NCBI RefSeq assembly: GCF_003918875.1
Contig: NW_025767102.1
Location: 682,001 to 746,000, forward strand
DNA from: Haliotis rubra
Lineage: Eukaryota
Length of the DNA: 64,000 nt
Reading direction: 5' to 3'
Shown: positions 1-64,000 of the stretch, piece after piece
Layout of the letters: each line of letters begins with the position of its first letter
Position numbering within the stretch: position 1 is the stretch's first letter
The notes under the pieces: model-generated
Told to the model about the DNA's origin: nothing
The model's input: the letters and a program-made list of their open reading frames with translations, nothing else
The model's database searches: none
Made by a program: the position numbers and the translations under genes

Positions 1-2
1 CA

Positions 3-581
3 GTCGAGCAATACAACAATACGACATCCCACCATTACTACGATCTACAGGTATCCGACCTGTGGATGAACGATACATTTTCAACGACGTATATATGGCT
101 CCAGAACTTTCTGCGTTCAATCATACCGTTATGTATTCTCATAATCCTTAACACTTGTATTATCTACGGAATGAGACGATGCCGGATCGGCAGGTCAAAG
201 TCGAGCAGACGACACCGCATCACCGTCATGTTGATTGTCGTCATCATCGTGTTTCTCGTCTGCATCACCCCGGATGCCATCATGTCGACATTCTTCGGCA
301 TCGGATATTATGAAGAGAAGTTCCTGCAACGAGGCGTCAGGGAGATCACGGACTTGCTACTTCTTGTCAATTCGGCTTGTAATTTTATCATTTATTGCAT
401 ATTTAACACCATATTTTGGAGGAACTTTGTGTATTTATTCTGTAGACCTTGTTGTGGTCCAACAGTTCAAATGGAAGAGTCACAAATACGACGGTTGTCA
501 CTGGTGGGTCGACCACGCCCATCCTTGCACGTGCGAATAGGAAGCCGGAAGTTCAAAGACGGTCTTCTGTCAGAAGTCTGA
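3..581 (+). CDS. 3' part (ECL2, TM5-TM7, C-tail) of a rhodopsin-family peptide GPCR (FMRFamide/sex-peptide-receptor-like group); 5' end lies outside the window
   Basis: Frame is open from base 3. TM5 IIPLCILIILN, basic ICL3, TM6 FLVCITP, TM7 NSACNFIIY (NPxxY variant typical of this group), helix 8 and Cys cluster CRPCC; stop at 579-581. AATAAA near 1780 could end the 3' UTR. Confidence 0.9.
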   Translation, partial: VEQYNNTTSHHYYDLQVSDLWMNDTFSTTYIWLQNFLRSIIPLCILIILNTCIIYGMRRCRIGRSKSSRRHRITVMLIVVIIVFLVCITPDAIMSTFFGIGYYEEKFLQRGVREITDLLLLVNSACNFIIYCIFNTIFWRNFVYLFCRPCCGPTVQMEESQIRRLSLVGRPRPSLHVRIGSRKFKDGLLSEV

Positions 582-1369
582 CACCTGTGAAATACACGTC
601 AGTGGATCATTCTTCCGGTTGTTTATGATCATGTTTACTGAACATGACAGCACATAGCCAACAAACTAGCTGTTGTCAGGATTGGCCAACGATTTGTGCT
701 GAGTAATCTGTGTGTGATCAGGGTATGTCTACCTGAACTTCACGAAACGGTGATCTAGTGTTGATGCAATGTCAGCGTATGAATGCTTTACGTGAGACCA
801 ACCACAAAGAAATCTCCGAGTGGCAATTTTATGAACCAATGTCGTGACTTCGCTATTGCTCAACGATCGTACTTCCTACTTGAGATTGATTTCACGTCGT
901 TTGTTCAAAAGTAATTCCCTTGATAATTTCAATGTTTTTCTTTACACTGAAGCGTTGAGCCGAGCAACATACACATACGAAACTGTTTGTTGTGAGGATG
1001 TGTGTCCCTGTTGCACAGACCAAGCTGCTCAACAATCTCAGACCATTCATTCTATGTGTGATACAGCAACTGTGATACACCCTCGAAAGTTTACATTTTA
1101 TATGAAATTTGTATATATTGTTCCGGGCTTCTTTGTACATGTCATGTTGGATGTCATCCCCCACTGCCTACGGAATGTTTATGGCGTCTTCACTTGGGCA
1201 TGTCTTACCTGCTACGATTTATAACCGCTCAATAATCAGTTATCAACTGGTTATGTGAATTTGATGGTGCACTATGTATTTTAAGGGAACCATAAATATA
1301 ACACTATCTAACGAATCGGTATTTCATGGAATTCTTCCATGAAATTGGACGTACATCCTCTAGTAATGC

Positions 1370-1441
1370 TACCTCCAAAATGAACCAATAGCATTGAAGA
1401 CCCCTCACAATGCATAAGCTCATTGGTTGATTTTGGAGGTA
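1370..1441. repeat. short inverted repeat (MITE-like relic)
   Basis: ACCTCCAAAATGAACCAAT ... ATTGGTTGATTTTGGAGGT are near-complementary arms. Confidence 0.55.
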
Positions 1442-2702
1442 CAATCATTTTGCTGTGCTCAAATGAACGTGGGCGTTATTTTGTTGATAGGAAAATATCG
1501 TTTGAAAATCGAAGCTCGACTAAAAAATTCTTGATGTTTGTAACATTCCTGTAACTAAAACGCATCATTTCATCTTCACGTATCCATTAATCATTCAATA
1601 ACTCTAACAACTGGAAAGAAGTCATGGATTCATTTGTAATGGCTCATTGTACCTGAGACTGCTGCTTAGCTTATGTATTTGTTTTCTACTGACGCTTGCC
1701 TTAGTGCTGTACTGCCTGTGTTACAGGGGACAATCAAAACTCTTGTTAAGGGAAGTGTACCATATGTTCATTCTTGTGTAAATAAACTGATATTGTCAAC
1801 GTTTAAAGGTTACGTTGTTGTTCAAGTTTGCGTTGGCATGTCGACGTTTAGAACATCGTATACTCGTAATTAAGAACTTTGGAAACATAAGCTAGAGCAT
1901 AGCTATATTAAAACGGATAGATTGCAACAAACAGCATATATTACGTCAGTAGTTAGACCGTACTTGTTCAGTTAATTTTCATGTTTCGCTACAATCGTCA
2001 TTCAGCTTCGGCTATTGGCGATATTACAAATCTCTTCTGACAAAATTTCTTGTAGATCAAATATGTTGTTATTACAAAGCGCATACATGTGGTCTCACCT
2101 TAGGCAAGTGAAAAAAATGGGTACCTGGTGAATTAAGTCGTGAGACTATTAACCATCTAGCGCCTAACAAGCAGCTTGGGTTATCCGGGGTAATAATGAT
2201 CAGATTGTGAGCAAAACAAATAAGTTCTTAAATGTTTAAACAACTTTTCATAAGTCTGCAATTGTATGTGGATGACCAAAGTCGCCATATACTAGTTGTT
2301 GTATGTCTTGTTTGACTCCTCTATATGACGGCGGTCTGTAAATAATCGAGTATGGTCCAAACAATCCAGTGATTGACATAGTGAACATCAGTCTACACAA
2401 TTATGAAGCCTAACGGCGAGCAATAAACGTTAGCCATTGAAGACCATATCATGTCATATTAATTGGAAACTGTTGTATAACTGTATATAACTTATACCTA
2501 CACGTTTGAGTTAGTGTTTTTACAATGATTTAACTGGCAATCCACTCGTTAAATTGTTTTATATCTACTGAGAAACAGATATTTACATTTACTGTAGAAA
2601 CATTTATTCTGTTCGGTGACATATTAAGTCTTACGCTAATATGAATCAATTAAACCTACCACAAATTCGAATCCATATCGTCAAACATTTATATATATAT
2701 AC

Positions 2703-2810
2703 ATGTTTTCAAGACCAAAATACATAAGAGAATAGAGGCCCATATATATATATACGACGTAAACAAACTAAATGTTTTCACGACCAAAATACATAAGAGA
2801 ATAGAGGCCC
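2703..2810 (+). repeat. short direct duplication
   Basis: ATGTTTTCA(A/C)GACCAAAATACATAAGAGAATAGAGGCCC occurs twice, separated by (TA)n. Confidence 0.8.
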
Positions 2811-3339
2811 AAAAGAGAATGCTCTTTTCTCAATGTATACTTAGGAAATCACATCATTTTAACCGCTGTTTTGCCTTTTACACCCAACATAATCTGTTTT
2901 GGCATATAATGTACACTGACAATTCTGTGGTTTCGACTTTGTTTATAAACTATAACGTCTCGGCGGTGTAATCATTTTGTTTGACGTCATACCACTTTGT
3001 TATATAGAGATTGTAAGTATACACAGACGGAGTGTTGTTAATTACATAAACAGACAAACCGATAGCTTCAAAGCCCATTGACAAAAATAGATCAAGTTTT
3101 CTTTAAATGAGTGATTAAAAGTTGAAATTGGGAATTATCTAAGTAATTGTTCACGTCTCTTGTACTTTCACCGCGATCTCGCAAAACGTGTAGAAAGCAA
3201 TCTTTAGAACTGCTATGACCATGTCACTCTTAGCTGGATTATAGGAATTACATTCCCCTCCACTGCAATTTAGCTTTGTCAGAGCAGACAGTCATTAAGG
3301 ACTTAAATACGAAGCCAAATGGCGCCACTTTGGAGGCAT

Positions 3340-3690
3340 GAAATATTATTTTTAAAAGTTATTCCAATTCTTTGCTTATCTTCTTCGAATTTTTCTGGGG
3401 TTTTCTTTTTCATGTTAGTTTTATATTTTCGATTATTGTTTCGTTATTTCAGGTTTGTTAAAAAATCTACGTTTTGGTTTCTGACTCATTGCTTCCATTA
3501 TTACTTCGTTATTTCAATTTTGTTTTTCAAAATTTCGAGTTCTTTCGCGTTACTTCGATTATTTTCTCATTATCTGAAGTTTCTTTCCACAACTCGGAAA
3601 TTTGGAGACAAATTATTGAAATAACAAGAAATTGTGGTCATAAAAATACCTTATGCTACCAAATAACAGCGACCAAACCCTTTTCCACAT
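3340..3690. mobile_element. degenerate palindromic MITE with TTCGTTATTTC/GAAATAACGAA subrepeats; related pieces at ~15630-15710 and ~32705-32760 plus 34235-34390
   Basis: ttcgttatttc-type motifs on the left face gaaataac-type motifs on the right; homologous pieces sit at the triplication junctions. Confidence 0.5.
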
Positions 3691-3879
3691 CCGTAATTAA
3701 TAAAAATCTGCTCAAAGAAGAGTCGATTGTAGAATTCCAACCATATCACGAGCACGTGTTTATGGATCAATATCAAAATAGTGATGATGCCAGGTGTATG
3801 AAAAGGTAGGCGTATCCTGGCAACTGTCATAAACACACTCAATGGCTAGTCAGTTTCTCACCTGAAACACAACGGGAAT

Positions 3880-4300
3880 GTCAAAATAGGGAAATGTATT
3901 GGACAGCATTCTGGTCACTGGTAGGTCAAATGTTTAAACTTCCTCCACGTGTCCACTTTAAAACTTTGTGAAGGCTTAACTGCGGTCTTCAGTGATACAG
4001 CTGAGTAAGAGCCGTATGAGGTTCTTTGATATCTTGGTAGAAACAGCATACTCGATTGTACTTCAAAAGTTGTGATAAACAGCAAAAGCTAAATCAGTTG
4101 TAAGATTGAAATAAAATCTTCGATAAACCTGAAACTTAAGTTACACATCATATCCAGATTATCTTGTTTTGATTTTGGTAGCCCGAGCAGAAATTCTGAT
4201 TCATGTGCATAAAGAAATAGATCAGGAAGGAAGAGAGTACAACTGGATGTTGTTTGTAAACAAATCGGGTCTGTACCATACAATCCAAAACAAATCTGCC
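3880..4300 (-). pseudogene. decayed Penelope-like element (PLE) reverse transcriptase fragment
   Basis: SCTLFLPDLFLYAHESEFLLGL...NLSFRFIEDFISI resembles the PLE RT core (NCAPLLADLFLYSYEADF...FRYIDDVLSL); the catalytic YIDD is mutated. Confidence 0.75.
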
Positions 4301-4369
4301 GAATGATTGGTGTCATTTGTCCCTCTTTGTAGATTTGGCGTGAACATAGCTGCGTCTAAGCTTATAGAT

Positions 4370-4718
4370 GAGGTGAAATTGGGTTTAACGTCGTGCTTGA
4401 GAATATTTCGCTCATATGACGACGTGCATGCGTGTGTATGTGTTTGTGCGGCTGCTTGTACTAGCCCAGACTGAAGCTGGTTTTATAGTGCTAGCCCACT
4501 GAGATACCATGCCGCAGTGAAGCATGAATACCCCACTCAGACACATTATACTGACTCCGAGCCGACCAGTCCTTGTTGTACCCATTAATGCCGAGCGCCA
4601 GGCAGGGACCAAAACGTACCGTATTTTAACGTCTTTTGGTATGACGCGGTCGGGGATCGAACCCGCGACCTTCCGCTCTCCGGGCGGAGGCTCTAACCAC
4701 TACACCACGGAGGCGGTC
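4370..4718 (-). mobile_element. tRNA-headed SINE, ~350 bp (family C)
   Basis: A box (GTGGTGTAGTGG), B box (GGTTCGATCC) and (TCACC)n tail; nearly identical to 37440-37795 and 55334-55691. Confidence 0.9.
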
Positions 4719-6239
4719 CTCTACGCTATTATGATGCTGGAAACAGGCTCAATACATTAACGTTGGAAAGTTCTTTGGTCATAACGACTGGAAACGTCTT
4801 TTATTTTGTCATTACGTCCTTATTCCGGTCCTTTTGACATTCTAAGATGCCTTGCGGTTAGAACAATCGAAAAAAAAATACATTATCAGACAATAATGGT
4901 ATTTTTTTTTGATGACGTAACAATTGAATGACGTTATCCCGTCACTGCGCCATTCTAGTGTGCCCCCTCGTAATCAAACCATTTTACATTACGTCACAAT
5001 GTAAGCGACGTCACGATGCATGACAGTTGTCATCGCCTTGTATGGCCTACTACAGTAAACTACTCCGTTGCATCCCGTTTCCTGGTTTGCAGTTGCTTTC
5101 CGCAGCTAACATCACTGGTGGAAACATTACGTTTATGTTTTACGACGGTTAAAATGTGTCATTTCGACTCACAAGTTTTCAACGACACGGTAACGTTCGC
5201 AATGTTTACATTCCCACAATGCAATCGTGGAATGTCGCTTGACTACTCAGCTTCATCTGGATGTACTGATCTAAACTTACGTTGGTAGGTCCTCGTACTT
5301 TAACTATAATAGTTTAGGGCGAAAGTGTGTTTTATTACACTATACATGGTGGTAGAGCGAACTGTATTTCTTAATTCATACAAGTATAGGCTATTGCTGA
5401 CCTCTTCTTTTCCGGGATTCCTGCCTGGAATTGTTAAAGAATATTGTCGAATCATTATATTCAGGAAACTTTTTTTCATATCTCCATCGCTTATTTTCTC
5501 AGCTTCTAATATTTAAGAAGTTTCCGCACGCTCGAAACAACGTGATAGTGCTTCATCATTTAGCAAGAGACGTACTTCAAAATAAATTGATCTCATCTAG
5601 AGATGCACCTGTATTTGCGCTGAGCATTTACTTGCAGCTTTACTGACACTCCACGTCATCGAACAATTGAACTGTCATTCACATCACCGACTTTAAATCT
5701 CTGACCTCACATGTGACCAGCACTCGACCCAGTCTGGGACAGGTTTACGTGTTACACAAGTACCTGATCAATCCTAGGAGGCGTTGCATGTGACACAGGT
5801 GTCATGCAATCGATGAAACTGACACTGAGGATATGACTCAGTGATGCTACGATGACAAGGCAGAAGAACTGCCTACATCTGCTGGTGCAGGATAGTGGAA
5901 TACCTGTATTGAGAATTTGCATTTTCTAATATGTTTCGCCCACTACTAACAGACAGACAGACAGATAGATAGGATAGACATATGTCATGGAAGCAGAACT
6001 CAGACACAAAGTAATTGTAAGGATTCATAAGCCGTTACGTATACCATGCGAGCAAACGAACCCGGACAGTTGTTTTCGTAACGAACAATATAAGTTCTTT
6101 TCTAGGGCGTACCCGTATGATGATAGTGATTTTCAACTTATTACTATAATAAATATCAGAGATTTGCCATTCATCAATTCCCTCTTGATGGTACAATTTT
6201 GCAACGTGTCCACGTTTGATTCCAGTTAAGGTTTGTGTG

Positions 6240-6463
6240 TCTGTTTGGTTTTTTAACCCGGCACTCAGTAATATTCCAGCTATTTGACAGTGGTCTCTGC
6301 ACCAGACAGTGCATTGATTAACATCATGAACATCTTTTGACGCAATTGGGAAACGATGAAGTGCATCAACCAAATCAGCGAGTCTGACTGCCCAACCCCG
6401 TTAGTAGCCTTTTATGACAAGCATGGGTTGCTGAAGACTAATTGTAACATGGATCTTCACGGT
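6240..6463 (-). mobile_element. headless SINE family A (orthologous insertion at 16645-16873 in copy 2)
   Basis: Reverse complement of the CCGTGAAGATCC...AATATT(G)CTGAGTG...AAAC consensus. Confidence 0.8.
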
Positions 6464-7504
6464 TTCCAGATAACGGTAATGTAGTGTTGTAAATGACCTT
6501 GATCTCATATGTTTGTTGATATTCGCGCAAAATGCAGAAACCATCTACCCGAAAATAAACATCTATGTTAAATGTTACCAGTTACCGATAAGATATTGAT
6601 AGGCCAAAGAATATTTTTACAAAACAAATAAAAACGTTATCAAGACGCACTGGGTTTACAACAGTCCAAACTTAACGTCCAAAGCAAAACCAGATAACTG
6701 TAACAAACATATACATTGAATAACTATTTCTTGATTAATCCATTTTAGCCACCATCAAACATATGTGTATACTTTCTTTTGTCCGTCAGTTTCCTGGGTC
6801 CCCAGTTTATCATGACAAAAGTAGATTGAATTTACAATAGTTTAGTGAGCAGGAAAATCCATTCTAGGTTCGTTTTGTTTTAGCAGGGTTAATGGACACT
6901 GCATACGTAGACGGGTTAAACATGGTTGTTTCCAAACGAAATTAAATGAGGTAATTTCAAACAACTATTTTTATCGTCTATTAATTCAAGTTCCACTGTC
7001 TACTTTTTTTTTTTAATGTTCAATTATCCTAAGTACCCACAGACAATGTTACAGGTTTACACAAAGCTGAATGAAGATGTAAATGGGGGCTATTGAAGAT
7101 AGTAGCAGATTAGCAGATTCTGGTTGGATGCCAAAAATACGCAGATTTCAGTGTGTGAAGTCTGCAACTGCACACGTAGGCAATCTGACCACACACCGCA
7201 GTGAATAATCAATACTGTATATTGAAACCCACAGTTTCATGATTACCATTTCAAAAATGCAATACAATTGGTAAAATAAAGTGCATTCGCGAATATTCGG
7301 AATACTGGCACTGTTTAATGTGATGAATGAGTGCTCTCAACGTTCTTTATTTAACAATCGTTTCTGAATGTAGCAAGAATCCGATACTACTAAACAGGTA
7401 TCTCAACTTGGCAGGTAAAGAAGCATCAGGTCAGTTCAAAACCACCTCGAATTCTGTCGCTCTTATACCAGTATTTAGGTGCATCTAGCCTTCCACAACT
7501 GCAC

Positions 7505-7580
7505 ATGTAGCAGGGGTCTAGTGGATAGTGGGTCTGCCAGGAGAGCTGAAGGTGCGTGGTTCGATCCCTGACTGCGTCAC
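7505..7580 (+). mobile_element. degenerate tRNA-derived SINE head (also ~24740-24812 and ~36015-36087)
   Basis: GGTCTAGTGG A-box-like and GGTTCGATCC B-box; no cloverleaf can be completed. Confidence 0.55.
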
Positions 7581-7637
7581 ATTAAACATAAATTTCGTAC
7601 TTTTTGTTACTCTGCCTGCAGCTCAAAATTGAGAGGA

Positions 7638-7846
7638 NNNNNNNNNNNNNNNNNNNNNNNNNNNNNNNNNNNNNNNNNNNNNNNNNNNNNNNNNNNNNNN
7701 NNNNNNNNNNNNNNNNNNNNNNNNNNNNNNNNNNNNNNNNNNNNNNNNNNNNNNNNNNNNNNNNNNNNNNNNNNNNNNNNNNNNNNNNNNNNNNNNNNNN
7801 NNNNNNNNNNNNNNNNNNNNNNNNNNNNNNNNNNNNNNNNNNNNNN
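7638..7846. other. assembly gap (N run)
   Basis: Run of n; the paralogous sequence at ~36150-36450 indicates what is missing. Confidence 1.
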
Positions 7847-8649
7847 CGACCAAGTGTAACCTGCAACGGCTTTCTTCAGCACAGATTACCAGAGCTACAC
7901 AAAATGAGTACACACTTGGCAAATGTAAATCACAGCCCTGTGAACTTTCCTTTTGTATTAACCAATAATATGGCTTCTATTTCAAGTGTTGTGATGGATC
8001 TACTCGTGTGATCATCCTTGAGTGAAATTGTCTATGGCTGTTCCATTAAGCGTCCATCACAACATAATGAGTAGCACGAAATAACAGACTGGGTCACAGT
8101 AGCCTGGTTCAGATGAGTCTCGATCCCGATGCCATGGAGATGATTTAATATTTCATTTGATATACATCACCCAAAGGTTTGAAGTCGAGATGAGTTGAAA
8201 GGAAATTATGTATCAGTTGTAAATGGACGTTTACATAATAGTTTTTAGCGATACATGAAGTGGTTTGGGCAACTTCCTGGGAAACGAGATTGATAATATG
8301 ATGCTGGACTAGGGAGACTGATGAAGGATAGTGTAGAGGCTATTGATTGCTTTAGCTAGTTTGTCTAGGATACCTAGAACGGTATTTCAGACTATTTGGA
8401 TTTTAATGATTAGGGAGGAGTTTTTTTCAAAATAGATGGTAAAAGTGTTGTGACTGAGGCGGGTGAGTGTTTTAGTTTTAATGTTGATAGATATGCCTTT
8501 TCTCATATATATATGTTAAATGTGTTTTGGTTTTGATGGCATGATGAGTTTTAAGGCTGCTACGATTGAAATATTGGGATAACAGCAACCAGGTGAACTG
8601 AAAAAAGACAAGTTATTATCTGCCCTTGTCATTACAGAGTTCTCTCCTT

Positions 8650-8738
8650 TTCCGGGTACTCGATTCCTAGAAATATGACTCGATTCCAGGTGTACCCGTC
8701 CCGGATTCGAGTACCCGAGTACCCGTCCCAGCCCTACA
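8650..8738 (-). mobile_element. terminal remnant of a hAT-like MITE
   Basis: Reverse complement begins TAGGGCTGGGACGGGTACTCGGGTACTCGAATCC, a TAGGG terminus with subterminal repeats; only one end is present. Confidence 0.5.
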
Positions 8739-8799
8739 GCCAGGTGTGCGTTTTGAAAGACTCTTACAGATTCCTGTTTGGATATCACTGGATTTGCGT

Positions 8800-9130
8800 T
8801 TCCTCGTTATACTGCAGCTTTTCCCATCATACCCCGCATTTCCTCCAATATGCATACATACATACACGACAGTGTGGTGTCTTCGCTATTCTACAGCTTT
8901 AGCAATCATACATCGCATTTCCTCCCTATACTACAGTGTTGACAATCACACCACGCATTCCCTCGATATACCACATATTTGGCAATCACAACCCTTGTGT
9001 CCTCGCTATACAACAGTCATGACAAACATACCACATGTGCCCTTGCTATACTACAGATGAATTTCATCACGACTTTCCTGGCCATAGTACAGCTTTGCTC
9101 ATCATACTTCACCTTTCTCCCGCTATCCAA
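8800..9130 (+). repeat. old degenerate ~40-bp minisatellite (also ~37870-38380)
   Basis: Recurrent CTATACTACAG..TGACAATCATACCACGCATTTCCTCG-like units. Confidence 0.7.
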
Positions 9131-9679
9131 TTATCATTTTAATGTTGCAGTGCAGCATTTCAACACTTTCAGAATCGTGTTACAATCCTTTGATGTAGAG
9201 CTCTCGATTACTAAATGACAGTGATTGCTCACAGCATATCACAGTTACGTTTCAATACTTGAGCGTCAAACTGACACTTTTACACTCCCCAGCACTAAAA
9301 CACCTATCTCTACATGCAATACAGGACCTGCATACTGAGTGTCATCACGGTGTCATGGGCTTGAACGAACGTCCAGTGAACAATCACAAAAGTCTATGTT
9401 AACACACAGGATTAGGTAAAGAAAAACAAAAACAGATAATGCAATGGGTGCAGGTTTTAAAGTTTTATATCAGACCCATTCACAAATGCCTGAATGGTAT
9501 CGTCCCAGTTCGAGTCTTTGTTTCTGGATTTGTTGGAACCATACCCAGACCCTGGGTGAGTTTAACCAAAGTGGTAAAGGTCTAAAGCATGCGTCACTTC
9601 GGGCTGTTATGCATGTATATACTTTTGTCAATATGGTGAATAGGGGATTGGGTGTTTAATCATTGTTAAACGGATAGGT

Positions 9680-11620
9680 GTCTCTGTTCCAATCTGAATG
9701 GTTGAAAAAAACGTCAATACAAGGAATTTAATCTTCATTTTCACAGCATATGATTAACATTCTTTTACTCACCAAACGTATCTTTTATCCTCAATCCAAA
9801 CTTTGCAAAACTTCCCACGACGCTATCTCTTGCTCGAGGAATCGCTATTGCTTTTATGTAACGCTTCAACAACAGAATGAGTGAGTTGATTTCTTCACAT
9901 GTTATCGGGAAACTCATCGCTTTGGGTTTAAATATAAGTAACATAGAGATTAACCTACTGGCAACCTCGAATTACACATTATCGGTCCTAGGAATGATGG
10001 AATAATGTTAAAAGTCAAACACAAGTTCGCGAATAAAAATCATTAATTCCCTAGGGACAAGTCCTACGTAATTTCACGTTGCTCTCGAAGCAAGCACCAA
10101 ACGTAGGTCTATCTTTATATGACACAAGCCTACTTTTATCGGTCCACCGTGAATTGCACTTTTTATTACTAACATTCGTGAACAGACTCGCTGAGAAGAA
10201 AACACATCTACATTGTGTAACGTTAGGTCGATGATCCGCAACGCAGGTTATAAAATACCGCCATAGATTAACTGTACCAACAAACAGCGTCTAGAAGCTC
10301 TGAGGTGATATGGTTTATGAGCCATAAACATCTCAAATCGACGGCTATGTATGAACACGTTCTGGGATAGATGGTTAATTGAAAAAAATGGATATCTCCA
10401 ACAACACACCTTAAGCTTTTAGAAGGATCTACAACGTTTTACCGGGAAGTGGACAATCCCCTGTTGAAAGTAACTGAGTAGTATATACAATTATGGGGAC
10501 ATGGGTTCCATTTAAATCGTAATGGTTAAGGTAGGCGACTGAAAAATGTTAACTGATGCACATCTGTGCGTTTGAAAAGATCACTGAATTCCCTTTAAGG
10601 TACCAGAGAGGAGAGAAACCCTGATATGATCTGCTTTTCGTGGGTCAAATACCAGATTATGATTATTATTCTTGGTTTACCACGATAAACATGCTCTTCT
10701 CGAAGAACTGTACCACTTCGGGCTTTCCGACCACATTTGTCAGACCCACAATTTCATCTCGTCAAGTGTAATGGAATTCCATACAAACAGATAAATACCT
10801 TTTGAAAGAAACATTAAATGCTGAAGACATTCCCAGTCCTCTTTTCCACTGGATTTCCGAGAATGCGTACAAAGACTTAGAGGCATTGCTTAGAGAGTCC
10901 AGCAAATTTAATTCTTAATACAATTAGTAAAGGTTTTTCATCTTTATTCACAGATTGTATTTGAGACAAGTGGAATTAAAACCACATGCAATCCCTCAGA
11001 CGGAAAGGCTCTGCTGGACTTTTTGCTGTCTCAGAAAAGAACCAATTTCGATTTTGACAATGCATTTGATTTGGCTAACTTAAGGAAAAACTTCATGCCT
11101 TGATCAATGTGGCTTTTGTTACAAAACGTGCTAACCATTGATACTGTGCCTCGTGTTCAAAGATGAAACCAAGACGTGAATTGCTGGACTTCTTCATTGA
11201 TCAAAGTTGTGTAAAATGAGGCTGTAACAAATTTAAACGAGAATCAGACGTCTCCGTGAGCAACTGAACTATAAAGAGGAGATCAGTGAAAGTGCCTATA
11301 CATTTGTCATATTTAGACATGTGCATAAAGATTCAGTGCTACCAAACACTCTTTAAAAGACTGCCTGATATGAGGGATGACTTCCAAAGTGTTACCTTAG
11401 CAACAGGAGTCAACATTTCACAACTTCAGCTTAACACGAGTGTGCTGCCTTGAAAAGTGTCAGAAGTTCAAACGTTATTTGATTGGGATTGCAATATTAA
11501 AGTGCTTGGTAAAGGTTTCTAAAAGTTATAGACTAGACGGGTGGAGGAAATTTCAAATTTGAAAGTGATAAAAATATGTCTGATGCATTTGCCTTTTTTG
11601 AGTTGTTCCCATTTCTTCAG
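9680..11620 (+). pseudogene. heavily decayed Penelope-like retroelement ORF, copy 1
   Basis: Broken frames give VGD.KMLTD, EKLHALINVAFVTK, ELLDFFIDQ and SYLDMCIKI...LPDMRDDF...GVNISQL, in the order of the PLE RT motifs (TGDL, KMLDFLIDNI, SYLDL..LYDKRDDF..GVYISQL). Confidence 0.7.
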
Positions 11621-13374
11621 CTGAATATTTTACTTGCCTTTAGATGTGTATGTGACCGGTGTCGCTAACAGTGATCTCTAAAGACATGATGATGATTCTA
11701 TTCCATTCTATTCTCATGAATGGTGCAGCAACTCTGGTTTTGACAGAAATGTCCTGAGTCCAAGGAAAGGGTTTTGTTGCAAACGTCTTCTCCACGTTTT
11801 CTGATTTTTATCGGTTTTGTTCCAATTCGCCGAACAAAATATATGGATGCGATCCAGTTGTACGGGATTGCAGTTCTAGTACCAGTACCAGCTTCGGTCT
11901 GGCTAAAGGAATATGATATGCGGATCATGATGCGCTTATACGCAACGTAAAGTAGACATAAAACATTTTGCGTGAGACCTGTATCAAACATTCAGATCAC
12001 TAAGGGAAGCGCAAACACGAAACACATGAATACATTAGTGGTGATGTAATTTCTGGTGTGTAGCCATCTTCCAATATATCTCCGCTTCAAAACAGACACA
12101 ACTGTTTTGGTGTTGATATTACCATTCTATTCCTGCAAAGGGTAATTCTTTAGTAGTTCTCATAAAATGCACACTTCAACACGTTATATACCCATAATCG
12201 TGGCTGTTAGCAATATGCAATATGCTTTCTTCGCATTCACAAACAGCTTTTCTTTTCACATAATACACAAATACAGTTGGTATCATTATTCAAGATAACC
12301 AGTTTACATTTGCATTTATATGAAAACATTTGCATAATATCTACACTGATTGATTACATTGGCTGATTATGTAAATCAGAAACTGACGCCATTAATCACT
12401 TCTAATGACCTTGACCTCATGTGTCTCTTCTTAACTCACAAGAACTACTGTTTCCAGTCATTCAAAATATGCGGTCAGCTTATTCTTTAAGCAATTGAAA
12501 AGTGTGTTTAACATAATCAGAAATACAATTACCACAGTCAGAACATTCGAGGTATGTCATCAAGTGTATTATTTACTTATTATTATATATTATTATACAC
12601 TTAATTAGGCAGTTAGGCAATATGTTGAAATATTGCTGACTAGTGTAACACAACATTCAAACCCATGGTAGGCGGGGATGGTATTGTGAATATATTCTGT
12701 CCTCGATATTCCATGGGTAAAACTCACTAATGTGTGGTTGCAGAGCTCCAAGATTTCATTGCATACTTTCATAAACTTCATGATTATAATTATACTCGTT
12801 TTTCTTTGATCTTTATCACGGTGTCGAGTTTCTCACTGAAAGATTATTTCAAATCTGAACATCGGAGTCAGTTGTCTCACATTCCTCATCACCCCTGGGA
12901 TTGCCAGCCACTGATTGGATGCGTCCTTACACCAGTGATGGCATTTAGAAAGCTTGTGTGTGGTCGTGCAACCATCTAGACTAACGCTTGAAATCAATAA
13001 TAGAATCACACCAATATACTGATGCTTTTCGAAGAGGCACGGTAATTTCTTTGTTCATTAATGAAACAAAAATAAGTGTTTCCAATCGAGCGCAAGTTCT
13101 TTAAAGGCATGGTGGTGCTTCATCAATCGTCGGAGTAGTTTGCCATAGCAATCTTGGTTCTTTTCGTCACTGTTTTCATCATTTCATTCCATGCGTGTGA
13201 TAATTTATAATGCTGTGTTTTACAGGCGTTTAGATGACAGTGTAGTTATGCATGTGAAGTCATCCCCTAAAATACATGTTGCACAACAGTCACATCACTA
13301 CATGATACAACGTGGTGACAGTGACATCATGTTCATCTTTGTAAGTTCAGTAAAGTTTGACGCTATATCAACAT

Positions 13375-13900
13375 ATACATAACACAAAATGCCTGTCTGT
13401 GACACTATGTGAACATTCCATTTTACACAAGGTGCTTGTCTGACGCTGTATGACCACATCCTTTACACAGGGTTTTTTGTTTGTGACGCTATACGAACAC
13501 ATACTTGACACAAGGTGCTTGTCTTTGACGCTATACGAACAAAATTACTTTACACAAGGTGCTTGTCTGACGCTGTATGACCACATACTTTACACAAGGT
13601 GTTTGTCTGTGACGCTATACGAACACATACCTTACACAAGGTGATTGTCTGACGCTGTATGACCACATACTTTACACAAGGTGTTTGTCTGTGACGCTAT
13701 ACGAACAAAAATATTTTACACAAAGTGCTTGTCTGACGCTGTATGACCACATACTTTACACAAGGTGCTTGTCTGTGACGCTATACGAACACATACTTTA
13801 CACAAGGTGCTTGTCTGTGACGCTATACGAACACATACTTTACACAAGGTGCTTGTCTGTGACGCTATACGAACACATACCTTACACAAGGTGCTTGTTA
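13375..13900 (+). repeat. 40/42-bp minisatellite, ~12-13 units
   Basis: GTGACGCTATACGAACACATACTTTACACAAGGTGCTTGTCT units; orthologous to the large array at 43860. Confidence 0.95.
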
Positions 13901-15159
13901 TATTACCTGAATATTACCCGTGTCTGTGAAGTTGTATGAAGATAAAACTGGGGTTTTGTATTCTTAAAATAGACGTACACAAGACAGTACACGGTGATTC
14001 CATATGAAAACTCTGAATGCACAATGACAGACATGGTACGTGTGAAATCATAGGCAGCTTTAAAGGATCAATACACGTATCTAGATAATTTTCAAAAGGG
14101 TTCTTTCTTTCTTTTTAACCATTGGATTAACAACTTATGTGCGAGAAATCAGTTTGCAGCCAATTTGATGAACAGCTTTAACAACAGCTGTTTTACTCAA
14201 TTTAACAACTCATTCAATCTAGTGAGTAAACTCACTATTACACTATCTCCTATCATAACTGTCATGTGTTAATTGTATAACGTCAGTCTTGTCACAACTG
14301 ACTTCGCATATGTCAATGTAATTATATTTGGCAGGGGCAAGACATATCCCTTGTACGTTGTCCGTGTATAACAAGACGATGCATTTTTGTCATGATAACT
14401 CACAGTATCTAAATGCCTGTACAACTCCTTTAAAACAAGAGTAATTGTCATTTACCGGTGGTCGTCAAGGTGACCACCACACGTGTCTTTATCCAACGAC
14501 TGGATGCTATCAACTAATTCATTTATACATTCAGTGACATTTAGGTGAGAGGTAAATAGATTACTTAACCAGTGAGTCGTCATGTGCCATAGTTTCTTTA
14601 AGACAGCGCGTCAGTTTCTCATTAGAGAAAAAACAACTTTCAGTGACTTTAAGAAAATTGACGGGATTTGTGTCAATTCAGACAAACTTTGTGCGTCCCT
14701 TGTTACTAACACCTCTGTGTTACAAATATTTGTGGGGAAAAAACATTGTGCAATTTTAAAAGTTGTCGTCGAGATGATTCCCTTTTTAGCACCTATCATA
14801 TATACAGCGACGACGATCGTTATGAACGTCATAAACACGTCCCAGGCTTACAAAGTGTTTTAGGTTTAGCTGAAAAAGTCTTGTTTAATCTCGTGTATGC
14901 AGTATTCACTGCAGAGACGATTAATGTCAAAAGCATTCAGTGGAACATCGTTAAGTGTGTTTCCAAATTCAAAACCTATACAGTGTCTGTGCCATTTGTA
15001 CTGATTGGTTCTTGAAAACGCAAGAAAAATGTGCTGGGATTTGGACAGCCGTCAATGCTGATTCATCTTCAGACACGACAGCCTGTATACTTCTCGTTAT
15101 TGGTATTCATGTTAGATCTCGACAGCTTCAGTTTTGGTCGTAGACAGGTTTCATTTTTT

Positions 15160-15352
15160 GCTTTGTTTGATAATTGTTTAACGCCGCATTCGGTGGTCTG
15201 TAAATAATCGAGTCTGGACCAGACAATCCAGTGGCCAGCATCATGAGCATTGATCTACGTAATCATCGTGATCTACGATGTCATGAGTCAACCAAGTCTC
15301 TTACCACAAGCATATGTTGCTGAAGACCAATTCTAACCCGGATCTTCACTGG
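15160..15352 (-). mobile_element. headless SINE family A with internal deletion (shared with 32225-32418, absent from copy 3)
   Basis: Family A sequence with the same deletion in copies 1 and 2. Confidence 0.8.
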
Positions 15353-17975
15353 TTTTGTAGACATGAGTATGGGTAAGACTCGCGTCCTGTATTTTTAGAA
15401 CAGGGAACTGTGTTTAGCATGTAAATCTTATGACGAGGTCGATCATGTCGCATAGCAAATACGTTTTAGTTATTCAGTTGAAAATAATGCTCTCATACTA
15501 ACATATAGGATCATTTCTTCACATTTTGGTGCAACTAGATCCATCAAATCAAATTTAAAAGTTGGAAATGAAAGTGACGCCCACCACACTTACCACTGCG
15601 ACACACAGTAGCTGCCATCACTGTTACAAAATGAGAGACAAACGATTGAAATAACGAAACATGTCGGTATTAGAAATAATTAATGCTGCCAAATTATTGA
15701 AATGAAACCGTTATATTGTATACACTATATGACATTGTATCCAGAAACTGTCTGTGTCGACACGTTTGGGATGCCACTCAATACCATGGACTGACTGACT
15801 GAGTTTGGTTTTACGCCGCTTTTAGCAATAGTCCAGCAACATCACGGCGGCAATACCATGGAAGGTGGAACGTTTTTTAATTAAAACGACTGCCAACATC
15901 TTTTATTTGTCATAACGTCCTTGGCCTTATTCCTGTCCTTATCCTCTTTGGACATTCATACAAAAATAGCCTGGACAAGTACAGGATAGGGATATTGTTG
16001 AATCATTATATTTATGAAACGGATGATCTGAAAAAAATCGGCTTCGGATACTTTCTCAGGCTAAATGATTTTTAAAAATACAGCTAAAAGTATGTTTTAA
16101 GAAGTTTCCACACGCTCTAAACAACGTGATGGTGCTTAATCGTACAATTGGACTGCCATTCACATCACCGACTTCAAATCTCTGACAGCACCAGTTACCA
16201 GCACTCGACCCAGTCAGCAGGGGCAGGTTGACTCAATCCTTTGAGACGTTGCATGTGATACAAGTGTCATCCAATCGATGAAACTGACACGGAGGACTGT
16301 CATACTGACGTTGCGATGACAATCAGAGGTGCTTTCTACATGTGCTGGCGAAGCATGGTGGAAAATCCGTCTAATAATGACATTACCTGTATTGTGTATA
16401 TGTATAGATTGATGGATGGAACTAGTGAGTGAAACAAACAGGGGAAGAACAATATAAGTACTAGACTACCTAGGAACTCATTCTTGGTCATTGTCATATG
16501 ATCATAGTGGTTTTCAACTTATTATTATAAACAAATTCAAAGATTTGCCATTCATCAGTTCCCTGCTGATGGTACAATCGTGCAACGAATCCGTAAGAAT
16601 AACCATTTGTGGACCGTGTCTGATTCCAGGTAAGATTTGTGTGTTTGTTTGGGTTTGTAACGCAGCACTCATTAATATTCCATTTATGTGACAGTGGTCT
16701 GTAAATAGTGGACAAGACAGTCCATTGATTAACATCATGAACATCGATCGACGCAATTGGGGAACGATGAAGTGCATCAACCAAATCAGCGAGTCTGACT
16801 GCCCGACCCCGTTAGTAGCCTTTTATGACAAGCATGGGTTGCTAAGAGCCAATTGTAACATGGATCTTCACGGTTTCCAGATAACGGTAATGTAGTGTTG
16901 TAAATGGCCTTGATCTCATATGTTTGTTGATATTCGCGAAAAATGCAGGAAAACATATATGTTACATGTTACCAATTACCGATAACAAATTGCCAGGCAA
17001 AAGAAGGTTTTTATAAAACAATTAAAAACGCTATCAAAACATTACCTGGTTCACAACTCCAAACTTAATCTCCAAAGCAAAACTAGATAACCGTAACAAA
17101 CATATACAACGCTGTCGAATGCTTATTTTTTGTTTTATCTAATTTTAGACCCATTAAAAACATGTGTATAATTTATTTTATCCGGCAGTTTACCTGGTCC
17201 CCAGTTTGCCTTGACAGACAAGAGTAGTTTGATTTTTGCAAAAGTTTAGTGAACTGAACAATCCATTCTATGGAAGGCAACAGGCCCGTTTTGCTTTAGC
17301 AGAGTTCATGGGCATTGCATACGGCGACGGGTGAAATACATTGTTTGTGTTTGTAAATTATGATAAATGCTGGACAACAGAAACAGACAACTAGTTATAG
17401 CAAATGAGTGAGTGAGTGAGTTATTATTTAACGTCACATCGGCAATATTTCAGCCATATCGTGACGAGAACATTTGACATTGTAGTGGAATATGTATATA
17501 TTATAAAACCTGTCATCGAAGGACAGTAAAACAACTAGAATATCACACTTGGATTTAAAACTAGTGTGTAAGGTTAAAACTAATAGCACTATTAGGACAA
17601 TACAAGATAAAAACAGGCTATAGATCGCCAACAACTGAAGGTCGATCACCATACTAGGGACCATGGGGACTTACAGTACCTTGGCTACCTGCATGGACCC
17701 TAGTTGGATTTACACCATCCGTTCAGCTGCTGGCGATTGCAAGAAATGTTAGCTACAATTAAAATGACAAAAATGCTACGTTTAAAAATCCTGGTAAGTT
17801 TAAATTGACTTTCGAAGTTTTTGGACTTACGTACCCCCTCAGGGGGACAATATTTTTACGATTCTTCAACCCCCCTTGAGAGTACAGCCACTAACAATCT
17901 AAGTTACTAATCAAACTACCAATTATTAAAACACAGCTATTTACAGAACATATTAATCAAAATTCATTAATGAAA

Positions 17976-20900
17976 TCAATTTCTTTTAAAAAAACCAAGA
18001 ATTAAATGAAGATGAACAGAATTAAAAAGATCCTTAACAGTTTTAACATTGAAATATTTATCCCTTATGATGGAGAATTCAACACAGTCAAGCAGGAGAT
18101 GCTTGACCGTGACTCTCTCATCACAAGGGATACAAAACGGAGGATCTTCACTATTTAACAAATATTTGTGAGTGTACCTTGTATGGCCAATACGACATCG
18201 TCGCATGATGACCTCTTCAAATCTGGACTGACAACCCAAGTAAGTGTAACCGATATAGGGTTTTATTGCATGTAATTTATTAATACCTACTTGGGTGTCC
18301 CACTTCTTCTGCATCAGATCACGGATGTAGGTTCTAATGCAAGCTTTGTAATCAGAGTAAGGAAGAAGAAGTGGTGTCACAGATTTATTTAGTGCTGCCT
18401 TGGCAGCAAGATCGGCCATTGTATTCCCAGAAATGCCAACGTGGCTGGGTAACCAACAGAAGACGATGTCGCATTGGCCTGTAGCAAGATCATTATATAA
18501 TTCGATTATTTCAATTAAAAGTGGATGTTTGCAAGAGAGATTTTTAATAGCCTGAAGGCAAGAAAGAGAGTCTGAAAATATTATATACTGGTTATGTTTT
18601 GGATGTCTTTGAATATATTTAAGAGCTGTTAAGATGGCGTTTGCTTCTGCTGTAAATATAGAGCTGTTATCAGGTAGTCTAGAAGATATTGTTCTGGCTC
18701 CAATGACAGTGGCACATGCCACTGCGCCACCGTCCTTGGACCCATCTGTAAATAAGGATTTGTATGTGTTATATTTGATTTTTAATTGATTATATTCTTG
18801 TTTATACTGTAATTCATTAGTTCCAGATTTCTTAAATTTTGTCAGAGTTAGGTCAACTTCAGGCCTAACCAATTGCCAAGGAGGAGAAGAAAGAAGACGG
18901 GAAGGAGCTATATTCTCCAGCTCAATGCCGGCAGCAGTAATAAATGGCTTCATTCTGAGCCCCAAGGGCGGAACAAGAGAAGATTTATTGTTGTACAAAT
19001 CCTCATAAAGAGGATTAAAGATACAATGAAATGCAGGATTCGATTCGTTAGAATATAGTTTTGTAAGATATTGTAAAGATAATTTTATACGTCGATGGGC
19101 AAGAGAAGGCTCATCTGCTTCGACGTAGAGACTGTCAACTGGAGAAGTTCTAAAAGATCCAAGACAAAGTCTCAGACCTTGGTGGTGGACAGAATCAAGT
19201 AGTTTTAGATTGCTTTTGCAGGCTCCACCATATACGATGGAGCCATAATCAAGTTTCGAGCGGACCAATGAGCGATATAGGTGGAGGAGGGTAGCTTGAT
19301 CCCCTCCCCACTTTGTGTTGGAAACAACTTTCAACAAGTCAAGTGCCTTCAGGCATTTAGTTTTAAGGGATTTAATATGTGGCAGAAACGTTAAGTGCGA
19401 GTCAAAAATAATACCCAAGAACTTGGCCTCCTTCACAACTTTAATGGGAGTGCCATTTAGAGAGAGTTCAGGGTCTTTATGCGGTTTGTATTTACGGCAG
19501 AAATGTATACAATTAGTTTTGGATTTTGAAAATTTAAAGCCGTTTTCAAGACACCATTTATTTATCTTGTTTAAACACAACTGCAGTTGCCGTTCAATAG
19601 TATGCATTTTCTTACCGCGACATGAAATATTAAAATCATCCACAAAAAGTGATCCATCAATTGAATCGTTTAAAACCTTGGATAAACTGTTGATCTTTAC
19701 GCTAAATAAAGTGACAGACAAAATACTGCCTTGTGGGACACCCTGATCCTGATTGTAATGGTCAGACAAGGTTGAACCCACTCGGACTTGAAAGTGCCTG
19801 TCTTTTAAAAAATTGTGAGACAAAATGAGGCAAACGACCTCTTAAACCGAAATCATGCAAATCTTTCAAAATGCCATGCTTCCAAGTAGTATCATACGCT
19901 TTCTCCAGATCGAAGAAAATTGATACTACGTGTTGTTTATTTACAATTGCATTTTTTACATAGGATTCTAATCGTACCAAATGGTCGATAGTACTTCGGT
20001 TTTTCCGGAAACCACATTGAATATTAGTAATGAGATTATTGGTTTCCAAATACCACACTAAACGATTATTTACCATTCGTTCCATAGTTTTGCAAACACA
20101 GCTAGTCAAGGATATAGGTCGATAATTAGATGCATCTGAATGGTCTTTGCCAGGCTTAGGTATAGGAACAACAATAGCATTTCGCCAAGAAGGAGGGAAT
20201 TTCCCTGAAGTCCAAATTTCATCAAAAATGTCTAAAAGCACTTCAAGACATGATGCAGGCAAATGTTTCAGGAGCTGATAGTGAATATTATCAGCCCCTG
20301 TTGCTGTATCATGAGCCTGCCCAAGGGCAGCTTGTAGCTCATGTAGTGAAAATACTTCGTTGTAATCTTCTCCGTTTTCGGAGTGGAAATTAATGTTTTT
20401 CTTTCCTCAGTTTTCTGATATTTCTGAAATTCGGGAAGATAGTTTGATGAAGCCGAGTGTTGAGCTAATGTTTCGCCAAGTTTGTTTGCAATGTCGGAAG
20501 CATCTTCAAGAAAGTGATCTCCTTCCTTAATATGTTTAACACTCGGTTTAGAACCTTTGCCTTTGATCCTTTGGGACCATATTCCACACCTTTGATATAG
20601 GTGTGTGGAATTAATCTTGGAGACGTAGGTTCTCCATGATTGACGTTTATTTTGTTTGAAGGTACGGCGAGCTTTAGCTCTGGTTACCTTAACGTTATTC
20701 AAATTATGTACAGTTGGATGCTTGCGGAAATATTTTTCCGCTTTTTTCCTATTTTCCTAGCCTGTTTGCAGTCGCCATCAAACCATGGCTTACGAATGTG
20801 TGGATTTGCAGAGGACTTAGGAATGGAATCGGTAGCTATAGCATTCAGTTCATCTGAAAACAACTGAATGGGGTCAGCAATATTCTGGAACTTTGTATGT

Positions 20901-21646
20901 TTCAATTTCTCAGTACATAACGAACTGAATTGAGACCAGTTAGCCTTTGAAAAATTCCACCTTGATGAGGGTGGAACGTCAGACGGGTTATTTACTGTTA
21001 GAAATGTAGGAAAGTGGTCACTGCCACATAAATCATCATGAACTGACCACGAAAATTCATGTAGAAGGGTCGCATCAGTGAGTGTAAGGTCCAAGGCAGA
21101 ATAGCTACCCGTTGCAGGGTGTAAATATGTATGAGTACCATCATTAAAAATACAAAGACTATTGTCAGAAATGAAATCCTCCAATACTTTGCCCTTGGTA
21201 TTAATACCATTACCTCCCCATAAAGGATTATGTCCATTCAAATCCCCCATGAGTATGCAGGGCTGAGGGAGCTGGTCATATAGAGATTGAAGTTCAGATT
21301 TCTGGAGGTTTGAAGATGGAGGGATATATAAAGAGCATACAGTAAATGCAATGTGTAAAGTTAGTCGGACTGCAACAGCCTGAAGATTCGTAGTAAGTTG
21401 AACAGGGCTGTGTATTATGCCCTGCCTCACTAAGATAGAGGAGCCTCCATTGGCTTTGCCACCCGGGGGTGAAAAGGAATGATGAGAATTGTATTGACGT
21501 AAGTCAAATGTATCTGTCTGTTTAAGGTATGTTTCTTGGAGACAGAAAATTGATGGCTGAAAATCTTGTACTAATAATTGTAGTTCATTTAAATTGGCTC
21601 TAAGTCCTCTGCAGTTCCACTGGATAAGTGTATTACCCTGACTCAT
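17976..21646 (-). CDS. LINE ORF2: AP endonuclease, reverse transcriptase, RNase H, C-terminal CCHC; split by a few frameshifts
   Basis: QWNCRG, CLQET, GDLNGH, SDHFP (APE); YRPISLTS, FFDLEKAYD, QGVPQGSILS, FVDD (RT); FTDGSK, AEANAI, FSDSLS, WLPSHVGISGNTMAD (RNase H); CIPC..KHLLLDC. Frame changes between ~20720 and ~19800. Confidence 0.93.
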
Positions 21647-21647
21647 G

Positions 21648-22841
21648 TTATATTAGGTGGTAGTACAGGGATCTGGACCGTGGCGAATGACTATTGTGAC
21701 GCACACGGTGGTGTGGAGTGACATCCATGTCCTCCAGAAGTTGATATTTGTTAAATATTTGTACCGGATCCCGTTGACCTTTCGGTACTCGATCCGATTT
21801 TTGGGAATAGTTGACTGACTTGCTGGCATTTACTATTACAGGTGACGGTGAACGAGATTGTTTACGCGATGGTGATTTTGTTTGCGTAGATGCAACATTT
21901 TTCGTTTGACGTATTGAATATTTCGCAGTCTTCACCCAGGTGATATCGGTCTGGCACTCTACAGATTTAACAGTCTTAGTAGGCTGACGGGTAACTACTG
22001 CAGAGTATGATACAGATGCAGTTGGAGTGTTAGCAGATGTTACCAAACGTTTAGCCTCTGCAAAAGAGATACTCTTTTCATGCTTCAGTTTAACAATTTG
22101 ATGTTGTAGTTGCCAGACTGGGCAGGATTTTGATGAAGCAGCGTGGTCCCCAGAACAATTAGCACATTTAGGGCTGTTTGGGCAGTCTAAAGTGTCATGC
22201 GCAGGTTCTCCACAACGGTGACATTTCTTGCTATTGGTACATGATTGGGCACCATGACCAAACTTTTGACATGAGTAACACCGAAGTGGATTTGGTATGT
22301 ACTTGTCTACACCAATATTACAGTAACCTGCTTTGATGGATGGTGGTGGAACTGGAACAGAAAAGGTAAACAGATAAGTATTCAACTTAATAGTTTGACC
22401 ATTCTGCCTGCTTGTAAAACGTTTCACAAACGTTACACCCTGGTCGTTCAGTTCAGAAGCTATCTCATCCTCAGACATGTCTGCTAGACAACGGTCTCTA
22501 TCTCTGACAATGCCCTTGGAACTGTTGAGAGTTTTGTGTGGTGACACAGTAACTGGTACGGAAACAAGATGTTTGACAGCCAATAGTGTAGCTGATTGAA
22601 AGGCTGATTTACATTCTAGTAAGATACAGCCAGATCGCATCCTTTTCATTGACACAACATCACCAGCGATACCATAAATCGCTTTTGATAGAGCAAACGG
22701 ATTCAATTTCAATGGACCATCATCCGGAGAAGAAATCACCAAAAATCGAGACCAATGGTCAGATTTGTTTTTTGAGACGGTGTCATCATCAGAAGATGTA
22801 CTATCTTCTAAAGTACGTTTGAGTTGTTTTGGAGGTATCAT
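21648..22841 (-). CDS. LINE ORF1, gag-like nucleic-acid-binding protein
   Basis: YIPNPLRCYSCQKFGH..CHRCGEPAH..CANCSGDHAASSKSCP (three CCHC knuckles); stop is 1 nt before the ORF2 ATG. Confidence 0.93.
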   Translation of the reverse strand: MIPPKQLKRTLEDSTSSDDDTVSKNKSDHWSRFLVISSPDDGPLKLNPFALSKAIYGIAGDVVSMKRMRSGCILLECKSAFQSATLLAVKHLVSVPVTVSPHKTLNSSKGIVRDRDRCLADMSEDEIASELNDQGVTFVKRFTSRQNGQTIKLNTYLFTFSVPVPPPSIKAGYCNIGVDKYIPNPLRCYSCQKFGHGAQSCTNSKKCHRCGEPAHDTLDCPNSPKCANCSGDHAASSKSCPVWQLQHQIVKLKHEKSISFAEAKRLVTSANTPTASVSYSAVVTRQPTKTVKSVECQTDITWVKTAKYSIRQTKNVASTQTKSPSRKQSRSPSPVIVNASKSVNYSQKSDRVPKGQRDPVQIFNKYQLLEDMDVTPHHRVRHNSHSPRSRSLYYHLI

Positions 22842-23294
22842 GGTAAGTTAATAAAGGTTCATCATCCCAGCTCCCCACCCACCACGGAGTATCAGGAAGA
22901 CAATGCCATATGCCAGTGGGTGTCCAACTAGCAGCACCAAGGATACTGGGATGATATACTCCAGCAGAAGTATCAATTCAAGATCAATAAATCCACCAGA
23001 TTGACCCATGAGCCATCGCCTTCTGGGCATTAAGACTCTAGGTAATTACATTTTGATCTATGTAGAATCAATAAAAACATTGTAGGTCTATAAGTGATTT
23101 GACCAAGACCCCATGGCAAGCACTAGAAAATATCAATATTGTGCAAAAAACAAGTAACATGCACAGGGCTCGGCATGACCAGCCGATTGGTAGAACCGGG
23201 CCCATTCTACCACCCGTCTAGGTGAAGTAAGGGTCGAAGTGGTGTATTGGGCAAAGGAACACTGTTCCTGGAGCCCTTGCCCTCAACCACCAGA

Positions 23295-23375
23295 ATCCCG
23301 TCCTCCACCGACACAGGGGCGCAACCCACGGCAAACGGGTTGGTGGACCTAATATCCCCCCGGGTCCACAACGGG
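23295..23375 (-). promoter_or_regulatory. structured 5' UTR motif of the LINE, shared with the 5' end of SINE family A
   Basis: CCCGU-U-GUGGACC-CGGGGGGAUAUUA-GGUCCAC-CAACCC-GUUUGCCGU...ACGGGAU versus SINE CCCGU-GAAGAUC-CGGGUUAGAAUU-G(G/A)UCUUC-AGUAACCC-AUGCUUGUCGU...ACGGGAU. Confidence 0.6.
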
Positions 23376-23378
23376 GGT

Positions 23379-23437
23379 TGAAGGGCGCTTAGCGTGACCC
23401 AGCACCCACCACGAGGAGGTGGCCCTTCATGGGTGCC
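23379..23437 (-). ncRNA. HDV-like self-cleaving ribozyme (minimal, essentially no P4) at the LINE 5' terminus
   Basis: GGCACCC A UGAAGGGC C ACC UCCUCGU GGU GGGUGCU GG GUCACG CUAA G C GCCCUUCA. P1 is 7 bp with a G1.U wobble, P2 is 8 bp, P3 is ACC/GGU, L3 is UCCUCGU with P1.1 CC/GG, J4/2 is CUAA (candidate catalytic C at 23392). G1 abuts the TSD. Confidence 0.85.
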
Positions 23438-24941
23438 TATAGCAAATGAAACAGTTCCAAGTCCCATATTGTCATATACAACGGCGGATATGAATCGTGG
23501 ACACCAATGGTAAACTACCTAACAAGTAAACATAGCTTTCCTGTAGATGAATCATGCGATATTGCAAAACTAAGCAAGAGTTGATCAATGTGTTGGACTG
23601 ATGCACAAAAGGTATATTGGTCGAATTCCCCATTTCAACATGTAACATGTTAGTGTATTTGTTCACTTTAACCAATGAGTTGTTTTAGCGTGAGTTTGTG
23701 TCGGATGCCAACGGCTGGGCAGGATACGCACATCTTGTGTTACTCACTATTTGAAAGTAATTCAGAAACGCATGCTAATGATAAGGTCGGCCCTGCTTTT
23801 GATGGGGCTTTCTCGTAGTCATAGAAAGGGTATTATTTACATCTTTCAAAAATCTTATTGTATGCAATCTTAATAGGGTGGATATTTCAGTAAAAATACG
23901 TTATATTTGATTTTGCTAGATACCCTTCCCGTGTGAAAGCTAGGTTATTTTTATTGCAACTAATGCTGACTTTCTGGCTGCAAAGGATAATGTGATTATT
24001 TGATTATAGCAAGGCACCATGGTGTGTGCATTGTTAAAGGAGTTGTACACGCAGACCAAACAAAATTTCATCAGGTAATTTGAAACGACTATTTTTATCG
24101 TCTACTAATTCAAGTTCCACTGTCTACTTTTCTTTTGTAATGATCACTTACCCTAATTACCCACAGACAATGTTACAGGTTTACACAAAGCTCTAATGAA
24201 GAGGACTGGACCAAGATGTCTACTTCAGGAAATTCAGTTAATGCACTTAAACCATTTTAGAACGTTGGCATCAGGGGATTACGGAAAAATATTTCAAGGT
24301 TATTTTGAGATATTCTTCACTGTCATTGCTGTCAGCGTGTCTATGGTTAGAGCATACACTCGTGTAGCTAAGTTGAAACAGCTTAGATTAGCAGACTCTG
24401 GTTGAATGCCACAAATACGCAGATGTCAGTGTGTGAAGTCTGCAACTGCACACGTAGGCAATCTGACCACACAACGGCAATGAATAATCAATATTGTATA
24501 TTCAAACCCACAGTTTCATGATTATCATTTCAAACATGCAATACAATTGCTACTCTAAATTGCATTCATAAATACTGTTTAATGTGACCAAAGAGTCATC
24601 TCTACGTTCTTTAATCAACTATCGTTCTGAGGGTATCTCAAATTGGCAGGTAAAGAAGAAACAGATCTGTCAAAACCACCTCGAATCCTGTCGCCCTTAT
24701 ACCAGAATATAGGTGCGGCTAGCCTTCTAGAACTGCACATGTAGCCGGGATATAGTAGATTGTGGTTCTGCCCAGAGAGCTGAATGTGCGTGGTTCGATC
24801 CCTGACTGTGTTACGTCAAACGAAAATATTGTACTTGTTGTTGCCCTGCCCGCCACTCAAAATTGAGAGAAGAAATCCTGGACCAGTAAGCATTTATTTC
24901 TCTGTTTGTTTATTTATTTTATTTATTAGCATTTAAACATA

Positions 24942-26444
24942 CTCTCCAAAAAAAGAAACGCATCATAAAAATAGCAATTTGATGTAGCAATGAATTAAAA
25001 CGTGAATCATTTTACAAGAGGTTATGCTCTGTTTTTGAGTCCTATGGTGTTTATGTTTTGAAACATCACAACAAAACGCACCATCCGTTAAATACCCGTA
25101 TTTAACAGCATGATTTTCATTTTCGGCGTGTGGTGTCACAGAATACACAATTCACATGCAATGCACGTGAAAGTTGGGGATCAGATAGTCTCAATGATGG
25201 GTATAAAAGGTTGATCGCTGTCTGTCGATTATTCACTGTATTTGGAATATTGTTGACGAACGCTAAATGCCACGTCTAAGTGAAGCCAACCGTTATATCG
25301 CCATTGGTTTGCTTGAAGCTGGCCAGTCTCAACGTGCAGTTGCCCGACGCATGAATGTTCACCAAAGCACCATTTCACGGCTCTGGGAGAGATATCGCCG
25401 GCAGAATGCGGTCGTAGTAGGCGACCTCGAGCGACCACTGCGGCGCAGGATCGCTACATCCGGGTACATCACCTGCGCATCGAACAGCTACGGCGACCAG
25501 TACCGCTCGACAAATACCCGGATTGAGGAGGCTTTCTGCACAGACCGTCAGGAACAGGTTGAGAGAGGCTGGTTTACGTGCTAGAAGACCTTATTTTGGC
25601 CCTGTGCTTCGACAACAACATCGTCGACATCGAGTTCAATGGTGCACCAACGTTCAGGCCTGGAACCTACCGAATTGGCGTAGAATCTGGTTCATTGATG
25701 AATCACGATTTCTATTGGAACGACGCAATGGAGGAATGCGGGTGTACAGACGTCGACGTGAACGTTTCGCCGACGCTTGCGTTCCCCAGGTGGACAGATG
25801 CGGCCGGGGCAGTGTTATGATGTGGGGAGCGATCACCTGCCGTAGGAGAAGTTATTTGGTGTTGATCCAGGGCAACCTCAACGGTACTGTGACGAAATCC
25901 TACGCCCACACCTCCTTCCAATCATTGATCGCCAGAGGGAGTTGTTTCAACAGGAAACTGCCAGGCCCCACACAGCACGTCACACTAGAGACTTCCTTCA
26001 GAACCACAACATCAATGTGCTCCCCTGGCCCTCAAGATCACCGGACTTAAACCCGATCGAACATCTGTGGGATGCCCTAGACAGACGGGTGCGACGCCGT
26101 AACCCTCAGCCCCAGACACTTCAGCAACTCGCACAGGTACTACAGGCAGAGTAGGCTGCGATTGGGCAACACGAGATTCTGAGACTTATTCGTTCGATGC
26201 CGAGGCGATGCCGTGCAGTTCTGGATGCCCACGGTGGTCACACGAGATATTGACTTCAGCGCACCACACGTCTCCATGTGACACTCAAACTGACTTTCCT
26301 CGAGTTGGTGCCAAAGACGGATAAGTCTGCAATCCCAGTGTTCAATTTCGATATATTTCATTGACTCATAAAGCCTACAAGATGTTTCAAAATAAACATA
26401 AAAATACAGTTGAAATTCCTATATGCGTTTCTTTTTTGGGAGAG
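24942..26444 (+). mobile_element. Tc1/mariner (DD34E) DNA transposon, complete with TIRs
   Basis: TIRs CTCTCCAAAAAAAGAAACGCAT / ATGCGTTTCTTTTTTGGGAGAG flanked by TA; the empty site is in copy 3 near 36220. Confidence 0.92.
25267..26253 (+). pseudogene. Tc1-type transposase with frameshifts and a premature stop
   Basis: HTH (SQRAVARRMNVHQSTISRL), SAQTVRNRLREAGLRARRP, FIDESRF, SVMMWGAI, FQQETARPH (second Asp changed to Glu), SPDLNPIEHLW; TAG at 26152. Confidence 0.9.
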
Positions 26445-27869
26445 TATAATTTGATATCTTGCTGCCACTTACAAATGATGCAAAATTATTCACACTAAAA
26501 CAACTTACATATTGATCATTTCAATCCCCCATCCACAATCATACCCATAACTTAACTACTAGCCGACAACACGTCCATAAAGGAAGGACTGGTTTGAAGT
26601 CCTGCAAAATATCATTTCCCAACTGTGAGATACATGGGGTTTTGCTACCAAAGAAAATAAAAGTATATATTTACACACTCCAGATCCGCAACCAAGTATA
26701 ACATGTAACGGCTTTATTGAACATAGAGAACAGATTCCCGGAGCGGCAAAGGTTACGACAGCAATATAGTGTACATACTTGGCAATGTAAATCACAGCCC
26801 TGTGAACTTTCCTTTTTTATTAACCAATATATTGGCTCCTATTTCAAGTGTTTTCAGGATCTACTCGTGTGATCATCTTTGAGTGAAATTGTCCATGGCT
26901 GTTCCATTAAGCGTCCATCACAACATAATGAGTCGACACGAAATAACAGACTGGGTCACCGTAACTTTGTCCAGATGAGTCTCGATCCCAACGCCATGGA
27001 GACGATTTGATATTCCATTTGATATACATCTCCCGAAGGTTTGAAGACATGATGAGTTGAAAGGAAATTATGTATCAGTTGTAAATGGACGTTTTACAGA
27101 ATAGTTTTTAGCGATACATGAAGTGGTTTTGGCAACTTTCTGGGAAACGAGGTTGATAATATGATGCTGGACTAGGGAGACTGATGAAGGATAGTGTAGA
27201 GGCTATTGATTGCTTTAGCTAGATTGTCTATGATACCGCTATTTATTGAACGGTATTTCAGACTATTTGGGTTTTAATGATGACGGAGGTGTTTTTTTCA
27301 ATATAAATGGTAAAAGTGTTGTGGCTGAGGTGGGTTGGTGTTTTAGTTTTAATGATGATAGATATGATATATATATATATATATAATATATATTATATGT
27401 GTGTGTTGTGGTGGGTGGGGTGTGGGTGTGTGGGTGTGGGTGTTAAATGTGTTCTGGTTGGATGGCATGATGAGTTTTAACGCTGCTACGATTGACGTAT
27501 TGGGATAACAGCAACGGGGTGAAATAAAAAAAATGACGATTTCTTGCAAAACTCATGATCGAAACTTACAACCAACATGTGCAATCTGACTGCCATTGGG
27601 GAGCAGTGCTTATCGTTTATGTGTCGTATTGGAAGATAGCAGCTAACGCTTTGGTCAGTCCGGATACGTGCAGAAACAACTAATATTCGTGACTGGGAGG
27701 ACCAACCCTGAACGTATATGTCTGTTGAGTGAACACCGAAACGAATGAGTGAGGATGAGTGTTCTATGTAAGTACACACGGTAACAGGGATGCTTAACTT
27801 CGGGATGTTATATATATACTTTTGTCATTATGATAAAATATGAGAGTGGGTGTTTATACATTGTAAAAT

Positions 27870-29860
27870 CGACAGGTGTCTCTGTTGCAACTTGAATAGT
27901 TCTCAAAACGTCAATCAAAGGAATTCAGTCTTCATTTTCACTGCGTATGAATAACATCCTTTAATGCTCAAATGGTATCTTTTATGCTCAATCCAATATT
28001 TACAAAATGTCCGATTACAATTCACCCCATCACCTAATCGTAGCGTTACTATCAGTTTATGTAACGTTTCAACAATAAATTGAGTCCCCTGATGTGTCCA
28101 CATGTGATCGCAAAACTCATTACTTTGGGTGCAAATATAAGTAACATATGGAATAACCGACTGGCAACCTCGAATTACCCATTATCTGTCCCTCGTGGAA
28201 TAATCTTAAACGTCAAGCCCAAGTTCGCGAATGACAAAAGTCTATTCCCTGAGGACAATTCCTACCTCATTCCACGATGCTCTCGAAACAAACGCCAAAC
28301 GTGGGTCTATCTTTATATGACACAACCCTACTTTTATCGGTCCATCGTGAATAGCACTTTTTATTACTAACATTCGAGAACAGACTTGCTGGGAAGAAAA
28401 CACATCTATATTGTGTAATGTCAGATCGATGATCCACAAAGAAGGTACTAAAATACCGCCATAGATTAACTGAACCAAGAAGCAGCGTCTCGAAGCTCTT
28501 CGGTGATATGGTTTATGAGCTATAGATATTTCAATCGCTAAGTATGAACACGTTCTGGGATATACGGTTAATTGAAAAATACCTTTATCATCTTTTTCTA
28601 TCTAAAGTAAGATCTCTCCAACACACCCTTATGCTTTTAGAAGGATCTACAACTCAGACGTTTTACCAGGAAGTAGACAATCCCGTGTTGAAAGTGACTG
28701 AGTAGTATATAATTATGGGGACGTGGACACCATTTAAATCGTAATGGTTAAGGTAGGCGACTGATAAATACTTACTGGTGCAAAAGATCATTAAATCCAC
28801 TAAATCCTCTTACCGCCCATGTTCAGCAGACCTTCACATATCATGGGATTATGTACAAACAAATAAATACCTTTTAAAATGAAACTGTAATTGCTGAATA
28901 TATTCCCAGTTCTCTTTTCAATTTTGGATTAGAGACAATCCGTACAAGGAAAGTCTTAGAGATATAGCTTAGAGATTCCAACAAATTTAATCCTTAATAC
29001 AATCAGGAAAGGCCTTTCATTTTTATTCACTGTTTGAGGCAAGTGGAATGTAAAGCACGTGGAATTTCTCAGACTCAAAGGATCTGCTCGACATTTTGCG
29101 GTCTAAGAAAAGTACCAATCATTTTTTTGACAAAGCATTTGATTTGGCTAACCAAAGGAAAAACTTCATTCCTTGATCAATGTGGCTTTTGTTACAAAAC
29201 GTGCTGACCATTGATATTATGCCTCGTGTTCAAAGATGAAAGGAAATATTGACTTAGAAACCAATGCGTGAAATGCTTGACTTCTTCACTGATAAAATCG
29301 GTGTAAAATGGAGCTATAAGACATTTAATCGAGAATCAGACATCTCCATGAGCAACTGAACAATGAGTGTAGGAGATCACTGAAACTGTCTCTATCTTTT
29401 TCAGAGTGAGACATAAAGACTCGGTGCGACCAAACACTCTGTATGACATGAGGGATGATTTCCAGAGTGTCAGCTCAGCAACTGGAGTCAACATTTCACA
29501 ACTTCAGAATTACACCCATGTTAGCAGTCATGTGAAACAGTACCACATTTTATTCCCCATGACGTCACATAACTTGTAACGTCATGTATTCTTGCGCTGT
29601 TCACTTCGCCTGTTTGAGTGAACTATGCAAGATAAACCTTACTGTTATCAACAAAACTACTTCTAATTTTATTCATAGTTATGTTCTGCTTCACTGTGAC
29701 AGATATTTGAGCAAAGCTCTTTCCAAAAGCATCAAAAGTTCAAACGTTTTGATTGGGGTTGTAATATAAATGTTTTAGACTAGACGTTAAAGAATAGTTC
29801 AAATTTGAAAGTGATTAAAATATGTCTTATGCAGTTACATCCTTTGAACTGTACCATATG
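27870..29860 (+). pseudogene. decayed Penelope-like ORF, copy 2
   Basis: Paralog of 9680-11620; KEKLHSLINVAFVTK, MREMLDFFTDKIGVKWSYKTF, LYDMRDDF..GVNISQL. Confidence 0.7.
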
Positions 29861-30044
29861 TTCCCATTCTTCAGTTGAACATTTGCCTTTGCATGTGTAT
29901 GTGACCGGTGCCACAAGCACTGATCTATAAACAAAGAGTTTTGTTGCAAACGTCTTCTCCACGTTTTGTAATTTATAGGGTTTTTTGCCAATTCGCAGAT
30001 CAAAATATGGATGCGATACAGGACTGCAGTCCTAGTACTTGCAC

Positions 30045-30500
30045 CAGCTTTGGTCTATCAGCTGTAAGAGTGATGGTTTTCTTGGATTCCAAAAGATTTC
30101 ACTTGGTTCACTAACTCGTCAATGGCCAACATTATGCTGATCAGCTGAGGATACTTTGTGAGAACATCAAGGCAAAACGTCGGAGGAAACTTAGTGTCTC
30201 TTATTTCACCTCGACATTGCACCTCTGCGTATCTTTTCTTTGGTTTCAATGCTTTCCTGATGTTTTGAATTCATGAGACATCATTCACATTCGTCAGGCG
30301 ATTTACGTCTTTTGCCAATTGTGAAGTCAGAACGGCCTGGCAATAAGGCAAATGGTGATGACTTCATTTCTGCAGTGGACGACACTTTAGACCACCATGA
30401 TCAAACCTTCTACACAAGCAGATTCAAAGCAATCCATCCCTGTTGGTAGAATTGTGTGGTTTCAAAGATAATTATTTGGAAAAACTACTTTTCAACTTAC
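30045..30500 (+). pseudogene. decayed mariner (DD34D-type) transposase C-terminus (paralog at 42630-43010)
   Basis: SAVRVMVFLDSK, VNGQHYADQLRILCENIKAKRR, LFHLDIAP and DFISAVDDTLDHHDQTFYTSRFKAIHPCW resemble mariner SAGKVMASVFWD..INGQYYA..FHQDNAP..AVEDFF..FYTTGIQALQHRW. Confidence 0.75.
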
Positions 30501-31231
30501 TTCGTCAACAAAACTATCCTAGACACCCCTTATACTTCATAACAACCACTCAGTTGCATATTATACACTTAATTACTCCCAGGAAGTTGTGGTGATGCTG
30601 AAATATTGATCACTAGCGCAACAGGACATCCACCGACCCTATGGTTTGCGTGGATGATTTTATGGACATACTCAGCCCTGGACATCCCAGGGGTAAAGCT
30701 GAGTAATGTATGTTCCAGAACTCCAAGATTTCGTTACAGACTTTCATAAACTTCATGATTATAATTATACTCGTATAATTCACATTTGAACAGTGGAGTC
30801 AGTTGTCCCACATTCATCATCACCCTGAGACTGCGAGCCATTGATTAGATTATCCTTCCACCTGTGATGCCATTTCGAAAGGTTGTGTCTGGTCGTTCAA
30901 CCATGTAGAGTAACGTTTGAAATCAATAATAGAATTATGCCAATAAATGGATGCTTTTCGAAGTCGGACGTTAATTTCTTTGTACACACATGTACATTAA
31001 AGAAACAAGAATAAAGTGTTTCCGATCAAGCGCAAATTGAAATATTTTCAAACGCATGGTTGTGCTTCCTCAATCGTCTGTGCAGTTTGTAAAAGTAATC
31101 TTGGTTCTTGTCGTCACTCTTTTCATCATTTCATTCTATGTGTATTATAATTTACAATTCTATGTTTTACGCGCGTCTAGATATGATGGTGTAGTAACAT
31201 GATGTTTTGACCTGTATCAGCATCCCTTGAG

Positions 31232-31470
31232 GTAAGTGAGTGAGTGAGTTAGGTTTTACGCCCCACTCAGCAATATTCCAACCTTTTGCAGGTGATCTGT
31301 AAATAATCGAATCTGGACCAGACAATCTAGCGATCAGCAGCAGGAGCATCGATCTACGCAATTGGGATACGATGACATGTGTTAACCAAGTCAGCGAACA
31401 TGACCACCTGATCCCGTTAGTCGCCCAAGCATTGGTTACTGAAGAGCAATTCTAACCAGGACCTTAGCGA
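31232..31470 (-). mobile_element. headless SINE family A at the site where copy 2 lacks the minisatellite
   Basis: (GAGT)n tail plus family A body. Confidence 0.85.
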
Positions 31471-32769
31471 ATGATTACTCCCAACTTCGAAGTACCTGGA
31501 AACACTCCTATAGAAGTACCGGAGGTTGTCAAGGTGACCGTCACATGTGTCTCTATCCAACTACTGGATACATTCAGCTAATCCATTTATACAGGCAGTG
31601 TCATGTAGGTGAGAGTTAAATAGATTGCTTACCCAGTGAGTCGTCATGTTCCATAGTTTCTTTAAGACAATGTTAACCTTGCTTGTGTCAATTCAAACCC
31701 TTTTTCGTCTCTTGGAACTAAGGCTTCTTTTTTTAAATATTTTGGAAAAAAACATTGTGTGATTTTAAAAGTTTTAGCCCAAACCATCTATACAGCGAAG
31801 ACGATCGTTATAAACGTCATGAACACGTCCCAGGCTTACAAAGTGTTTTAGTTTTAGCTGAAAAAGTGTTGTTCAATCTCGTGTATGCAGTATTCCTGCA
31901 GAGACGATTAATGTCAAAAGCATTCATTGAAACATCGTTAAGTGTTTCCAACTTAAAAACCTATACAGTGTCTGTGCCATTTGTACTGATTGTTTCTTGA
32001 AAACGCGAAAACATATGATGGGATTTGGACAGCCGTCAATGCTGATTCATCAAATTAAAAACCTATAGTGTTTGTACTGACTGGTTCGTGAAAACGCGAG
32101 AGAGAAAATATTATGGGATTTGGACAGCTGGTTCATCTTCAGACACGACAGCCTGTATTCTTCTCGTTATTTGTTTTTTTGTAGATCTCGACAGCTTCAG
32201 TTTTGGTCGTAGACATGTTTTATTTTTTGCTTTGTTTTGGTAAGTGTTTAACGCCGCATTCGGTGGTCTGTAAATAATCAAGTCTGGACCAGACAATCCA
32301 GTGGTCAGCATCATAAGCATCGATCTACGTAATCGGGATACGATGTCATGTGTCAACCAAGTCTCTTACCACAAGCATATGTTGCTGAAGACCAATTCTA
32401 ACCCGGATCTTTCCGGGTTTCGTAGACATGAGTATGGGTTGAATAACAGAACAGAGTATGAGTTGAATAACTGTTTCAGAACAAGGAACTGCATTTAACA
32501 TGTAAACCATATCGCATAGCAAATACGTTTGAGTTATTCAGTTGCAAATAATGCTCTCATACTAACATAATGGATCATTTCTTCACATTCTAGAGCAAGT
32601 AGATCATTCATGCACCACATTTACCACTGAGACACACATCATCATCACAATTTAACTCCACTCTTACAAAATGAGACACTACACTAATTGTAACTCCCTC
32701 ACCGTAACTTGTTATTTCGACTTTTTACTCATCGATTCTATTATTTCTTCATTTCAATTATTAAGTACC

Positions 32770-34210
32770 AACGGAGTCAAGAGAACACACACAAACTATG
32801 GCCGGCCCTTAACTAAAGGAATTGAATCAACACCCACTGCTTCATCATGTAAGTACAATTGCTCTATGGCATATGATGGATGACAATAAGGTCTTTATTG
32901 TTGCAAGTACTTGGACAAAGTTAAGTAAATCCCAACCAAGATGTATTGGGTCAGGTAAATAAATCACATCAAGTAAGTCACGTGACGCACATTATGCACA
33001 GTTCAATAAAGTCACAATTCATGAGCACAGGCTTATGACACACAAGTCTCCAGTCTCAGCTCAAGTCAGCTCAAGTCTCATATGCCCGAGGTAATCACAG
33101 AACAAGTCCCAGCACTGGTGTTACAATCAGTCCTGTAAATGAAACCTGTGCACTGACCGGTTCAACTAACAGCAAGATGCAGGCAATGCTTCATCCTTCT
33201 CAACCTGTGGTGGCTCTGTCATCAATAGTCTGCAAAGATCCTCACTGGGGGGCTCCATTATGTAACCGGGACGTGAATGGGAATACTGAGGACCAGACAC
33301 TGATTACGGGTTGTGAGATCTATTCTTTATTGACAGACACCCTGAAACACATGTTTACAAAATAAGTGCCAAGTTAAGGGCAAACATATAAATATAGATA
33401 AATATATACAATCATTGAATCTCTGATATCATTTCTAACATACACTGGGATGTAGAAGAGCCACGTCTCCAAGATGAATATACTGCTGCTACAAGAACAA
33501 GCAAACCAAAGTCTCAATATTCTAAATATGTATATATACAAATCACAACAATCAGCAGCTATGGTTCAGTACTGACGTAACTATGTGTAAGCTATATCAG
33601 GTCATACTTATAATCATTCACACATTCAATCATTCTACATCGTAAGTATAATGTAAATGAAGTGCGTTATGGTTATAATGCACAGTAAATAACCTATGCA
33701 TAAACATCATTGAATATTTACAAATAAACAAAGTAGCATAGTTTTAAGCATGATCGTTATTTACTATATCACTGCAAGATAGTCTACTAACCTCGGCATA
33801 ATATTTACAATTGCACAAATATACTTTAACCTATTTTATTATCATGAAGAACATTTAATTAGCACTAATAACATTGTTATTTAGTACAACATATATAAAA
33901 TACTTGAAATATTGTTCCTACCTTTAGATCGGACGTGTTAGTTGTTTTGTGCTCTGAACTGCGATCGGATTGAAGTGAAGTGCAATGGCTGACGTGCAAG
34001 TAATGTTTAGTGTTTTAAAAGAACCAATCGACACAAGGGGCCAAGCAAGTCAAAGGGCACAACACAAGCGATGACACAATCTCTTGACACCCCTTATACC
34101 CGTAATGCACTAGGCAAGATCTAAAAATAACCATAGACTAACGCTTAAAAATGATACTGCTTGCGTTAAAACTATAAACAATGACAACTTCAAATGAACC
34201 AAACCTTACA
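32770..34210 (-). mobile_element. truncated Gypsy-type LTR retrotransposon: LTR 33261-34210, putative PBS and leader
   Basis: On the minus strand TGTAAGG...AATAAA...CCGGTTACA is followed by TAATGGAGCCCCCCAGTGAG (PBS-like). No coding region or TSD seen; it interrupts the palindromic MITE. Confidence 0.6.
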
Positions 34211-37200
34211 TGACTTCATACCTGCCACATTAAGTCGAAATTTCGAGTCCTTTCTTGTTATTTCGATTGTTTTAGTTGTGTAAAGTATATTTTCAAAACA
34301 CAGAAAATTCGAGACAAACTAATCAAATAACGAAAAATTCGGGTATTAAAAATAAATAATGCTACGAAATAATTGAAATTAAGCCCTTACATTGTATACA
34401 CTATATGATATTTTATACAGAAACTGGCTGTGTCGACGCTTAAGGGATGCCACTTAATACATTGGAAGGTTCTTTGGTTACAACGACTGCCAACATCTTT
34501 TGTTTGTTATAACGTCCTTATTCCTGTCCTTATCCTCTTTTGACATTCATGCAAAAATAGCCTGGACAAGTATAGGCTATTGTTGGTTCTTTCTTTTCCA
34601 ACACTGGCTTTTTCCGTGATTCCTGCCTGGATATGTTAAGGGATAACGGTGAATCATTATATTTATGAAACGGATGTTCTGAAAACAAAAATAACAGCTT
34701 CTAAAATTATCTTTTAAGAAGTTTCCTTACGCTCGAAACACCGTGATAGTGCTTCATCATTAGCAAGAAGAAATTGATCTCATCTAGAGATGCACCTGTA
34801 TTTGCGCTGAGCATGTTCTTGAAGCTTTACTGGCACTCCACGTCCTCGTACAATTGAACTGTCATTCACATCACCGACTTTTAATCTCTGACCTCACCTG
34901 TTACCAGCCCTCGACCAGTTTGGGCCACGTTTACGTGTGACACAAGTACCTGTTTCAATCCTAGGAGGCGTTGCATGTGACACAGGTGTCATCCAATCGA
35001 TGAAACTGACACTGAAGACATGTCATCCATGGCGTTGCGATGACAAAGCAGAGATACAGCCGACATGTGCTGGAGAAGCATGGTGGAATACCTGTATTGA
35101 GTATGTGTACAGATGGAATGATGGTTGTCCAATACTGAGTGAAACTAACAAGGGAAGACATGTACAAGTGTTAATGTTTTCTATTCCAGGTTTCTATGCA
35201 ATGTTTGTATAGCACCATGAGTGAAAATGTGAGAAATTCTGAAGGAAGACTACGATGAAGTGGTGTTCTCTGTCTACTTTTCTTTTGTAATGTTCACTTA
35301 CCCTACTTACTCACATACAGCGTTACAGGTTTACACAAAGCTCTAATGAAGATAACTGGACCAGGATTGGAGACCCTCGTTACATCGCAAAGGCACGACT
35401 GTCTCTGTATTTGTACACCCCTTATTTAATCACTATGCGATACGTTTACTTTTCTGAAGCCGGACGATGGGAGGGGGTTAACAAATCAAATGAAAAGATT
35501 TGCAAAAAAGATTGTGCAGAAAGATTTCGAAATACTTAAAAAGATTTTTATTTTCTGTGACATTTTAACATTTAGATTAGGCCATCCTTGAACCAATTTC
35601 TTCAGAGGTTACGAAGTTGAAATCCACATCTGAATTGGCTGATAAGTTTTCGACCGAAATATTTTTAAGGAAAATCAGTTAATTCATTTAAACCATTTTA
35701 GAAATTTGGCATTTGGGGGTTTGGGGGGAAATATATTTCTGTTGCGTTGTGGCGATGTCTTTTTTAATCCTTGTAAGAAATGGCATCAAAATCAACATTT
35801 TCAGATAAAGTCGATTTTAAACTTATGCAATTGTGTAATATCATGTTATCAACACTTTTGTTACATATTTTGACGTTTGTTTGTACACATTAGGTAATTA
35901 ATAGATTTTTAAAAATACAAAACGCCTATGCGATTCAGGTACAGAAGAAACAGGTCGAATGCTGTCGCCATTATACCAGAATTTAGGTGCGGCTAGCTTT
36001 CTAGAACTGCACATGTAGCTAGGGTCTAGTAGATAGTGGTTCTGCCCGGAGAGCTGATGGCGCGTGGTTCCATCCCTGGCTGCGTTATGTCGAACTGAGT
36101 GAAATATATAGTACTTGTTCTTACCCTTCCTGCCACTCAAAATTGAGAGGAGAAATCCAGGACCGGAAAGCAGTTTCTTGTTTGTGCGTTTGTTTGTTTA
36201 ATTACTTTATTTAATAGTATATAATATATTTTGATATCTTGCTGACACTTACAAAATTATTTACACTAAAACTACTTACACATTATTCATTTCACTCTCT
36301 CCTCCACAATCATATTCACAGCCCATAGTACCAGCCCACCAGACGTCCACCAACTGGCTTGAAGTCCTGCACAATATCAACTGTAAGATACATGGTGTTT
36401 TGCCACCGGAGGAAATAAAGGTATATATTTACATACTCCAGATCCGCAACCAAGTGTAACATGTGACGGCTTTATTGAGCATAGAGAACAGATTCCCGGA
36501 GCGGCAAAGGTTACGACAGCAATATAGTGTACATACTTGGCAAATGTAAATCACAGCCCTGTGAACTTTCCTTTTTTATTAACCAATATTATGGCTCCTA
36601 TTTCAAGTGTTTTCAGGGATTTACTCGTGTGATCATCCTTGAGTGAAATTGTCTATGGCTGTTCCATTAAGCGTCCATCACAACATAATGAGTCGACACG
36701 AAATAACAGACTGGGTCACCGTAACTTTGTCCAGATGAGATTCAATCCCAACGCCATGGAGACGATTTGATATTCCATTTGATATACATCACCCAAAGGT
36801 TTGAAGACGAGATGAGTTGAAAGGAAATTATGTATCAGTTGTAAATGGACGTTTTACAGAATAGTTTTTAGCGATACATGAAGTGGTTTTGGCAACTTTC
36901 TGGGAAACGAGATTGATAATATGATGCTGGACTAGGGAGACTGATGAAGGATAGTGTAGAGGCTATTGATTGCTTTAGCTACTTTGTCTAGGATACCGCC
37001 ATTTATTGAACGGTATTTCAGACTATTTGTTTTTTAATGATGACGGAGGTGTTGTTTTTCAATATAAATCATGGTAAAAGCTTTGTGGCTGAGGTGGGTT
37101 GGAGTTGTAGTTTTAATGATAATAGATATGTGTTTTTTCTATATATATGTGTTAAATGTGGACTGGTTTTGATGGCATGGTGAGTTTTAACGCTGCTACA

Positions 37201-37439
37201 ATTGAAATATTGGGATTACAGCAACCAGGTGAAATGAAACAAATGACGATTTCTTGCAAAACTCATTATCGAAACAAAAAAACTAACATTTGCAATATGG
37301 CTGTAATAGTGCTTATCGTTTATGTGTCCTCGTGTTGTACGATGGCAGCTAACGTTTGGTCAGTCCAGATACGTGCAGAAACAACTAACGTTCGTGACTG
37401 GGAAGACCAACCCTGTACGTGTATGTCTGTTTGGAGTGA

Positions 37440-37795
37440 AACCGCCTCCGTGGTGTAGTGGTTACAGCGTCCGCCCAGAGAGCGGAAAGTCGCGGGTTCG
37501 ATCCCCGACCGCGTCATACCAAAATACGTTAAAATATAGTACTTGTTGGTCCCTGGCTGGCGCTCGGCATTAATGGGTACAACAAGGACTGGTCGGCTCG
37601 GAGTCGGTACAATGTGTCTGAGTGGGGTATTCATGCTTCACTGCGGCATGGTATCTCAGTGGGCTAGCACTATAAAACCAGCTTGAGTCTTGGCTAGTAC
37701 AAGCAGCCGCAAATACACATACACACGCATGCACGTCGTCATATGAGCGAAATATTCTCAAGCACGACGATAAACCCAATTTCACCTCACCTCAC
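37440..37795 (+). mobile_element. tRNA-headed SINE family C with TSD
   Basis: Flanked by CTGTTTGGAGTGAA / CTGTTTGGAATGAA; empty site at ~27721-27740 in copy 2. Confidence 0.92.
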
Positions 37796-38385
37796 CTGTT
37801 TGGAATGAACACCGAAAACGAATTTGTGAGGTTGAGTGAAGTGAGGTTCAAAACAAGTACAGTTTCTCACCCTGCGATCTTCAAAGCACGATTTCACGTG
37901 AGTGTCGCATTTCCTCATACACACATACACTATAATGCTTTGATAATCACACCTCGTGTGTCCTCGCTAATCTCCAGCTTTAGCAATCATATCACGCGTG
38001 CCCTCCTTATACTACAGCGCTGACAATCATGCAGTCATACCTTGCATTTCCTTGCCATATAACATCTACAGAGAATACTACCCGAGGTCTCATTACATAC
38101 GCATTATATGATTATATGAAACGAGTGTCCTTCCTATGGCATCTGAACAAGCGAAATTTCATCCCGCATTTCCCCGCTATACTGCAGCATTGACAATCAT
38201 ACCACGCATTCCGTTGATATACATCTTTAGCAATCACACCCCGTGTATGCTATAGTCTTGACAAACATACCACGTGCGTCCTCAATATACGACAGATTTA
38301 TTAATCATACCAAGGCATGCATTTCCTTGCTTTATTAATTTCACTACGACTTTCCTGGCCATAGTACAGTTTTGCTCATCATATA

Positions 38386-39678
38386 CAGTACAACCAGAAA
38401 TTATTGAGAATTTAAAGATTGTAATTTATTTTTTTTAATTTTTTTCACTCACTACTCACGTATTAAATGTGAATATTAGCAGAACATAACTCCAGATTCA
38501 AAGATAGGTGAACAGTAATTAGTATTTTGTCAAGTCACCATGGGCAGCAATGCAGGCTTCAATGCGGCGGGGCATACTACTGATCAAAGAAGTTAGAAAG
38601 TCGTGGTCCATGCTGTCCCAATATCGGACCACCTCTTCTTTCATTTTAGCAATATTTGTCAGATTTTTCTTATTGACACTTTCCTTCATAAGTCCCCAAA
38701 CATTCTATTGGATTTAGGTCAGGCCCATAGCTTGGCCAATCTAATAATGTCATATTTTGGGTCCGAAACCAGGCCTGTGAATGCTTTGAACGATGTTTTG
38801 GGTCGTTGGCTGGAAAATCCAAAAATTTCTATAGAACACGTGAGCAGATGGAAGAAAATGTCCTTCGAGAATATCTGTGTACCGCTCACTGTTCATATTC
38901 CCTTCAAATACACAGAGGGGCGTTGTCCCTAACACAAGTATGCCACCTCACACGTTCAATTTCGGACTGTACTTTGGGCGCTGGTACAAAGGTTTTTCAG
39001 TTTGTTTGGTCCAGAATTTCAGTGTATTAGGAAACAGCCACACAGAACTTTCGTCTGAGAAAATCACATTGTCCCAGTTAAAATTTCTATGCTGTAAGCA
39101 CCAGTTCAACATTCGCTTCTTTTGTTCAGGTTTCATGATCGGTGATGGAATTCCTCGACTTTTCTGCCAACCCATTGCATGCAGCTCACTTCGAATTGTC
39201 TCCTTACAGACAGCCACAGTTCCTCTATCAATCATATCCAGCCTTAAGTTTTCTAAACTACTTCCTTTGTTTTTAGAAACAAGAATACCAAGACGCCTCC
39301 TGTCACTGACAGTCAATTTTCCTGCGCCTCCCTGGTGCTCAATGCCATATCCATTTGCAATATTTTTCAAAACACGATAAACAGTGGACAAAGGGATGCC
39401 TGTTCTACTTGAAATCACTTTAGCTGATCTGATGTCCTTGTTATAATACTCTAAACTCAACTTCCTCTTCTCTAAATCATCCATACTGAGGATCACTGAA
39501 AATGTCGTCTGCTGGCAAGTAAACAAAGGGGGATAACTCTTCACAAACTAATGAAAAAGGATTAACGGAGTTGTCTCTCTTGAATGAAACCACGCAATTG
39601 ATAGCTGGTCAAGGTTATATATACTAGAAATCCAATTAAACATATTCCAAAAATTCTCAATAAGTTCTGGTCATACTA
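38386..39678 (-). mobile_element. second Tc1/mariner DNA transposon
   Basis: TIRs CAGTACAACCAGAAATTATTGAGAATTT / AAATTCTCAATAAGTTCTGGTCATACTA with TA flanks; empty site ATCATACTTC at ~9101 in copy 1. Confidence 0.9.
38519..39484 (-). pseudogene. Tc1-type transposase, disrupted
   Basis: HTH (GIPLSTVYRVLK), WDNVIFSDESS, FEGNMNSERYTDILE, PDLNPIE, SMPRRIEACIAAHGDLTKY; contains a stop and frameshifts. Confidence 0.88.
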
Positions 39679-40219
39679 TACTTCACCTTTCTCCCGCTAT
39701 GCAATTATCGTTTTATTGCTACAACGCAGCATATCAACGCTTTCAGAATCGTGTTACAATCCTTTGATGTAGAGTTCTCGATTACTAAAAGATAGCCATT
39801 GCTCACGACATATCAGAGTTACGTTTCAATATTTGAGCGTCAAACCGACATTTTTTCACACCCCAGCACGGAGAGACCTATCGCCATACAGGATCTGCAT
39901 ACTGAGTGCCATCACGGTGTCATGAGCTGGAGCGTACGTCGAATGAACAATGACCAAATTCTATGTAAACACACAGGATTAGGTCAAGAAAAACATAAAA
40001 GACAATACAATAGGTGCAGTTCGTTTTGACAATATTAATATATCAGGCCCTTTCATAAAATGTCTTAATGGTATCGTCCTGTTTCTTGATTTGTTGGAAC
40101 TATACCCAGACACGGGGCGAGGTTAACCAAAGTGGTTAACGTCTAAACCACGGCTTCCATTCGGGCTGATATATATACTTTTGTCAATTTGAAATATAAG
40201 TGGGTGTTTATTCATTGTA

Positions 40220-42150
40220 AAATTGACAGATGTCTCTGTTGCAATCTGAATGGTTGTAAATCATTAATAGGAATTTAATCTTCATTTGCGCTGTGCATGA
40301 ATAACATTTTTATCCTCAAAAAGTATCTTTTATCCTCAATCCAAACATTGCAAAACGTACCATTACAATTCCCGCCATCCCCTAATCGTAGAGCTACTAT
40401 CAGTTTTATCTAACGTTCCAACAATAACTTGAGTTACCTGACGTTTCAACATGTGATCGGAAAACTCATTACTTTGGGTTTGGACATAGGTGATATATGG
40501 AATAGCCTACTGGCAATCTGTCCCTCATGGCATAACATTAAAAATCAAACCCAAGTTTCGAATAGCAAATATTAATTCCCTGGGGACAATTCCACGTTGC
40601 TCTCGAAACAAGATCCAAACGTAGGGCTATTTTGTTATGGCACAGCCCTACGTTTATCGATCCACCGTGCCGTGAATTGCATTTTTTATTACTAACATTC
40701 GAGAACAGTCTGGGAAGAAAACGCATCTACATTGTGTAACGTGAGGTCGATGATCAACAAAGCAGGTAATAAAATACCGCCACAGATTAACTGTACCAAG
40801 AAGTAGCGTCTAGAAAGTCTGCGATAATATGATTTATGAGCCATAGACATCTCAAACCGTCGGCTATGTATGAACACGTTCTGGAATAGACATATAATTG
40901 AAAAATACCTTTACGATTTTTTCTGTCTAAAGGAAGATCTCTCCAACACACCCTTATGCTTTTATCTAAAATTCGACGCTTTACCGGAAAGTGGACAATC
41001 CCGTGTTGAAAGTGGCCGAGTAGTACATACAAGTATGGGGACATGAGCACCATTTAGATGGTAGGCGACTGGAAAATGCTTACTGATCCGCAATTGAGCA
41101 ATTTGAAAAAATCATTAAATCCAATTAAAGGTTCTATAGAGGAGAGAAGAGGTTGCTGGGATCCGCTTTTTGTTGGTAAAGTGCCAGGTTATGATTATTA
41201 TTCTTGGTTTACCACTATACCCATGCTCGACGAAAAGCATTACTTCTGACATTCCGCCCATATCTAGCAGACCCAACATTACATCTCGCAAAGGGAGATT
41301 AGGGAATTATGTACAAACAAATAAATACCTTTTGAAACTGAAATGAAACTATAAATGCTGAAGATATTCCCAGTTCTCTTTTCAACTGGATTTCCGAGAA
41401 TCCGTACAAGGAAAGTCTTAGGGAAATTGCTTAGAGAGTCCAGCAAATTTAATCCTTAATACAATCAGGAAAGGCCTTTCATTTTTATTTACTGTGGGTA
41501 AGTTGAGACAAGCGGAATTAAAACCACGTACAATCTCTCAGACGCAAAGGATCTGCTTGACATATTGCGTTCTCAGAAAAGAACCAATTTCTATTTTGAC
41601 AAAACATTTGATTTGGCTAACTTAGGAAAAACTTCATTCCTTGATCAATGTGGCTTTTGTTACAAAACGTGCTGACCACTGAAATCTTGCTTCGTGTCTC
41701 AAAGATGAAAGGAAATATTGACTTAGAGATCAATACGTGAAATGCCTAACGTCTTCATTGATAAAATCTGTGAAACATGGGGCTATAAAACATTAAACGA
41801 GAATCAGACATCTCCATGAGCAACTGAACAATGAATGTAGGAGATCACTCAAATGTCAATATAGTTTTCATATTTAGACATAAAGATTTGGTGCAACCAA
41901 ACATCCTTAAAAACACTGTATGACCTGAAGGATGACTTCTGAGGTGTCAGCTTAGCAACAGGAGTCAACGATTTACAATGTTCAAAAGCGTCTAAAGTTC
42001 AAGCGTTATTTGTTTGGGGTTGCAACATTCAAACGCTCGGTAAAGGTTTCTAAACCTTTTAAGCTAGTGTGGAGGACATTTCAAATTTGAAAGTAATTAA
42101 TAAGGTTTCTGATGCATTTACTTTCTTTGAGTTGTACCATATGTTCCCAT
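40220..42150 (+). pseudogene. decayed Penelope-like ORF, copy 3
   Basis: VGDWKMLTD, ETSGIKTTYNLSDAKDLLDIL..KTFDLANL, FSYLDIKI..TLYDLKDDF. Confidence 0.7.
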
Positions 42151-42629
42151 TTCTTCAGTTGAATACTTGACTTGCCTTTGCATGTGTATGTGACTGGTGC
42201 CACTAACAGTGATTTATAAACACATGATCATGATTCTATTCTATTCTCATGAATGGTGCAATCGCCTCTGGTTTGGGCAGAAATTATTTGAGGCTAAGGA
42301 AAGGGATTTGTTGCAGACGTCTTCTCCACGTTTTGCGATTTATAGGGTTTTTTCCAATTCGCCCATCTTAATATGGATGCGATAGGGCGGTATAGGAGTG
42401 GTAGTTCTAGTACTAGTAACAGCTTCGGTCTGGCTAAAGGAATATGATATGCGGATGTTGTGAAGAACTCTTTTGGAAGATGGCGACACACCAGAAATTA
42501 CATCACCACTAATGTATTCATGCGTTTCGTGACATGATTCCAGAACATGAACATTTGCGCTTCCCTCAGTGATCTGAATGTTTGATACAGGTCTCTCACA
42601 ATATGACGGAACAGGACACTTTTGCGTCT

Positions 42630-43010
42630 ACTTAACATTGGTTGACTACCTCGTCAATGGCCAACATAATGTTGATGGGGTGAGGAAACGTCGTGCGAAC
42701 ATCAAGGCAATGCGTCTGGGGAAACATAATGGCTCTTATTCCACCTCGTACCTGTGCATATGCTGGCTGTTCTCGCCTTGGCTACAACTATCCTTTACTG
42801 ATGCTTTGAAATTCATGAGACATCCTCCACATTTGCTATCGTGAGATGTACGGCTATTGCCAATTGTGAAGACAGAACGGCCTGATAATGACTATACTTT
42901 TGCTGTGGACGACACTTTGGAGCACCAGAATCAAGCCTTCTACACCAGCAGAACCAAAGCAATACATCCCTGTTGGCAGAAGGGTGTGTTTTCGAAGGGA
43001 AAAACAATTC
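42630..43010 (+). pseudogene. decayed mariner transposase C-terminus, copy 3
   Basis: VDYLVNGQH..NIKAMRLGK..MRHPPH..AVDDTLEHQNQAFYTSRTKAIHPCWQKGV. Confidence 0.75.
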
Positions 43011-43857
43011 CTCAACTTATTTCTTCAACAAGGCCATCCCAGCCACCCCTCATACCTCATAACAACCACTCATGATCAGTTGCATGTTATACACTTAATT
43101 ATTCCCAGGCAGTTGTGGTGATGCTGAAATATTGCTGACTTGTGTAACACGACATTCAAACCCTTGGTACTGTGCTCATATTCTGTCCTCGATATCCCAA
43201 ACTTAGTAAGGTGTGGTTCCAGGGATCCAGGATTTCATTACATACTTTCATAAACTTCATGATTATAATTATACTCGTTTTGTTTGCTCTTTCACGGTGT
43301 CGAGTTTCTCACTGAAAGTTTCTTTCAAATCTGAAGAGCGAAGTCGGTTATCTCACATTCCTCATCACCCCTGGGATTGCCAGCCACTGATTGGATGCCT
43401 CCTTACACCAGTGATGGCATTTAGAAAGCTTGTGTGTGGTCGTGCAACCATCTAGACTAACGCTTGAAATCAATAATAGAATCACACCAATATACTGATG
43501 CTTTTCGAAGAGGCACGGTAATTTCTTTGTTCATTAATGAAACAAAAGTAGAGTGTTTCCATTCGAGCGCAAAATGAAAGCTCTTCAAAGGCATGGTGGT
43601 GTTTCCTCAGTCATCGGAGCAGTTTGTAAAAGCAATCTTGGTTCTTTTCGTGACTGTTTTCATCATTATTTTCATAATTTCTTTCCACGCGTTTAGATGA
43701 CAGCGTAGTTATGCTTGTAAAGTCATGACAACCATTCCCCTGAAATAAATGTTGCTGTCACTATTTTCTACAGTCCTGTATCATCATGGTACAAGGTGAC
43801 AGTGACTTCATGCTCAAGTTTAGCAATGTTTGCTCAACATAGACATTACAATGCGTC

Positions 43858-46800
43858 GACGCTATGTGAACACATAGTTACACAAGGCGCGTGCTTGCAA
43901 CGCTATGTGAACACACACTTTACACAAGGCACGTGTCTGTGAAGCTATATGAACACACACTTTACACAAGGCACGTGTCTGTGACGCTATATGAACACAC
44001 ACTTTACACAAGGCACGTGTCTGTGACGCTATGTGAACACACACTTTACACAAGGCATGTATCTGTGACGCTATGTGAACACACACTTTACACAAGGCAT
44101 GTATCTGTGACGCTATGTGAACACACACTTTACACAAGGCATGTATCTGTGACGCTATGTGAACACACACTTTACACAAGGCGCCTGCCTGTGACGCAAT
44201 GTGAACACACACTTTACACAAGGCGCCTGCCTGTGACGCTATGTGAACACACACTTTACACACAAGGCGCAATGACGCTATGTGAACACACACTTTACAC
44301 AAGGCGCCTGTGCGGTATGTGACACTTTACACAAGGCATGTATGCTATGAACACACACTTTACACAAGGCGCCTGCCTGTGACGCAATGTGAACACACAC
44401 TTTACACAAGGCGCCTGCCTGTGACGCTATGTGAACACACTTTACACAAGGAGCCTGTCTGTGACGCTATGTGAGCACACCCTTTACACAAGGAGCGTCT
44501 GTGACGCTATGTGACGCTGTGACGCTTTGTGAACAAACACTTTACACAAGGCACGTATCTGTGCCGCTATGTGAACAAACACTTTACACAAGGCATGTAT
44601 CTGTGACGCTATGTGAACACACACTTTACACAAGGCGCCTGCCTGTGACGCTATGTGAACACACACTTTACACAAGGCATGTATCTGTGACGCTATGTGA
44701 ACACACACTTTACACAAGGCATGTATCTGTGACGATATGTGAACACACACTTTACACAAGGCGCCTGCCTGTGACGCTATGTGAACACACACTTTACACA
44801 AGGCATGTATCTGTGACGCTTTGTGAACAAACACTTTACACAAGGCATGTATCTGTGACGCTATGTGAACACACACTTTACACAAGGCACGTGTCTGTGA
44901 CGCTATGTGAACAAACACTTTACACAAGGCATGTATCTGTGACGCTATGTGAACAAACACTTTACACCAGGCGCCTGCCTGTGACGCTATGTGAACACAC
45001 ACTTTACACAAGGCGCCTGCCTGTGACGCTATGTGAACAAACACTTTACACAAGGCACGTATCTGTGACGCTTTATGAACAAACACTTTACACAAGGCAC
45101 GTGTCTGTGACTCTATGTGAACACACACTTTATACAAGGCACGTGTCTGTGACGCTATGTGAACAAACACTTTACACAAGGCATGTGTCTGTGACGCTAT
45201 GTGAACACCCTTTACACAAGGCGCCTGCCTGTGACGCTATGTGAACACACACTTTACACAAGGTGCCTGCCTGTGACGCTATGTGAACACCCTTTACACA
45301 AGGCGCCTGCCTGTGACGCTATGTGAACACACACTTTACACAAGGCACGTATCTGTGACGCTATATGAACAAACACTTTATACAAGGCACGTGTCTGTGA
45401 CGCTATGTGAACACACACTTTACACAAGGCACGTATCTGTGACGCTATGTGAACACACACTTTACACAAGGCGCCTGCCTGTGACGCTATGTGAACACAC
45501 ACTTTACACAAGGCGCCTGCCTGTGACGCTATGTGAACACACACTTTACACAAGGCGCCTGCCTGTGACGCTATGTGAACACACACTTTACACAAGGCAC
45601 GTATCTGTGACGCTATGTGAACACACACTTTACACAAGGCACGTGTCTGTGACGCTATGTGAACACACCCTTTACACAAGGCATGTATCTGTGACGCTAT
45701 GTGAACACATACTTTACACAAGGCGCCTGCCTGTGACGCTATGTGAAACACCCTTTACACAAGGCATGTGCCTGTGACGCTATGTGAACACATACTTTAC
45801 ACAAGGCGCCTGCCTGTGACGCTATGTGAACACACACTTTACACAAGGCACGTATCTGTGACGCTATGTGAACACATACTTTATACAAGGCACGTGTCTG
45901 TGACGCTATGTGAACACACCCTTTACACAAGGTATGTATCTGTGACGCTATGTGAACACATACTTTATACAAGGCACGTGTCTGTGACGCTATGTGAACA
46001 AACACTTTACACAAGGCATGTATCTGTGACGCTATATGAACACACAGTTTACACAAGGCACGTATCTGTGACGCTATATGAACAAACACTTTATACAAGG
46101 CACGTGTCTGTGACGCTATGTGAACACACACTTTACACAAGGCACGTATCTGTGACGCTATGTGAGCACACAGTTTACACAAGGCACGTGTCTGTGACGC
46201 TATATGAACAAACACTTTACACAAGGCACGTGTCTGTGACTCTATGTGAACACACACTTTACACAAGGCATGTGTCTGTGACGCTTTGTGAACAAACACT
46301 TTACACAAGGCACGTATCTGTGACGCTTTGTGAACAAACACTTTACACAAGGCATGTGTCTGTGACGCTATGTGAACACACACTTTATACAACGCGCCTG
46401 CCTGTGACGCTATGTGAACACACACTTTACACAAGGCATGTAACTGTGACGTTATGTGAACACACACTTTACACAAGCCATGTAACTGTGACGCTATGGA
46501 AACACACACTTTACACAAGGTATGTATCTGTGACGCTATGTGAACACCCTTTACACAAGGAGCCTGTCTGTGACGCTATGTGAGCACACACTTTACACAA
46601 GGCGCCTGCCTGTGACGCTATGTGAACACACACTTTACACAAGGCGCCTGCCTGTGACGCTATGTGAGCACACACTTTACACAAGGCACGTATCTGTGAC
46701 GCTATGTGAACACACACTTTACACAAAGCACGTGTCTGTGACGCTATGTGAACACACACTTTACACAAGGCACGTACATGTAACGCCATCTGAACACACA

Positions 46801-46925
46801 CTTTACACAAGGCACGTGCCTGTGACACTATGTGAACACACACTTTACACAAGGCGCCTGCCTGCGATACTATGCGAGCACATTCTTTACACAATTTGCT
46901 TGTCTGTGACGCTATGTGAACACTG
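43858..46925 (+). repeat. 42-bp minisatellite, ~70+ units (degenerate units continue to ~47170)
   Basis: GTGACGCTATGTGAACACACACTTTACACAAGG followed by CACGTATCT, CATGTATCT, CACGTGTCT or CGCCTGCCT. Confidence 0.98.
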
Positions 46926-48771
46926 AACACTTGTTTTTACGCAAGGCAGTATCAATCTGTGACGCCTTATGAATACATGCTTTAAAAAAGATGCTTCTTT
47001 GTGACGCGACAGGAACAGATATATTACAAAATATGTGCTCTTTACTCCATGTGAGCACCTACTATGTTCATGATACTTGTCTGTGAGACGGTGTAAACAC
47101 ATATGTCACACAAGGTCTTTTCTGTGACGCTTATCAACACATACCTCACACAAGGTGCTTCTGATACAACATCAACATTCTATGACGTTACATGAAGATA
47201 AAACTGGGGAAGGGTTATTCTTAAGATGGACAACACGTGACACAGAGGTTCCATATGAACTCCGGGAACTCAGTGAGCACACATGGTAATGTCAATGCCG
47301 AATGACTTGCCAGCTGAAGATCAAAATACAATATTTAAGGATATTTAAGGAACAGATCATTCAATCAAGTGTGTAAACGTATTACCGAATACAAATCTCC
47401 CATCTGCTAATTGTCACAACTGGCTTCGCTTATATCTATCTAAGTATGACTGGCAGGGGCAAGACAAAACTATATATACACTATTTGTCATGATTACTCC
47501 CAACTTCTAAATACCTGTAAAACTCCTATACAGTAGAGTTATTGTCATTTATTGGTAGTATGCCACCACACGCGTCTGTCCAACTACTGCATGCAATCAG
47601 CTAATCCATTTATACAGGCAGCGACATTTAGGTGAGAGGTAAATAGATTGCTAAACCAGCGAGTCGTCATGTGCCATAGTTTCTTTAAGACAGCGCGTCA
47701 GTTTCTCATTACAGAAAAAATCCCTTCAGTCCTTAACAATGTTAACGGTGTTCGTGTCAATTCAGGCAAACTTTTTTCGTCTCTTGGGACTAACACTTCT
47801 GTTTTTAAAATATCTTGGGCAAAAACATTCTACAGTTTTACAAGTTGACGTCGAGACGATTTCTTTTGTAGCACAAAACATCTATACAGCGAAGACGATC
47901 GTTATAAACGTCATGAATGTTTACAAGGTGTTTTAGCTGAAAAAGTTGTATCTTCAATCACGTGTATACAGTAGGCACTACAGAGACGATTGATGCCAAA
48001 ACCATTCGGTGTAACATTGTTAAGTGTGTTTTCAAATTAAAAACCTAGAGAGCGTCTGTTGCATTTGTACAGATTGGGTTCATCAAACGCGAGAAAAAAT
48101 GTGATTTGGGCAGCTGTCAATGCTGGTTCATCTCCAACCATGAGAGATCTCTACAGCTTCAGTTTTTGTCGTAGACATGTGTATCTGTTGAATAAAATAC
48201 ACGTCCTCCATTTCAGGACCAGGAACTGCATTTAACATTTAAACCTTATAATGAGGTCTGTGATATCGCATAGTAAATTCATCTGAGTAATCAAACGGCA
48301 AATTATATTCACACTAACATAACGGACCATTTCTTCAAATTCTGGTGTAACTGGATCACTGAGATCAAATTTAAAAGTGAGAAATGAACGCAATGTCCTG
48401 CTTTAAAGGGTCCAGCAACACATGGACCACTGCGACACACAGTAGCTGTCATCACAATTCAACTCCACTGTAACAAGAATATTCACTTCATTTAAAAATC
48501 CATCCATCTTTTTTGGTTGTTACTGGAGACTTATGGTAATCCAGTTTCACAAGGGAGAAGGAAATGACCGAGTTCCTTGCCTAATACCAATAGGTGTCAT
48601 AGCAATTGACTGCGCCTGTTACAGATTGTGGTTACATCTTCCTTTTAAGAGAAGAATTACATAAGCCTTGGAGACTGTATTTTCTCCGTCCTTCGTGTTC
48701 ACATTCCTTTTAAAAACTCACTGAGTGAGTGTTGTAATAATATAATTTGAACAATAGCTTTCACACATAAG

Positions 48772-48938
48772 AGTGAGTGAGCACAGTTTTACGCCGCTTT
48801 ATGCAATGTTCCATCAGTATCACGGCGGGGGACACCAGAAATGTGCTTTACACATTATAGGGAATTATGTGTGGAATCGAAACTGGGTCTTCGGCGTGAC
48901 GAGCGAACGCTTTAACCACTCGGCTACCAGGCCGCCCC
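48772..48938 (-). mobile_element. short tRNA-headed SINE family B (other copies ~54628-54778 -, 54789-54934 +, 56790-56935 +, 58070-58236 +, 62677-62820 -, 63532-63693 -)
   Basis: tRNA-like head (TAGCCnAGTGG, GTTCGATTCC), GAAGCCCATTTCTGGTGTCCCCCGCCGTGAT body and LINE-like 3' end with (ACTC)n. Confidence 0.85.
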
Positions 48939-49147
48939 TTAACACATATGGTGAACAACAAGTGATGATGCTGAAATATAGACGGTAAGGAAATCAATGA
49001 GTGATTAGTGAGTTGGGTTTTATGCAGCCTTTAGCAATGTTCCAACTATACTGCGGTGCAGGACTCCAGGAAGGCTATTCACTGGTAACCCCGTGGGTAC
49101 CCTAAACACGTAAATCTTAGGTTTTGGTACGTGTGTGTAAATATCAT

Positions 49148-49370
49148 CCGTGAAGATCCGTGTTAGAATTGGCCTTCAGCAAACCATGCTTGTCCTAAGA
49201 GGAGACTAACGGGATCGGGTGGTCAGGCTCGCTGACTTGGTTCACACATGTGCTCGCATCCCAATTGCGTAGAAAGATGTTGATCACTGAACTGTCAGGT
49301 CCTCGATTATTTACAGGCCGCCGTCATATACCGGACATTTGGCTGAGAGCAGCAAACAAACAAACAAACA
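49148..49370 (+). mobile_element. headless SINE family A
   Basis: Starts CCGTGAAGATCC; (AAAC)n tail. Confidence 0.85.
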
Positions 49371-50032
49371 GGTGTGTAAATAGCATGTGCTACCTTTCCT
49401 AGTAAATCCAGAGAGATCGTAGCTCAAATGACACGTCTGTGAAACCTATACCTGGTGTTCTCCGTCGTGATAATAGGCGGTACTTGCTAAAAACCGTACC
49501 CACTCACTGAAAAGAACACAAATGTTCGGTATGTAAAACCAGTGCACATCTCCACTGAGAAAGTGAATTATAAGTTACAAAGCCAAAACGTGAAAAAATA
49601 TTCATTTGTTGTGACTATACAATTATCTGTGATGTTCAACAGACACTCGGTATGGTGAGCTGACATATAAAGATCTCCATCATGACATTTGTCGCGGCCA
49701 GTAAAAGCAAGTATATGGGATTATACAAGACGGCGACGGGCGAATATCAGATTACCAAGCTCCTCGACGAGTAACGACAGCATAATAGTATAAAAAAACA
49801 AAATCCCATGCAAAATGGGAGATATAGGGTTACATGTTTCGTTTTCCGGTACAAGTCATCAGTCTTCAATGGAGATACTGTCAAGAACCAATTAGGACTA
49901 TAGTCTGGGTCATGTTGGGGTTGGGGTCAGATTAATATTGGTGTCATTTGTCAATAACGGAGGGCATGATTCGCATCCTACTGACCCAATATCCGGGCAG
50001 GTACGTTTGGACTGGGATGTAGATCCAACTGG

Positions 50033-50455
50033 AGGGGGGCATGGTGGGCGAGCTGTGTTAGGCGCTGGATAGTGGTCCAGCGAGTTTGAGCTCGAGCTCA
50101 CCTGTGACCGGGTGTAAAAACCTTTGAGTCAACTTTGTGCGCAGACTCTTTCAGTGTTGTCACAACCCCTAGTGTACAGTACACAGCCCGCACTTAAAAG
50201 AACCCACGAATCCGTTGGTATGTGACCAGATGGTGGCCACATAAATACTTGAAAACACATAGTTGCGGGTACAGCAACGTGTAGTAAACTTAAGTCCAAG
50301 TCCACCCCAGGGAGTTGAGATTGATGACACGATGTGCCGTTCATATTGACGTCCAATGATCGAGGGGGAAAATACCAGCGCCTTGAGCATGTACTAGTTG
50401 CGTGGATATGTGCGCTATATATAAATACAAATAAAAACAAATAAAAAAACAACAC
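50033..50455 (+). mobile_element. tRNA-derived SINE with a MESC-like core and a CR1/L2-like 3' tail
   Basis: Degenerate tRNA head, GAGTCAACTTTGTGCGCAGACTCT..CACAACCCC..GCACTTAAAAGAACCC core, and CAGCGCCTTGAG..GCGCTATATATAAATA plus an A-rich tail. Confidence 0.65.
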
Positions 50456-50686
50456 AGACAGACCAGGACTGGGCCCCAGTGTTTAAACTGATGAATCATA
50501 CACTATCTATGCTGCACCTACTGAGGCGAGTCCGCGTGTCAAGTAGACAAGGAGATTTCAAGATTTCAGCGTAGTCAACGTGGCTGATTTGTGTTGGGCT
50601 CTCAGTCATAAATTCTGTTGAGATCAGTAGACAGGAATCCCGATCTACATCGGGAAACCAGGAAAAACGCGCAACAGGCATGACAA

Positions 50687-50924
50687 CCCGTGAAGATCCG
50701 GGTTAGAATTGGTCTTCAGTAACCCATGCTTGTCGTAAGAGGCGATTAACGGGATCTGTTTGTCAGAATTGCTGACTTGGTTGACACATGCCATGGTATC
50801 AACATTGCGTAGATCGATGCTCATGATGTTGATCACTGGATTGTCTGGTCAAGACTCGATTATTTACAGACCGCCGCCATATATCTGATAAACTTACTCA
50901 CTCACTCACTCACCCACTCACTCC
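50687..50924 (+). mobile_element. headless SINE family A with TSD-like flanks
   Basis: Starts CCCGTGAAGATCC with (ACTC)n tail; CAGGCATGACA on both sides (50675-50685 and 50925-50935). Confidence 0.9.
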
Positions 50925-51739
50925 AGGCATGACATTCAGGATTTGTACGCGAGACCGTATGCTGGTGGCATAGAACCGGGCTTCATCTAATGATCGAGGT
51001 ACGAGCTGACTGCACGGGATAAAAGGGGGACTATATGTTCCCTTGCTAATTTGAATGTTAATGCTTTTGTTCACTTGTTATAGAGTGACATGAATCATAC
51101 TTTCATAATGTAACTGAAGATAACTGACTATCGAAATACATTCAGAACTATCTCACTCAGACTATTTACCAGGCAGAATCTCATGTGAATCAAATATACT
51201 GGGGAAAAAAACATGTATACGGAAAATATTCTGAAAATATTTTAATTATTCCCTGGACGAATTCCTTATTAATAAACTGGGAAAATCACACATTTGCAAA
51301 AGTAGAATTGGTAAAAACATTACAAACTTTGTCAAAACGTTAGAAACCCCATGAAAACCCGGGTTATAATTTATCTTCAGCAACCCATGCTTGTCGTAAG
51401 GGGCGACTAACAGGATTAGGTGGTCCTGCGCCCTGACTTAGTCGACACATGTCATCACCATTGTCATTCGGGGTGCGACATTGAAAACAAAGAAACAAAA
51501 CTTAGCTGAAAACAATCGCCAAAACACTGCATACTTAGGTTCAAAACACTACTAAACTGGCGTACAAAAGAAACTAAACATTTGGTGCTTTGGCGTGGTT
51601 TTTAGCATACATTCTTTTGTGTAAACTATTCCGAAAACTTAACAACATATATCATCAACCGCTTGTACCTTTTGATAGCTTACTGACCGAAATTATATTA
51701 ATAAAACCCGTTCGAAGTATATAAGAAATCTGGGCATTT

Positions 51740-52500
51740 GAAAACATTAAACTAATTGAAAAAGTTCGTTTAAAACTTATTAAATTGGTAGCAGGTCTTC
51801 GAAATTCAACACCAAACTATATGATTTATTGAGGACTTGGAAGGGAACCCTTCTATATCAAAATATGCAAACGTGCTATTCTATTCTGGCACAAATGGCA
51901 AGTCAAAATGAACTCCAAAACTGACAAATATTATTTTTAGATTTATCACCAGTAATTTCGCCGGCAACACTGAAAAGCAAATATGGACAACGTTTGCTAA
52001 GAAACTATTAAACAACTGTGGATCCCGGAATCGGTGAAATATTTGACAATCCGTTTATGTGTTCTTCATAGTGGTTAGCTTAAATACATTTGAAGAAATA
52101 TTGAAAGAACAGTTCTTGCAGAACTGGCATAGTTCCATTACTGAAAGTCCGAAAGGTGTGTACTATAAACTGTTTAAAGAAAATGTAAGTTTTCAAAAAT
52201 ACCTCTATCTTCCTAAAAACGTCTGTTATCTAATCTTGAAATTTAGAACAACAAATCACAATTTACCAGTTGAAACCGGACGCTGGTCTGATACCCCAAG
52301 AGTGGAACGTTTGTGCAATCTATGTTATTCCCCGGCGGTTGGTGACGAGTTCCACTACTTTTTCATGTGTGAAGCCCTTCTCGAGTCGCGGTCTATATAC
52401 ATGATACATAAAGAGCTCTACGAATGGCCTAATGTGTACAAGCTGAAAAATGTTTATCTAGCGCTAAAGTAAAATATGTGAAAAACTCATCAATATCATC
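51740..52500 (+). pseudogene. 3' fragment of a non-LTR retrotransposon ORF2 (RTE-X-like)
   Basis: IEKVRLKLIKLVAGLRNSTPNYMIY.GLGR; KFRTTNHNLPVETGRW..RLCNLC..VGDEFHYFFMC. Confidence 0.8.
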
Positions 52501-53037
52501 TTTAGATTAGTCGTAGTAGTATGTACTCATGTAAACTAAATTCTGTCATATTTCATTGAAAATCTTACCTTATATTCCTGTCATCTTGATTATATTACCA
52601 TATGTGAATCGATATTGTACTTTTCTCATGTACCACCGTTGGTGGGTTCTTCGACCATGCCAAGTCATAAGGTGTTCTCCACCTTGCTAATACCGAGCTG
52701 TATAGCCCGAGAAACTGAAAGTTTAGTTCTTTGTTAATGCAAATTGCCAGTTTTCAGTGTCAAATGTCTGCGCTATCAGCTGAATAAAACTCAAGATCTT
52801 TCAGTCGGTTACCAGAGTAAGCCATTCAATGTTTAACCTTAGAGAACCCACCCATGTGCACTAATGTAGGCTGTCAGCACCCTCAGACAGGTGACAGATC
52901 AGTGATAAATATATATATGTCTCCGAGTTTATTTCAGCGGACAGGTCCTGCCATTCTGGGATGAATGAAGCCATTCGACTGCAAGTGTTGTCACGGGGAC
53001 CGTCGTCTATTCCAATGATTCCGAGAGAAGGTGGACT

Positions 53038-53206
53038 CACGGGCAAACTGTAGCGTAAACAGGGTTGCGCAACAAAGAGAAAATGACCTGTCTTCGTATA
53101 TGCGATCGCATATACGAAGACTGGTCATTTTCTCTTTGTTGAATATACGAAGACTAGTCATTTTCTCTTTGTTGCGCAACCCTGTTTGCGCTACAGTTTG
53201 CCTGTG
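53038..53206. repeat. near-perfect spacerless palindrome with a 33-bp duplication in the right arm
   Basis: GGCAAACTGTAGCGTAAACAGGGTTGCGCAACAAAGAGAAAATGACC..TCTTCGTATATGCGA|TCGCATATACGAAGAC..; centre at ~53105. Confidence 0.9.
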
Positions 53207-53545
53207 GTGGTGGACTTGAGCATGCATTCTTTTGTGTAAACTTTTCCGTAAATTAAAGAACATGTATTTGATCAATCGCTTGTACCTTTTGGTAGCTTAG
53301 TGACTGAAAGTGTGAAAAGGTTAGAGCTGAACAAGAAGATAAATTACCCCTGTGTTATGTTTTTTTCTTCAAGGGTTATCTAATTGTCAACGTGCTCGCC
53401 GACAGGGGAGCTAGCTGAGAATTTTACGTTGACGAATACGAAAGAACATGTTGAGTCCAAACTTCTTCAGCTGGTTATATAATATACAGAATTCATCAAG
53501 AAATAAGTAGAGCAGTGATTACAACATTTCTATGATGGGACAGGC

Positions 53546-53805
53546 TCGTGAAGATCCGGGTTAGAATTGATCTTCAGTAACCCATGCTTGTCATAAGAGT
53601 CGACTAACGGAATCGGGTGGTCAGACTCTCTGACTTGCATGGTTGACACATGTCATCGTATCCCAATTGCGTAGATCGATGCTCATGCTGTTGATCACTG
53701 GATTGTCTGGTCCGGACTCGATTATTTACAGAATTCCATACAGCTGGGATATTGCTGAGTGTGGCGTCAAACTAAACTCACTCACTAACTCACTCACTCA
53801 CTCAC
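53546..53805 (+). mobile_element. headless SINE family A (full length)
   Basis: CTCGTGAAGATCCGGGTTAG ... GGCGTCAAACTAAACTCACTCAC. Confidence 0.9.
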
Positions 53806-54257
53806 GATGATAGGACCAGTCCCGCAAGCAGGGTCATCCTACCAACGGCCGTACATACAGGTGCAGTCTGAGTACCAGGCTGCCTGACAGTATAGACTTG
53901 AGCATATATTTAATATAGTTGTAGACAACAATGGACAGACGAAGAGACGACAATGGACAGATAGAGAATCAATAGCATTGCCTATTACTGATTGCTGTGA
54001 TGGCAGACACGAACGATAGGATAACCTATTAAGGTTATAAATGTCATAATAAAGATTATTGTGGTACAATGTGAAGTCGTCTAAATTACCCAAACGAGAT
54101 GAAACTCAACACTTTACAAAAGTGAATTAATCAAGCATACAACTTTATGGATGACCACTTGCAATTAAACAAGAAGTGGTCATAAAGTCATATGCTTCAT
54201 TTCTGACTCACCAACTTCTAGAATGCCGATCAAACAATTAAAGTGAGGTAGTCGAAA

Positions 54258-54562
54258 AGTGAGTGAGTTAGTGAGTTTAGTTTTACGCCGCACTCAGCAA
54301 AATCATATTCCAGCTGTATGGTGGCGGTCTGTACGGTAAAATAATCGAGTCTGGTGGTCATGAAATAGACAATCCAGTGATCAACAGTATGAGCATCGAT
54401 CTACGTAATTGGGACACTGTGACATGTGTCAACCATGAAGTCTAGATCTACCATTTCTGATAGCCTGACCACCATTGATTCGGTTAGTCATTAATCCCAT
54501 TTTCTTACTGACAAGCATAACGGAGTTACTGAAGATCAGTTCTAACCCGGACCTTCACGGGT
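54258..54562 (-). mobile_element. family A SINE with many small insertions
   Basis: Family A order is preserved despite many 1-12 bp insertions. Confidence 0.75.
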
Positions 54563-55289
54563 ATATTCGAAAAGATTTAATCTTGAAAGATAATGCCTTG
54601 TCAAAACAGAGTGCCAAGGGCGTGATTGAGTGAGTTTAGTTTTACGCCGCATTTAGCAATATTCAAGCAATATGACGGCGGGGGACACCAGAAATGGGCT
54701 TCACACATTGTACCCATCGAACCGGGTCTTCGGCGTGACGAGCGAACGCTTTACCCACTAGGGTACCCCACCGCCCCCAGAATGCTATGGGGCGACGGTG
54801 TAGCCCAATGGTGAAAGACCTGGGTTCGATTCCCCACATAGGTACAATGTGTGAAGCCCATTGTCGTGTCCCCCGCCGTGATATTGCTGAAATGTTGCTA
54901 AAATTGGCGGAAAAGTTAACTCACTCACTCACACTACAATGCTATGAAGTCACTCAGTAGCATAATTACTTTATCCACAACCCCGTTATATGTATACACA
55001 TTATTTACTAGGTGGATTATATAAGTGTTAATACGTAATCCTTACTTTCATCCGTTTCTGTCGTGTCATTGTAGCCCAGATACACTTGTACTATATGCGA
55101 GTTCGAGATCTTCCGTGTTAGAATTTTCATAAATAATACAATTTTCATGCAAAACCTTGGGACATTCGCATATCCCAATATTAAACGGAAAAAAGACACA
55201 ATTATATATCCAGAAAACAATTAAAATGTTTACTAGAGTATCAGAATAAAGTAAGCTCCGTCAAGTCAGTGTGTACATTGATATGGGTT

Positions 55290-56470
55290 CATGATAATAT
55301 TCAATTCTGCAAAAGAGTTCTTGGACTGAGCAAGACCGCCTCCGTGGTGTAGTTGTTAGAGCGTCCGCCCGGAGAGCGGAAGGTCGCGGGTTCGATCCCC
55401 GACCGCGTCTTACCAAAAGACGTTAAAATATGGTAAAAATTTTGGTCCCTGCCTGGCGCTCGGCATTAATGGGTACAACAAGGACTGGTCGGCTCGGAGT
55501 CAGTATAATGTGTCTGAGTGGGGTATTCATGCTTCACTGCGGCATGGTATCTCAGTGGGCTAGCACTATAAAACCAGCTGAAGTCTGGGCTAGTACAAGC
55601 AGCCGCACATACCCATACACACGCATGCACGTCGTCATATGAGCGAAATATTCTCAAGCACGACGTTAAACCCAATTTAACCTCACCTCACCTTGGACTG
55701 AGCAAAGCTGCAGCGAACAACATGGCTCTTGGAGAATGTGGCAAAACCTACTCACAGCTAACTTATATGACAAAAGCTATCCAATTCTGGTGCAGATTTA
55801 TCCAATTCTGGTGCAGACTTATCCAATTCTGGTGCAGACTTATCCATCTGGAACCTTCAAGACTCTCTTACCAATCCTACTATATAATTAAATCCATCTC
55901 TGATACAGGGCGTTATACTTAGGCTTCTAATATTAGAAATATGCTCTTTAAACTGGGATTTGTGTGGATACAACACGACATGGGAAACATTGATCTGTTC
56001 TTATTGGAATTTAAGCATCGACTGAAGGATAATATAATTCAGAACTGGCATACATCCCTACATGACAACTTAAAATGTTGCGACTACAAGATGTTTAAAT
56101 CTCTCCTTCATGTTGAAAAGTACCTTACATGTGACAGGCAACCTTGTCTCATCAAGTATATAGTTATTCCGTTGCAACAGCTTCGACTTATTAATAGAAT
56201 CTGGTCGTCATAAAAATATACCCAAGAGGCAAAGATTATGTGAAATGTGCACAACTAATAATACAAAGTTCATCGAAGATGAATACCATGATGAATACCA
56301 AGTATCATCATCTACGGAAGACATATATCAGCCAATATTTCTTTGAAAATCCAACTTTGCATAAATTTGCTCAGCTCATGCTATCCACTGAAATAAAAAC
56401 AATCCAAGCTACAGCTATGTTCCTGTACAAAGTGTTCAACGCACGGCGTGAAACTTATGAACTTTAAAAC
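55290..56470 (+). pseudogene. RTE-X-like LINE ORF2 3' fragment interrupted by a family C SINE
   Basis: FCKRVLGLS|KAAANNMALGECG is rejoined across the SINE; ASNIRNMLFKLGFVW, FKHRLKDNIIQNW, RLC..C..IEDEYH; 21-bp triplicate at 55779-55847. Confidence 0.75.
55334..55691 (+). mobile_element. tRNA-headed SINE family C with perfect TSD
   Basis: CTTGGACTGAGCAA on both sides. Confidence 0.95.
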
Positions 56471-57110
56471 TAAAATTAATGCATGCAATATACATTATCA
56501 ATCGATTTCAATATTGTATTTTGGGCCCGAGGCCGTACACTGTATGCGTCTGTCTGTCTGTCTAAACGACAATAATAAAGAACCATAGGCTATTTCGTTA
56601 AAAATAATGAATCTTTTAAACATAGCCAGGGGTCTTAACGAAACAGAACTTATGCTGAATGTGAATTGGTACCGAGCGGTGAGCCTACGTCTGAGCGACG
56701 TTGACATAGACCAACGACTTATGAATGATTTTACTGCTGCTTCTTTAGCATTTCGCACAGCTATGCCTTGTGAATGAAGGGGTGCTGTTGGGGTAGCCTA
56801 AATTTTAGTGGTAACGCCAAAGAAGGTTCCCCACATGGGCACAAAGTTTGAAGCCCTTTTCTGGTGATCCCAGATACTGCTGGATTATTGCTAAATGTGG
56901 CGGAAAACCACACTCACTCACGCACTCACTCACTTGAGAGTGAATAAATAAGTGAGTATAATTTAACGTTCACTATCAACTATGTTTCATCAAAATCCGC
57001 ATCCCACACATTAAAAGGGGCGCATCCGGGATTTTGGAGAAAAGGGGTGCACATAAAACATGAAGTCCGTAGGTTAGGGGGAGGTTTTCCTCAGGGAATT
57101 TTTTTTGGGG

Positions 57111-57273
57111 NNNNNNNNNNNNNNNNNNNNNNNNNNNNNNNNNNNNNNNNNNNNNNNNNNNNNNNNNNNNNNNNNNNNNNNNNNNNNNNNNNNNNNNNNN
57201 NNNNNNNNNNNNNNNNNNNNNNNNNNNNNNNNNNNNNNNNNNNNNNNNNNNNNNNNNNNNNNNNNNNNNNNNN
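57111..57273. other. assembly gap (N run), preceded by a probable MITE end (AGGGGCGCATCCGGG...)
   Basis: Run of n. Confidence 0.95.
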
Positions 57274-58534
57274 GAAGGTAAAATCAAGAAATGTATATGG
57301 TTAGGTCATAATAAAAAAATAATGTTTTTTAATCATTATGAATTAGATCAGTCAATTTGTCATTTAGTTTGTGTTTTTTAAAGTGTCAGTAAGAAATAGA
57401 AATGCAGAACAAATCTTTGATATGTTGCAGATATTACATTTGTTCTTTTAGTCCTCGTAAGACCACAATATCCATTTCCTTGTTTTATTGCATTATGAGA
57501 TAATAACAGAATTAAATATCGACGAACCTGTCGCTTAATTCAATATGTATCTTATAAATCTAATCATATTTCATCTCATTGGCTCATCTCATTGGGCGGT
57601 TAATGTTCACCCAGGGTTCACGTGATGCGCATGAAGGAGTATGCGCATCTTCCAACTGAGAGGAATGGTATAAGAGTCAAAGATCTGACTTTTATGACAT
57701 TGACAGAAGGCAGTAATGAAACATTATCTCCGTTAAGTGTGACATTGACGTCAAGGAAATCCATCTGGAAAATCAAGTTAAGTTCTACACATCCATAAAC
57801 TGTCCAACGCTTCTTCAGATTCACCGAATTAAAGTCCTTTCAGGAGACATAATCTAAGACATGTTGTAAGGTTTTTATTTTGATTCCGTTAAATTAAGTT
57901 AGAGAATGTTGAAAAAATTATCGGCAAGGAACTCTCCTAACAGTATGGCAAATGTTATTCTGAACTGTACAATTATTAACATGAAAGAAACGTTCAAAAT
58001 AAGGTACCGTGTATAAGGAATGAAAGGTTTTGCCTCTTTTGTTTGCTTCACTCCTTTTCATAAGACTTCAGGGGCGGTGGGGTAGCCTAGTGGTTAAAGC
58101 ATTCGGTCGTCACGCTGAAGACCCGAGTTCGACTCCCCACATGGGCAAAATGTGTGAAGCCCATTTCTGATGTCCCCAGCCATGACATTGCTGGAATATT
58201 GCTAAAAGACGCGAGAAGCCTAGCTTACTTACTCACCTATTTGCAAGGTTCGCCAATAATGTTCCTGAAATTGGGAGTAAGTGAGTAAGTAATTGTTCCT
58301 TACGCCGAAATCAACATCGTTGCAGTCACTCTACATCATCCTGTTATCAGTTCTGGGTCAGATGAAGCAGTGGTTGATAGCATGAGCATCGATCTAGGCA
58401 GAGGGAGCATGATGGTAGAAAAATCACCGAAACCACACACGTGGCCTTAGGATCCAATTTCGTACGCTCTTCTTTCCAGCACATTTCTTAAAGACGTGAG
58501 TGAGTTTAGTTTTACACCGTACTCAGCAACATAC

Positions 58535-58718
58535 CAACATATCTGTCAGCTGCGACTAAAATATACTTCTTTGGATAGGCATGTTGTTCATTTCTCTTTG
58601 CTACAATGTGTGCTCTTATATAGTGCTACTGGGAAGCTACCCATGAAAACCAGGTAAGAATTGATCTTCATCAACCTCTGCTTGTGTTAAGAGGCCACTA
58701 CCTGGGTCGGGTGGGCAG
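58535..58718 (-). repeat. 184-bp inverted copy of 62291-62474 inserted into a family A SINE (58497-58947)
   Basis: Exact reverse complement by inspection; flanked by the direct repeat ACTCAGCAACAT. Confidence 0.92.
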
Positions 58719-59981
58719 CGCACTCAGCAACATTCCCCCTCTATGGAGGCGGTCTGTAAGTAATCGAGTCTGGACCAGACAATCCATTGATCAACAGCAT
58801 GAGCATCGATCTACGTAATTGGGATATGATGACATTTATGTCAACCAAATCAGCGAGCCTGACCACCCGATACCGTTAGTCGCCTCTTAGGACATGCATG
58901 GGTTACTGAAAATCAATATTTTAATTCTAACCCTGATCTTCACGGGTATCTTAAAGACGCAAAACCAAGTAAATGCATTACATTCAGAATCTACAAACAA
59001 GACGTCATTCAAAAGTGTGTTTATTATAAAATTCACAAAACCAGATGATAGACAAATATGTACATGTATATTCCATATCTGACCTTGACATGTTCTTTAA
59101 CGAAGAAAGTCTTTCCGAGTAAATAACAGGTGCATAAAAAAATTGGCAAAGTAAGTCCAGCAAAATAACTGCACTCGACCTTGCCTTCGAAATTCACTGT
59201 CGAAAAATGCATCCTGGCGTTTTTTATCAATTACTTTATTAACAGATTCTTAATTTCAGAACCGTTCTTTTTTCCTTCCATCCGATTCCGTTCAGAAGAA
59301 TAAACTTCAAAGTAAGCCAGCAGTGGAAAAGAGTAAATTAATCCTTTGACATATCATAAAAAAATATTTTCAATTCTGTTTCTAATCCACAGTTTCTTTA
59401 TCACGCCCAGCCAAACACAATTTGAAAGATACAGTTGAGTTTCTTTTAAAAAACACAGAAATTTTAATTTGACCAAGGACTTTTTGAGAATCTGCGAGCC
59501 AAGTAATTAAAAAAACGTTTCTAATGGATTCAACAGAAGAAAAAGTTTAAATTGGTGAAATCTTTCTTTCTTGCTTTGTGGTTGGCAATATAAACGAAAA
59601 AAGGTTACACAACACAATGACAGCATTGCGTAAGACTTATATACCATTAAAAAAAGTAGGGGATATTCCATTTTGCGAGCATACCACGAATGCCAATGCC
59701 AATGCATATGAGAAAAGTAATATATATCCATACAGATGAAACATTTCCAAAGGAGTGGAATAAATTGTCACATTTTCCCTTAATTTCTCTTCATCATATG
59801 TTTCCTGCTTGGCTTCATCATTTGCATTTTATCAATCTTAAAATTCCAATATCTCCTACTGTTTTTGGATGGAATAATATATCCAACCGACACAACTTGC
59901 ATCATCCTTGACCACTCGTCTCTTTCCGGTACAGATGACGGAAACACGCGAGTGGTGACGAACATATCCTGGATTTTGGAA

Positions 59982-60097
59982 TCACAGCTTATTGGTAATA
60001 TCCTTCTTCAGGGTAATACCCTTCGTTTTGACAGACTGGGTATTTGGCTGCTGTGCGCTCTTGGACCTCCTGTTTACTATGTACTGGCAGTACTGGT
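59982..60097 (-). CDS. probable last coding exon of the secreted peptide/EF-hand precursor (YQYCQYIVNRRSK...NKL*)
   Basis: ttgttttcag acceptor with phase 1, matching the exon 3 donor; AATAAA downstream at ~59235. Confidence 0.55.
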
Positions 60098-60179
60098 CTG
60101 AAAACAATACAACAAACATGAATTCGAGAGCCTTGTGTTGCTTTTTCGTTGAAATTAAATTCGTTGTGTATGCATAATA

Positions 60180-60276
60180 TACTGAGGGAAAAAATAAGGG
60201 ATCATATGAAAGCACAAGTGTTCCTTTATATTTTTCCAGGTTTCTTTCATGTGATACCTTATTTTTCCCCTCAGTA
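60180..60276. mobile_element. ~100-bp Tc1-like MITE in intron
   Basis: TIRs TACTGAGGGAAAAAATAAGGGATCA / TGATACCTTATTTTTCCCCTCAGTA. Confidence 0.75.
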
Positions 60277-61577
60277 TATCACCTGAATATTTCTTTATAT
60301 TCTTGTAAAGTATCATACTTTTGAAATGCTTTCAAGAAACAGAATTCAAACTAACGTTTTTGTTTTGATAGGCGTAGGTCCAAAACAAATTCGACTTATT
60401 GTGTCCGAGTATTTACAACGAGCGGTTCCAGAAGAACAGTAGAATGGTGCCCACTCAGAAACGATTCCTGAGGTTAAGACATGCATATAGGGCTCCCGTT
60501 TTAGAAGGTTAATCTTTGCGCAAAGACACGTTAAGTACACGTTAAAGTAAAGGAACCATGATCGTCTAAACGCTGGGTTCGCTGAGATCGTTGCTACACA
60601 TTGACGTGGAGCCTCAAGTACATACAAGACGTTTGGCATTCCCCAATAGCTACAACAGGGGATCTGTCAGAAGAAATAAGGTTACAATGAACTTGAAATT
60701 AATATTCATTTAAAAGCAACCCCATTATAGTCATACGTCCCATTAGTCAGACGTCTTAAAGAAACACATGTGATGGTTGATTGCTCTTACATGTGAACCC
60801 TTAGTACCTATGTAGGTAATGGAATGGCCTATATGAAACGAAACAAATTTAGCAAGAATTAGCACTTTTGAGTCATTATCAAAATTCGTGCATATTTCAT
60901 GTAGGCAAAAATTGTAAGTTTTGTGCGCTTGTTTGGAGTATTCTGAATATACAAAACATAAATTATGCATTTTTCATATTTAACCCTTATCATTAATAGA
61001 AATTTCAGGAAATTGCGTCACTACCGTTACGATGAAAAGAAAAAAAATCAAAAACTGATATCATTAATGTACATATATATTGGAATATCTAGTTTTACAA
61101 TATAACATGGCTAATGAGTTTTATAATTATATATTTATTGCTTAAAAGGGGCCAACAAGCCAAAACATCACTTTCATTTCTGATTTGCAAATATAAAGTA
61201 ATATGTAGCAAAAAATTCAAAATGAGAGTATAAATTATTTTATGCTTAATTGAAGCTCTACTACCAAACATACTTGCACTACAAGTTCCAAATATAAACA
61301 GATAAATCAATCATAATTAAATAAGGAAAATGGTAATGTTATGGTATGTATAGTGGTATTATTGTTGCGGTGACACAATAACGTAGTGACATTTTTTTAA
61401 TAATAGCCAGTTTTATATGTTTACTTTAAAAGCTGATTTAATGGAATTTATTAGTCAGATATTTCAGGATGTTTAAAGAATATCTAATAGACAAAAGATT
61501 TACTTAGATGTCTTTTCATACAGTATCCTGGTACCCCAACTGATGATGAATAAATGAAACACGCATTCACAACTTAC

Positions 61578-61652
61578 AATCGTTATCGTTGAGATCCATC
61601 TCGAACACAAACGGTCCTCCATATAGTTCGCCAGATGTGAGGACATTATCTC
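61578..61652 (-). CDS. exon 3 of the precursor: completes the second EF-hand (GDNVLTSGELYGGPFVFEMDLNDND)
   Basis: gatttgcag acceptor in phase 1 joins DIN-G to DNVLTSGE; GTAAGT donor. Without splicing the frame ends CKL* at 61567. Confidence 0.85.
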
Positions 61653-61807
61653 CTGCAAATCGAAATTATATAATGAAACATTCATATGCATTCATGTACA
61701 CAGAATTCTATTTGTACATTTGGTGAATGTCTTCTGACTTCAAATACACTGCAAATATCAATATCCCCTTTGACAGTTCTCCAGCATCCTAGGCTTATGG
61801 TAGGACG

Positions 61808-62100
61808 GTTTGTTTGTTTGTTATTTAACGCTACACCCAGCAATACTCCAGCCATATGACTGTCTTTCACTGACGAGTATGGACCAGACAGTCCAGTGAT
61901 CAAAGCATGAGCATCAATCTTCGCAATCGGGATACGATGACTTGCGTCAACCAATTCGGCGAGCCTGACACATGTCATCATATCCCAATTACGTAGATTG
62001 ATGCTCATGCTGTTGATCACTGGATTGTCTGGACCAGATTCGATTATTCATTACAAACCGCCTCCATAGAGCGGGGATATTGCTGAGTGCGGCGTTAAAC
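61808..62100. mobile_element. two 5'-truncated family A SINEs joined head-to-head (fold-back)
   Basis: 61808-61968 is minus and 61965-62100 is plus; they meet at TGACACATGTCA. Confidence 0.75.
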
Positions 62101-62149
62101 AATTTGCAACAAACCAACCAAACCAAGTAACCAACTCTCCTGAACATGG

Positions 62150-62371
62150 AGTGAGTGAGTGAGTTTAATTGTACGCCGCACTCAGCAATATTCCAGCTAT
62201 ATGGCGGTGGTCTGTAAATAATCCAGTGATCAATATCATGAGCATCAATCTACGCATTTGGGAACCGACGTGTCAACCAAGTCAGCGAGCCTGCCCACCC
62301 GACCCAGGTAGTGGCCTCTTAACACAAGCAGAGGTTGATGAAGATCAATTCTTACCTGGTTTTCATGGGTA
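62150..62371 (-). mobile_element. headless SINE family A in intron 2
   Basis: (GAGT)n tail; 5' end CCCATGAAAACC. Confidence 0.8.
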
Positions 62372-62496
62372 GCTTCCCAGTAGCACTATATAAGAGCACA
62401 CATTGTAGCAAAGAGAAATGAACAACATGCCTATCCAAAGAAGTATATTTTAGTCGCAGCTGACAGATATGTTGTTTATGCATATTATTCCCATAC

Positions 62497-62659
62497 CATT
62501 TATGTCGGCAAGTCCGAAGACCGTCTTGAGGTCATTCTGGTCCATCGTATGTCCGGTAACAAAGGCGAATTCCTTGACACTGACCACCCCATCGTCGTTG
62601 AGGTCATAGGCTGAGAACTTGTTAGGCATTGGCATGAGATGTCCGCTGTAGTCACTGCC
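62497..62659 (-). CDS. exon 2 of the precursor: EF-hand domain
   Basis: gaacag|GGC in phase 0; FSAYDLNDDGVVSVKEF (canonical EF loop) ... VFGLADIN-G|GTATGG donor. Confidence 0.88.
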
Positions 62660-62991
62660 CTGTTCATGTAGAATGTGTGAGTGAGTATGCTTTTACGCCG
62701 ACTTTAGCTGCAATATTACGGCGAGGGACACCAGACATCGGCTTCATTATACCCATATTGGGAATCGAACTAGAGTCCCCGGCGTGACGAGAGAACGCTG
62801 GAACCACAAGGGCACCCCACTAACGAACGCAAGGGGACCACTAATTTTAGATCGTTATAACCACAGTTCGCTACACGTATTTAGACTCAAATATACAGCA
62901 AATGGCAGGGACAAAAGAAACAGTTCGTAAAATCCGTCATTTCGTTATAAGCGTGTTCGATACAAACGTAGTAATTGCAAGTACATATTAC

Positions 62992-63279
62992 CTTTCTAAT
63001 AGAACGCTTTCCTCTGTTGCAAAGTGGCACACATACGAAGGGACAGAAGTACATGCCGACCTTGTCTTCACAGAGTCGGGGACACGCAGTCCTGCAGCCA
63101 ATGTTCATGGTCTCATTGACAGCTTTCAGACCAACATTAAGCAGATCTTTGGCCATGTTCTTTCCCATGTTTGTAAACTCCCGTCCGAGGTCCTGCCACA
63201 TACTCCCCAGAAACGCTTGTGCTGATTGGCCAAACACAAGCAGAGTTGCGCCAATCAGGATACTGTTATACAACTTCAT
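62992..63279 (-). CDS. first coding exon of a secreted prepropeptide: signal peptide, amphipathic helix, C-x3-C-x3-C-x8-C-x3-C-x3-C, GKR site
   Basis: ttccag|ACACCATG start context; hydrophobic leader ending AQA; AAG|GTAATA donor. The spliced 4-exon CDS is 642 nt (213 aa). Confidence 0.88.
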
Positions 63280-64000
63280 GGTGTCTGGAAAAATACAATC
63301 GTAAAAAAAGTAAAGGTTTTGGACAGTTCTTAATATTTCTATTACTCGAGCGGCTTAAGACAATACATGCTCACTCACTCAACCACTCCGACTTTGATTC
63401 TAAAGAGATATGTCGTACAAGAATGAGGGAAAAGTCAAGCTAATTCAACAATACTACATGACTTGAATGAGTTTGGTATATGGCCGCTTTGAACAGTATT
63501 ATGGCGGCATAGCGGCTTAATGATCGAGTAGTGAGTGAGTTTAGTTTTACGCCGCTTTTATCAATATTCCATCAATATCATGGAGGGGGGCACCAGAAAT
63601 GGGCTTCACACATTGACCTATGTGGGGATTCGAACCCGGATCTTCTGCGTGACGAGCGAACGTTTAACCACCAGGCTACCCCCACCGCCCCCTAATGATC
63701 GAGTAAGTCCAGCTGAAGCTGGATAGAGGTTTACATGTATCACAAACGAAGAATAATATTCAGGATGAATCGTACATTTGAACCCACGATCAGCGGATCC
63801 TGGTGCGGCTAAGAGACGCAGCCCTGAATTGAATTGTAGCTTAGACCATTACCTCACCATTGTAACCTCCCGCATTAGATCTTATTTTAAAAACACACGC
63901 ATACACTGGCATACACAAGTACACGCATGCAATTGCACAAGGCTACTGTTCTGTTGTCGAAACACCAGTATCCTGATGCATACCAAGTTTTGCTTGTTTG

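Follow-up and report, generated by a model that had tools for sequence, protein, structure and literature searches.

HDV-like ribozymes at the 5' ends of LINEs (R2, R1, R4, RTE, LOA, and Ingi) are already known, as are P4-less forms in phages. In Trypanosoma cruzi, the first 77 nt of L1Tc/NARTc, of the Ingi clade, are the HDV-like ribozyme L1TcRz (PMC3185411), for which Mg2+-dependent cleavage at +1, leaving a 5'-OH, has been demonstrated experimentally. Elements of the Ingi clade are described as having no ORF1 and as carrying a 2A-like peptide near the N terminus of ORF2 (PMC3708506). The relevant passage of PMC5786205, citing Eickbush and Eickbush 2010 and Ruminski et al. 2011, also names R2, R1, R4, RTE, and LOA (Baggins) as having 5' HDV-like ribozymes; an I/Nimb-type element is absent from the list in that passage. 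The known minimal, P4-less HDV-like ribozymes comprise drz-Mtgn-1 to drz-Mtgn-4 and the theta ribozymes of gut Caudoviricetes, and about 99% of P4-less ribozymes are confined to Caudoviricetes phages, with many processing tRNA 3' trailers (PMC10879173). Finally, an 'LP' head of ~68 to 70 bp is common to Nimb-17_LMi, I-3_DR, RTE-9_CPB, and the LP-SINEs of Littorina, Haliotis, and oysters; Matetovici et al. 2016 interpreted this head as a promoter and pointed out the analogy with the L1Tc promoter/ribozyme (PMC4758252).

Here, we describe the 59-nt head of a LINE from the abalone Haliotis rubra. Judging from its sequence, this head is probably a P4-less HDV-like self-cleaving ribozyme that would trim the element RNA to its exact 5' end. 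A P4-less HDV-like form in a eukaryotic LINE, and in a clade not listed before, looks new: in the literature that we searched, no paper brought 'HDV-like' together with either 'Nimb' or the I-type LINEs of molluscs.

A 59-nt HDV-like fold at the head of an abalone LINE

The LINE lies on the minus strand of the window, by which we mean the whole stretch of 64,000 nucleotides that was analyzed. It occupies ~6.03 kb between two target site duplication (TSD) copies, from 23437 to ~17405, and its features are as follows (ribozyme nt 1 is position 23437).

23438 to 23449, minus strand: 5' copy of the TSD, TCATTTGCTATA, directly upstream of G1; the identical 12-mer is at 17396-17407
23379 to 23437, minus strand: putative minimal HDV-like ribozyme, 59 nt, predicted cleavage 5' of the G at 23437
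23431 to 23437, minus strand: P1 5' strand GGCACCC, nt 1-7, partner at 23401-23407
23422 to 23429, minus strand: P2 5' strand UGAAGGGC, nt 9-16, partner at 23379-23386
23408 to 23420, minus strand: P3 ACC/GGU around L3 UCCUCGU, nt 18-30, with C22 and C23 going to P1.1
23399 to 23407, minus strand: P1 3' strand GGGUGCU (nt 31-37), then GG, the 3' side of P1.1 (nt 38-39)
23393 to 23398, minus strand: P4 remnant or linker GUCACG, nt 40-45 (GUAACG or GUAGCG in other copies)
23387 to 23392, minus strand: J4/2 CUAAGC, with the candidate catalytic C at 23392, aligned to RF02682 GCUAAG and RF00094 GCuAA
23379 to 23386, minus strand: P2 3' strand GCCCUUCA, nt 52-59
22842 to 23378, minus strand: remainder of the 5' UTR, 537 nt, conserved in part across the Haliotis, Gigantopelta, and ENA families
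21648 to 22841, minus strand: ORF1, 397 aa, three CCHC zinc knuckles
17976 to 21646, minus strand: ORF2 in four reading-frame pieces, with APE, RT, RNase H, and a C-terminal CCHC
17405 to 17975, minus strand: 3' UTR with a (CTCA)4 tail at 17405-17420
17396 to 17407, minus strand: 3' copy of the TSD, TCATTTGCTATA, its first 3 nt within the tail

Read on the minus strand from 23437, the head is GGCACCC A UGAAGGGC C ACC UCCUCGU GGU GGGUGCU GG GUCACG CUAAGC GCCCUUCA. This order of segments matches the canonical P1/P2/P3/P1.1 arrangement of the HDV nested double pseudoknot, as the initial annotation had proposed, and our reading of the sequence agrees with it on most elements: a P1 of 7 bp that includes the G1·U37 wobble, a P2 of 8 bp, a P3 of 3 bp, and a P1.1 in which L3 pairs with the two bases after P1 (C22-G39 and C23-G38). 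Two details had to be changed. L3, given initially as the 6-nt UCCUCG, is 7 nt long, and J4/2, given as CUAA, is 6 nt long and includes the additional unpaired G50 and C51. The first six letters of L3 are those of genomic HDV. The candidate C75-equivalent catalytic C is C46, as first proposed, and together with A48 and A49 it forms the C-N-A-A of the HDV family at the start of J4/2. Looking for a P4 helix between P1.1 and J4/2, we found none, only the 6 nt already recognized as the cut-down P4. A P1 that lengthens at the cost of P1.1 is known to be inhibitory; here, an A precedes G1 and a G follows U37, which makes such an extension impossible. The fold had also been called one of the smallest natural HDV-like folds, and at 59 nt it is indeed small, but drz-Mtgn-1, at 51 nt, is smaller.

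At gathering thresholds, Rfam gave no match anywhere in the window. In a permissive search of 301 nt, the head matched RF02682 at model positions 1 to 74 (25.4 bits, E 0.007; gathering score 44) and RF00094 at model positions 1 to 89 (21.9 bits; gathering score 50). Both matches run end to end with P4 deleted and place model position 1, and thus the cleavage site, at 23437. The related ribozymes described below score 27.5 to 34.3 bits on the Rfam HDV models, meaning that the Rfam thresholds miss these RNAs. Because earlier, relaxed versions of our motif descriptor returned mostly noise, we rejected them and used instead a strict descriptor (full P1, GC-rich P3, L3 starting with UC, 2-bp P1.1, C-N-R-A, and P2 of at least 6 bp) together with shuffled sequences. 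The strict descriptor matched once in the window, compared to a mean of 0.024 matches per dinucleotide shuffle (n = 42). In the window and ~400 kb of related loci taken together, it gave 20 matches, all sense-oriented and all upstream of ORF1 homologues, with no matches elsewhere or on the opposite strand. A covariance model built from the related ENA-assembly family only (P2, P3, and P4, without P1) had its best match in the window at 23435-23378 (18.4 bits, filters off). Conversely, a covariance model of the minimal type was too specific and did not find the other ribozyme types. The nested minimum free energy (MFE) fold was unremarkable (z = -0.87); MFE folding is uninformative here because the fold is a pseudoknot.

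Pfam searches matched ORF2 to Exo_endo_phos, RVT_1, and RNase_H and found no match for ORF1; the C-terminal motif of ORF2 is CX2CX8HX4C. The description of a two-ORF, RNase H-bearing LINE thus stands, with a separate ORF1 and an APE/RT/RNase H ORF2. The element was also described as full-length, which is correct for its ends and incorrect for its coding capacity: relative to the intact ORF2 of a related copy, ORF2 passes through frames -2, -1, -3, and -1, with changes near 20750, 20400, and 19810. Given these three frame changes, the copy is coding-dead, and its ribozyme sequence is intact. We place the element in the I superfamily as an I/Nimb-like LINE, an assignment made by domain content rather than by an RT tree. 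Unlike Ingi-clade elements, it has a CCHC ORF1, and it leaves no room for a 2A peptide (in ORF2, the APE domain begins as early as residue 8), so we favor I/Nimb over the Ingi/L1Tc clade. Homologues of ORF1 abound in Haliotis asinina, H. rubra, H. rufescens, and H. cracherodii, and Gigantopelta aegis has them as well.

The surroundings of the LINE are repetitive. A multi-kilobase repeat unit is present in three copies (~6470-15264, 16881-32334, which is interrupted by the LINE, and ~35944-47692) with 66 to 97% identity in pieces, and a 42-bp tandem repeat (about 70 registered copies) forms arrays at 13333-13966 and 43769-~46000, 30 kb from each other. The LINE sits in a further segment of ~680 nt (17337-17407 plus 23450-24055) that is missing from repeat unit 1, and a search for an empty site in the paralogous repeat unit found none for the window's own insertion. 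When we searched the ORFs near the LINE for a host gene, we found only a Tc1-type transposase remnant: two adjacent ORFs at 25267-26050 on the plus strand match HTH_38 and HTH_Tnp_Tc3_2, as in a degraded Tc1/mariner-type transposase. In addition, the 3' end of the LINE (17406-17459, minus strand), including (CTCA)n, is 80 to 82% identical to SINE-like ends at 62149-62202, 53743-53792, and 31235-31283; common LINE/SINE 3' ends are the usual sign of tail partnership.

Shared 5' ends and covariation among related copies

We fetched loci that encode ORF1 homologues in public assemblies and found the same 58- to 59-nt ribozyme ~600 to 690 nt upstream of ORF1 in other Haliotis loci. Besides the window, copies of the minimal type are present in H. 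rubra (L002), H. rufescens (two copies in L004), H. cracherodii (L090), and H. asinina (L091 and L092), and they score 75 to 92 bits with a covariance model built from four of them. Together with two copies that carry a 16-nt P4, the seven minimal-type copies make up nine Haliotis copies with full 5' ends, from H. rubra, H. rufescens, H. cracherodii, and H. asinina. All nine begin at nt 1: their upstream flanks are unrelated, homology runs from nt 1 onward, and no copy reaching upstream of G1 was found among them. In the related ENA-assembly family, homology likewise starts at ribozyme nt 1 in four of five copies; the fifth, L008, differs at nt 2 and 3. The Haliotis loci without a ribozyme (n = 2, L001 and L094) are 5'-truncated: their homology to the 5' UTR begins either about 195 nt into it or just 94 nt ahead of ORF1.

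In the window, G1 adjoins the TSD, as was claimed initially; the claimed length of 12 bp holds in part, since the first TCA of TCATTTGCTATA overlaps the last (CTCA)4 unit and the duplication is therefore 9 to 12 bp. A second boundary comes from a LINE within a LINE: the H. rufescens copy L004b is inserted at the start of ORF2 of L004a (L004 214-7299), for which L090 (2318-4417), 96.7% identical and from another species' assembly, is an uninterrupted paralogue. The junction reads ...ctcctccagg|AGATAA in L090 and ...ctcctccagg|GGCACTC in L004, and therefore G1 is the first inserted base of L004b.

The pairing of P1, P2, P3, and P1.1 is conserved in the other copies, with compensatory changes. 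When the seven minimal copies are aligned without gaps, 98% of cells are paired and four pairs are changed on both sides; in slid controls, in which the 3' partners were moved by 1 to 3 columns, 36 to 48% of cells are paired and there are no double changes. The P1 pair C6-G32 is U-A in the H. rufescens and H. cracherodii copies, and three P2 pairs are changed on both sides among the Haliotis copies, for which the P2 strands are UGAAGGGC/GCCCUUCA in the window, UGAAGAGC/GCUCUUCG in the other H. rubra copy, and UGGCGAGC/GCUCGCCG in H. asinina. By comparison, C46, A48, A49, U21, G26, and G1·U37 are invariant among the seven minimal copies. Because full-length MAFFT alignments misaligned the minimal and P4-bearing types, we used ungapped sub-alignments across types as well. 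Over nt 1 to 39 of 10 copies representing three ribozyme types, 98.1% of cells are paired (37 to 55% in slid controls) and 6 of 12 pairs are double-changed. The second P1.1 pair varies by family between C-G, A-U, and U-A, which is especially telling because it is P1.1 pairing that sets the delta fold apart. What we observe, then, is the fold, the statistics that support it, its covarying conservation, and its coincidence with insertion boundaries.

Relatives with P4 and apparent exchange of 5' modules

Related families carry the same fold with a P4. A second H. asinina family (L093 and L095), which scores 34.3 bits on RF02682, has P1 CCCCCAC/GUGGGGG, L3 UCUUCGU followed by AG, a 16-nt P4, J4/2 CGAA, and a P2 of UGGUGUCA... 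paired with AUGACACC. In Gigantopelta aegis (L003) and five ENA copies (L005 to L009), P1 is CCCCUGC/GCAGGGG, L3 is UCACCGU followed by UG, and P4 is a 7-bp hairpin of 20 to 21 nt; the P2 strands are UGUGCUGUA/UACAGCACA in the former and UGUGUGGG/CCCACACA in the latter. More distant ORF1 relatives on seven metagenomic contigs have an HDV-like motif with a P4 of 34 to 89 nt, located 255 to 837 nt upstream of ORF1. These correspond to strict-descriptor matches in 7 of 80 metagenomic loci with ORF1 homologues, 42 of which have at least 600 nt of upstream sequence. Four metagenomic loci (L068 at ~1770-1900, L081 at ~10-140, L072 at ~170-290, and L077 at ~100-240) have a CCUCCACG(N)GG core upstream of their ORF1 homologues. 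These cores are possibly more divergent HDV-like variants, with a P1 that the strict descriptor leaves unresolved.

In the ORF1 tree, which has a midpoint root only, a single Haliotis clade (99/99) contains the five minimal lineages together with the one that has a 16-nt P4, and the families with a 20-nt or longer P4 lie outside it. P4 was probably lost within the abalone lineage, which is the economical reading because all outgroups carry P4. Since close relatives still have P4, the loss in abalones looks independent of the phage forms. If so, animal P4-less delta ribozymes arose independently of phage theta ribozymes, and abalone LINEs keep a natural series of P4 shortening (~80, 20, 16, and 6 nt). 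Graded P4 lengths in sister families provide a natural experiment on the dispensable parts of the HDV fold.

The 5' end and the coding region give different groupings. Over the ribozyme and the first ~330 nt of the 5' UTR, L090 groups with L004 and L091 with L002, whereas in ORF1, L090 groups with L091 and L004b with L002. This conflict suggests that 5' modules have been exchanged between LINE subfamilies. Separately, a stretch of ~170 to 180 nt of 5' UTR downstream of the ribozyme, including GGGATYCTGGTGGTTGAG, is 69 to 89% conserved between the window (23161-23342), L003 (2591-2760), and L005 (2584-2757), and it may have a function of its own, as a second 5' UTR element. Two SINE-like repeats in the window (50687-50745 and 51359-51410) have heads that are 75 to 79% identical to nt 60 to 123 of the H. 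rufescens/H. cracherodii LINE 5' UTR; because this is the sequence right after the ribozyme, the SINE heads seem to derive from post-ribozyme 5' UTR.

Proposed function and comparison with known ribozymes

We propose that the LINE would be transcribed from upstream, within a longer transcript of the host or of a neighboring transposable element, and that the head of the element RNA would adopt the nested double-pseudoknot fold. On the model of R2, RTE, and L1Tc, C46 may then act as general acid/base, with Mg2+, in a co-transcriptional cut immediately 5' of G23437. The cut would give the LINE RNA a defined 5'-OH end and make it begin with the first nucleotide of the element. Cleavage at G1 would mean that all full-length daughter copies have the ribozyme and share one starting base. 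Catalysis, the source of the transcript, release from read-through RNA, and any extra role in promotion or translation are what we infer here.

Three other explanations of the head have to be weighed against cleavage. That a GC-rich LINE 5' end matches a permissive motif by chance would fit Rfam scores under gathering and an unremarkable MFE z-score, but this explanation is effectively refuted by the shuffles, which predict only 0.024 strict-descriptor matches per window, by the position of the match exactly at the TSD boundary, by a fold that covaries across species and LINE families, and by the uniform setting of the strict matches, 20 of 20 being sense-oriented and upstream of ORF1. The head could instead be mainly a promoter or start module at the DNA level, with the common 5' end marking initiation and the fold being secondary or inactive. 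The conserved ~70-bp LINE/SINE head was read in this way by Matetovici et al. 2016, and initiation and cleavage are indistinguishable from a common 5' end alone. We nevertheless consider a mainly promoter-based role quite improbable: P1, P2, and P1.1 keep their pairing even though P1 and P2 have changed entirely in primary sequence, and such compensatory double changes indicate selection on RNA pairing rather than on a DNA motif. Furthermore, the invariant residues are those known for catalysis. The homologous L1Tc region is both promoter and ribozyme, which makes a dual role plausible.

It is also unlikely, in our assessment, that the abalone structure descends from an HDV-like ancestor, no longer cleaves efficiently without P4, and is kept for translation initiation or for recognition or protection of the 5' end. 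P4 adds stability in HDV-like ribozymes and here amounts to 6 nt, and HDV-like ribozymes are reportedly linked to translation initiation, going by the title of Ruminski et al. 2011. On the other hand, copies from four species retain all catalytic-core positions without variation, self-cleavage in vitro is known for natural HDV-like ribozymes that lack P4, and the 5' ends of independent insertions still lie exactly at the cleavage site. A self-cleaving ribozyme is therefore the reading that we prefer, with some points against it. The Rfam scores are far below gathering, and the MFE fold is not supportive. Downstream 5' UTR sequence could inhibit folding of the ribozyme, as reported for L1Tc. 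With strict matches in only 7 of the 80 metagenomic loci, the trait may be less than universal in the wider LINE group. P4 is essentially absent, and the P4-less activity documented for phage and metagenomic minimal ribozymes concerns other sequences.

If the head is a ribozyme, one more LINE lineage joins those that bear them, and the 59-mer, being so short, lends itself directly to kinetic, structural, and aptazyme studies. The LP head resembles it by description, as a conserved module of 60 to 70 nt at the extreme 5' end of Nimb-type LINEs that is present in Haliotis, and differs in having been read as a promoter rather than as a ribozyme. We tentatively suggest, as a real possibility short of a probable one, that the ~70-bp LP head of locust and zebrafish Nimb LINEs, turtle RTE, and the LP-SINEs of Haliotis, Littorina, and oysters is in fact the abalone ribozyme. 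The 'LINE-promoter' heads of mollusc SINEs have been puzzling, and this view of them can be tested. If it is true, an entire class of SINEs begins with a self-cleaving HDV-like ribozyme rather than with a Pol III promoter, and the ribozyme is a portable 5' module swapped between LINE and SINE families.

Like L1Tc, the abalone element is a non-site-specific LINE with APE and RNase H that has its ribozyme, with a cut (here predicted) 5' of +1, at nt +1. P3 is 3 bp long in both, and the L1Tc ribozyme presumably has a similar CGUGGUG core. The resemblance to L1Tc that had been suspected for the GCUAAGCGCC block is real: the block is common to L1Tc nt 61-70, as rebuilt from the primers printed in PMC3185411, and it forms the J4/2-P2 junction in both the abalone ribozyme and the experimentally active L1Tc ribozyme. 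The two differ in that L1Tc has a real P4 and 77 nt, whereas the abalone ribozyme is P4-less with 59 nt; P1.1 is 1 bp in L1Tc and 2 bp in abalone, and promoter activity has been demonstrated for L1Tc only. With R2, R1, R4, RTE, and LOA, the abalone element shares a 5'-terminal HDV-like ribozyme on a non-LTR retrotransposon that releases the element RNA from a co-transcript, a release that we infer for abalone. In contrast to the abalone form, the ribozymes of those elements have a P4, which is often large, and R2, R1, and R4 are specific for rDNA. With drz-Mtgn and theta ribozymes, it shares the succession of P1, P2, P3, L3, P1.1, a ~6-nt linker in place of P4, and then CUAA, as well as the size class (51 nt for drz-Mtgn-1 and 59 nt for abalone). 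Because P4 is dispensable in this known minimal subfamily, the abalone RNA is a minimal variant rather than one excluded from the HDV-like class. We rejected membership in the theta ribozymes themselves, which belong to Caudoviricetes genomes, typically 3' of a tRNA, in contrast to the eukaryotic LINE context found here. The abalone LINE would thus join a phage-sized P4-less delta fold and eukaryotic LINE processing in one element.

What the first reader, a model, noticed from the sequence alone, without database searches (positions are those of the whole stretch)
50687..50760. Headless SINE family begins with a pseudoknot-capable motif that covaries with the LINE 5' UTR just after the ribozyme
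Seen in sequence: about ten family A copies start at essentially the same point, CCCGTGAAGATCC, with no tRNA A/B-box head (49148, 50687, 51348, 53546 on +; 6463, 15352, 16873, 32418, 54562, 58947, 62371 on -). In this head UGAAGAUC pairs with G(G/A)UCUUCA and GGGUUA pairs with UAACCC in crossing order (H-type pseudoknot). A GUCG/CGAC hairpin follows, and CCCGU/ACGGG closes the fold. The LINE has the same layout at 23375-23295, with the first stem reading GUGGACC/GGUCCAC (compensatory changes) and the same CCCGU...ACGGGAU ends. Inference: family A is a bipartite non-autonomous derivative (5' UTR motif plus 3' tail) of this LINE group. The fold would be functional, as an internal promoter, ORF2 docking site, exonuclease block or self-cleaving RNA, and would explain the uniform 5' ends.
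Basis: partly seen in the sequence, partly recalled or inferred. Interest (0 to 1): 0.82.

Follow-up and report, generated by a model that had tools for sequence, protein, structure and literature searches.

The report
Known LINE-headed SINE of abalone
This is a copy of an already described kind of short jumping gene (an "LP-SINE") that has no tRNA head because its first ~64 bases come from the folded leader of its partner LINE; the kind is known, but this genome also shows the partner LINE and the compensating mutations that keep the leader's hairpin.

Summary
Family A is a ~250-bp SINE, flanked by target-site duplications, with at least 10,000 copies. Full-length copies all begin at (A)CCCGTGAAGATCC, with no tRNA head.

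The kind is already published. Matetovici et al. 2016 (PMC4758252) described "LP-SINEs", including Haliotis ones, whose ~70-bp head comes from a Nimb-type LINE 5' UTR. Earlier notes of this scan on other DNA of this genome reached the same reading.

- **Head:** it is clearly homologous (z about 14, about 77% identity) to the segment just after a minimal HDV-like ribozyme in LINE lineages B, C and D elsewhere in the genome.
- **Window LINE:** this lineage (A) lost about 39 nt of that segment.
- **Tail:** the SINE tail matches the LINE 3' end.
- **Hairpin S1:** it is supported by three compensatory pairs with G·U intermediates.
- **Pseudoknot:** the proposed crossing helix is weakly supported and cannot form as a classical H-type knot. 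A different knot, 5' C-run with loop G-run, fits at least as well.
- **5' end:** in LINEs the module does not set the RNA 5' end; 25 of 26 copies keep the ribozyme upstream.

Function remains untested.

The parts
50686..50923 (+). Focal family A (LP-type) SINE copy, with an 11-bp target-site duplication CAGGCATGACA at 50675-50685 and 50924-50934. This copy has lost part of the tail region.
50686..50758 (+). LINE-derived head module. S1 is 50691-50698 with 50711-50718. Hairpin 3 is 50732-50735 with 50743-50746, loop UAAGAGG. The closing stem is 50687-50690 with 50750-50753. The alternative knot pairs 50686-50689 with 50700-50703.
   Evidence: Covariance model R1 gives 80.8 bits. Pair counts. 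Homology to the LINE module.
49146..49218 (+). Family A SINE head.
   Evidence: 61.3 bits.
51347..51419 (+). Family A SINE head.
   Evidence: 64.3 bits.
53544..53616 (+). Family A SINE head.
   Evidence: 70.3 bits.
6392..6464 (-). Family A SINE head. This is an old copy, duplicated with its flank at 16803-16875.
15284..15353 (-). Family A SINE head with an internal deletion. It shares its flank with the copy at 32349-32418.
16803..16875 (-). Family A SINE head.
31408..31472 (-). Family A SINE head, decayed and lacking hairpin 3.
   Evidence: 23 bits.
32349..32418 (-). Family A SINE head.
54475..54562 (-). Family A SINE head with insertions.
58867..58947 (-). Family A SINE head with an 8-nt insertion in the S1 loop.
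62299..62370 (-). Family A SINE head. A duplicate of it lies at 58639-58710 on the + strand.
17405..23437 (-). Full-length LINE-A copy (6033 bp) with a 9-bp target-site duplication TTTGCTATA at 23446-23438 and 17404-17396. ORF1 is 22841-21648. ORF2 is frameshifted and carries AP-endonuclease, reverse-transcriptase and RNase H domains.
23381..23437 (-). Minimal HDV-like ribozyme at the exact 5' end of the LINE.
   Evidence: Rfam RF02682 gives 25.4 bits, E 0.012, below the gathering score. About 99%-identical genome copies start at this base.
23322..23376 (-). Remnant of the head-type module in LINE-A. S1 (GUGGACC/GGUCCAC) and the G-rich loop are kept. The S2 3' strand and hairpin 3 are lost through a 39-nt deletion.
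   Evidence: 13.5 bits, E 0.036.
17405..17466 (-). LINE-A 3' tail shared with the SINE: a stem-loop followed by (TCAC)n.
   Evidence: 78% over 63 nt, E 1e-8.

Best explanation
Family A is the abalone LP-SINE, a SINE with a LINE-derived head as described by Matetovici et al. 2016. It is a ~250-bp non-autonomous retroposon copied by an I/Nimb-type LINE (AP endonuclease, reverse transcriptase, RNase H), of which the window holds a full-length copy.

Shown here:
- Its last ~60 nt are the LINE's 3' stem-loop plus (TCAC)n, the part a stringent LINE reverse transcriptase recognises.
- Its first ~64 nt are homologous to the structured 5' UTR segment that follows a 57-nt HDV-like ribozyme in the partner LINE lineages, within 1 nt of the ribozyme's end.
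- The ~120 nt between them have no match in the window LINE.
- The head is constrained as sense-strand RNA. It has an 8-bp hairpin (S1) kept by compensatory change and a 4-bp hairpin with a conserved UAAGAGG loop. Its loop G-run can pair with the 5' C-run or with a 3' C-run.

Inferred: the module is a portable cis-acting 5' RNA element that both LINE and SINE RNAs need for a step in which host or element factors recognise the 5' end. My rough odds are:
- about 0.35 that it acts in transcription initiation, together with the terminal bases;
- about 0.25 that it acts in assembly or completion of the retrotransposition complex;
- about 0.15 that it protects the 5' end;
- about 0.05 that it cleaves itself.
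For: - **Ends:** copies share one 5' end, have unrelated flanks and carry target-site duplications.
- **No tRNA or known RNA family:**
- **Copy number:** 10,171 exact matches to a 28-nt head pattern in the genome.
- **Head:** it aligns to the post-ribozyme module of LINE lineages B, C and D with a score of 27-32 against 9.6 +/- 1.6 for shuffles, and 46 of 60 columns identical (sequences).
- **Tail:** homologous to the 3' ends of LINE-A and LINE-B.
- **LINE domains:**
- **S1:** 88% of cells paired. Pairs 8-31 (UA/AU), 9-30 (GC/AU) and 12-27 (CG/UG/UA) change on both sides. No shuffle of 500 reaches the observed covariation score, and sliding the partners drops pairing to 35-46%.
- **Literature:** LP-SINEs in Haliotis, with a ~70-bp head shared with Nimb-17_LMi, I-3_DR and RTE-9_CPB, and an ACTAAA hexamer before the tail repeats as in these copies.
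Against:
- The S1 covariation comes from essentially one lineage split (SINE against LINE) plus G·U intermediates. These are few independent events.
- Folding energies are not better than for shuffles.
- LINE-A, the youngest and most abundant lineage found, lacks hairpin 3 and the original S2 3' strand. The whole module is therefore not needed for LINE amplification.
- No experiment or read data bears on function. Only assembled contigs of RNA runs were on offer.
Confidence: 0.85

Rival explanations
1. The head is an internal promoter, the 'LINE promoter' reading of Matetovici et al. It recruits a polymerase that starts at the SINE's first base, and that alone gives the uniform 5' ends.
For: - Uniform 5' ends with no carried-over upstream flank require a start or cut set from inside the element.
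- The same head was recruited by several unrelated SINE bodies and sits in LINEs of two clades.
- SINE nt 1-14 match nt 4-17 of the LINE-A ribozyme at 13 of 14 positions, so a start-site region may have been kept.
Against: - In LINEs the module lies 58 nt inside the RNA. 25 of 26 copies chosen without regard to upstream sequence keep the full ribozyme, and none starts at the module.
- G·U intermediates and compensatory pairs point to an RNA-level constraint.
- No A box was found, and the B-box-like stretch lacks the invariant C, judged by eye against the standard consensus from general knowledge.
Confidence: 0.3
2. The head is a self-cleaving or host-processed RNA that cuts at its own 5' edge, releasing the SINE RNA from read-through transcripts.
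For: - The 5' ends are precise.
- The head has the strand order of an HDV-type P1/P2 knot: 5' C-run with loop G-run, crossing S1.
Against: - No Rfam ribozyme match on the head, even at E up to 10.
- It lacks the P3/L3 region and the J4/2 catalytic region.
- LINE copies keep the ribozyme attached upstream of the module, so no efficient cut occurs there.
- No SINE copies preceded by a ribozyme were found.
Confidence: 0.07
3. On origin: the head is not simply the post-ribozyme module. It is the LINE 5' end with the ribozyme core deleted, made of ribozyme nt 4-16 joined to the module loop. S1 would then be a rebuilt copy of the ribozyme's P2 stem, and the SINE start would correspond to the LINE start.
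For: - SINE nt 1-14 match the LINE-A ribozyme at 13 of 14 positions, but the module's own 5' arm region at only 9 of 13.
- The S1 arms GAAGAUC/GAUCUUC differ from P2 (GAAGAGC/GCUCUUC) by a single compensated pair.
- Two earlier first-reader notes of this scan made the same suggestion.
Against: - Module and ribozyme 5' halves are already alike (10 of 14), so only 3 of 4 substitutions need to coincide with the ribozyme bases. That is about P 0.1 by chance, by my own calculation.
- No intermediate families were found.
Confidence: 0.3
4. The head is a functionless leftover of the LINE RNA from which the SINE arose, and the pairings are chance.
For: - Folding energy is no better than for shuffles.
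- A crossing-helix motif arises in 2.4% of shuffles.
- LINE-A thrives without part of the module.
Against: - Three S1 pairs changed on both sides with no pair broken, with G·U intermediates in older subfamilies.
- Several SINE families acquired the head independently.
Confidence: 0.08

Closest known systems
LP-SINEs (Hdi_LP/Hmi_LP, Lsa_2, Sgl_LP, Oco/Oed_LP), Matetovici et al. 2016, Genome Biol Evol 8:253, PMC4758252
   Same: These are short TSD-flanked retroposons with short tandem-repeat tails and no tRNA head. Their ~70-bp head is homologous to the start of Nimb-clade LINE 5' UTRs. They were described in Haliotis, and the ACTAAA hexamer lies before the tail repeats.
   Different: - The paper gives no structure analysis of the head and calls the partner LINE unidentified.
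- It places the module at the LINE 5' end.
- Here candidate partner LINEs are in the same genome, the module follows an HDV-like ribozyme, and S1 covaries.
L1Tc/NARTc and ingi/RIME with the Pr77 hallmark in trypanosomatids (PMC3383444, PMC3185411)
   Same: Autonomous and non-autonomous elements share only a short 5' terminal module, which is associated with an HDV-like ribozyme.
   Different: In Pr77 the shared 77 nt are themselves both the ribozyme and the promoter. Here the SINE lacks the ribozyme core and shares the segment after it.
R2 SIDEs (Eickbush and Eickbush 2012, PMC3414825)
   Same: Non-autonomous elements built from the 5' and 3' ends of a ribozyme-bearing LINE.
   Different: SIDEs keep the active ribozyme and are plain internal deletions. 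Family A has no ribozyme and has a foreign ~120-nt body.
Stringent-type tRNA SINE/LINE pairs such as UnaSINE1/UnaL2 (from general knowledge; UnaL2 is cited in PMC4758252)
   Same: SINE and LINE share a 3' stem-loop plus tandem repeats, which the LINE reverse transcriptase recognises.
   Different: Those SINEs have tRNA-derived pol III heads. Family A does not.

Membership tests
LP-SINE | Short non-autonomous element flanked by variable target-site duplications. | tested here: met
   duplications directly flank the element (11 bp at the focal copy), and upstream flanks are unrelated.
LP-SINE | Head of about 70 bp homologous to the 5' UTR of Nimb-type LINEs instead of a small-RNA head. | tested here: met
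   z 11-14 against LINE lineages B, C and D; no tRNA or Rfam family; the LINE has AP-endonuclease, RT and RNase H domains.
LP-SINE | 3' end with short tandem repeats and a tail shared with a LINE. | tested here: met
   (TCAC)n, and about 60 nt aligned to the 3' ends of LINE-A and LINE-B.
LP-SINE | Sequence identity with the published Hdi_LP/Hmi_LP consensus. | not testable with these tools
   Figures and supplements are not held as text. Only the ACTAAA hexamer and the genus-level context agree.
   an 8-bp S1 and a 6-bp GGGUUA/UAACCC helix.
   Read from the sequence: only 1 nt (G) links the S1 3' strand to the S2 3' strand, yet it would have to span 8 bp of S1. The two helices have similar energies (-7.8 and -6.7 kcal/mol) and compete. 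A side-by-side arrangement was not modelled.
   S1 is clear. S2 is 75% paired, with one pair on both sides (GC:10, UA:7) and a G·A state in the older subfamily A2; the rival helix, 5' C-run with the same G-run, is 88.5% paired and shows the same kind of change.
HDV-like ribozyme (for the SINE head) | P1, P1.1, P2, P3/L3 and J4/2 with a catalytic C. | tested here: not met
   no HDV-family hit on the head at E up to 10. The LINE's own ribozyme is detected. Only P1-like and P2-like pairings can be drawn.
tRNA-derived SINE | tRNA-like head with A and B boxes. | tested here: not met
SIDE (internally deleted LINE) | The whole element is collinear with the LINE apart from one deletion. | tested here: not met
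   SINE nt 65-186 have no match in the window LINE. The interior of LINE-B was not compared.

The most novel reading that the evidence does not exclude
The LP head may be a core-less offshoot of the LINE's own HDV-type fold: a P1-like 5' C-run/G-run helix crossing a P2-like S1. It would work as a portable 5'-end module for retrotransposon RNAs that lack a normal cap-dependent start, for example by marking or shielding the 5' end. That would explain why unrelated SINEs and LINEs of two clades across phyla picked it up.
Probability: 0.12. Interest if true: 0.7.

Novelty: already known. Interest (0 to 1): 0.35.

Why it matters
LP-SINEs are the only reported SINEs whose head comes from a LINE. Which polymerase transcribes them, and what the head does, has been open since 2016.

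This genome offers a clean system for that question:
- at least 10,000 SINE copies;
- very young partner LINE lineages (copies about 99% identical to one another or to the window copy);
- the head module lying just behind a self-cleaving ribozyme;
- a natural deletion variant (LINE-A);
- compensatory changes showing that the constraint acts on the RNA.

Together these make the simple "promoter at the very 5' end of the LINE" reading less straightforward, and they give concrete constructs to test.

Tried and rejected
- **Direct alignment to the window LINE:** the SINE head against the window LINE 5' UTR is not significant.
- **Folding energy:** uninformative against shuffles.
- **Viral collection:** three pattern scans returned only chance hits in phage-like contigs with no S1 stem. 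The earlier scan note that the shape occurs in a few viruses was therefore not reproduced.
- **Metagenomes:** one scan found a single contig, PEAW01035497.1, carrying a copy of the same SINE. It adds no new lineage.
- **Intermediate forms:** a search for LINE-type S1 with the SINE continuation, or the reverse, gave one decayed copy and nothing else.
- **SINE copies preceded by a ribozyme:** 15 matches, about the number expected by chance. The five fetched (those with 0-2 nt between the CTCTTC match and the head) have no ribozyme.
- **Expression and RNA 5' ends:** only assembled contigs of possible RNA runs were on offer. Contigs cannot show starts and break at repeat edges.
- **Paper supplements:** none are held as text, so there was no direct comparison with the published consensus.
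- **More flanking DNA:** Short targeted stretches were fetched instead.

Full report
**Observation**

The motif CCCGTGAAGATCC occurs 9 times in the window at up to 2 mismatches, against 0.6 expected. BLAST of the focal copy and a multiple alignment show 12-13 copies of a ~250-bp repeat. Their homology begins at one base, (A)CCCGTG, and their upstream flanks are unrelated except where a copy was duplicated together with its flank.

A search of the window's own 1.38-Gb assembly gave copies about 90% identical to the focal one. In 33 of them, aligned with 40 nt of flank, homology again starts at the same base, and target-site duplications are visible next to it. The focal copy is 50686-50923, between two copies of CAGGCATGACA.

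Among 40 copies met by chance in 348 kb of fetched DNA, 21 start within the first 8 nt. The others are 5'-truncated at scattered points, as usual for retroposons copied by a LINE. A 28-nt head pattern has 10,171 exact matches in the genome. ARAGORN finds no tRNA in the window or in 29 SINE loci, and Rfam finds nothing on the SINE at E up to 10. The 'headless, uniform 5' end' observation is therefore correct.

**The LINE in the window**

A full-length element lies at 23437-17405 on the minus strand, between 9-bp duplications TTTGCTATA.
- It encodes ORF1 and a frameshifted ORF2 with AP-endonuclease, reverse-transcriptase and RNase H domains. This is the I/Nimb type of architecture.
- Its first 57 nt give a sub-threshold match to HDV-type ribozyme models (RF02682, 25.4 bits, E 0.012).
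- Forty genome copies, about 99% identical, begin at exactly that base.
- The last ~60 nt of the SINE align to its 3' end: 78% over 63 nt, E 1e-8, both ending in (TCAC)n.

**Is the SINE head the LINE leader?**

Against the window LINE the answer from plain alignment is no. The best local alignment is matched by 231 of 1000 shuffles and is not even at the claimed place.

A genome search with the HDV model then returned 30 ribozyme-headed LINE 5' ends. They fall into the window's lineage (A) and several others (B, C, D, E, F). In the latter, the sequence after the ribozyme is plainly SINE-like. It includes the hairpin GTCGTAAGAGGCGAC almost letter for letter. More copies were fetched to separate lineage states from decay.

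The SINE's first 60-64 nt align to these modules with a score of 27-32, against 9.6 +/- 1.6 for shuffles (z 11-14). 46 of 60 columns are identical with lineage B. The alignment starts within 1 nt of the end of the ribozyme's P2 strand.

Lineage A equals the others minus 39 nt: the S2 3' strand, hairpin 3 and a spacer. Lineage E has an A-type ribozyme and loop but keeps the full module, which shows that A lost the segment. A covariance model built from SINE and LINE modules scores the window LINE at only 13.5 bits, E 0.036.

**Structure**

I counted pairs on a 26-sequence alignment of SINE subfamilies A1 and A2 and of LINE lineages B to F.

| Helix | Cells paired | Changes seen |
|---|---|---|
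| S1 (8 bp) | 88% | 8-31 UA/AU; 9-30 GC/AU; 12-27 CG, UG, UA |
| Hairpin 3 (4 bp) | 94% | wobble changes only |
| CCCG/CGGG closing stem | 37.5% | breaks in most LINE rows: lineage B has AAGGG, and lineages with ACGGG have it about 50 nt further on |
| 5' C-run with loop G-run (4 bp) | 88.5% | outer pair CG:11, AU:7 |

- **S1.** Three pairs change on both sides, and the U·G state sits in the older SINE subfamilies. No shuffle of 500 reaches the observed covariation score, and sliding the partners drops pairing to 35-46%. The wobble intermediates only work on the sense strand, so the constraint is on RNA. The events are few, essentially the SINE/LINE split, so this is good evidence but not overwhelming.
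The older subfamily A2 has G·A at the covarying pair, and lineages C and D keep only GGGG/CCCC. Sterically, S1 and S2 leave a single G to cross 8 bp of S1, which a classical H-type knot cannot do. As nested alternatives the two helices have similar energies and compete.
- **Rival knot.** The 5' C-run can pair with the same loop G-run. This helix has comfortable loops of 1-2, 1 and 6-7 nt, and its outer pair changes in the same way. The data cannot choose between the two knots.
- **Single-sequence statistics are weak.** Folding z-scores are -0.5 to -1.2, and 2.4% of shuffles give a stem of at least 8 bp plus a crossing 6-bp helix.

**What sets the 5' end?**

In 26 lineage B copies chosen by the sequence after the ribozyme, 25 carry the whole ribozyme with unique DNA upstream. 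One is truncated inside the ribozyme, and none starts at the module. In the LINE, then, the module neither starts nor cuts the RNA at its own edge. I found no SINE copies preceded by a ribozyme and no intermediate families.

One observation keeps a promoter reading alive. SINE nt 1-14 match nt 4-17 of the lineage A ribozyme at 13 of 14 positions, and the S1 arms equal the ribozyme's P2 arms apart from one compensated pair. The SINE start may therefore correspond to the LINE start, with the ribozyme core deleted. Because the ribozyme's 5' half and the module's 5' half are themselves alike (10 of 14), this is not statistically separable from point mutation of the module (about P 0.1, my own calculation).

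**What is known**

Matetovici et al. 2016 (PMC4758252) described LP-SINEs in Littorina, Haliotis, oysters and scallops.
- They are TSD-flanked, with tandem-repeat tails and a ~70-bp head shared with the 5' ends of Nimb-17_LMi, I-3_DR and RTE-9_CPB.
- The Haliotis and Ostrea tails carry AATATA or ACTAAA before the repeats. Family A has ACTAAA.
- The authors proposed a promoter role, left the polymerase open, and called the partner LINE unidentified.
- They discuss no fold for the head.
- A search for later work on LP-SINEs found only that paper, and a search on HDV-like ribozymes in non-LTR elements and SINEs found nothing that links them to LP heads.

Earlier notes of this scan on other pieces of this genome had already reached the same reading. 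Their remark that the shape also occurs in a few viruses was not reproduced by three viral scans. One metagenome contig carries a copy of the same SINE.

**Verdict**

But it rediscovers a published class.

The detailed claim about the window LINE is only partly right. S1 is homologous and the rest is mis-aligned. The specific pseudoknot is unproven and has a sterically better rival.

The increments over the literature are:
- candidate partner LINEs in the same genome;
- the module's position right behind an HDV-like ribozyme;
- RNA-level covariation of S1 and of the shared 3' stem;
- a natural deletion variant that still amplifies.

Function is untested.

Noticed in passing
window 17405-17466 (-); SINE tails in L002-L030; LINE-B tails L125:542-602 and L127:473-530: The 3' tail shared by SINE and LINEs holds a 6-bp stem. 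It reads CGCCGC/GCGGCG in the SINE and CGUCAC/GUGACG in LINE-A and LINE-B, which is two compensatory pairs. The terminal repeat is (TCAC)n in the SINE and LINE-A but (TCAAC)n in LINE-B, so LINE-A-type elements look like the closer driver.
   Followed up: partly
L063:678-774(-), L066:1726-1822(+), L079:1056-1150(-), L086:2367-2461(+), L043:699-766(+): An older SINE subfamily (A2) has a LINE-like loop (CGGGGTAGAATA), the U·G state of S1, and a tandem duplication of about 27 nt of the hairpin-3 region. It is an evolutionary intermediate between the LINE module and the young SINE head.
   Followed up: partly
window 23437-23424 (-) compared with 23376-23362 (-); L061-L090: The ribozyme's first 14-16 nt (P1 3' half, J1/2, P2 5' arm) resemble the start of the module that follows it (10 of 14 identical). 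Both are followed by a complementary arm. The module may be a partial, core-less duplicate of the ribozyme.
   Followed up: partly
window 23322-23376 (-) compared with L079:1563-1632 (+) and L092:83-156 (+): LINE-A, the window's lineage (its copies about 99% identical; thousands of candidate matches), carries a 39-nt deletion in the leader that removes hairpin 3. After the deletion, a CAACCC from the next hairpin sits where the lost CACCCC was, possibly through microhomology.
   Followed up: partly
window 6392-6464 and 16803-16875 (-); 15284-15353 and 32349-32418 (-); 58639-58710 (+) and 62299-62370 (-): Three pairs of SINE copies share their flanking DNA. The window therefore contains local segmental or inverted duplications, or larger composite repeats that carried SINE copies along.
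   Followed up: no
L128 (metagenome contig PEAW01035497.1) 1-190 (-): A contig filed as metagenomic carries a shortened copy of the same SINE with a (TCAC)n tail. It is probably gastropod DNA in an environmental or host-associated sample.
   Followed up: no
L065 and L068 (ribozyme loci): Two ribozyme-headed copies run straight from the ribozyme into much later leader sequence. These are further internal deletions of the 5' UTR, so the leader seems prone to deletion.
   Followed up: no

Follow-up and report, generated by a model that had tools for sequence, protein, structure and literature searches.

The window, the whole stretch of 64,000 nucleotides of Haliotis rubra DNA analysed here, carries on its minus strand a gene of four GT-AG exons (63279-62992, 62659-62497, 61652-61578 and 60097-59982) that encodes a protein of 213 aa. 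Exon 1 consists of 96 whole codons and ends at the donor AAG/gtaata. The acceptor of intron 1 (...aacag/) lies directly 5' of 62659, and the 163 nt of exon 2 run to the donor ATG/gtatgg. Intron 2 closes with ...ttgcag/ directly 5' of 61652, from where the 75 nt of exon 3 lead to the donor T/gtaagt; intron 3 closes with ...tttcag/ directly 5' of 60097, and exon 4 terminates with TGA at 59984-59982. The intron phases of 0, 1 and 1 are compatible and the coding sequence sums to 642 nt, or 213 aa. The four phase-compatible exons proposed in a preliminary description of this DNA were reproduced by reading the minus strand, by translating the exons and by the match to XP_046581063.1 (P0003; H. rubra, 213 aa), to which the joined product is identical. 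Being identical to the exon model, this database protein served as the query in all full-length protein comparisons. The list of open reading frames breaks the gene into three frames and has none for exon 3, as had been claimed. The parts of the product, from the N to the C terminus, are as follows.

63214..63279, minus strand: start codon and signal peptide, residues 1-22 (...SAQA/F), from the exon translation; hydrophobic core, small residues at -3/-1
63097..63213, minus strand: amphipathic helix region, residues 23-61; net charge 0, dN/dS 0.09-0.22
63016..63096, minus strand: six-Cys module, residues 62-88, Cx3Cx3C - 8 residues - Cx3Cx3C
63004..63015, minus strand: R89-G-K-R92, a furin-type R-x-K-R site, with the Gly positioned for possible amidation of R89
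62992..63003, minus strand: SIRK, the final four codons of exon 1, then the GT donor
62497..62659, minus strand: exon 2, which encodes a conserved H-x-x-P linker, EF-hand 1 and the start of EF-hand 2; dN/dS 0.07-0.09
62570-62605, minus strand: loop of EF-hand 1, in exon 2; the loop of EF-hand 2 begins at 62506 in the same exon
61578..61652, minus strand: exon 3, with the remaining EF-hand 2 loop (to 61627) and a family-specific GPFVFEMD...D motif
59982..60097, minus strand: exon 4, with a Y-x-Y-C-x-Y motif, a variable basic tail and the stop codon at 59982-59984
60087-60089, minus strand: C179 in exon 4, a seventh Cys, unpaired

The motifs quoted beforehand, namely the 22-aa signal, the FLGS... 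helix, CRTACPRLC-x8-CPFVCVPLC, NRGKR and the two EF loops, are all found in the exon translations. The four-exon gene is real in abalone. When the H. rubra genome was searched with a profile of the orthologues, the four exons were recovered at the window coordinates with no other match above noise, and searches of the abalone genome for a paralogue found none; the Haliotis gene is single-copy. Three further Haliotis genomes contain all four exons, likewise in this order. This shared order, together with a dN/dS of 0-0.02 in the Cys module (at dS of 0.16-0.68 within Haliotis), argues that the gene is not a product of chance. The Cys module is under strong purifying selection in Haliotis.

The hydrophobic signal with small residues at -3 and -1 supports secretion of the product, as had been proposed, and Mann et al. 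2012 marked the Lottia orthologue as extracellular and 'si' (signal). In the helix region the highest 18-residue hydrophobic moment is 0.66; all five Haliotis sequences carry an N-x-T sequon at N55, spelled NET or NQT. Both EF loops, DLNDDGVVSVKE and, interrupted by intron 2, DINGDNVLTSGE, are canonical loops of 12 residues and predicted Ca2+ binders. The whole protein scores 30.3 bits against Pfam EF-hand_5 (PF13202; cut-off 25.9), and in a PDB profile search the EF pair matched calmodulin and calcineurin B lobes at 1e-7 to 1e-10. In the ESM Atlas the whole protein matched generic EF-hand clusters only, and a search there with residues 23-92 gave no usable match. The basic tail in exon 4 evolves faster (dN/dS 0.2-0.4).

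The six-Cys framework had been described as unrecognised, and indeed it falls outside every Pfam family. The Pfam search gave TIL (E 0.032) and Cdd1 (E 0.079) for exon 1, both short of the cut-off and rejected. An exhaustive profile search with the Haliotis N-module as query returned Haliotis sequences and two weak matches only. P0009, a repetitive membrane-like protein, was judged spurious, and P0008, a Batillaria repeat protein, was not counted as a relative at an hhalign probability of only 45%.

Structure prediction by AF2 gave a mean pLDDT of 32 with an alignment of five sequences and of 50.6 with seven, exceeding 70 in the EF pair only. In the seven-sequence model the N-module is predicted to be helical up to residue 71 and again over 75-86, with a turn between, at a pLDDT of only about 51-56, so that a helix-turn-helix, or helical hairpin, is a low-confidence assignment. 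Prediction of a complex between the N-module and the C-domain scored 0.18, against a mark of 0.34, a result that speaks neither for nor against their association. Paired Cx3C motifs staple helical hairpins in plant alpha-hairpinins and in scorpion kappa-KTx, and Aplysia attractin is a molluscan helical hairpin with three nested disulfides. The abalone module would resemble such peptides in that two helices, predicted to be antiparallel, carry paired Cx3C motifs; it differs in having three Cys per helix instead of two and bears no sequence relation to them, and the likeness carries the low confidence of the predicted fold.

Orthologues were identified in four other Haliotis sources, Gigantopelta, Patella and Lottia. 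All share one layout of signal, amphipathic helix, six Cys, R-x-K-R, EF-hand pair and GPFVFE...YCxY. Against XP_046581063.1, the Gigantopelta protein is a full-length homologue with 41% identity (E 1e-56) and the Patella homologue gives E 1e-39; Lottia B3A0Q5 (P0010) matches the family profile at E 5e-49. The four-exon structure with the same boundaries recurs in Haliotis, Gigantopelta and two Lottia genes, with the exon 1 boundary always four residues past the KR. Across the seven aligned family members no change is seen at C62, C66, C70, C79, C83, C87, R89, K91 and R92, nor at G163, P164, V166, F167, E168, D170 and D175; Y178, C179 and Y181 are likewise invariant among the aligned members. 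The Lottia paralogue also has the six Cys and RGKR. Across gastropods the EF-hand part is the better conserved half. The peptide half differs greatly from one lineage to the next, with 47-87 residues and a charge of +2 to +15, and the net charges of peptide and C-domain halves pair as +2/-2, +5/-3, +15/-15 and +14/-17, the Haliotis peptide being almost uncharged at +2.

The Lottia orthologue is EFCB1_LOTGI (UniProt B3A0Q5, Lotgi1|230492). Judged by full-length homology, the same order of parts, the RGKR site, the GPFVFE..YCxY motif and the four exons, the abalone locus is the orthologue of EFCB1_LOTGI, and the RefSeq name of this locus, which matches, was apparently taken from that entry. This orthology to a protein already described largely answers the novelty claim of the preliminary description while its gene model stands; the alternative it had added in brackets, a shell-matrix protein, is the one that the orthology backs. 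The limpet protein differs from the abalone protein in several respects. Its N-module is short (48 residues), Arg-rich and charged +14, its inner Cys loop has 4 residues against 8 in Haliotis, and its C-domain has a D-rich tail and a net charge of -17. Lottia has a tandem paralogue, whereas Haliotis has one copy.

Shell occupancy has been shown for Lottia only. Mass spectrometry of the Lottia shell matrix identified EFCB1 from 12-14 peptides covering 72-75% of it, and the protein was detected again in a 2014 re-analysis of Lottia shell. By iBAQ it makes up only 0.048% of the Lottia shell proteome, and its incorporation in the shell could therefore be incidental. In the covered part of the supplements to the greenlip abalone (H. 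laevigata) shell proteome, none of five tryptic peptides of this protein was found, and the EF-hand entries there are other proteins. A literature search by accession and locus tag found nothing, and a shell-proteome paper on the scaly-foot snail and Gigantopelta names EF-hand domains only in general terms. Hdh-SMP5, like other secreted EF-hand shell proteins of abalone, combines a signal peptide with EF-hands; it is expressed in the mantle and linked to shell formation; with 134 aa, neither a six-Cys module nor R-x-K-R, and a separate family, it was rejected as a relative.

The gel-slice data for the limpet shell bear on processing. In the rows listed for Lottia, N-module peptides account for 22 spectra in slices 11-12 and 4 in slices 8-10, against 13 and 120 for C-domain peptides, a contrast with a Fisher p of about 3e-14. 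The six-Cys peptides thus concentrate in the slices of lowest mass, apart from the EF-hand peptides of slices 8-10, a separation that supports cleavage at RGKR. The Cys peptide of the Lottia paralogue is listed in slice 12 only, in support of cleavage there too. No junction-spanning peptide is present in the listed gel-slice data; some N-module spectra are listed in slices 1-3 and 7-8. The convertase cleavage after the Cys module that had been proposed fits these data and the presence of R-x-K-R in all seven aligned sequences and the Lottia paralogue. In Haliotis itself, cleavage is most likely. The amidation claimed along with it is possible at the RGKR of Haliotis, Patella and both Lottia genes; it would not be family-wide, since Gigantopelta has RVKR. 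A precedent exists in Pif of Pinctada fucata nacre, a shell-matrix precursor that gives rise to two products through cleavage at R-x-K-R (RMKR), as EFCB1 would. Both Pif products stay in the shell and act together. Pif differs in being a far larger protein with VWA and chitin-binding domains in place of a six-Cys peptide and EF-hands.

These observations lead us to regard the abalone gene, with somewhat better than even confidence, as an EFCB1 orthologue that encodes a two-part precursor, cut to a peptide and a Ca-binding protein in the shell-forming space. After removal of the signal peptide, a furin-type convertase would cut behind R89-G-K-R92. The first product would be a peptide of about 67 residues comprising the amphipathic helix and the six-Cys module, its C-terminal Arg perhaps amidated and the module folded, if the prediction holds, as a helix-turn-helix with three nested disulfides. 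The second would be a Ca-binding protein of 121 residues with the EF-hand pair, the family-specific acidic motif and one free Cys. Both would be exported, and in limpets both are found in the shell matrix. For the abalone protein we infer the tissue of expression and the role in mineralisation. The EF-hand half would bind Ca2+ in the shell-forming space as a functional product and not as a throw-away pro-region. The earlier view of this half as a mere pro-domain or carrier is not borne out, as it is the better conserved half and a stable shell-matrix component in Lottia, where the EF-hand peptides found in shell slices 8-10 indicate a stable product.

A more far-reaching version of this account, which we put forward tentatively and with the balance of judgement against it, is that several early-branching gastropod lineages (Vetigastropoda, Neomphaliones and Patellogastropoda) make an undescribed class of peptide and its own EF-hand partner from one conserved gene, the two acting as a paired complex in or on the shell. 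In the released peptide an amphipathic helix would be joined to a helical hairpin with three staples, its Arg usually amidated, and the pair might, for instance, act as an inbuilt antimicrobial or modulate crystals. Such a complex is suggested by the net charges, which vary in step between the two halves.

The layout also recalls a host-defence precursor. Mytimycins form a bivalve family of multiple isoforms with a 12-Cys framework. The abalone protein has six Cys in another pattern and shares with the mytimycin precursors a dibasic site with an EF-hand extension behind it; the analogy concerns layout alone and is drawn from descriptions of mytimycin. The parallel drawn beforehand is accurate, as published mussel precursors combine a Cys-rich secreted peptide, a dibasic site and a C-terminal extension with an EF-hand. 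A precursor of this type, in which a cationic disulfide-stapled peptide is active and an anionic EF-hand region only neutralises or escorts it, would account for the order of parts, for the conserved dibasic site and for the limpet proteins, whose N-modules are strongly cationic (+14 and +15) and amphipathic (hydrophobic moment 0.86-1.12) and whose C-domains of -17 and -15 complete the classic pairing of cationic peptide and anionic pro-piece. We nevertheless consider it improbable. The Haliotis peptide is nearly neutral and its helix part carries no net charge, and the gene is single-copy without diversification; a near-neutral peptide with a Cys module under such strong purifying selection is a poor match for a defence peptide shaped by an arms race. 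What would be the pro-region is the half better conserved across gastropods and persists as a shell protein, the helix contains a conserved N-glycosylation sequon, and no mytimycin-named relative was among the matches of the profile searches with the EF-hand part or the full-length protein. The defence or toxin role first suggested is thus not supported for Haliotis, and a processed shell or secretion protein is more likely than a new defence peptide.

That the abalone protein stays uncleaved, a single secreted chain forming an extracellular EF-hand protein with the six-Cys module as its structural or binding domain and RGKR as a surface loop, seems to us less probable still. The Haliotis protein is known from sequence only, some N-module spectra are listed in higher-mass Lottia slices, as would be expected of an intact chain, and Gigantopelta has a spacer of 20 residues between the last Cys and KR; yet R-x-K-R is invariant over deeply diverged lineages, and in the rows listed the Lottia N-module peptides are nearly absent where the C-domain peaks, with the paralogue behaving likewise. 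That the gene makes an amidated hormone or signalling peptide for release by neurosecretory or endocrine cells, a reading for which the amidation-type G-K-R site, the single copy and the very strong conservation within Haliotis could be cited, is very unlikely, because a receptor ligand would rarely tolerate the changes in length and charge seen between lineages, Gigantopelta lacks the Gly, and both halves are present in limpet shell.

Taken as a processed EFCB1 orthologue, an unexplained abalone gene is now tied to a protein family with protein-level evidence in limpets. The publications examined mention neither the conserved N-terminal six-Cys module nor, as the gel-slice data indicate, its release from the EF-hand half by cleavage at the furin-type site, which is invariant. 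The six-Cys peptide is small enough to synthesise and test. For those who search for peptides, the family is a caution: a gene laid out like a defence precursor may encode a matrix protein, in which the 'pro-domain' is conserved better than the peptide. For the field of shell formation, it provides a second example, after Pif, of a convertase-processed shell protein.

The gene occupies the minus strand in four exons, each with GT-AG borders and compatible phases.

63279-62992, minus strand, exon 1
62659-62497, minus strand, exon 2
61652-61578, minus strand, exon 3
60097-59982, minus strand, exon 4

This four-exon model, proposed in the preliminary description, was borne out letter for letter by XP_046581063.1 of H. 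rubra (P0003, 213 aa), and all the motifs quoted there were recovered by translating each exon. The exon-1 ORF, used as query in a word search, led to a Haliotis rufescens protein whose cluster includes XP_046581063.1. The mechanical ORF list does break the gene into three ORFs with no entry for exon 3, as had been claimed. Since a tract rich in pyrimidines and terminating in AG (ttccag, 63280-63290) lies five bases 5' of the ATG, the start codon is probably preceded by a 5'-UTR intron and a non-coding first exon. Intron 2 carries several direct and inverted copies of a short interspersed repeat (61809-62263; arms of 44-50 nt, 84-91% complementary), and one more copy lies upstream of the gene at 63530-63578. 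ARAGORN found no tRNA genes in 59800-64000. Upstream of the H. rufescens orthologue is a neighbour gene with the SPO16-type Pfam family SCRE; the gene at this position in H. asinina and H. cracherodii is divergent and comparable in length (232-236 aa).

Judged by layout and homology, the locus is a member of the EFCB1 family. A search with the C-terminal part, followed by a full-length alignment search, brought up as relatives P0006 of Gigantopelta aegis, 41% identical along the full length, P0007 of Patella caerulea and P0010 (EFCB1) of Lottia gigantea. In all of them, as in Haliotis, the signal peptide leads into a helix that is basic or amphipathic, and two Cys triads (six Cys) come before R-x-K-R. 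Beyond this site stand an H-x-x-P linker, also conserved, a pair of canonical EF-hand loops, and the GPFVFE-D...D-x-x-YC-x-Y motif, which is specific to the family and contains a seventh Cys; the tail is variable. Across all seven sequences there is no change in the six Cys, in R89, K91 and R92, or in the C-domain motif. By tblastn, the gene is divided identically into four exons in Lottia, Gigantopelta and Haliotis: exon 1 ends in each case four residues past KR, and the second EF loop is in each case interrupted by intron 2. The seventh Cys, C179 (60087-60089, in Y-x-Y-C-x-Y), has no in-chain partner and may form a dimer or be a free Cys. Lottia also has a paralogue, Lotgi1|230493 (208 aa; L014:1188-2728, minus strand), in head-to-head tandem to EFCB1. 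Like EFCB1, it has four exons, six Cys and RGKR, and it was detected in shell too.

Pfam recognizes only EF-hands in the protein (PF13202, 30.3 bits; cut-off 25.9), and the C-domain profile, for the half following RGKR, gives generic matches to calmodulin and calcineurin B lobes. The Cys framework was rightly called unrecognised: the N-module, that is the helix and six-Cys peptide preceding RGKR, matches no Pfam family, and when a Haliotis N-module profile was run exhaustively against 1.8 billion representatives, no convincing relatives emerged outside Haliotis. AF2 with seven sequences predicted two helices, one running to residue 71 and the other spanning 75-86, joined by a turn of three residues; this geometry would pair C70/C79, C66/C83 and C62/C87. 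The helical hairpin proposed earlier is thus plausible in this model, but at a pLDDT of only 51-56; the EF pair reached 74-81. The parallel drawn with mytimycin precursors is real as a likeness of layout only, and profile searches with the C-terminal part and the full length found no sequence relationship to mytimycin. In Batillaria attramentaria (GCA_018292915.2, L004:6512-13526), a repeat protein of two-exon units (P0008) has units of a ~75-residue peptide starting FLES.. immediately past a KR site. Its twin Cx3C motif (CETAC, 12 residues, CPF[IL]C) is reminiscent of the abalone module's four inner Cys, and no EF-hand exon was found near the repeats. The profile E value was 1.9e-5 summed over four repeats, with an hhalign probability of only 45%; the protein may be distantly related, or may be a helical-hairpin polyprotein that arose by convergence.

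The gene is single-copy in the 1.38-Gb H. rubra genome, where the only matches above noise in an orthologue profile search were exons 1-4 at the positions listed above. H. rufescens, H. asinina and H. cracherodii each have all four exons, ordered alike, and a Logan contig also carries exon 1. Nei-Gojobori dN/dS estimates, with H. rubra as reference, were 0-0.02 for the Cys module plus RGKR (dS 0.16-0.68), 0.09-0.22 for the helix region, 0.07-0.09 for exon 2 and 0.2-0.4 for the C-terminal tail (exon 4). These values show that the N-terminal module is coding and strongly constrained, not diversifying. The protein evolves fastest in its basic tail, of which the H. asinina model (204 aa; exon 4, L012:12110-12205) lacks seven residues kept by other Haliotis. 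A sequon within the amphipathic helix, N55-x-T57 (63109-63117), is kept in 5/5 Haliotis sequences with E or Q in the middle, and is absent from Gigantopelta and the limpets.

Is the precursor cleaved at R-x-K-R? Supplements of the 2012 Lottia study (PMC3374290) give spectral counts by gel slice, slice 1 being the gel top, slice 3 ~103 kDa, slices 4-5 ~57 kDa and slice 6 ~45 kDa. We re-read these published tables for three acid-soluble data sets, the tallies covering the subset of rows listed. Among these rows, three six-Cys-module peptides were identified (NVACNHACPR, QGVCKLACNLGCR and LACNLGCR), with 13 spectra in slices 1-7, 4 in slices 8-10 and 22 in slices 11-12. The C-domain had 120 spectra in slices 8-10 and 13 in slices 11-12 (Fisher p ~3e-14 for the two modules across these two ranges), and no peptide spanning the RGKR junction was found among the rows listed. 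The Cys peptide of Lotgi1|230493 occurred in the listed rows only in slice 12, the lowest-mass slice, the spectra of that protein overall falling in slices 6-8 and 12. In limpet shell, then, the small Cys module and the EF-hand domain are for the most part apart, in line with what R-x-K-R cleavage predicts. The claimed cleavage at GKR is thereby supported for the limpet and is probable in Haliotis. The shell protein Pif is likewise cleaved, at RMKR, into two cooperating products. The two Lottia genes, like those of Haliotis and Patella, have the amidation-type Gly; Gigantopelta has RVKR instead. A tryptic ...GCR peptide does not distinguish amide from acid.

The limpet protein (P0010; UniProt B3A0Q5, LOTGIDRAFT_230492, Lotgi1|230492) was detected in Lottia shell matrix, 12-14 peptides covering 72-75% of its sequence (Mann et al. 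2012, PMC3374290). It was named EFCB1, was identified in an independent study as well, and was minor after re-quantification, at 0.048% by iBAQ (Mann and Edsinger 2014, PMC4094399). The RefSeq name of the abalone gene appears, from the matching names, to derive from this entry. The shell-matrix alternative is backed by the limpet orthologue, but none of five tryptic peptides of the abalone protein (0/5) is among the greenlip abalone shell proteome supplement entries listed, and the EF-hand entries among them are other proteins (PMC6003135). The role in abalone is accordingly unproven.

Net charges of the N-module (63004-63213) and C-domain (59985-62659) are +2 and -2 in H. rubra, +5 and -3 in Gigantopelta, +15 and -15 in Patella, and +14 and -17 in Lottia. 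They track and roughly cancel in each lineage of the family alignment, suggesting that the two halves co-evolve, although no more than three or four of the lineages are independent. In limpets the N-module is rich in Arg, highly cationic and strongly amphipathic, and the opposite charge of the C-domain gives the pair the look of a cationic peptide and its anionic pro-piece. For an arms-race defence peptide or toxin in Haliotis, where the helix part is neutral, the low charge, the N-x-T sequon in the helix, the single copy and the near-zero dN/dS all argue against such a role. A signalling peptide fits poorly as well, since peptide length and charge differ greatly between lineages, which argues against a receptor ligand. 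Nor is the EF-hand half a mere carrier, because it is better conserved than the peptide half and is stable in the shell.

The gene and the EFCB1 family are already known; the literature examined does not discuss the conserved six-Cys peptide module, its convertase site, which is invariant, or the cleavage seen in the gel data. We favour a secreted calcium-binding protein of the matrix or the extrapallial space that undergoes processing, and of which the N-peptide would be a co-secreted partner.
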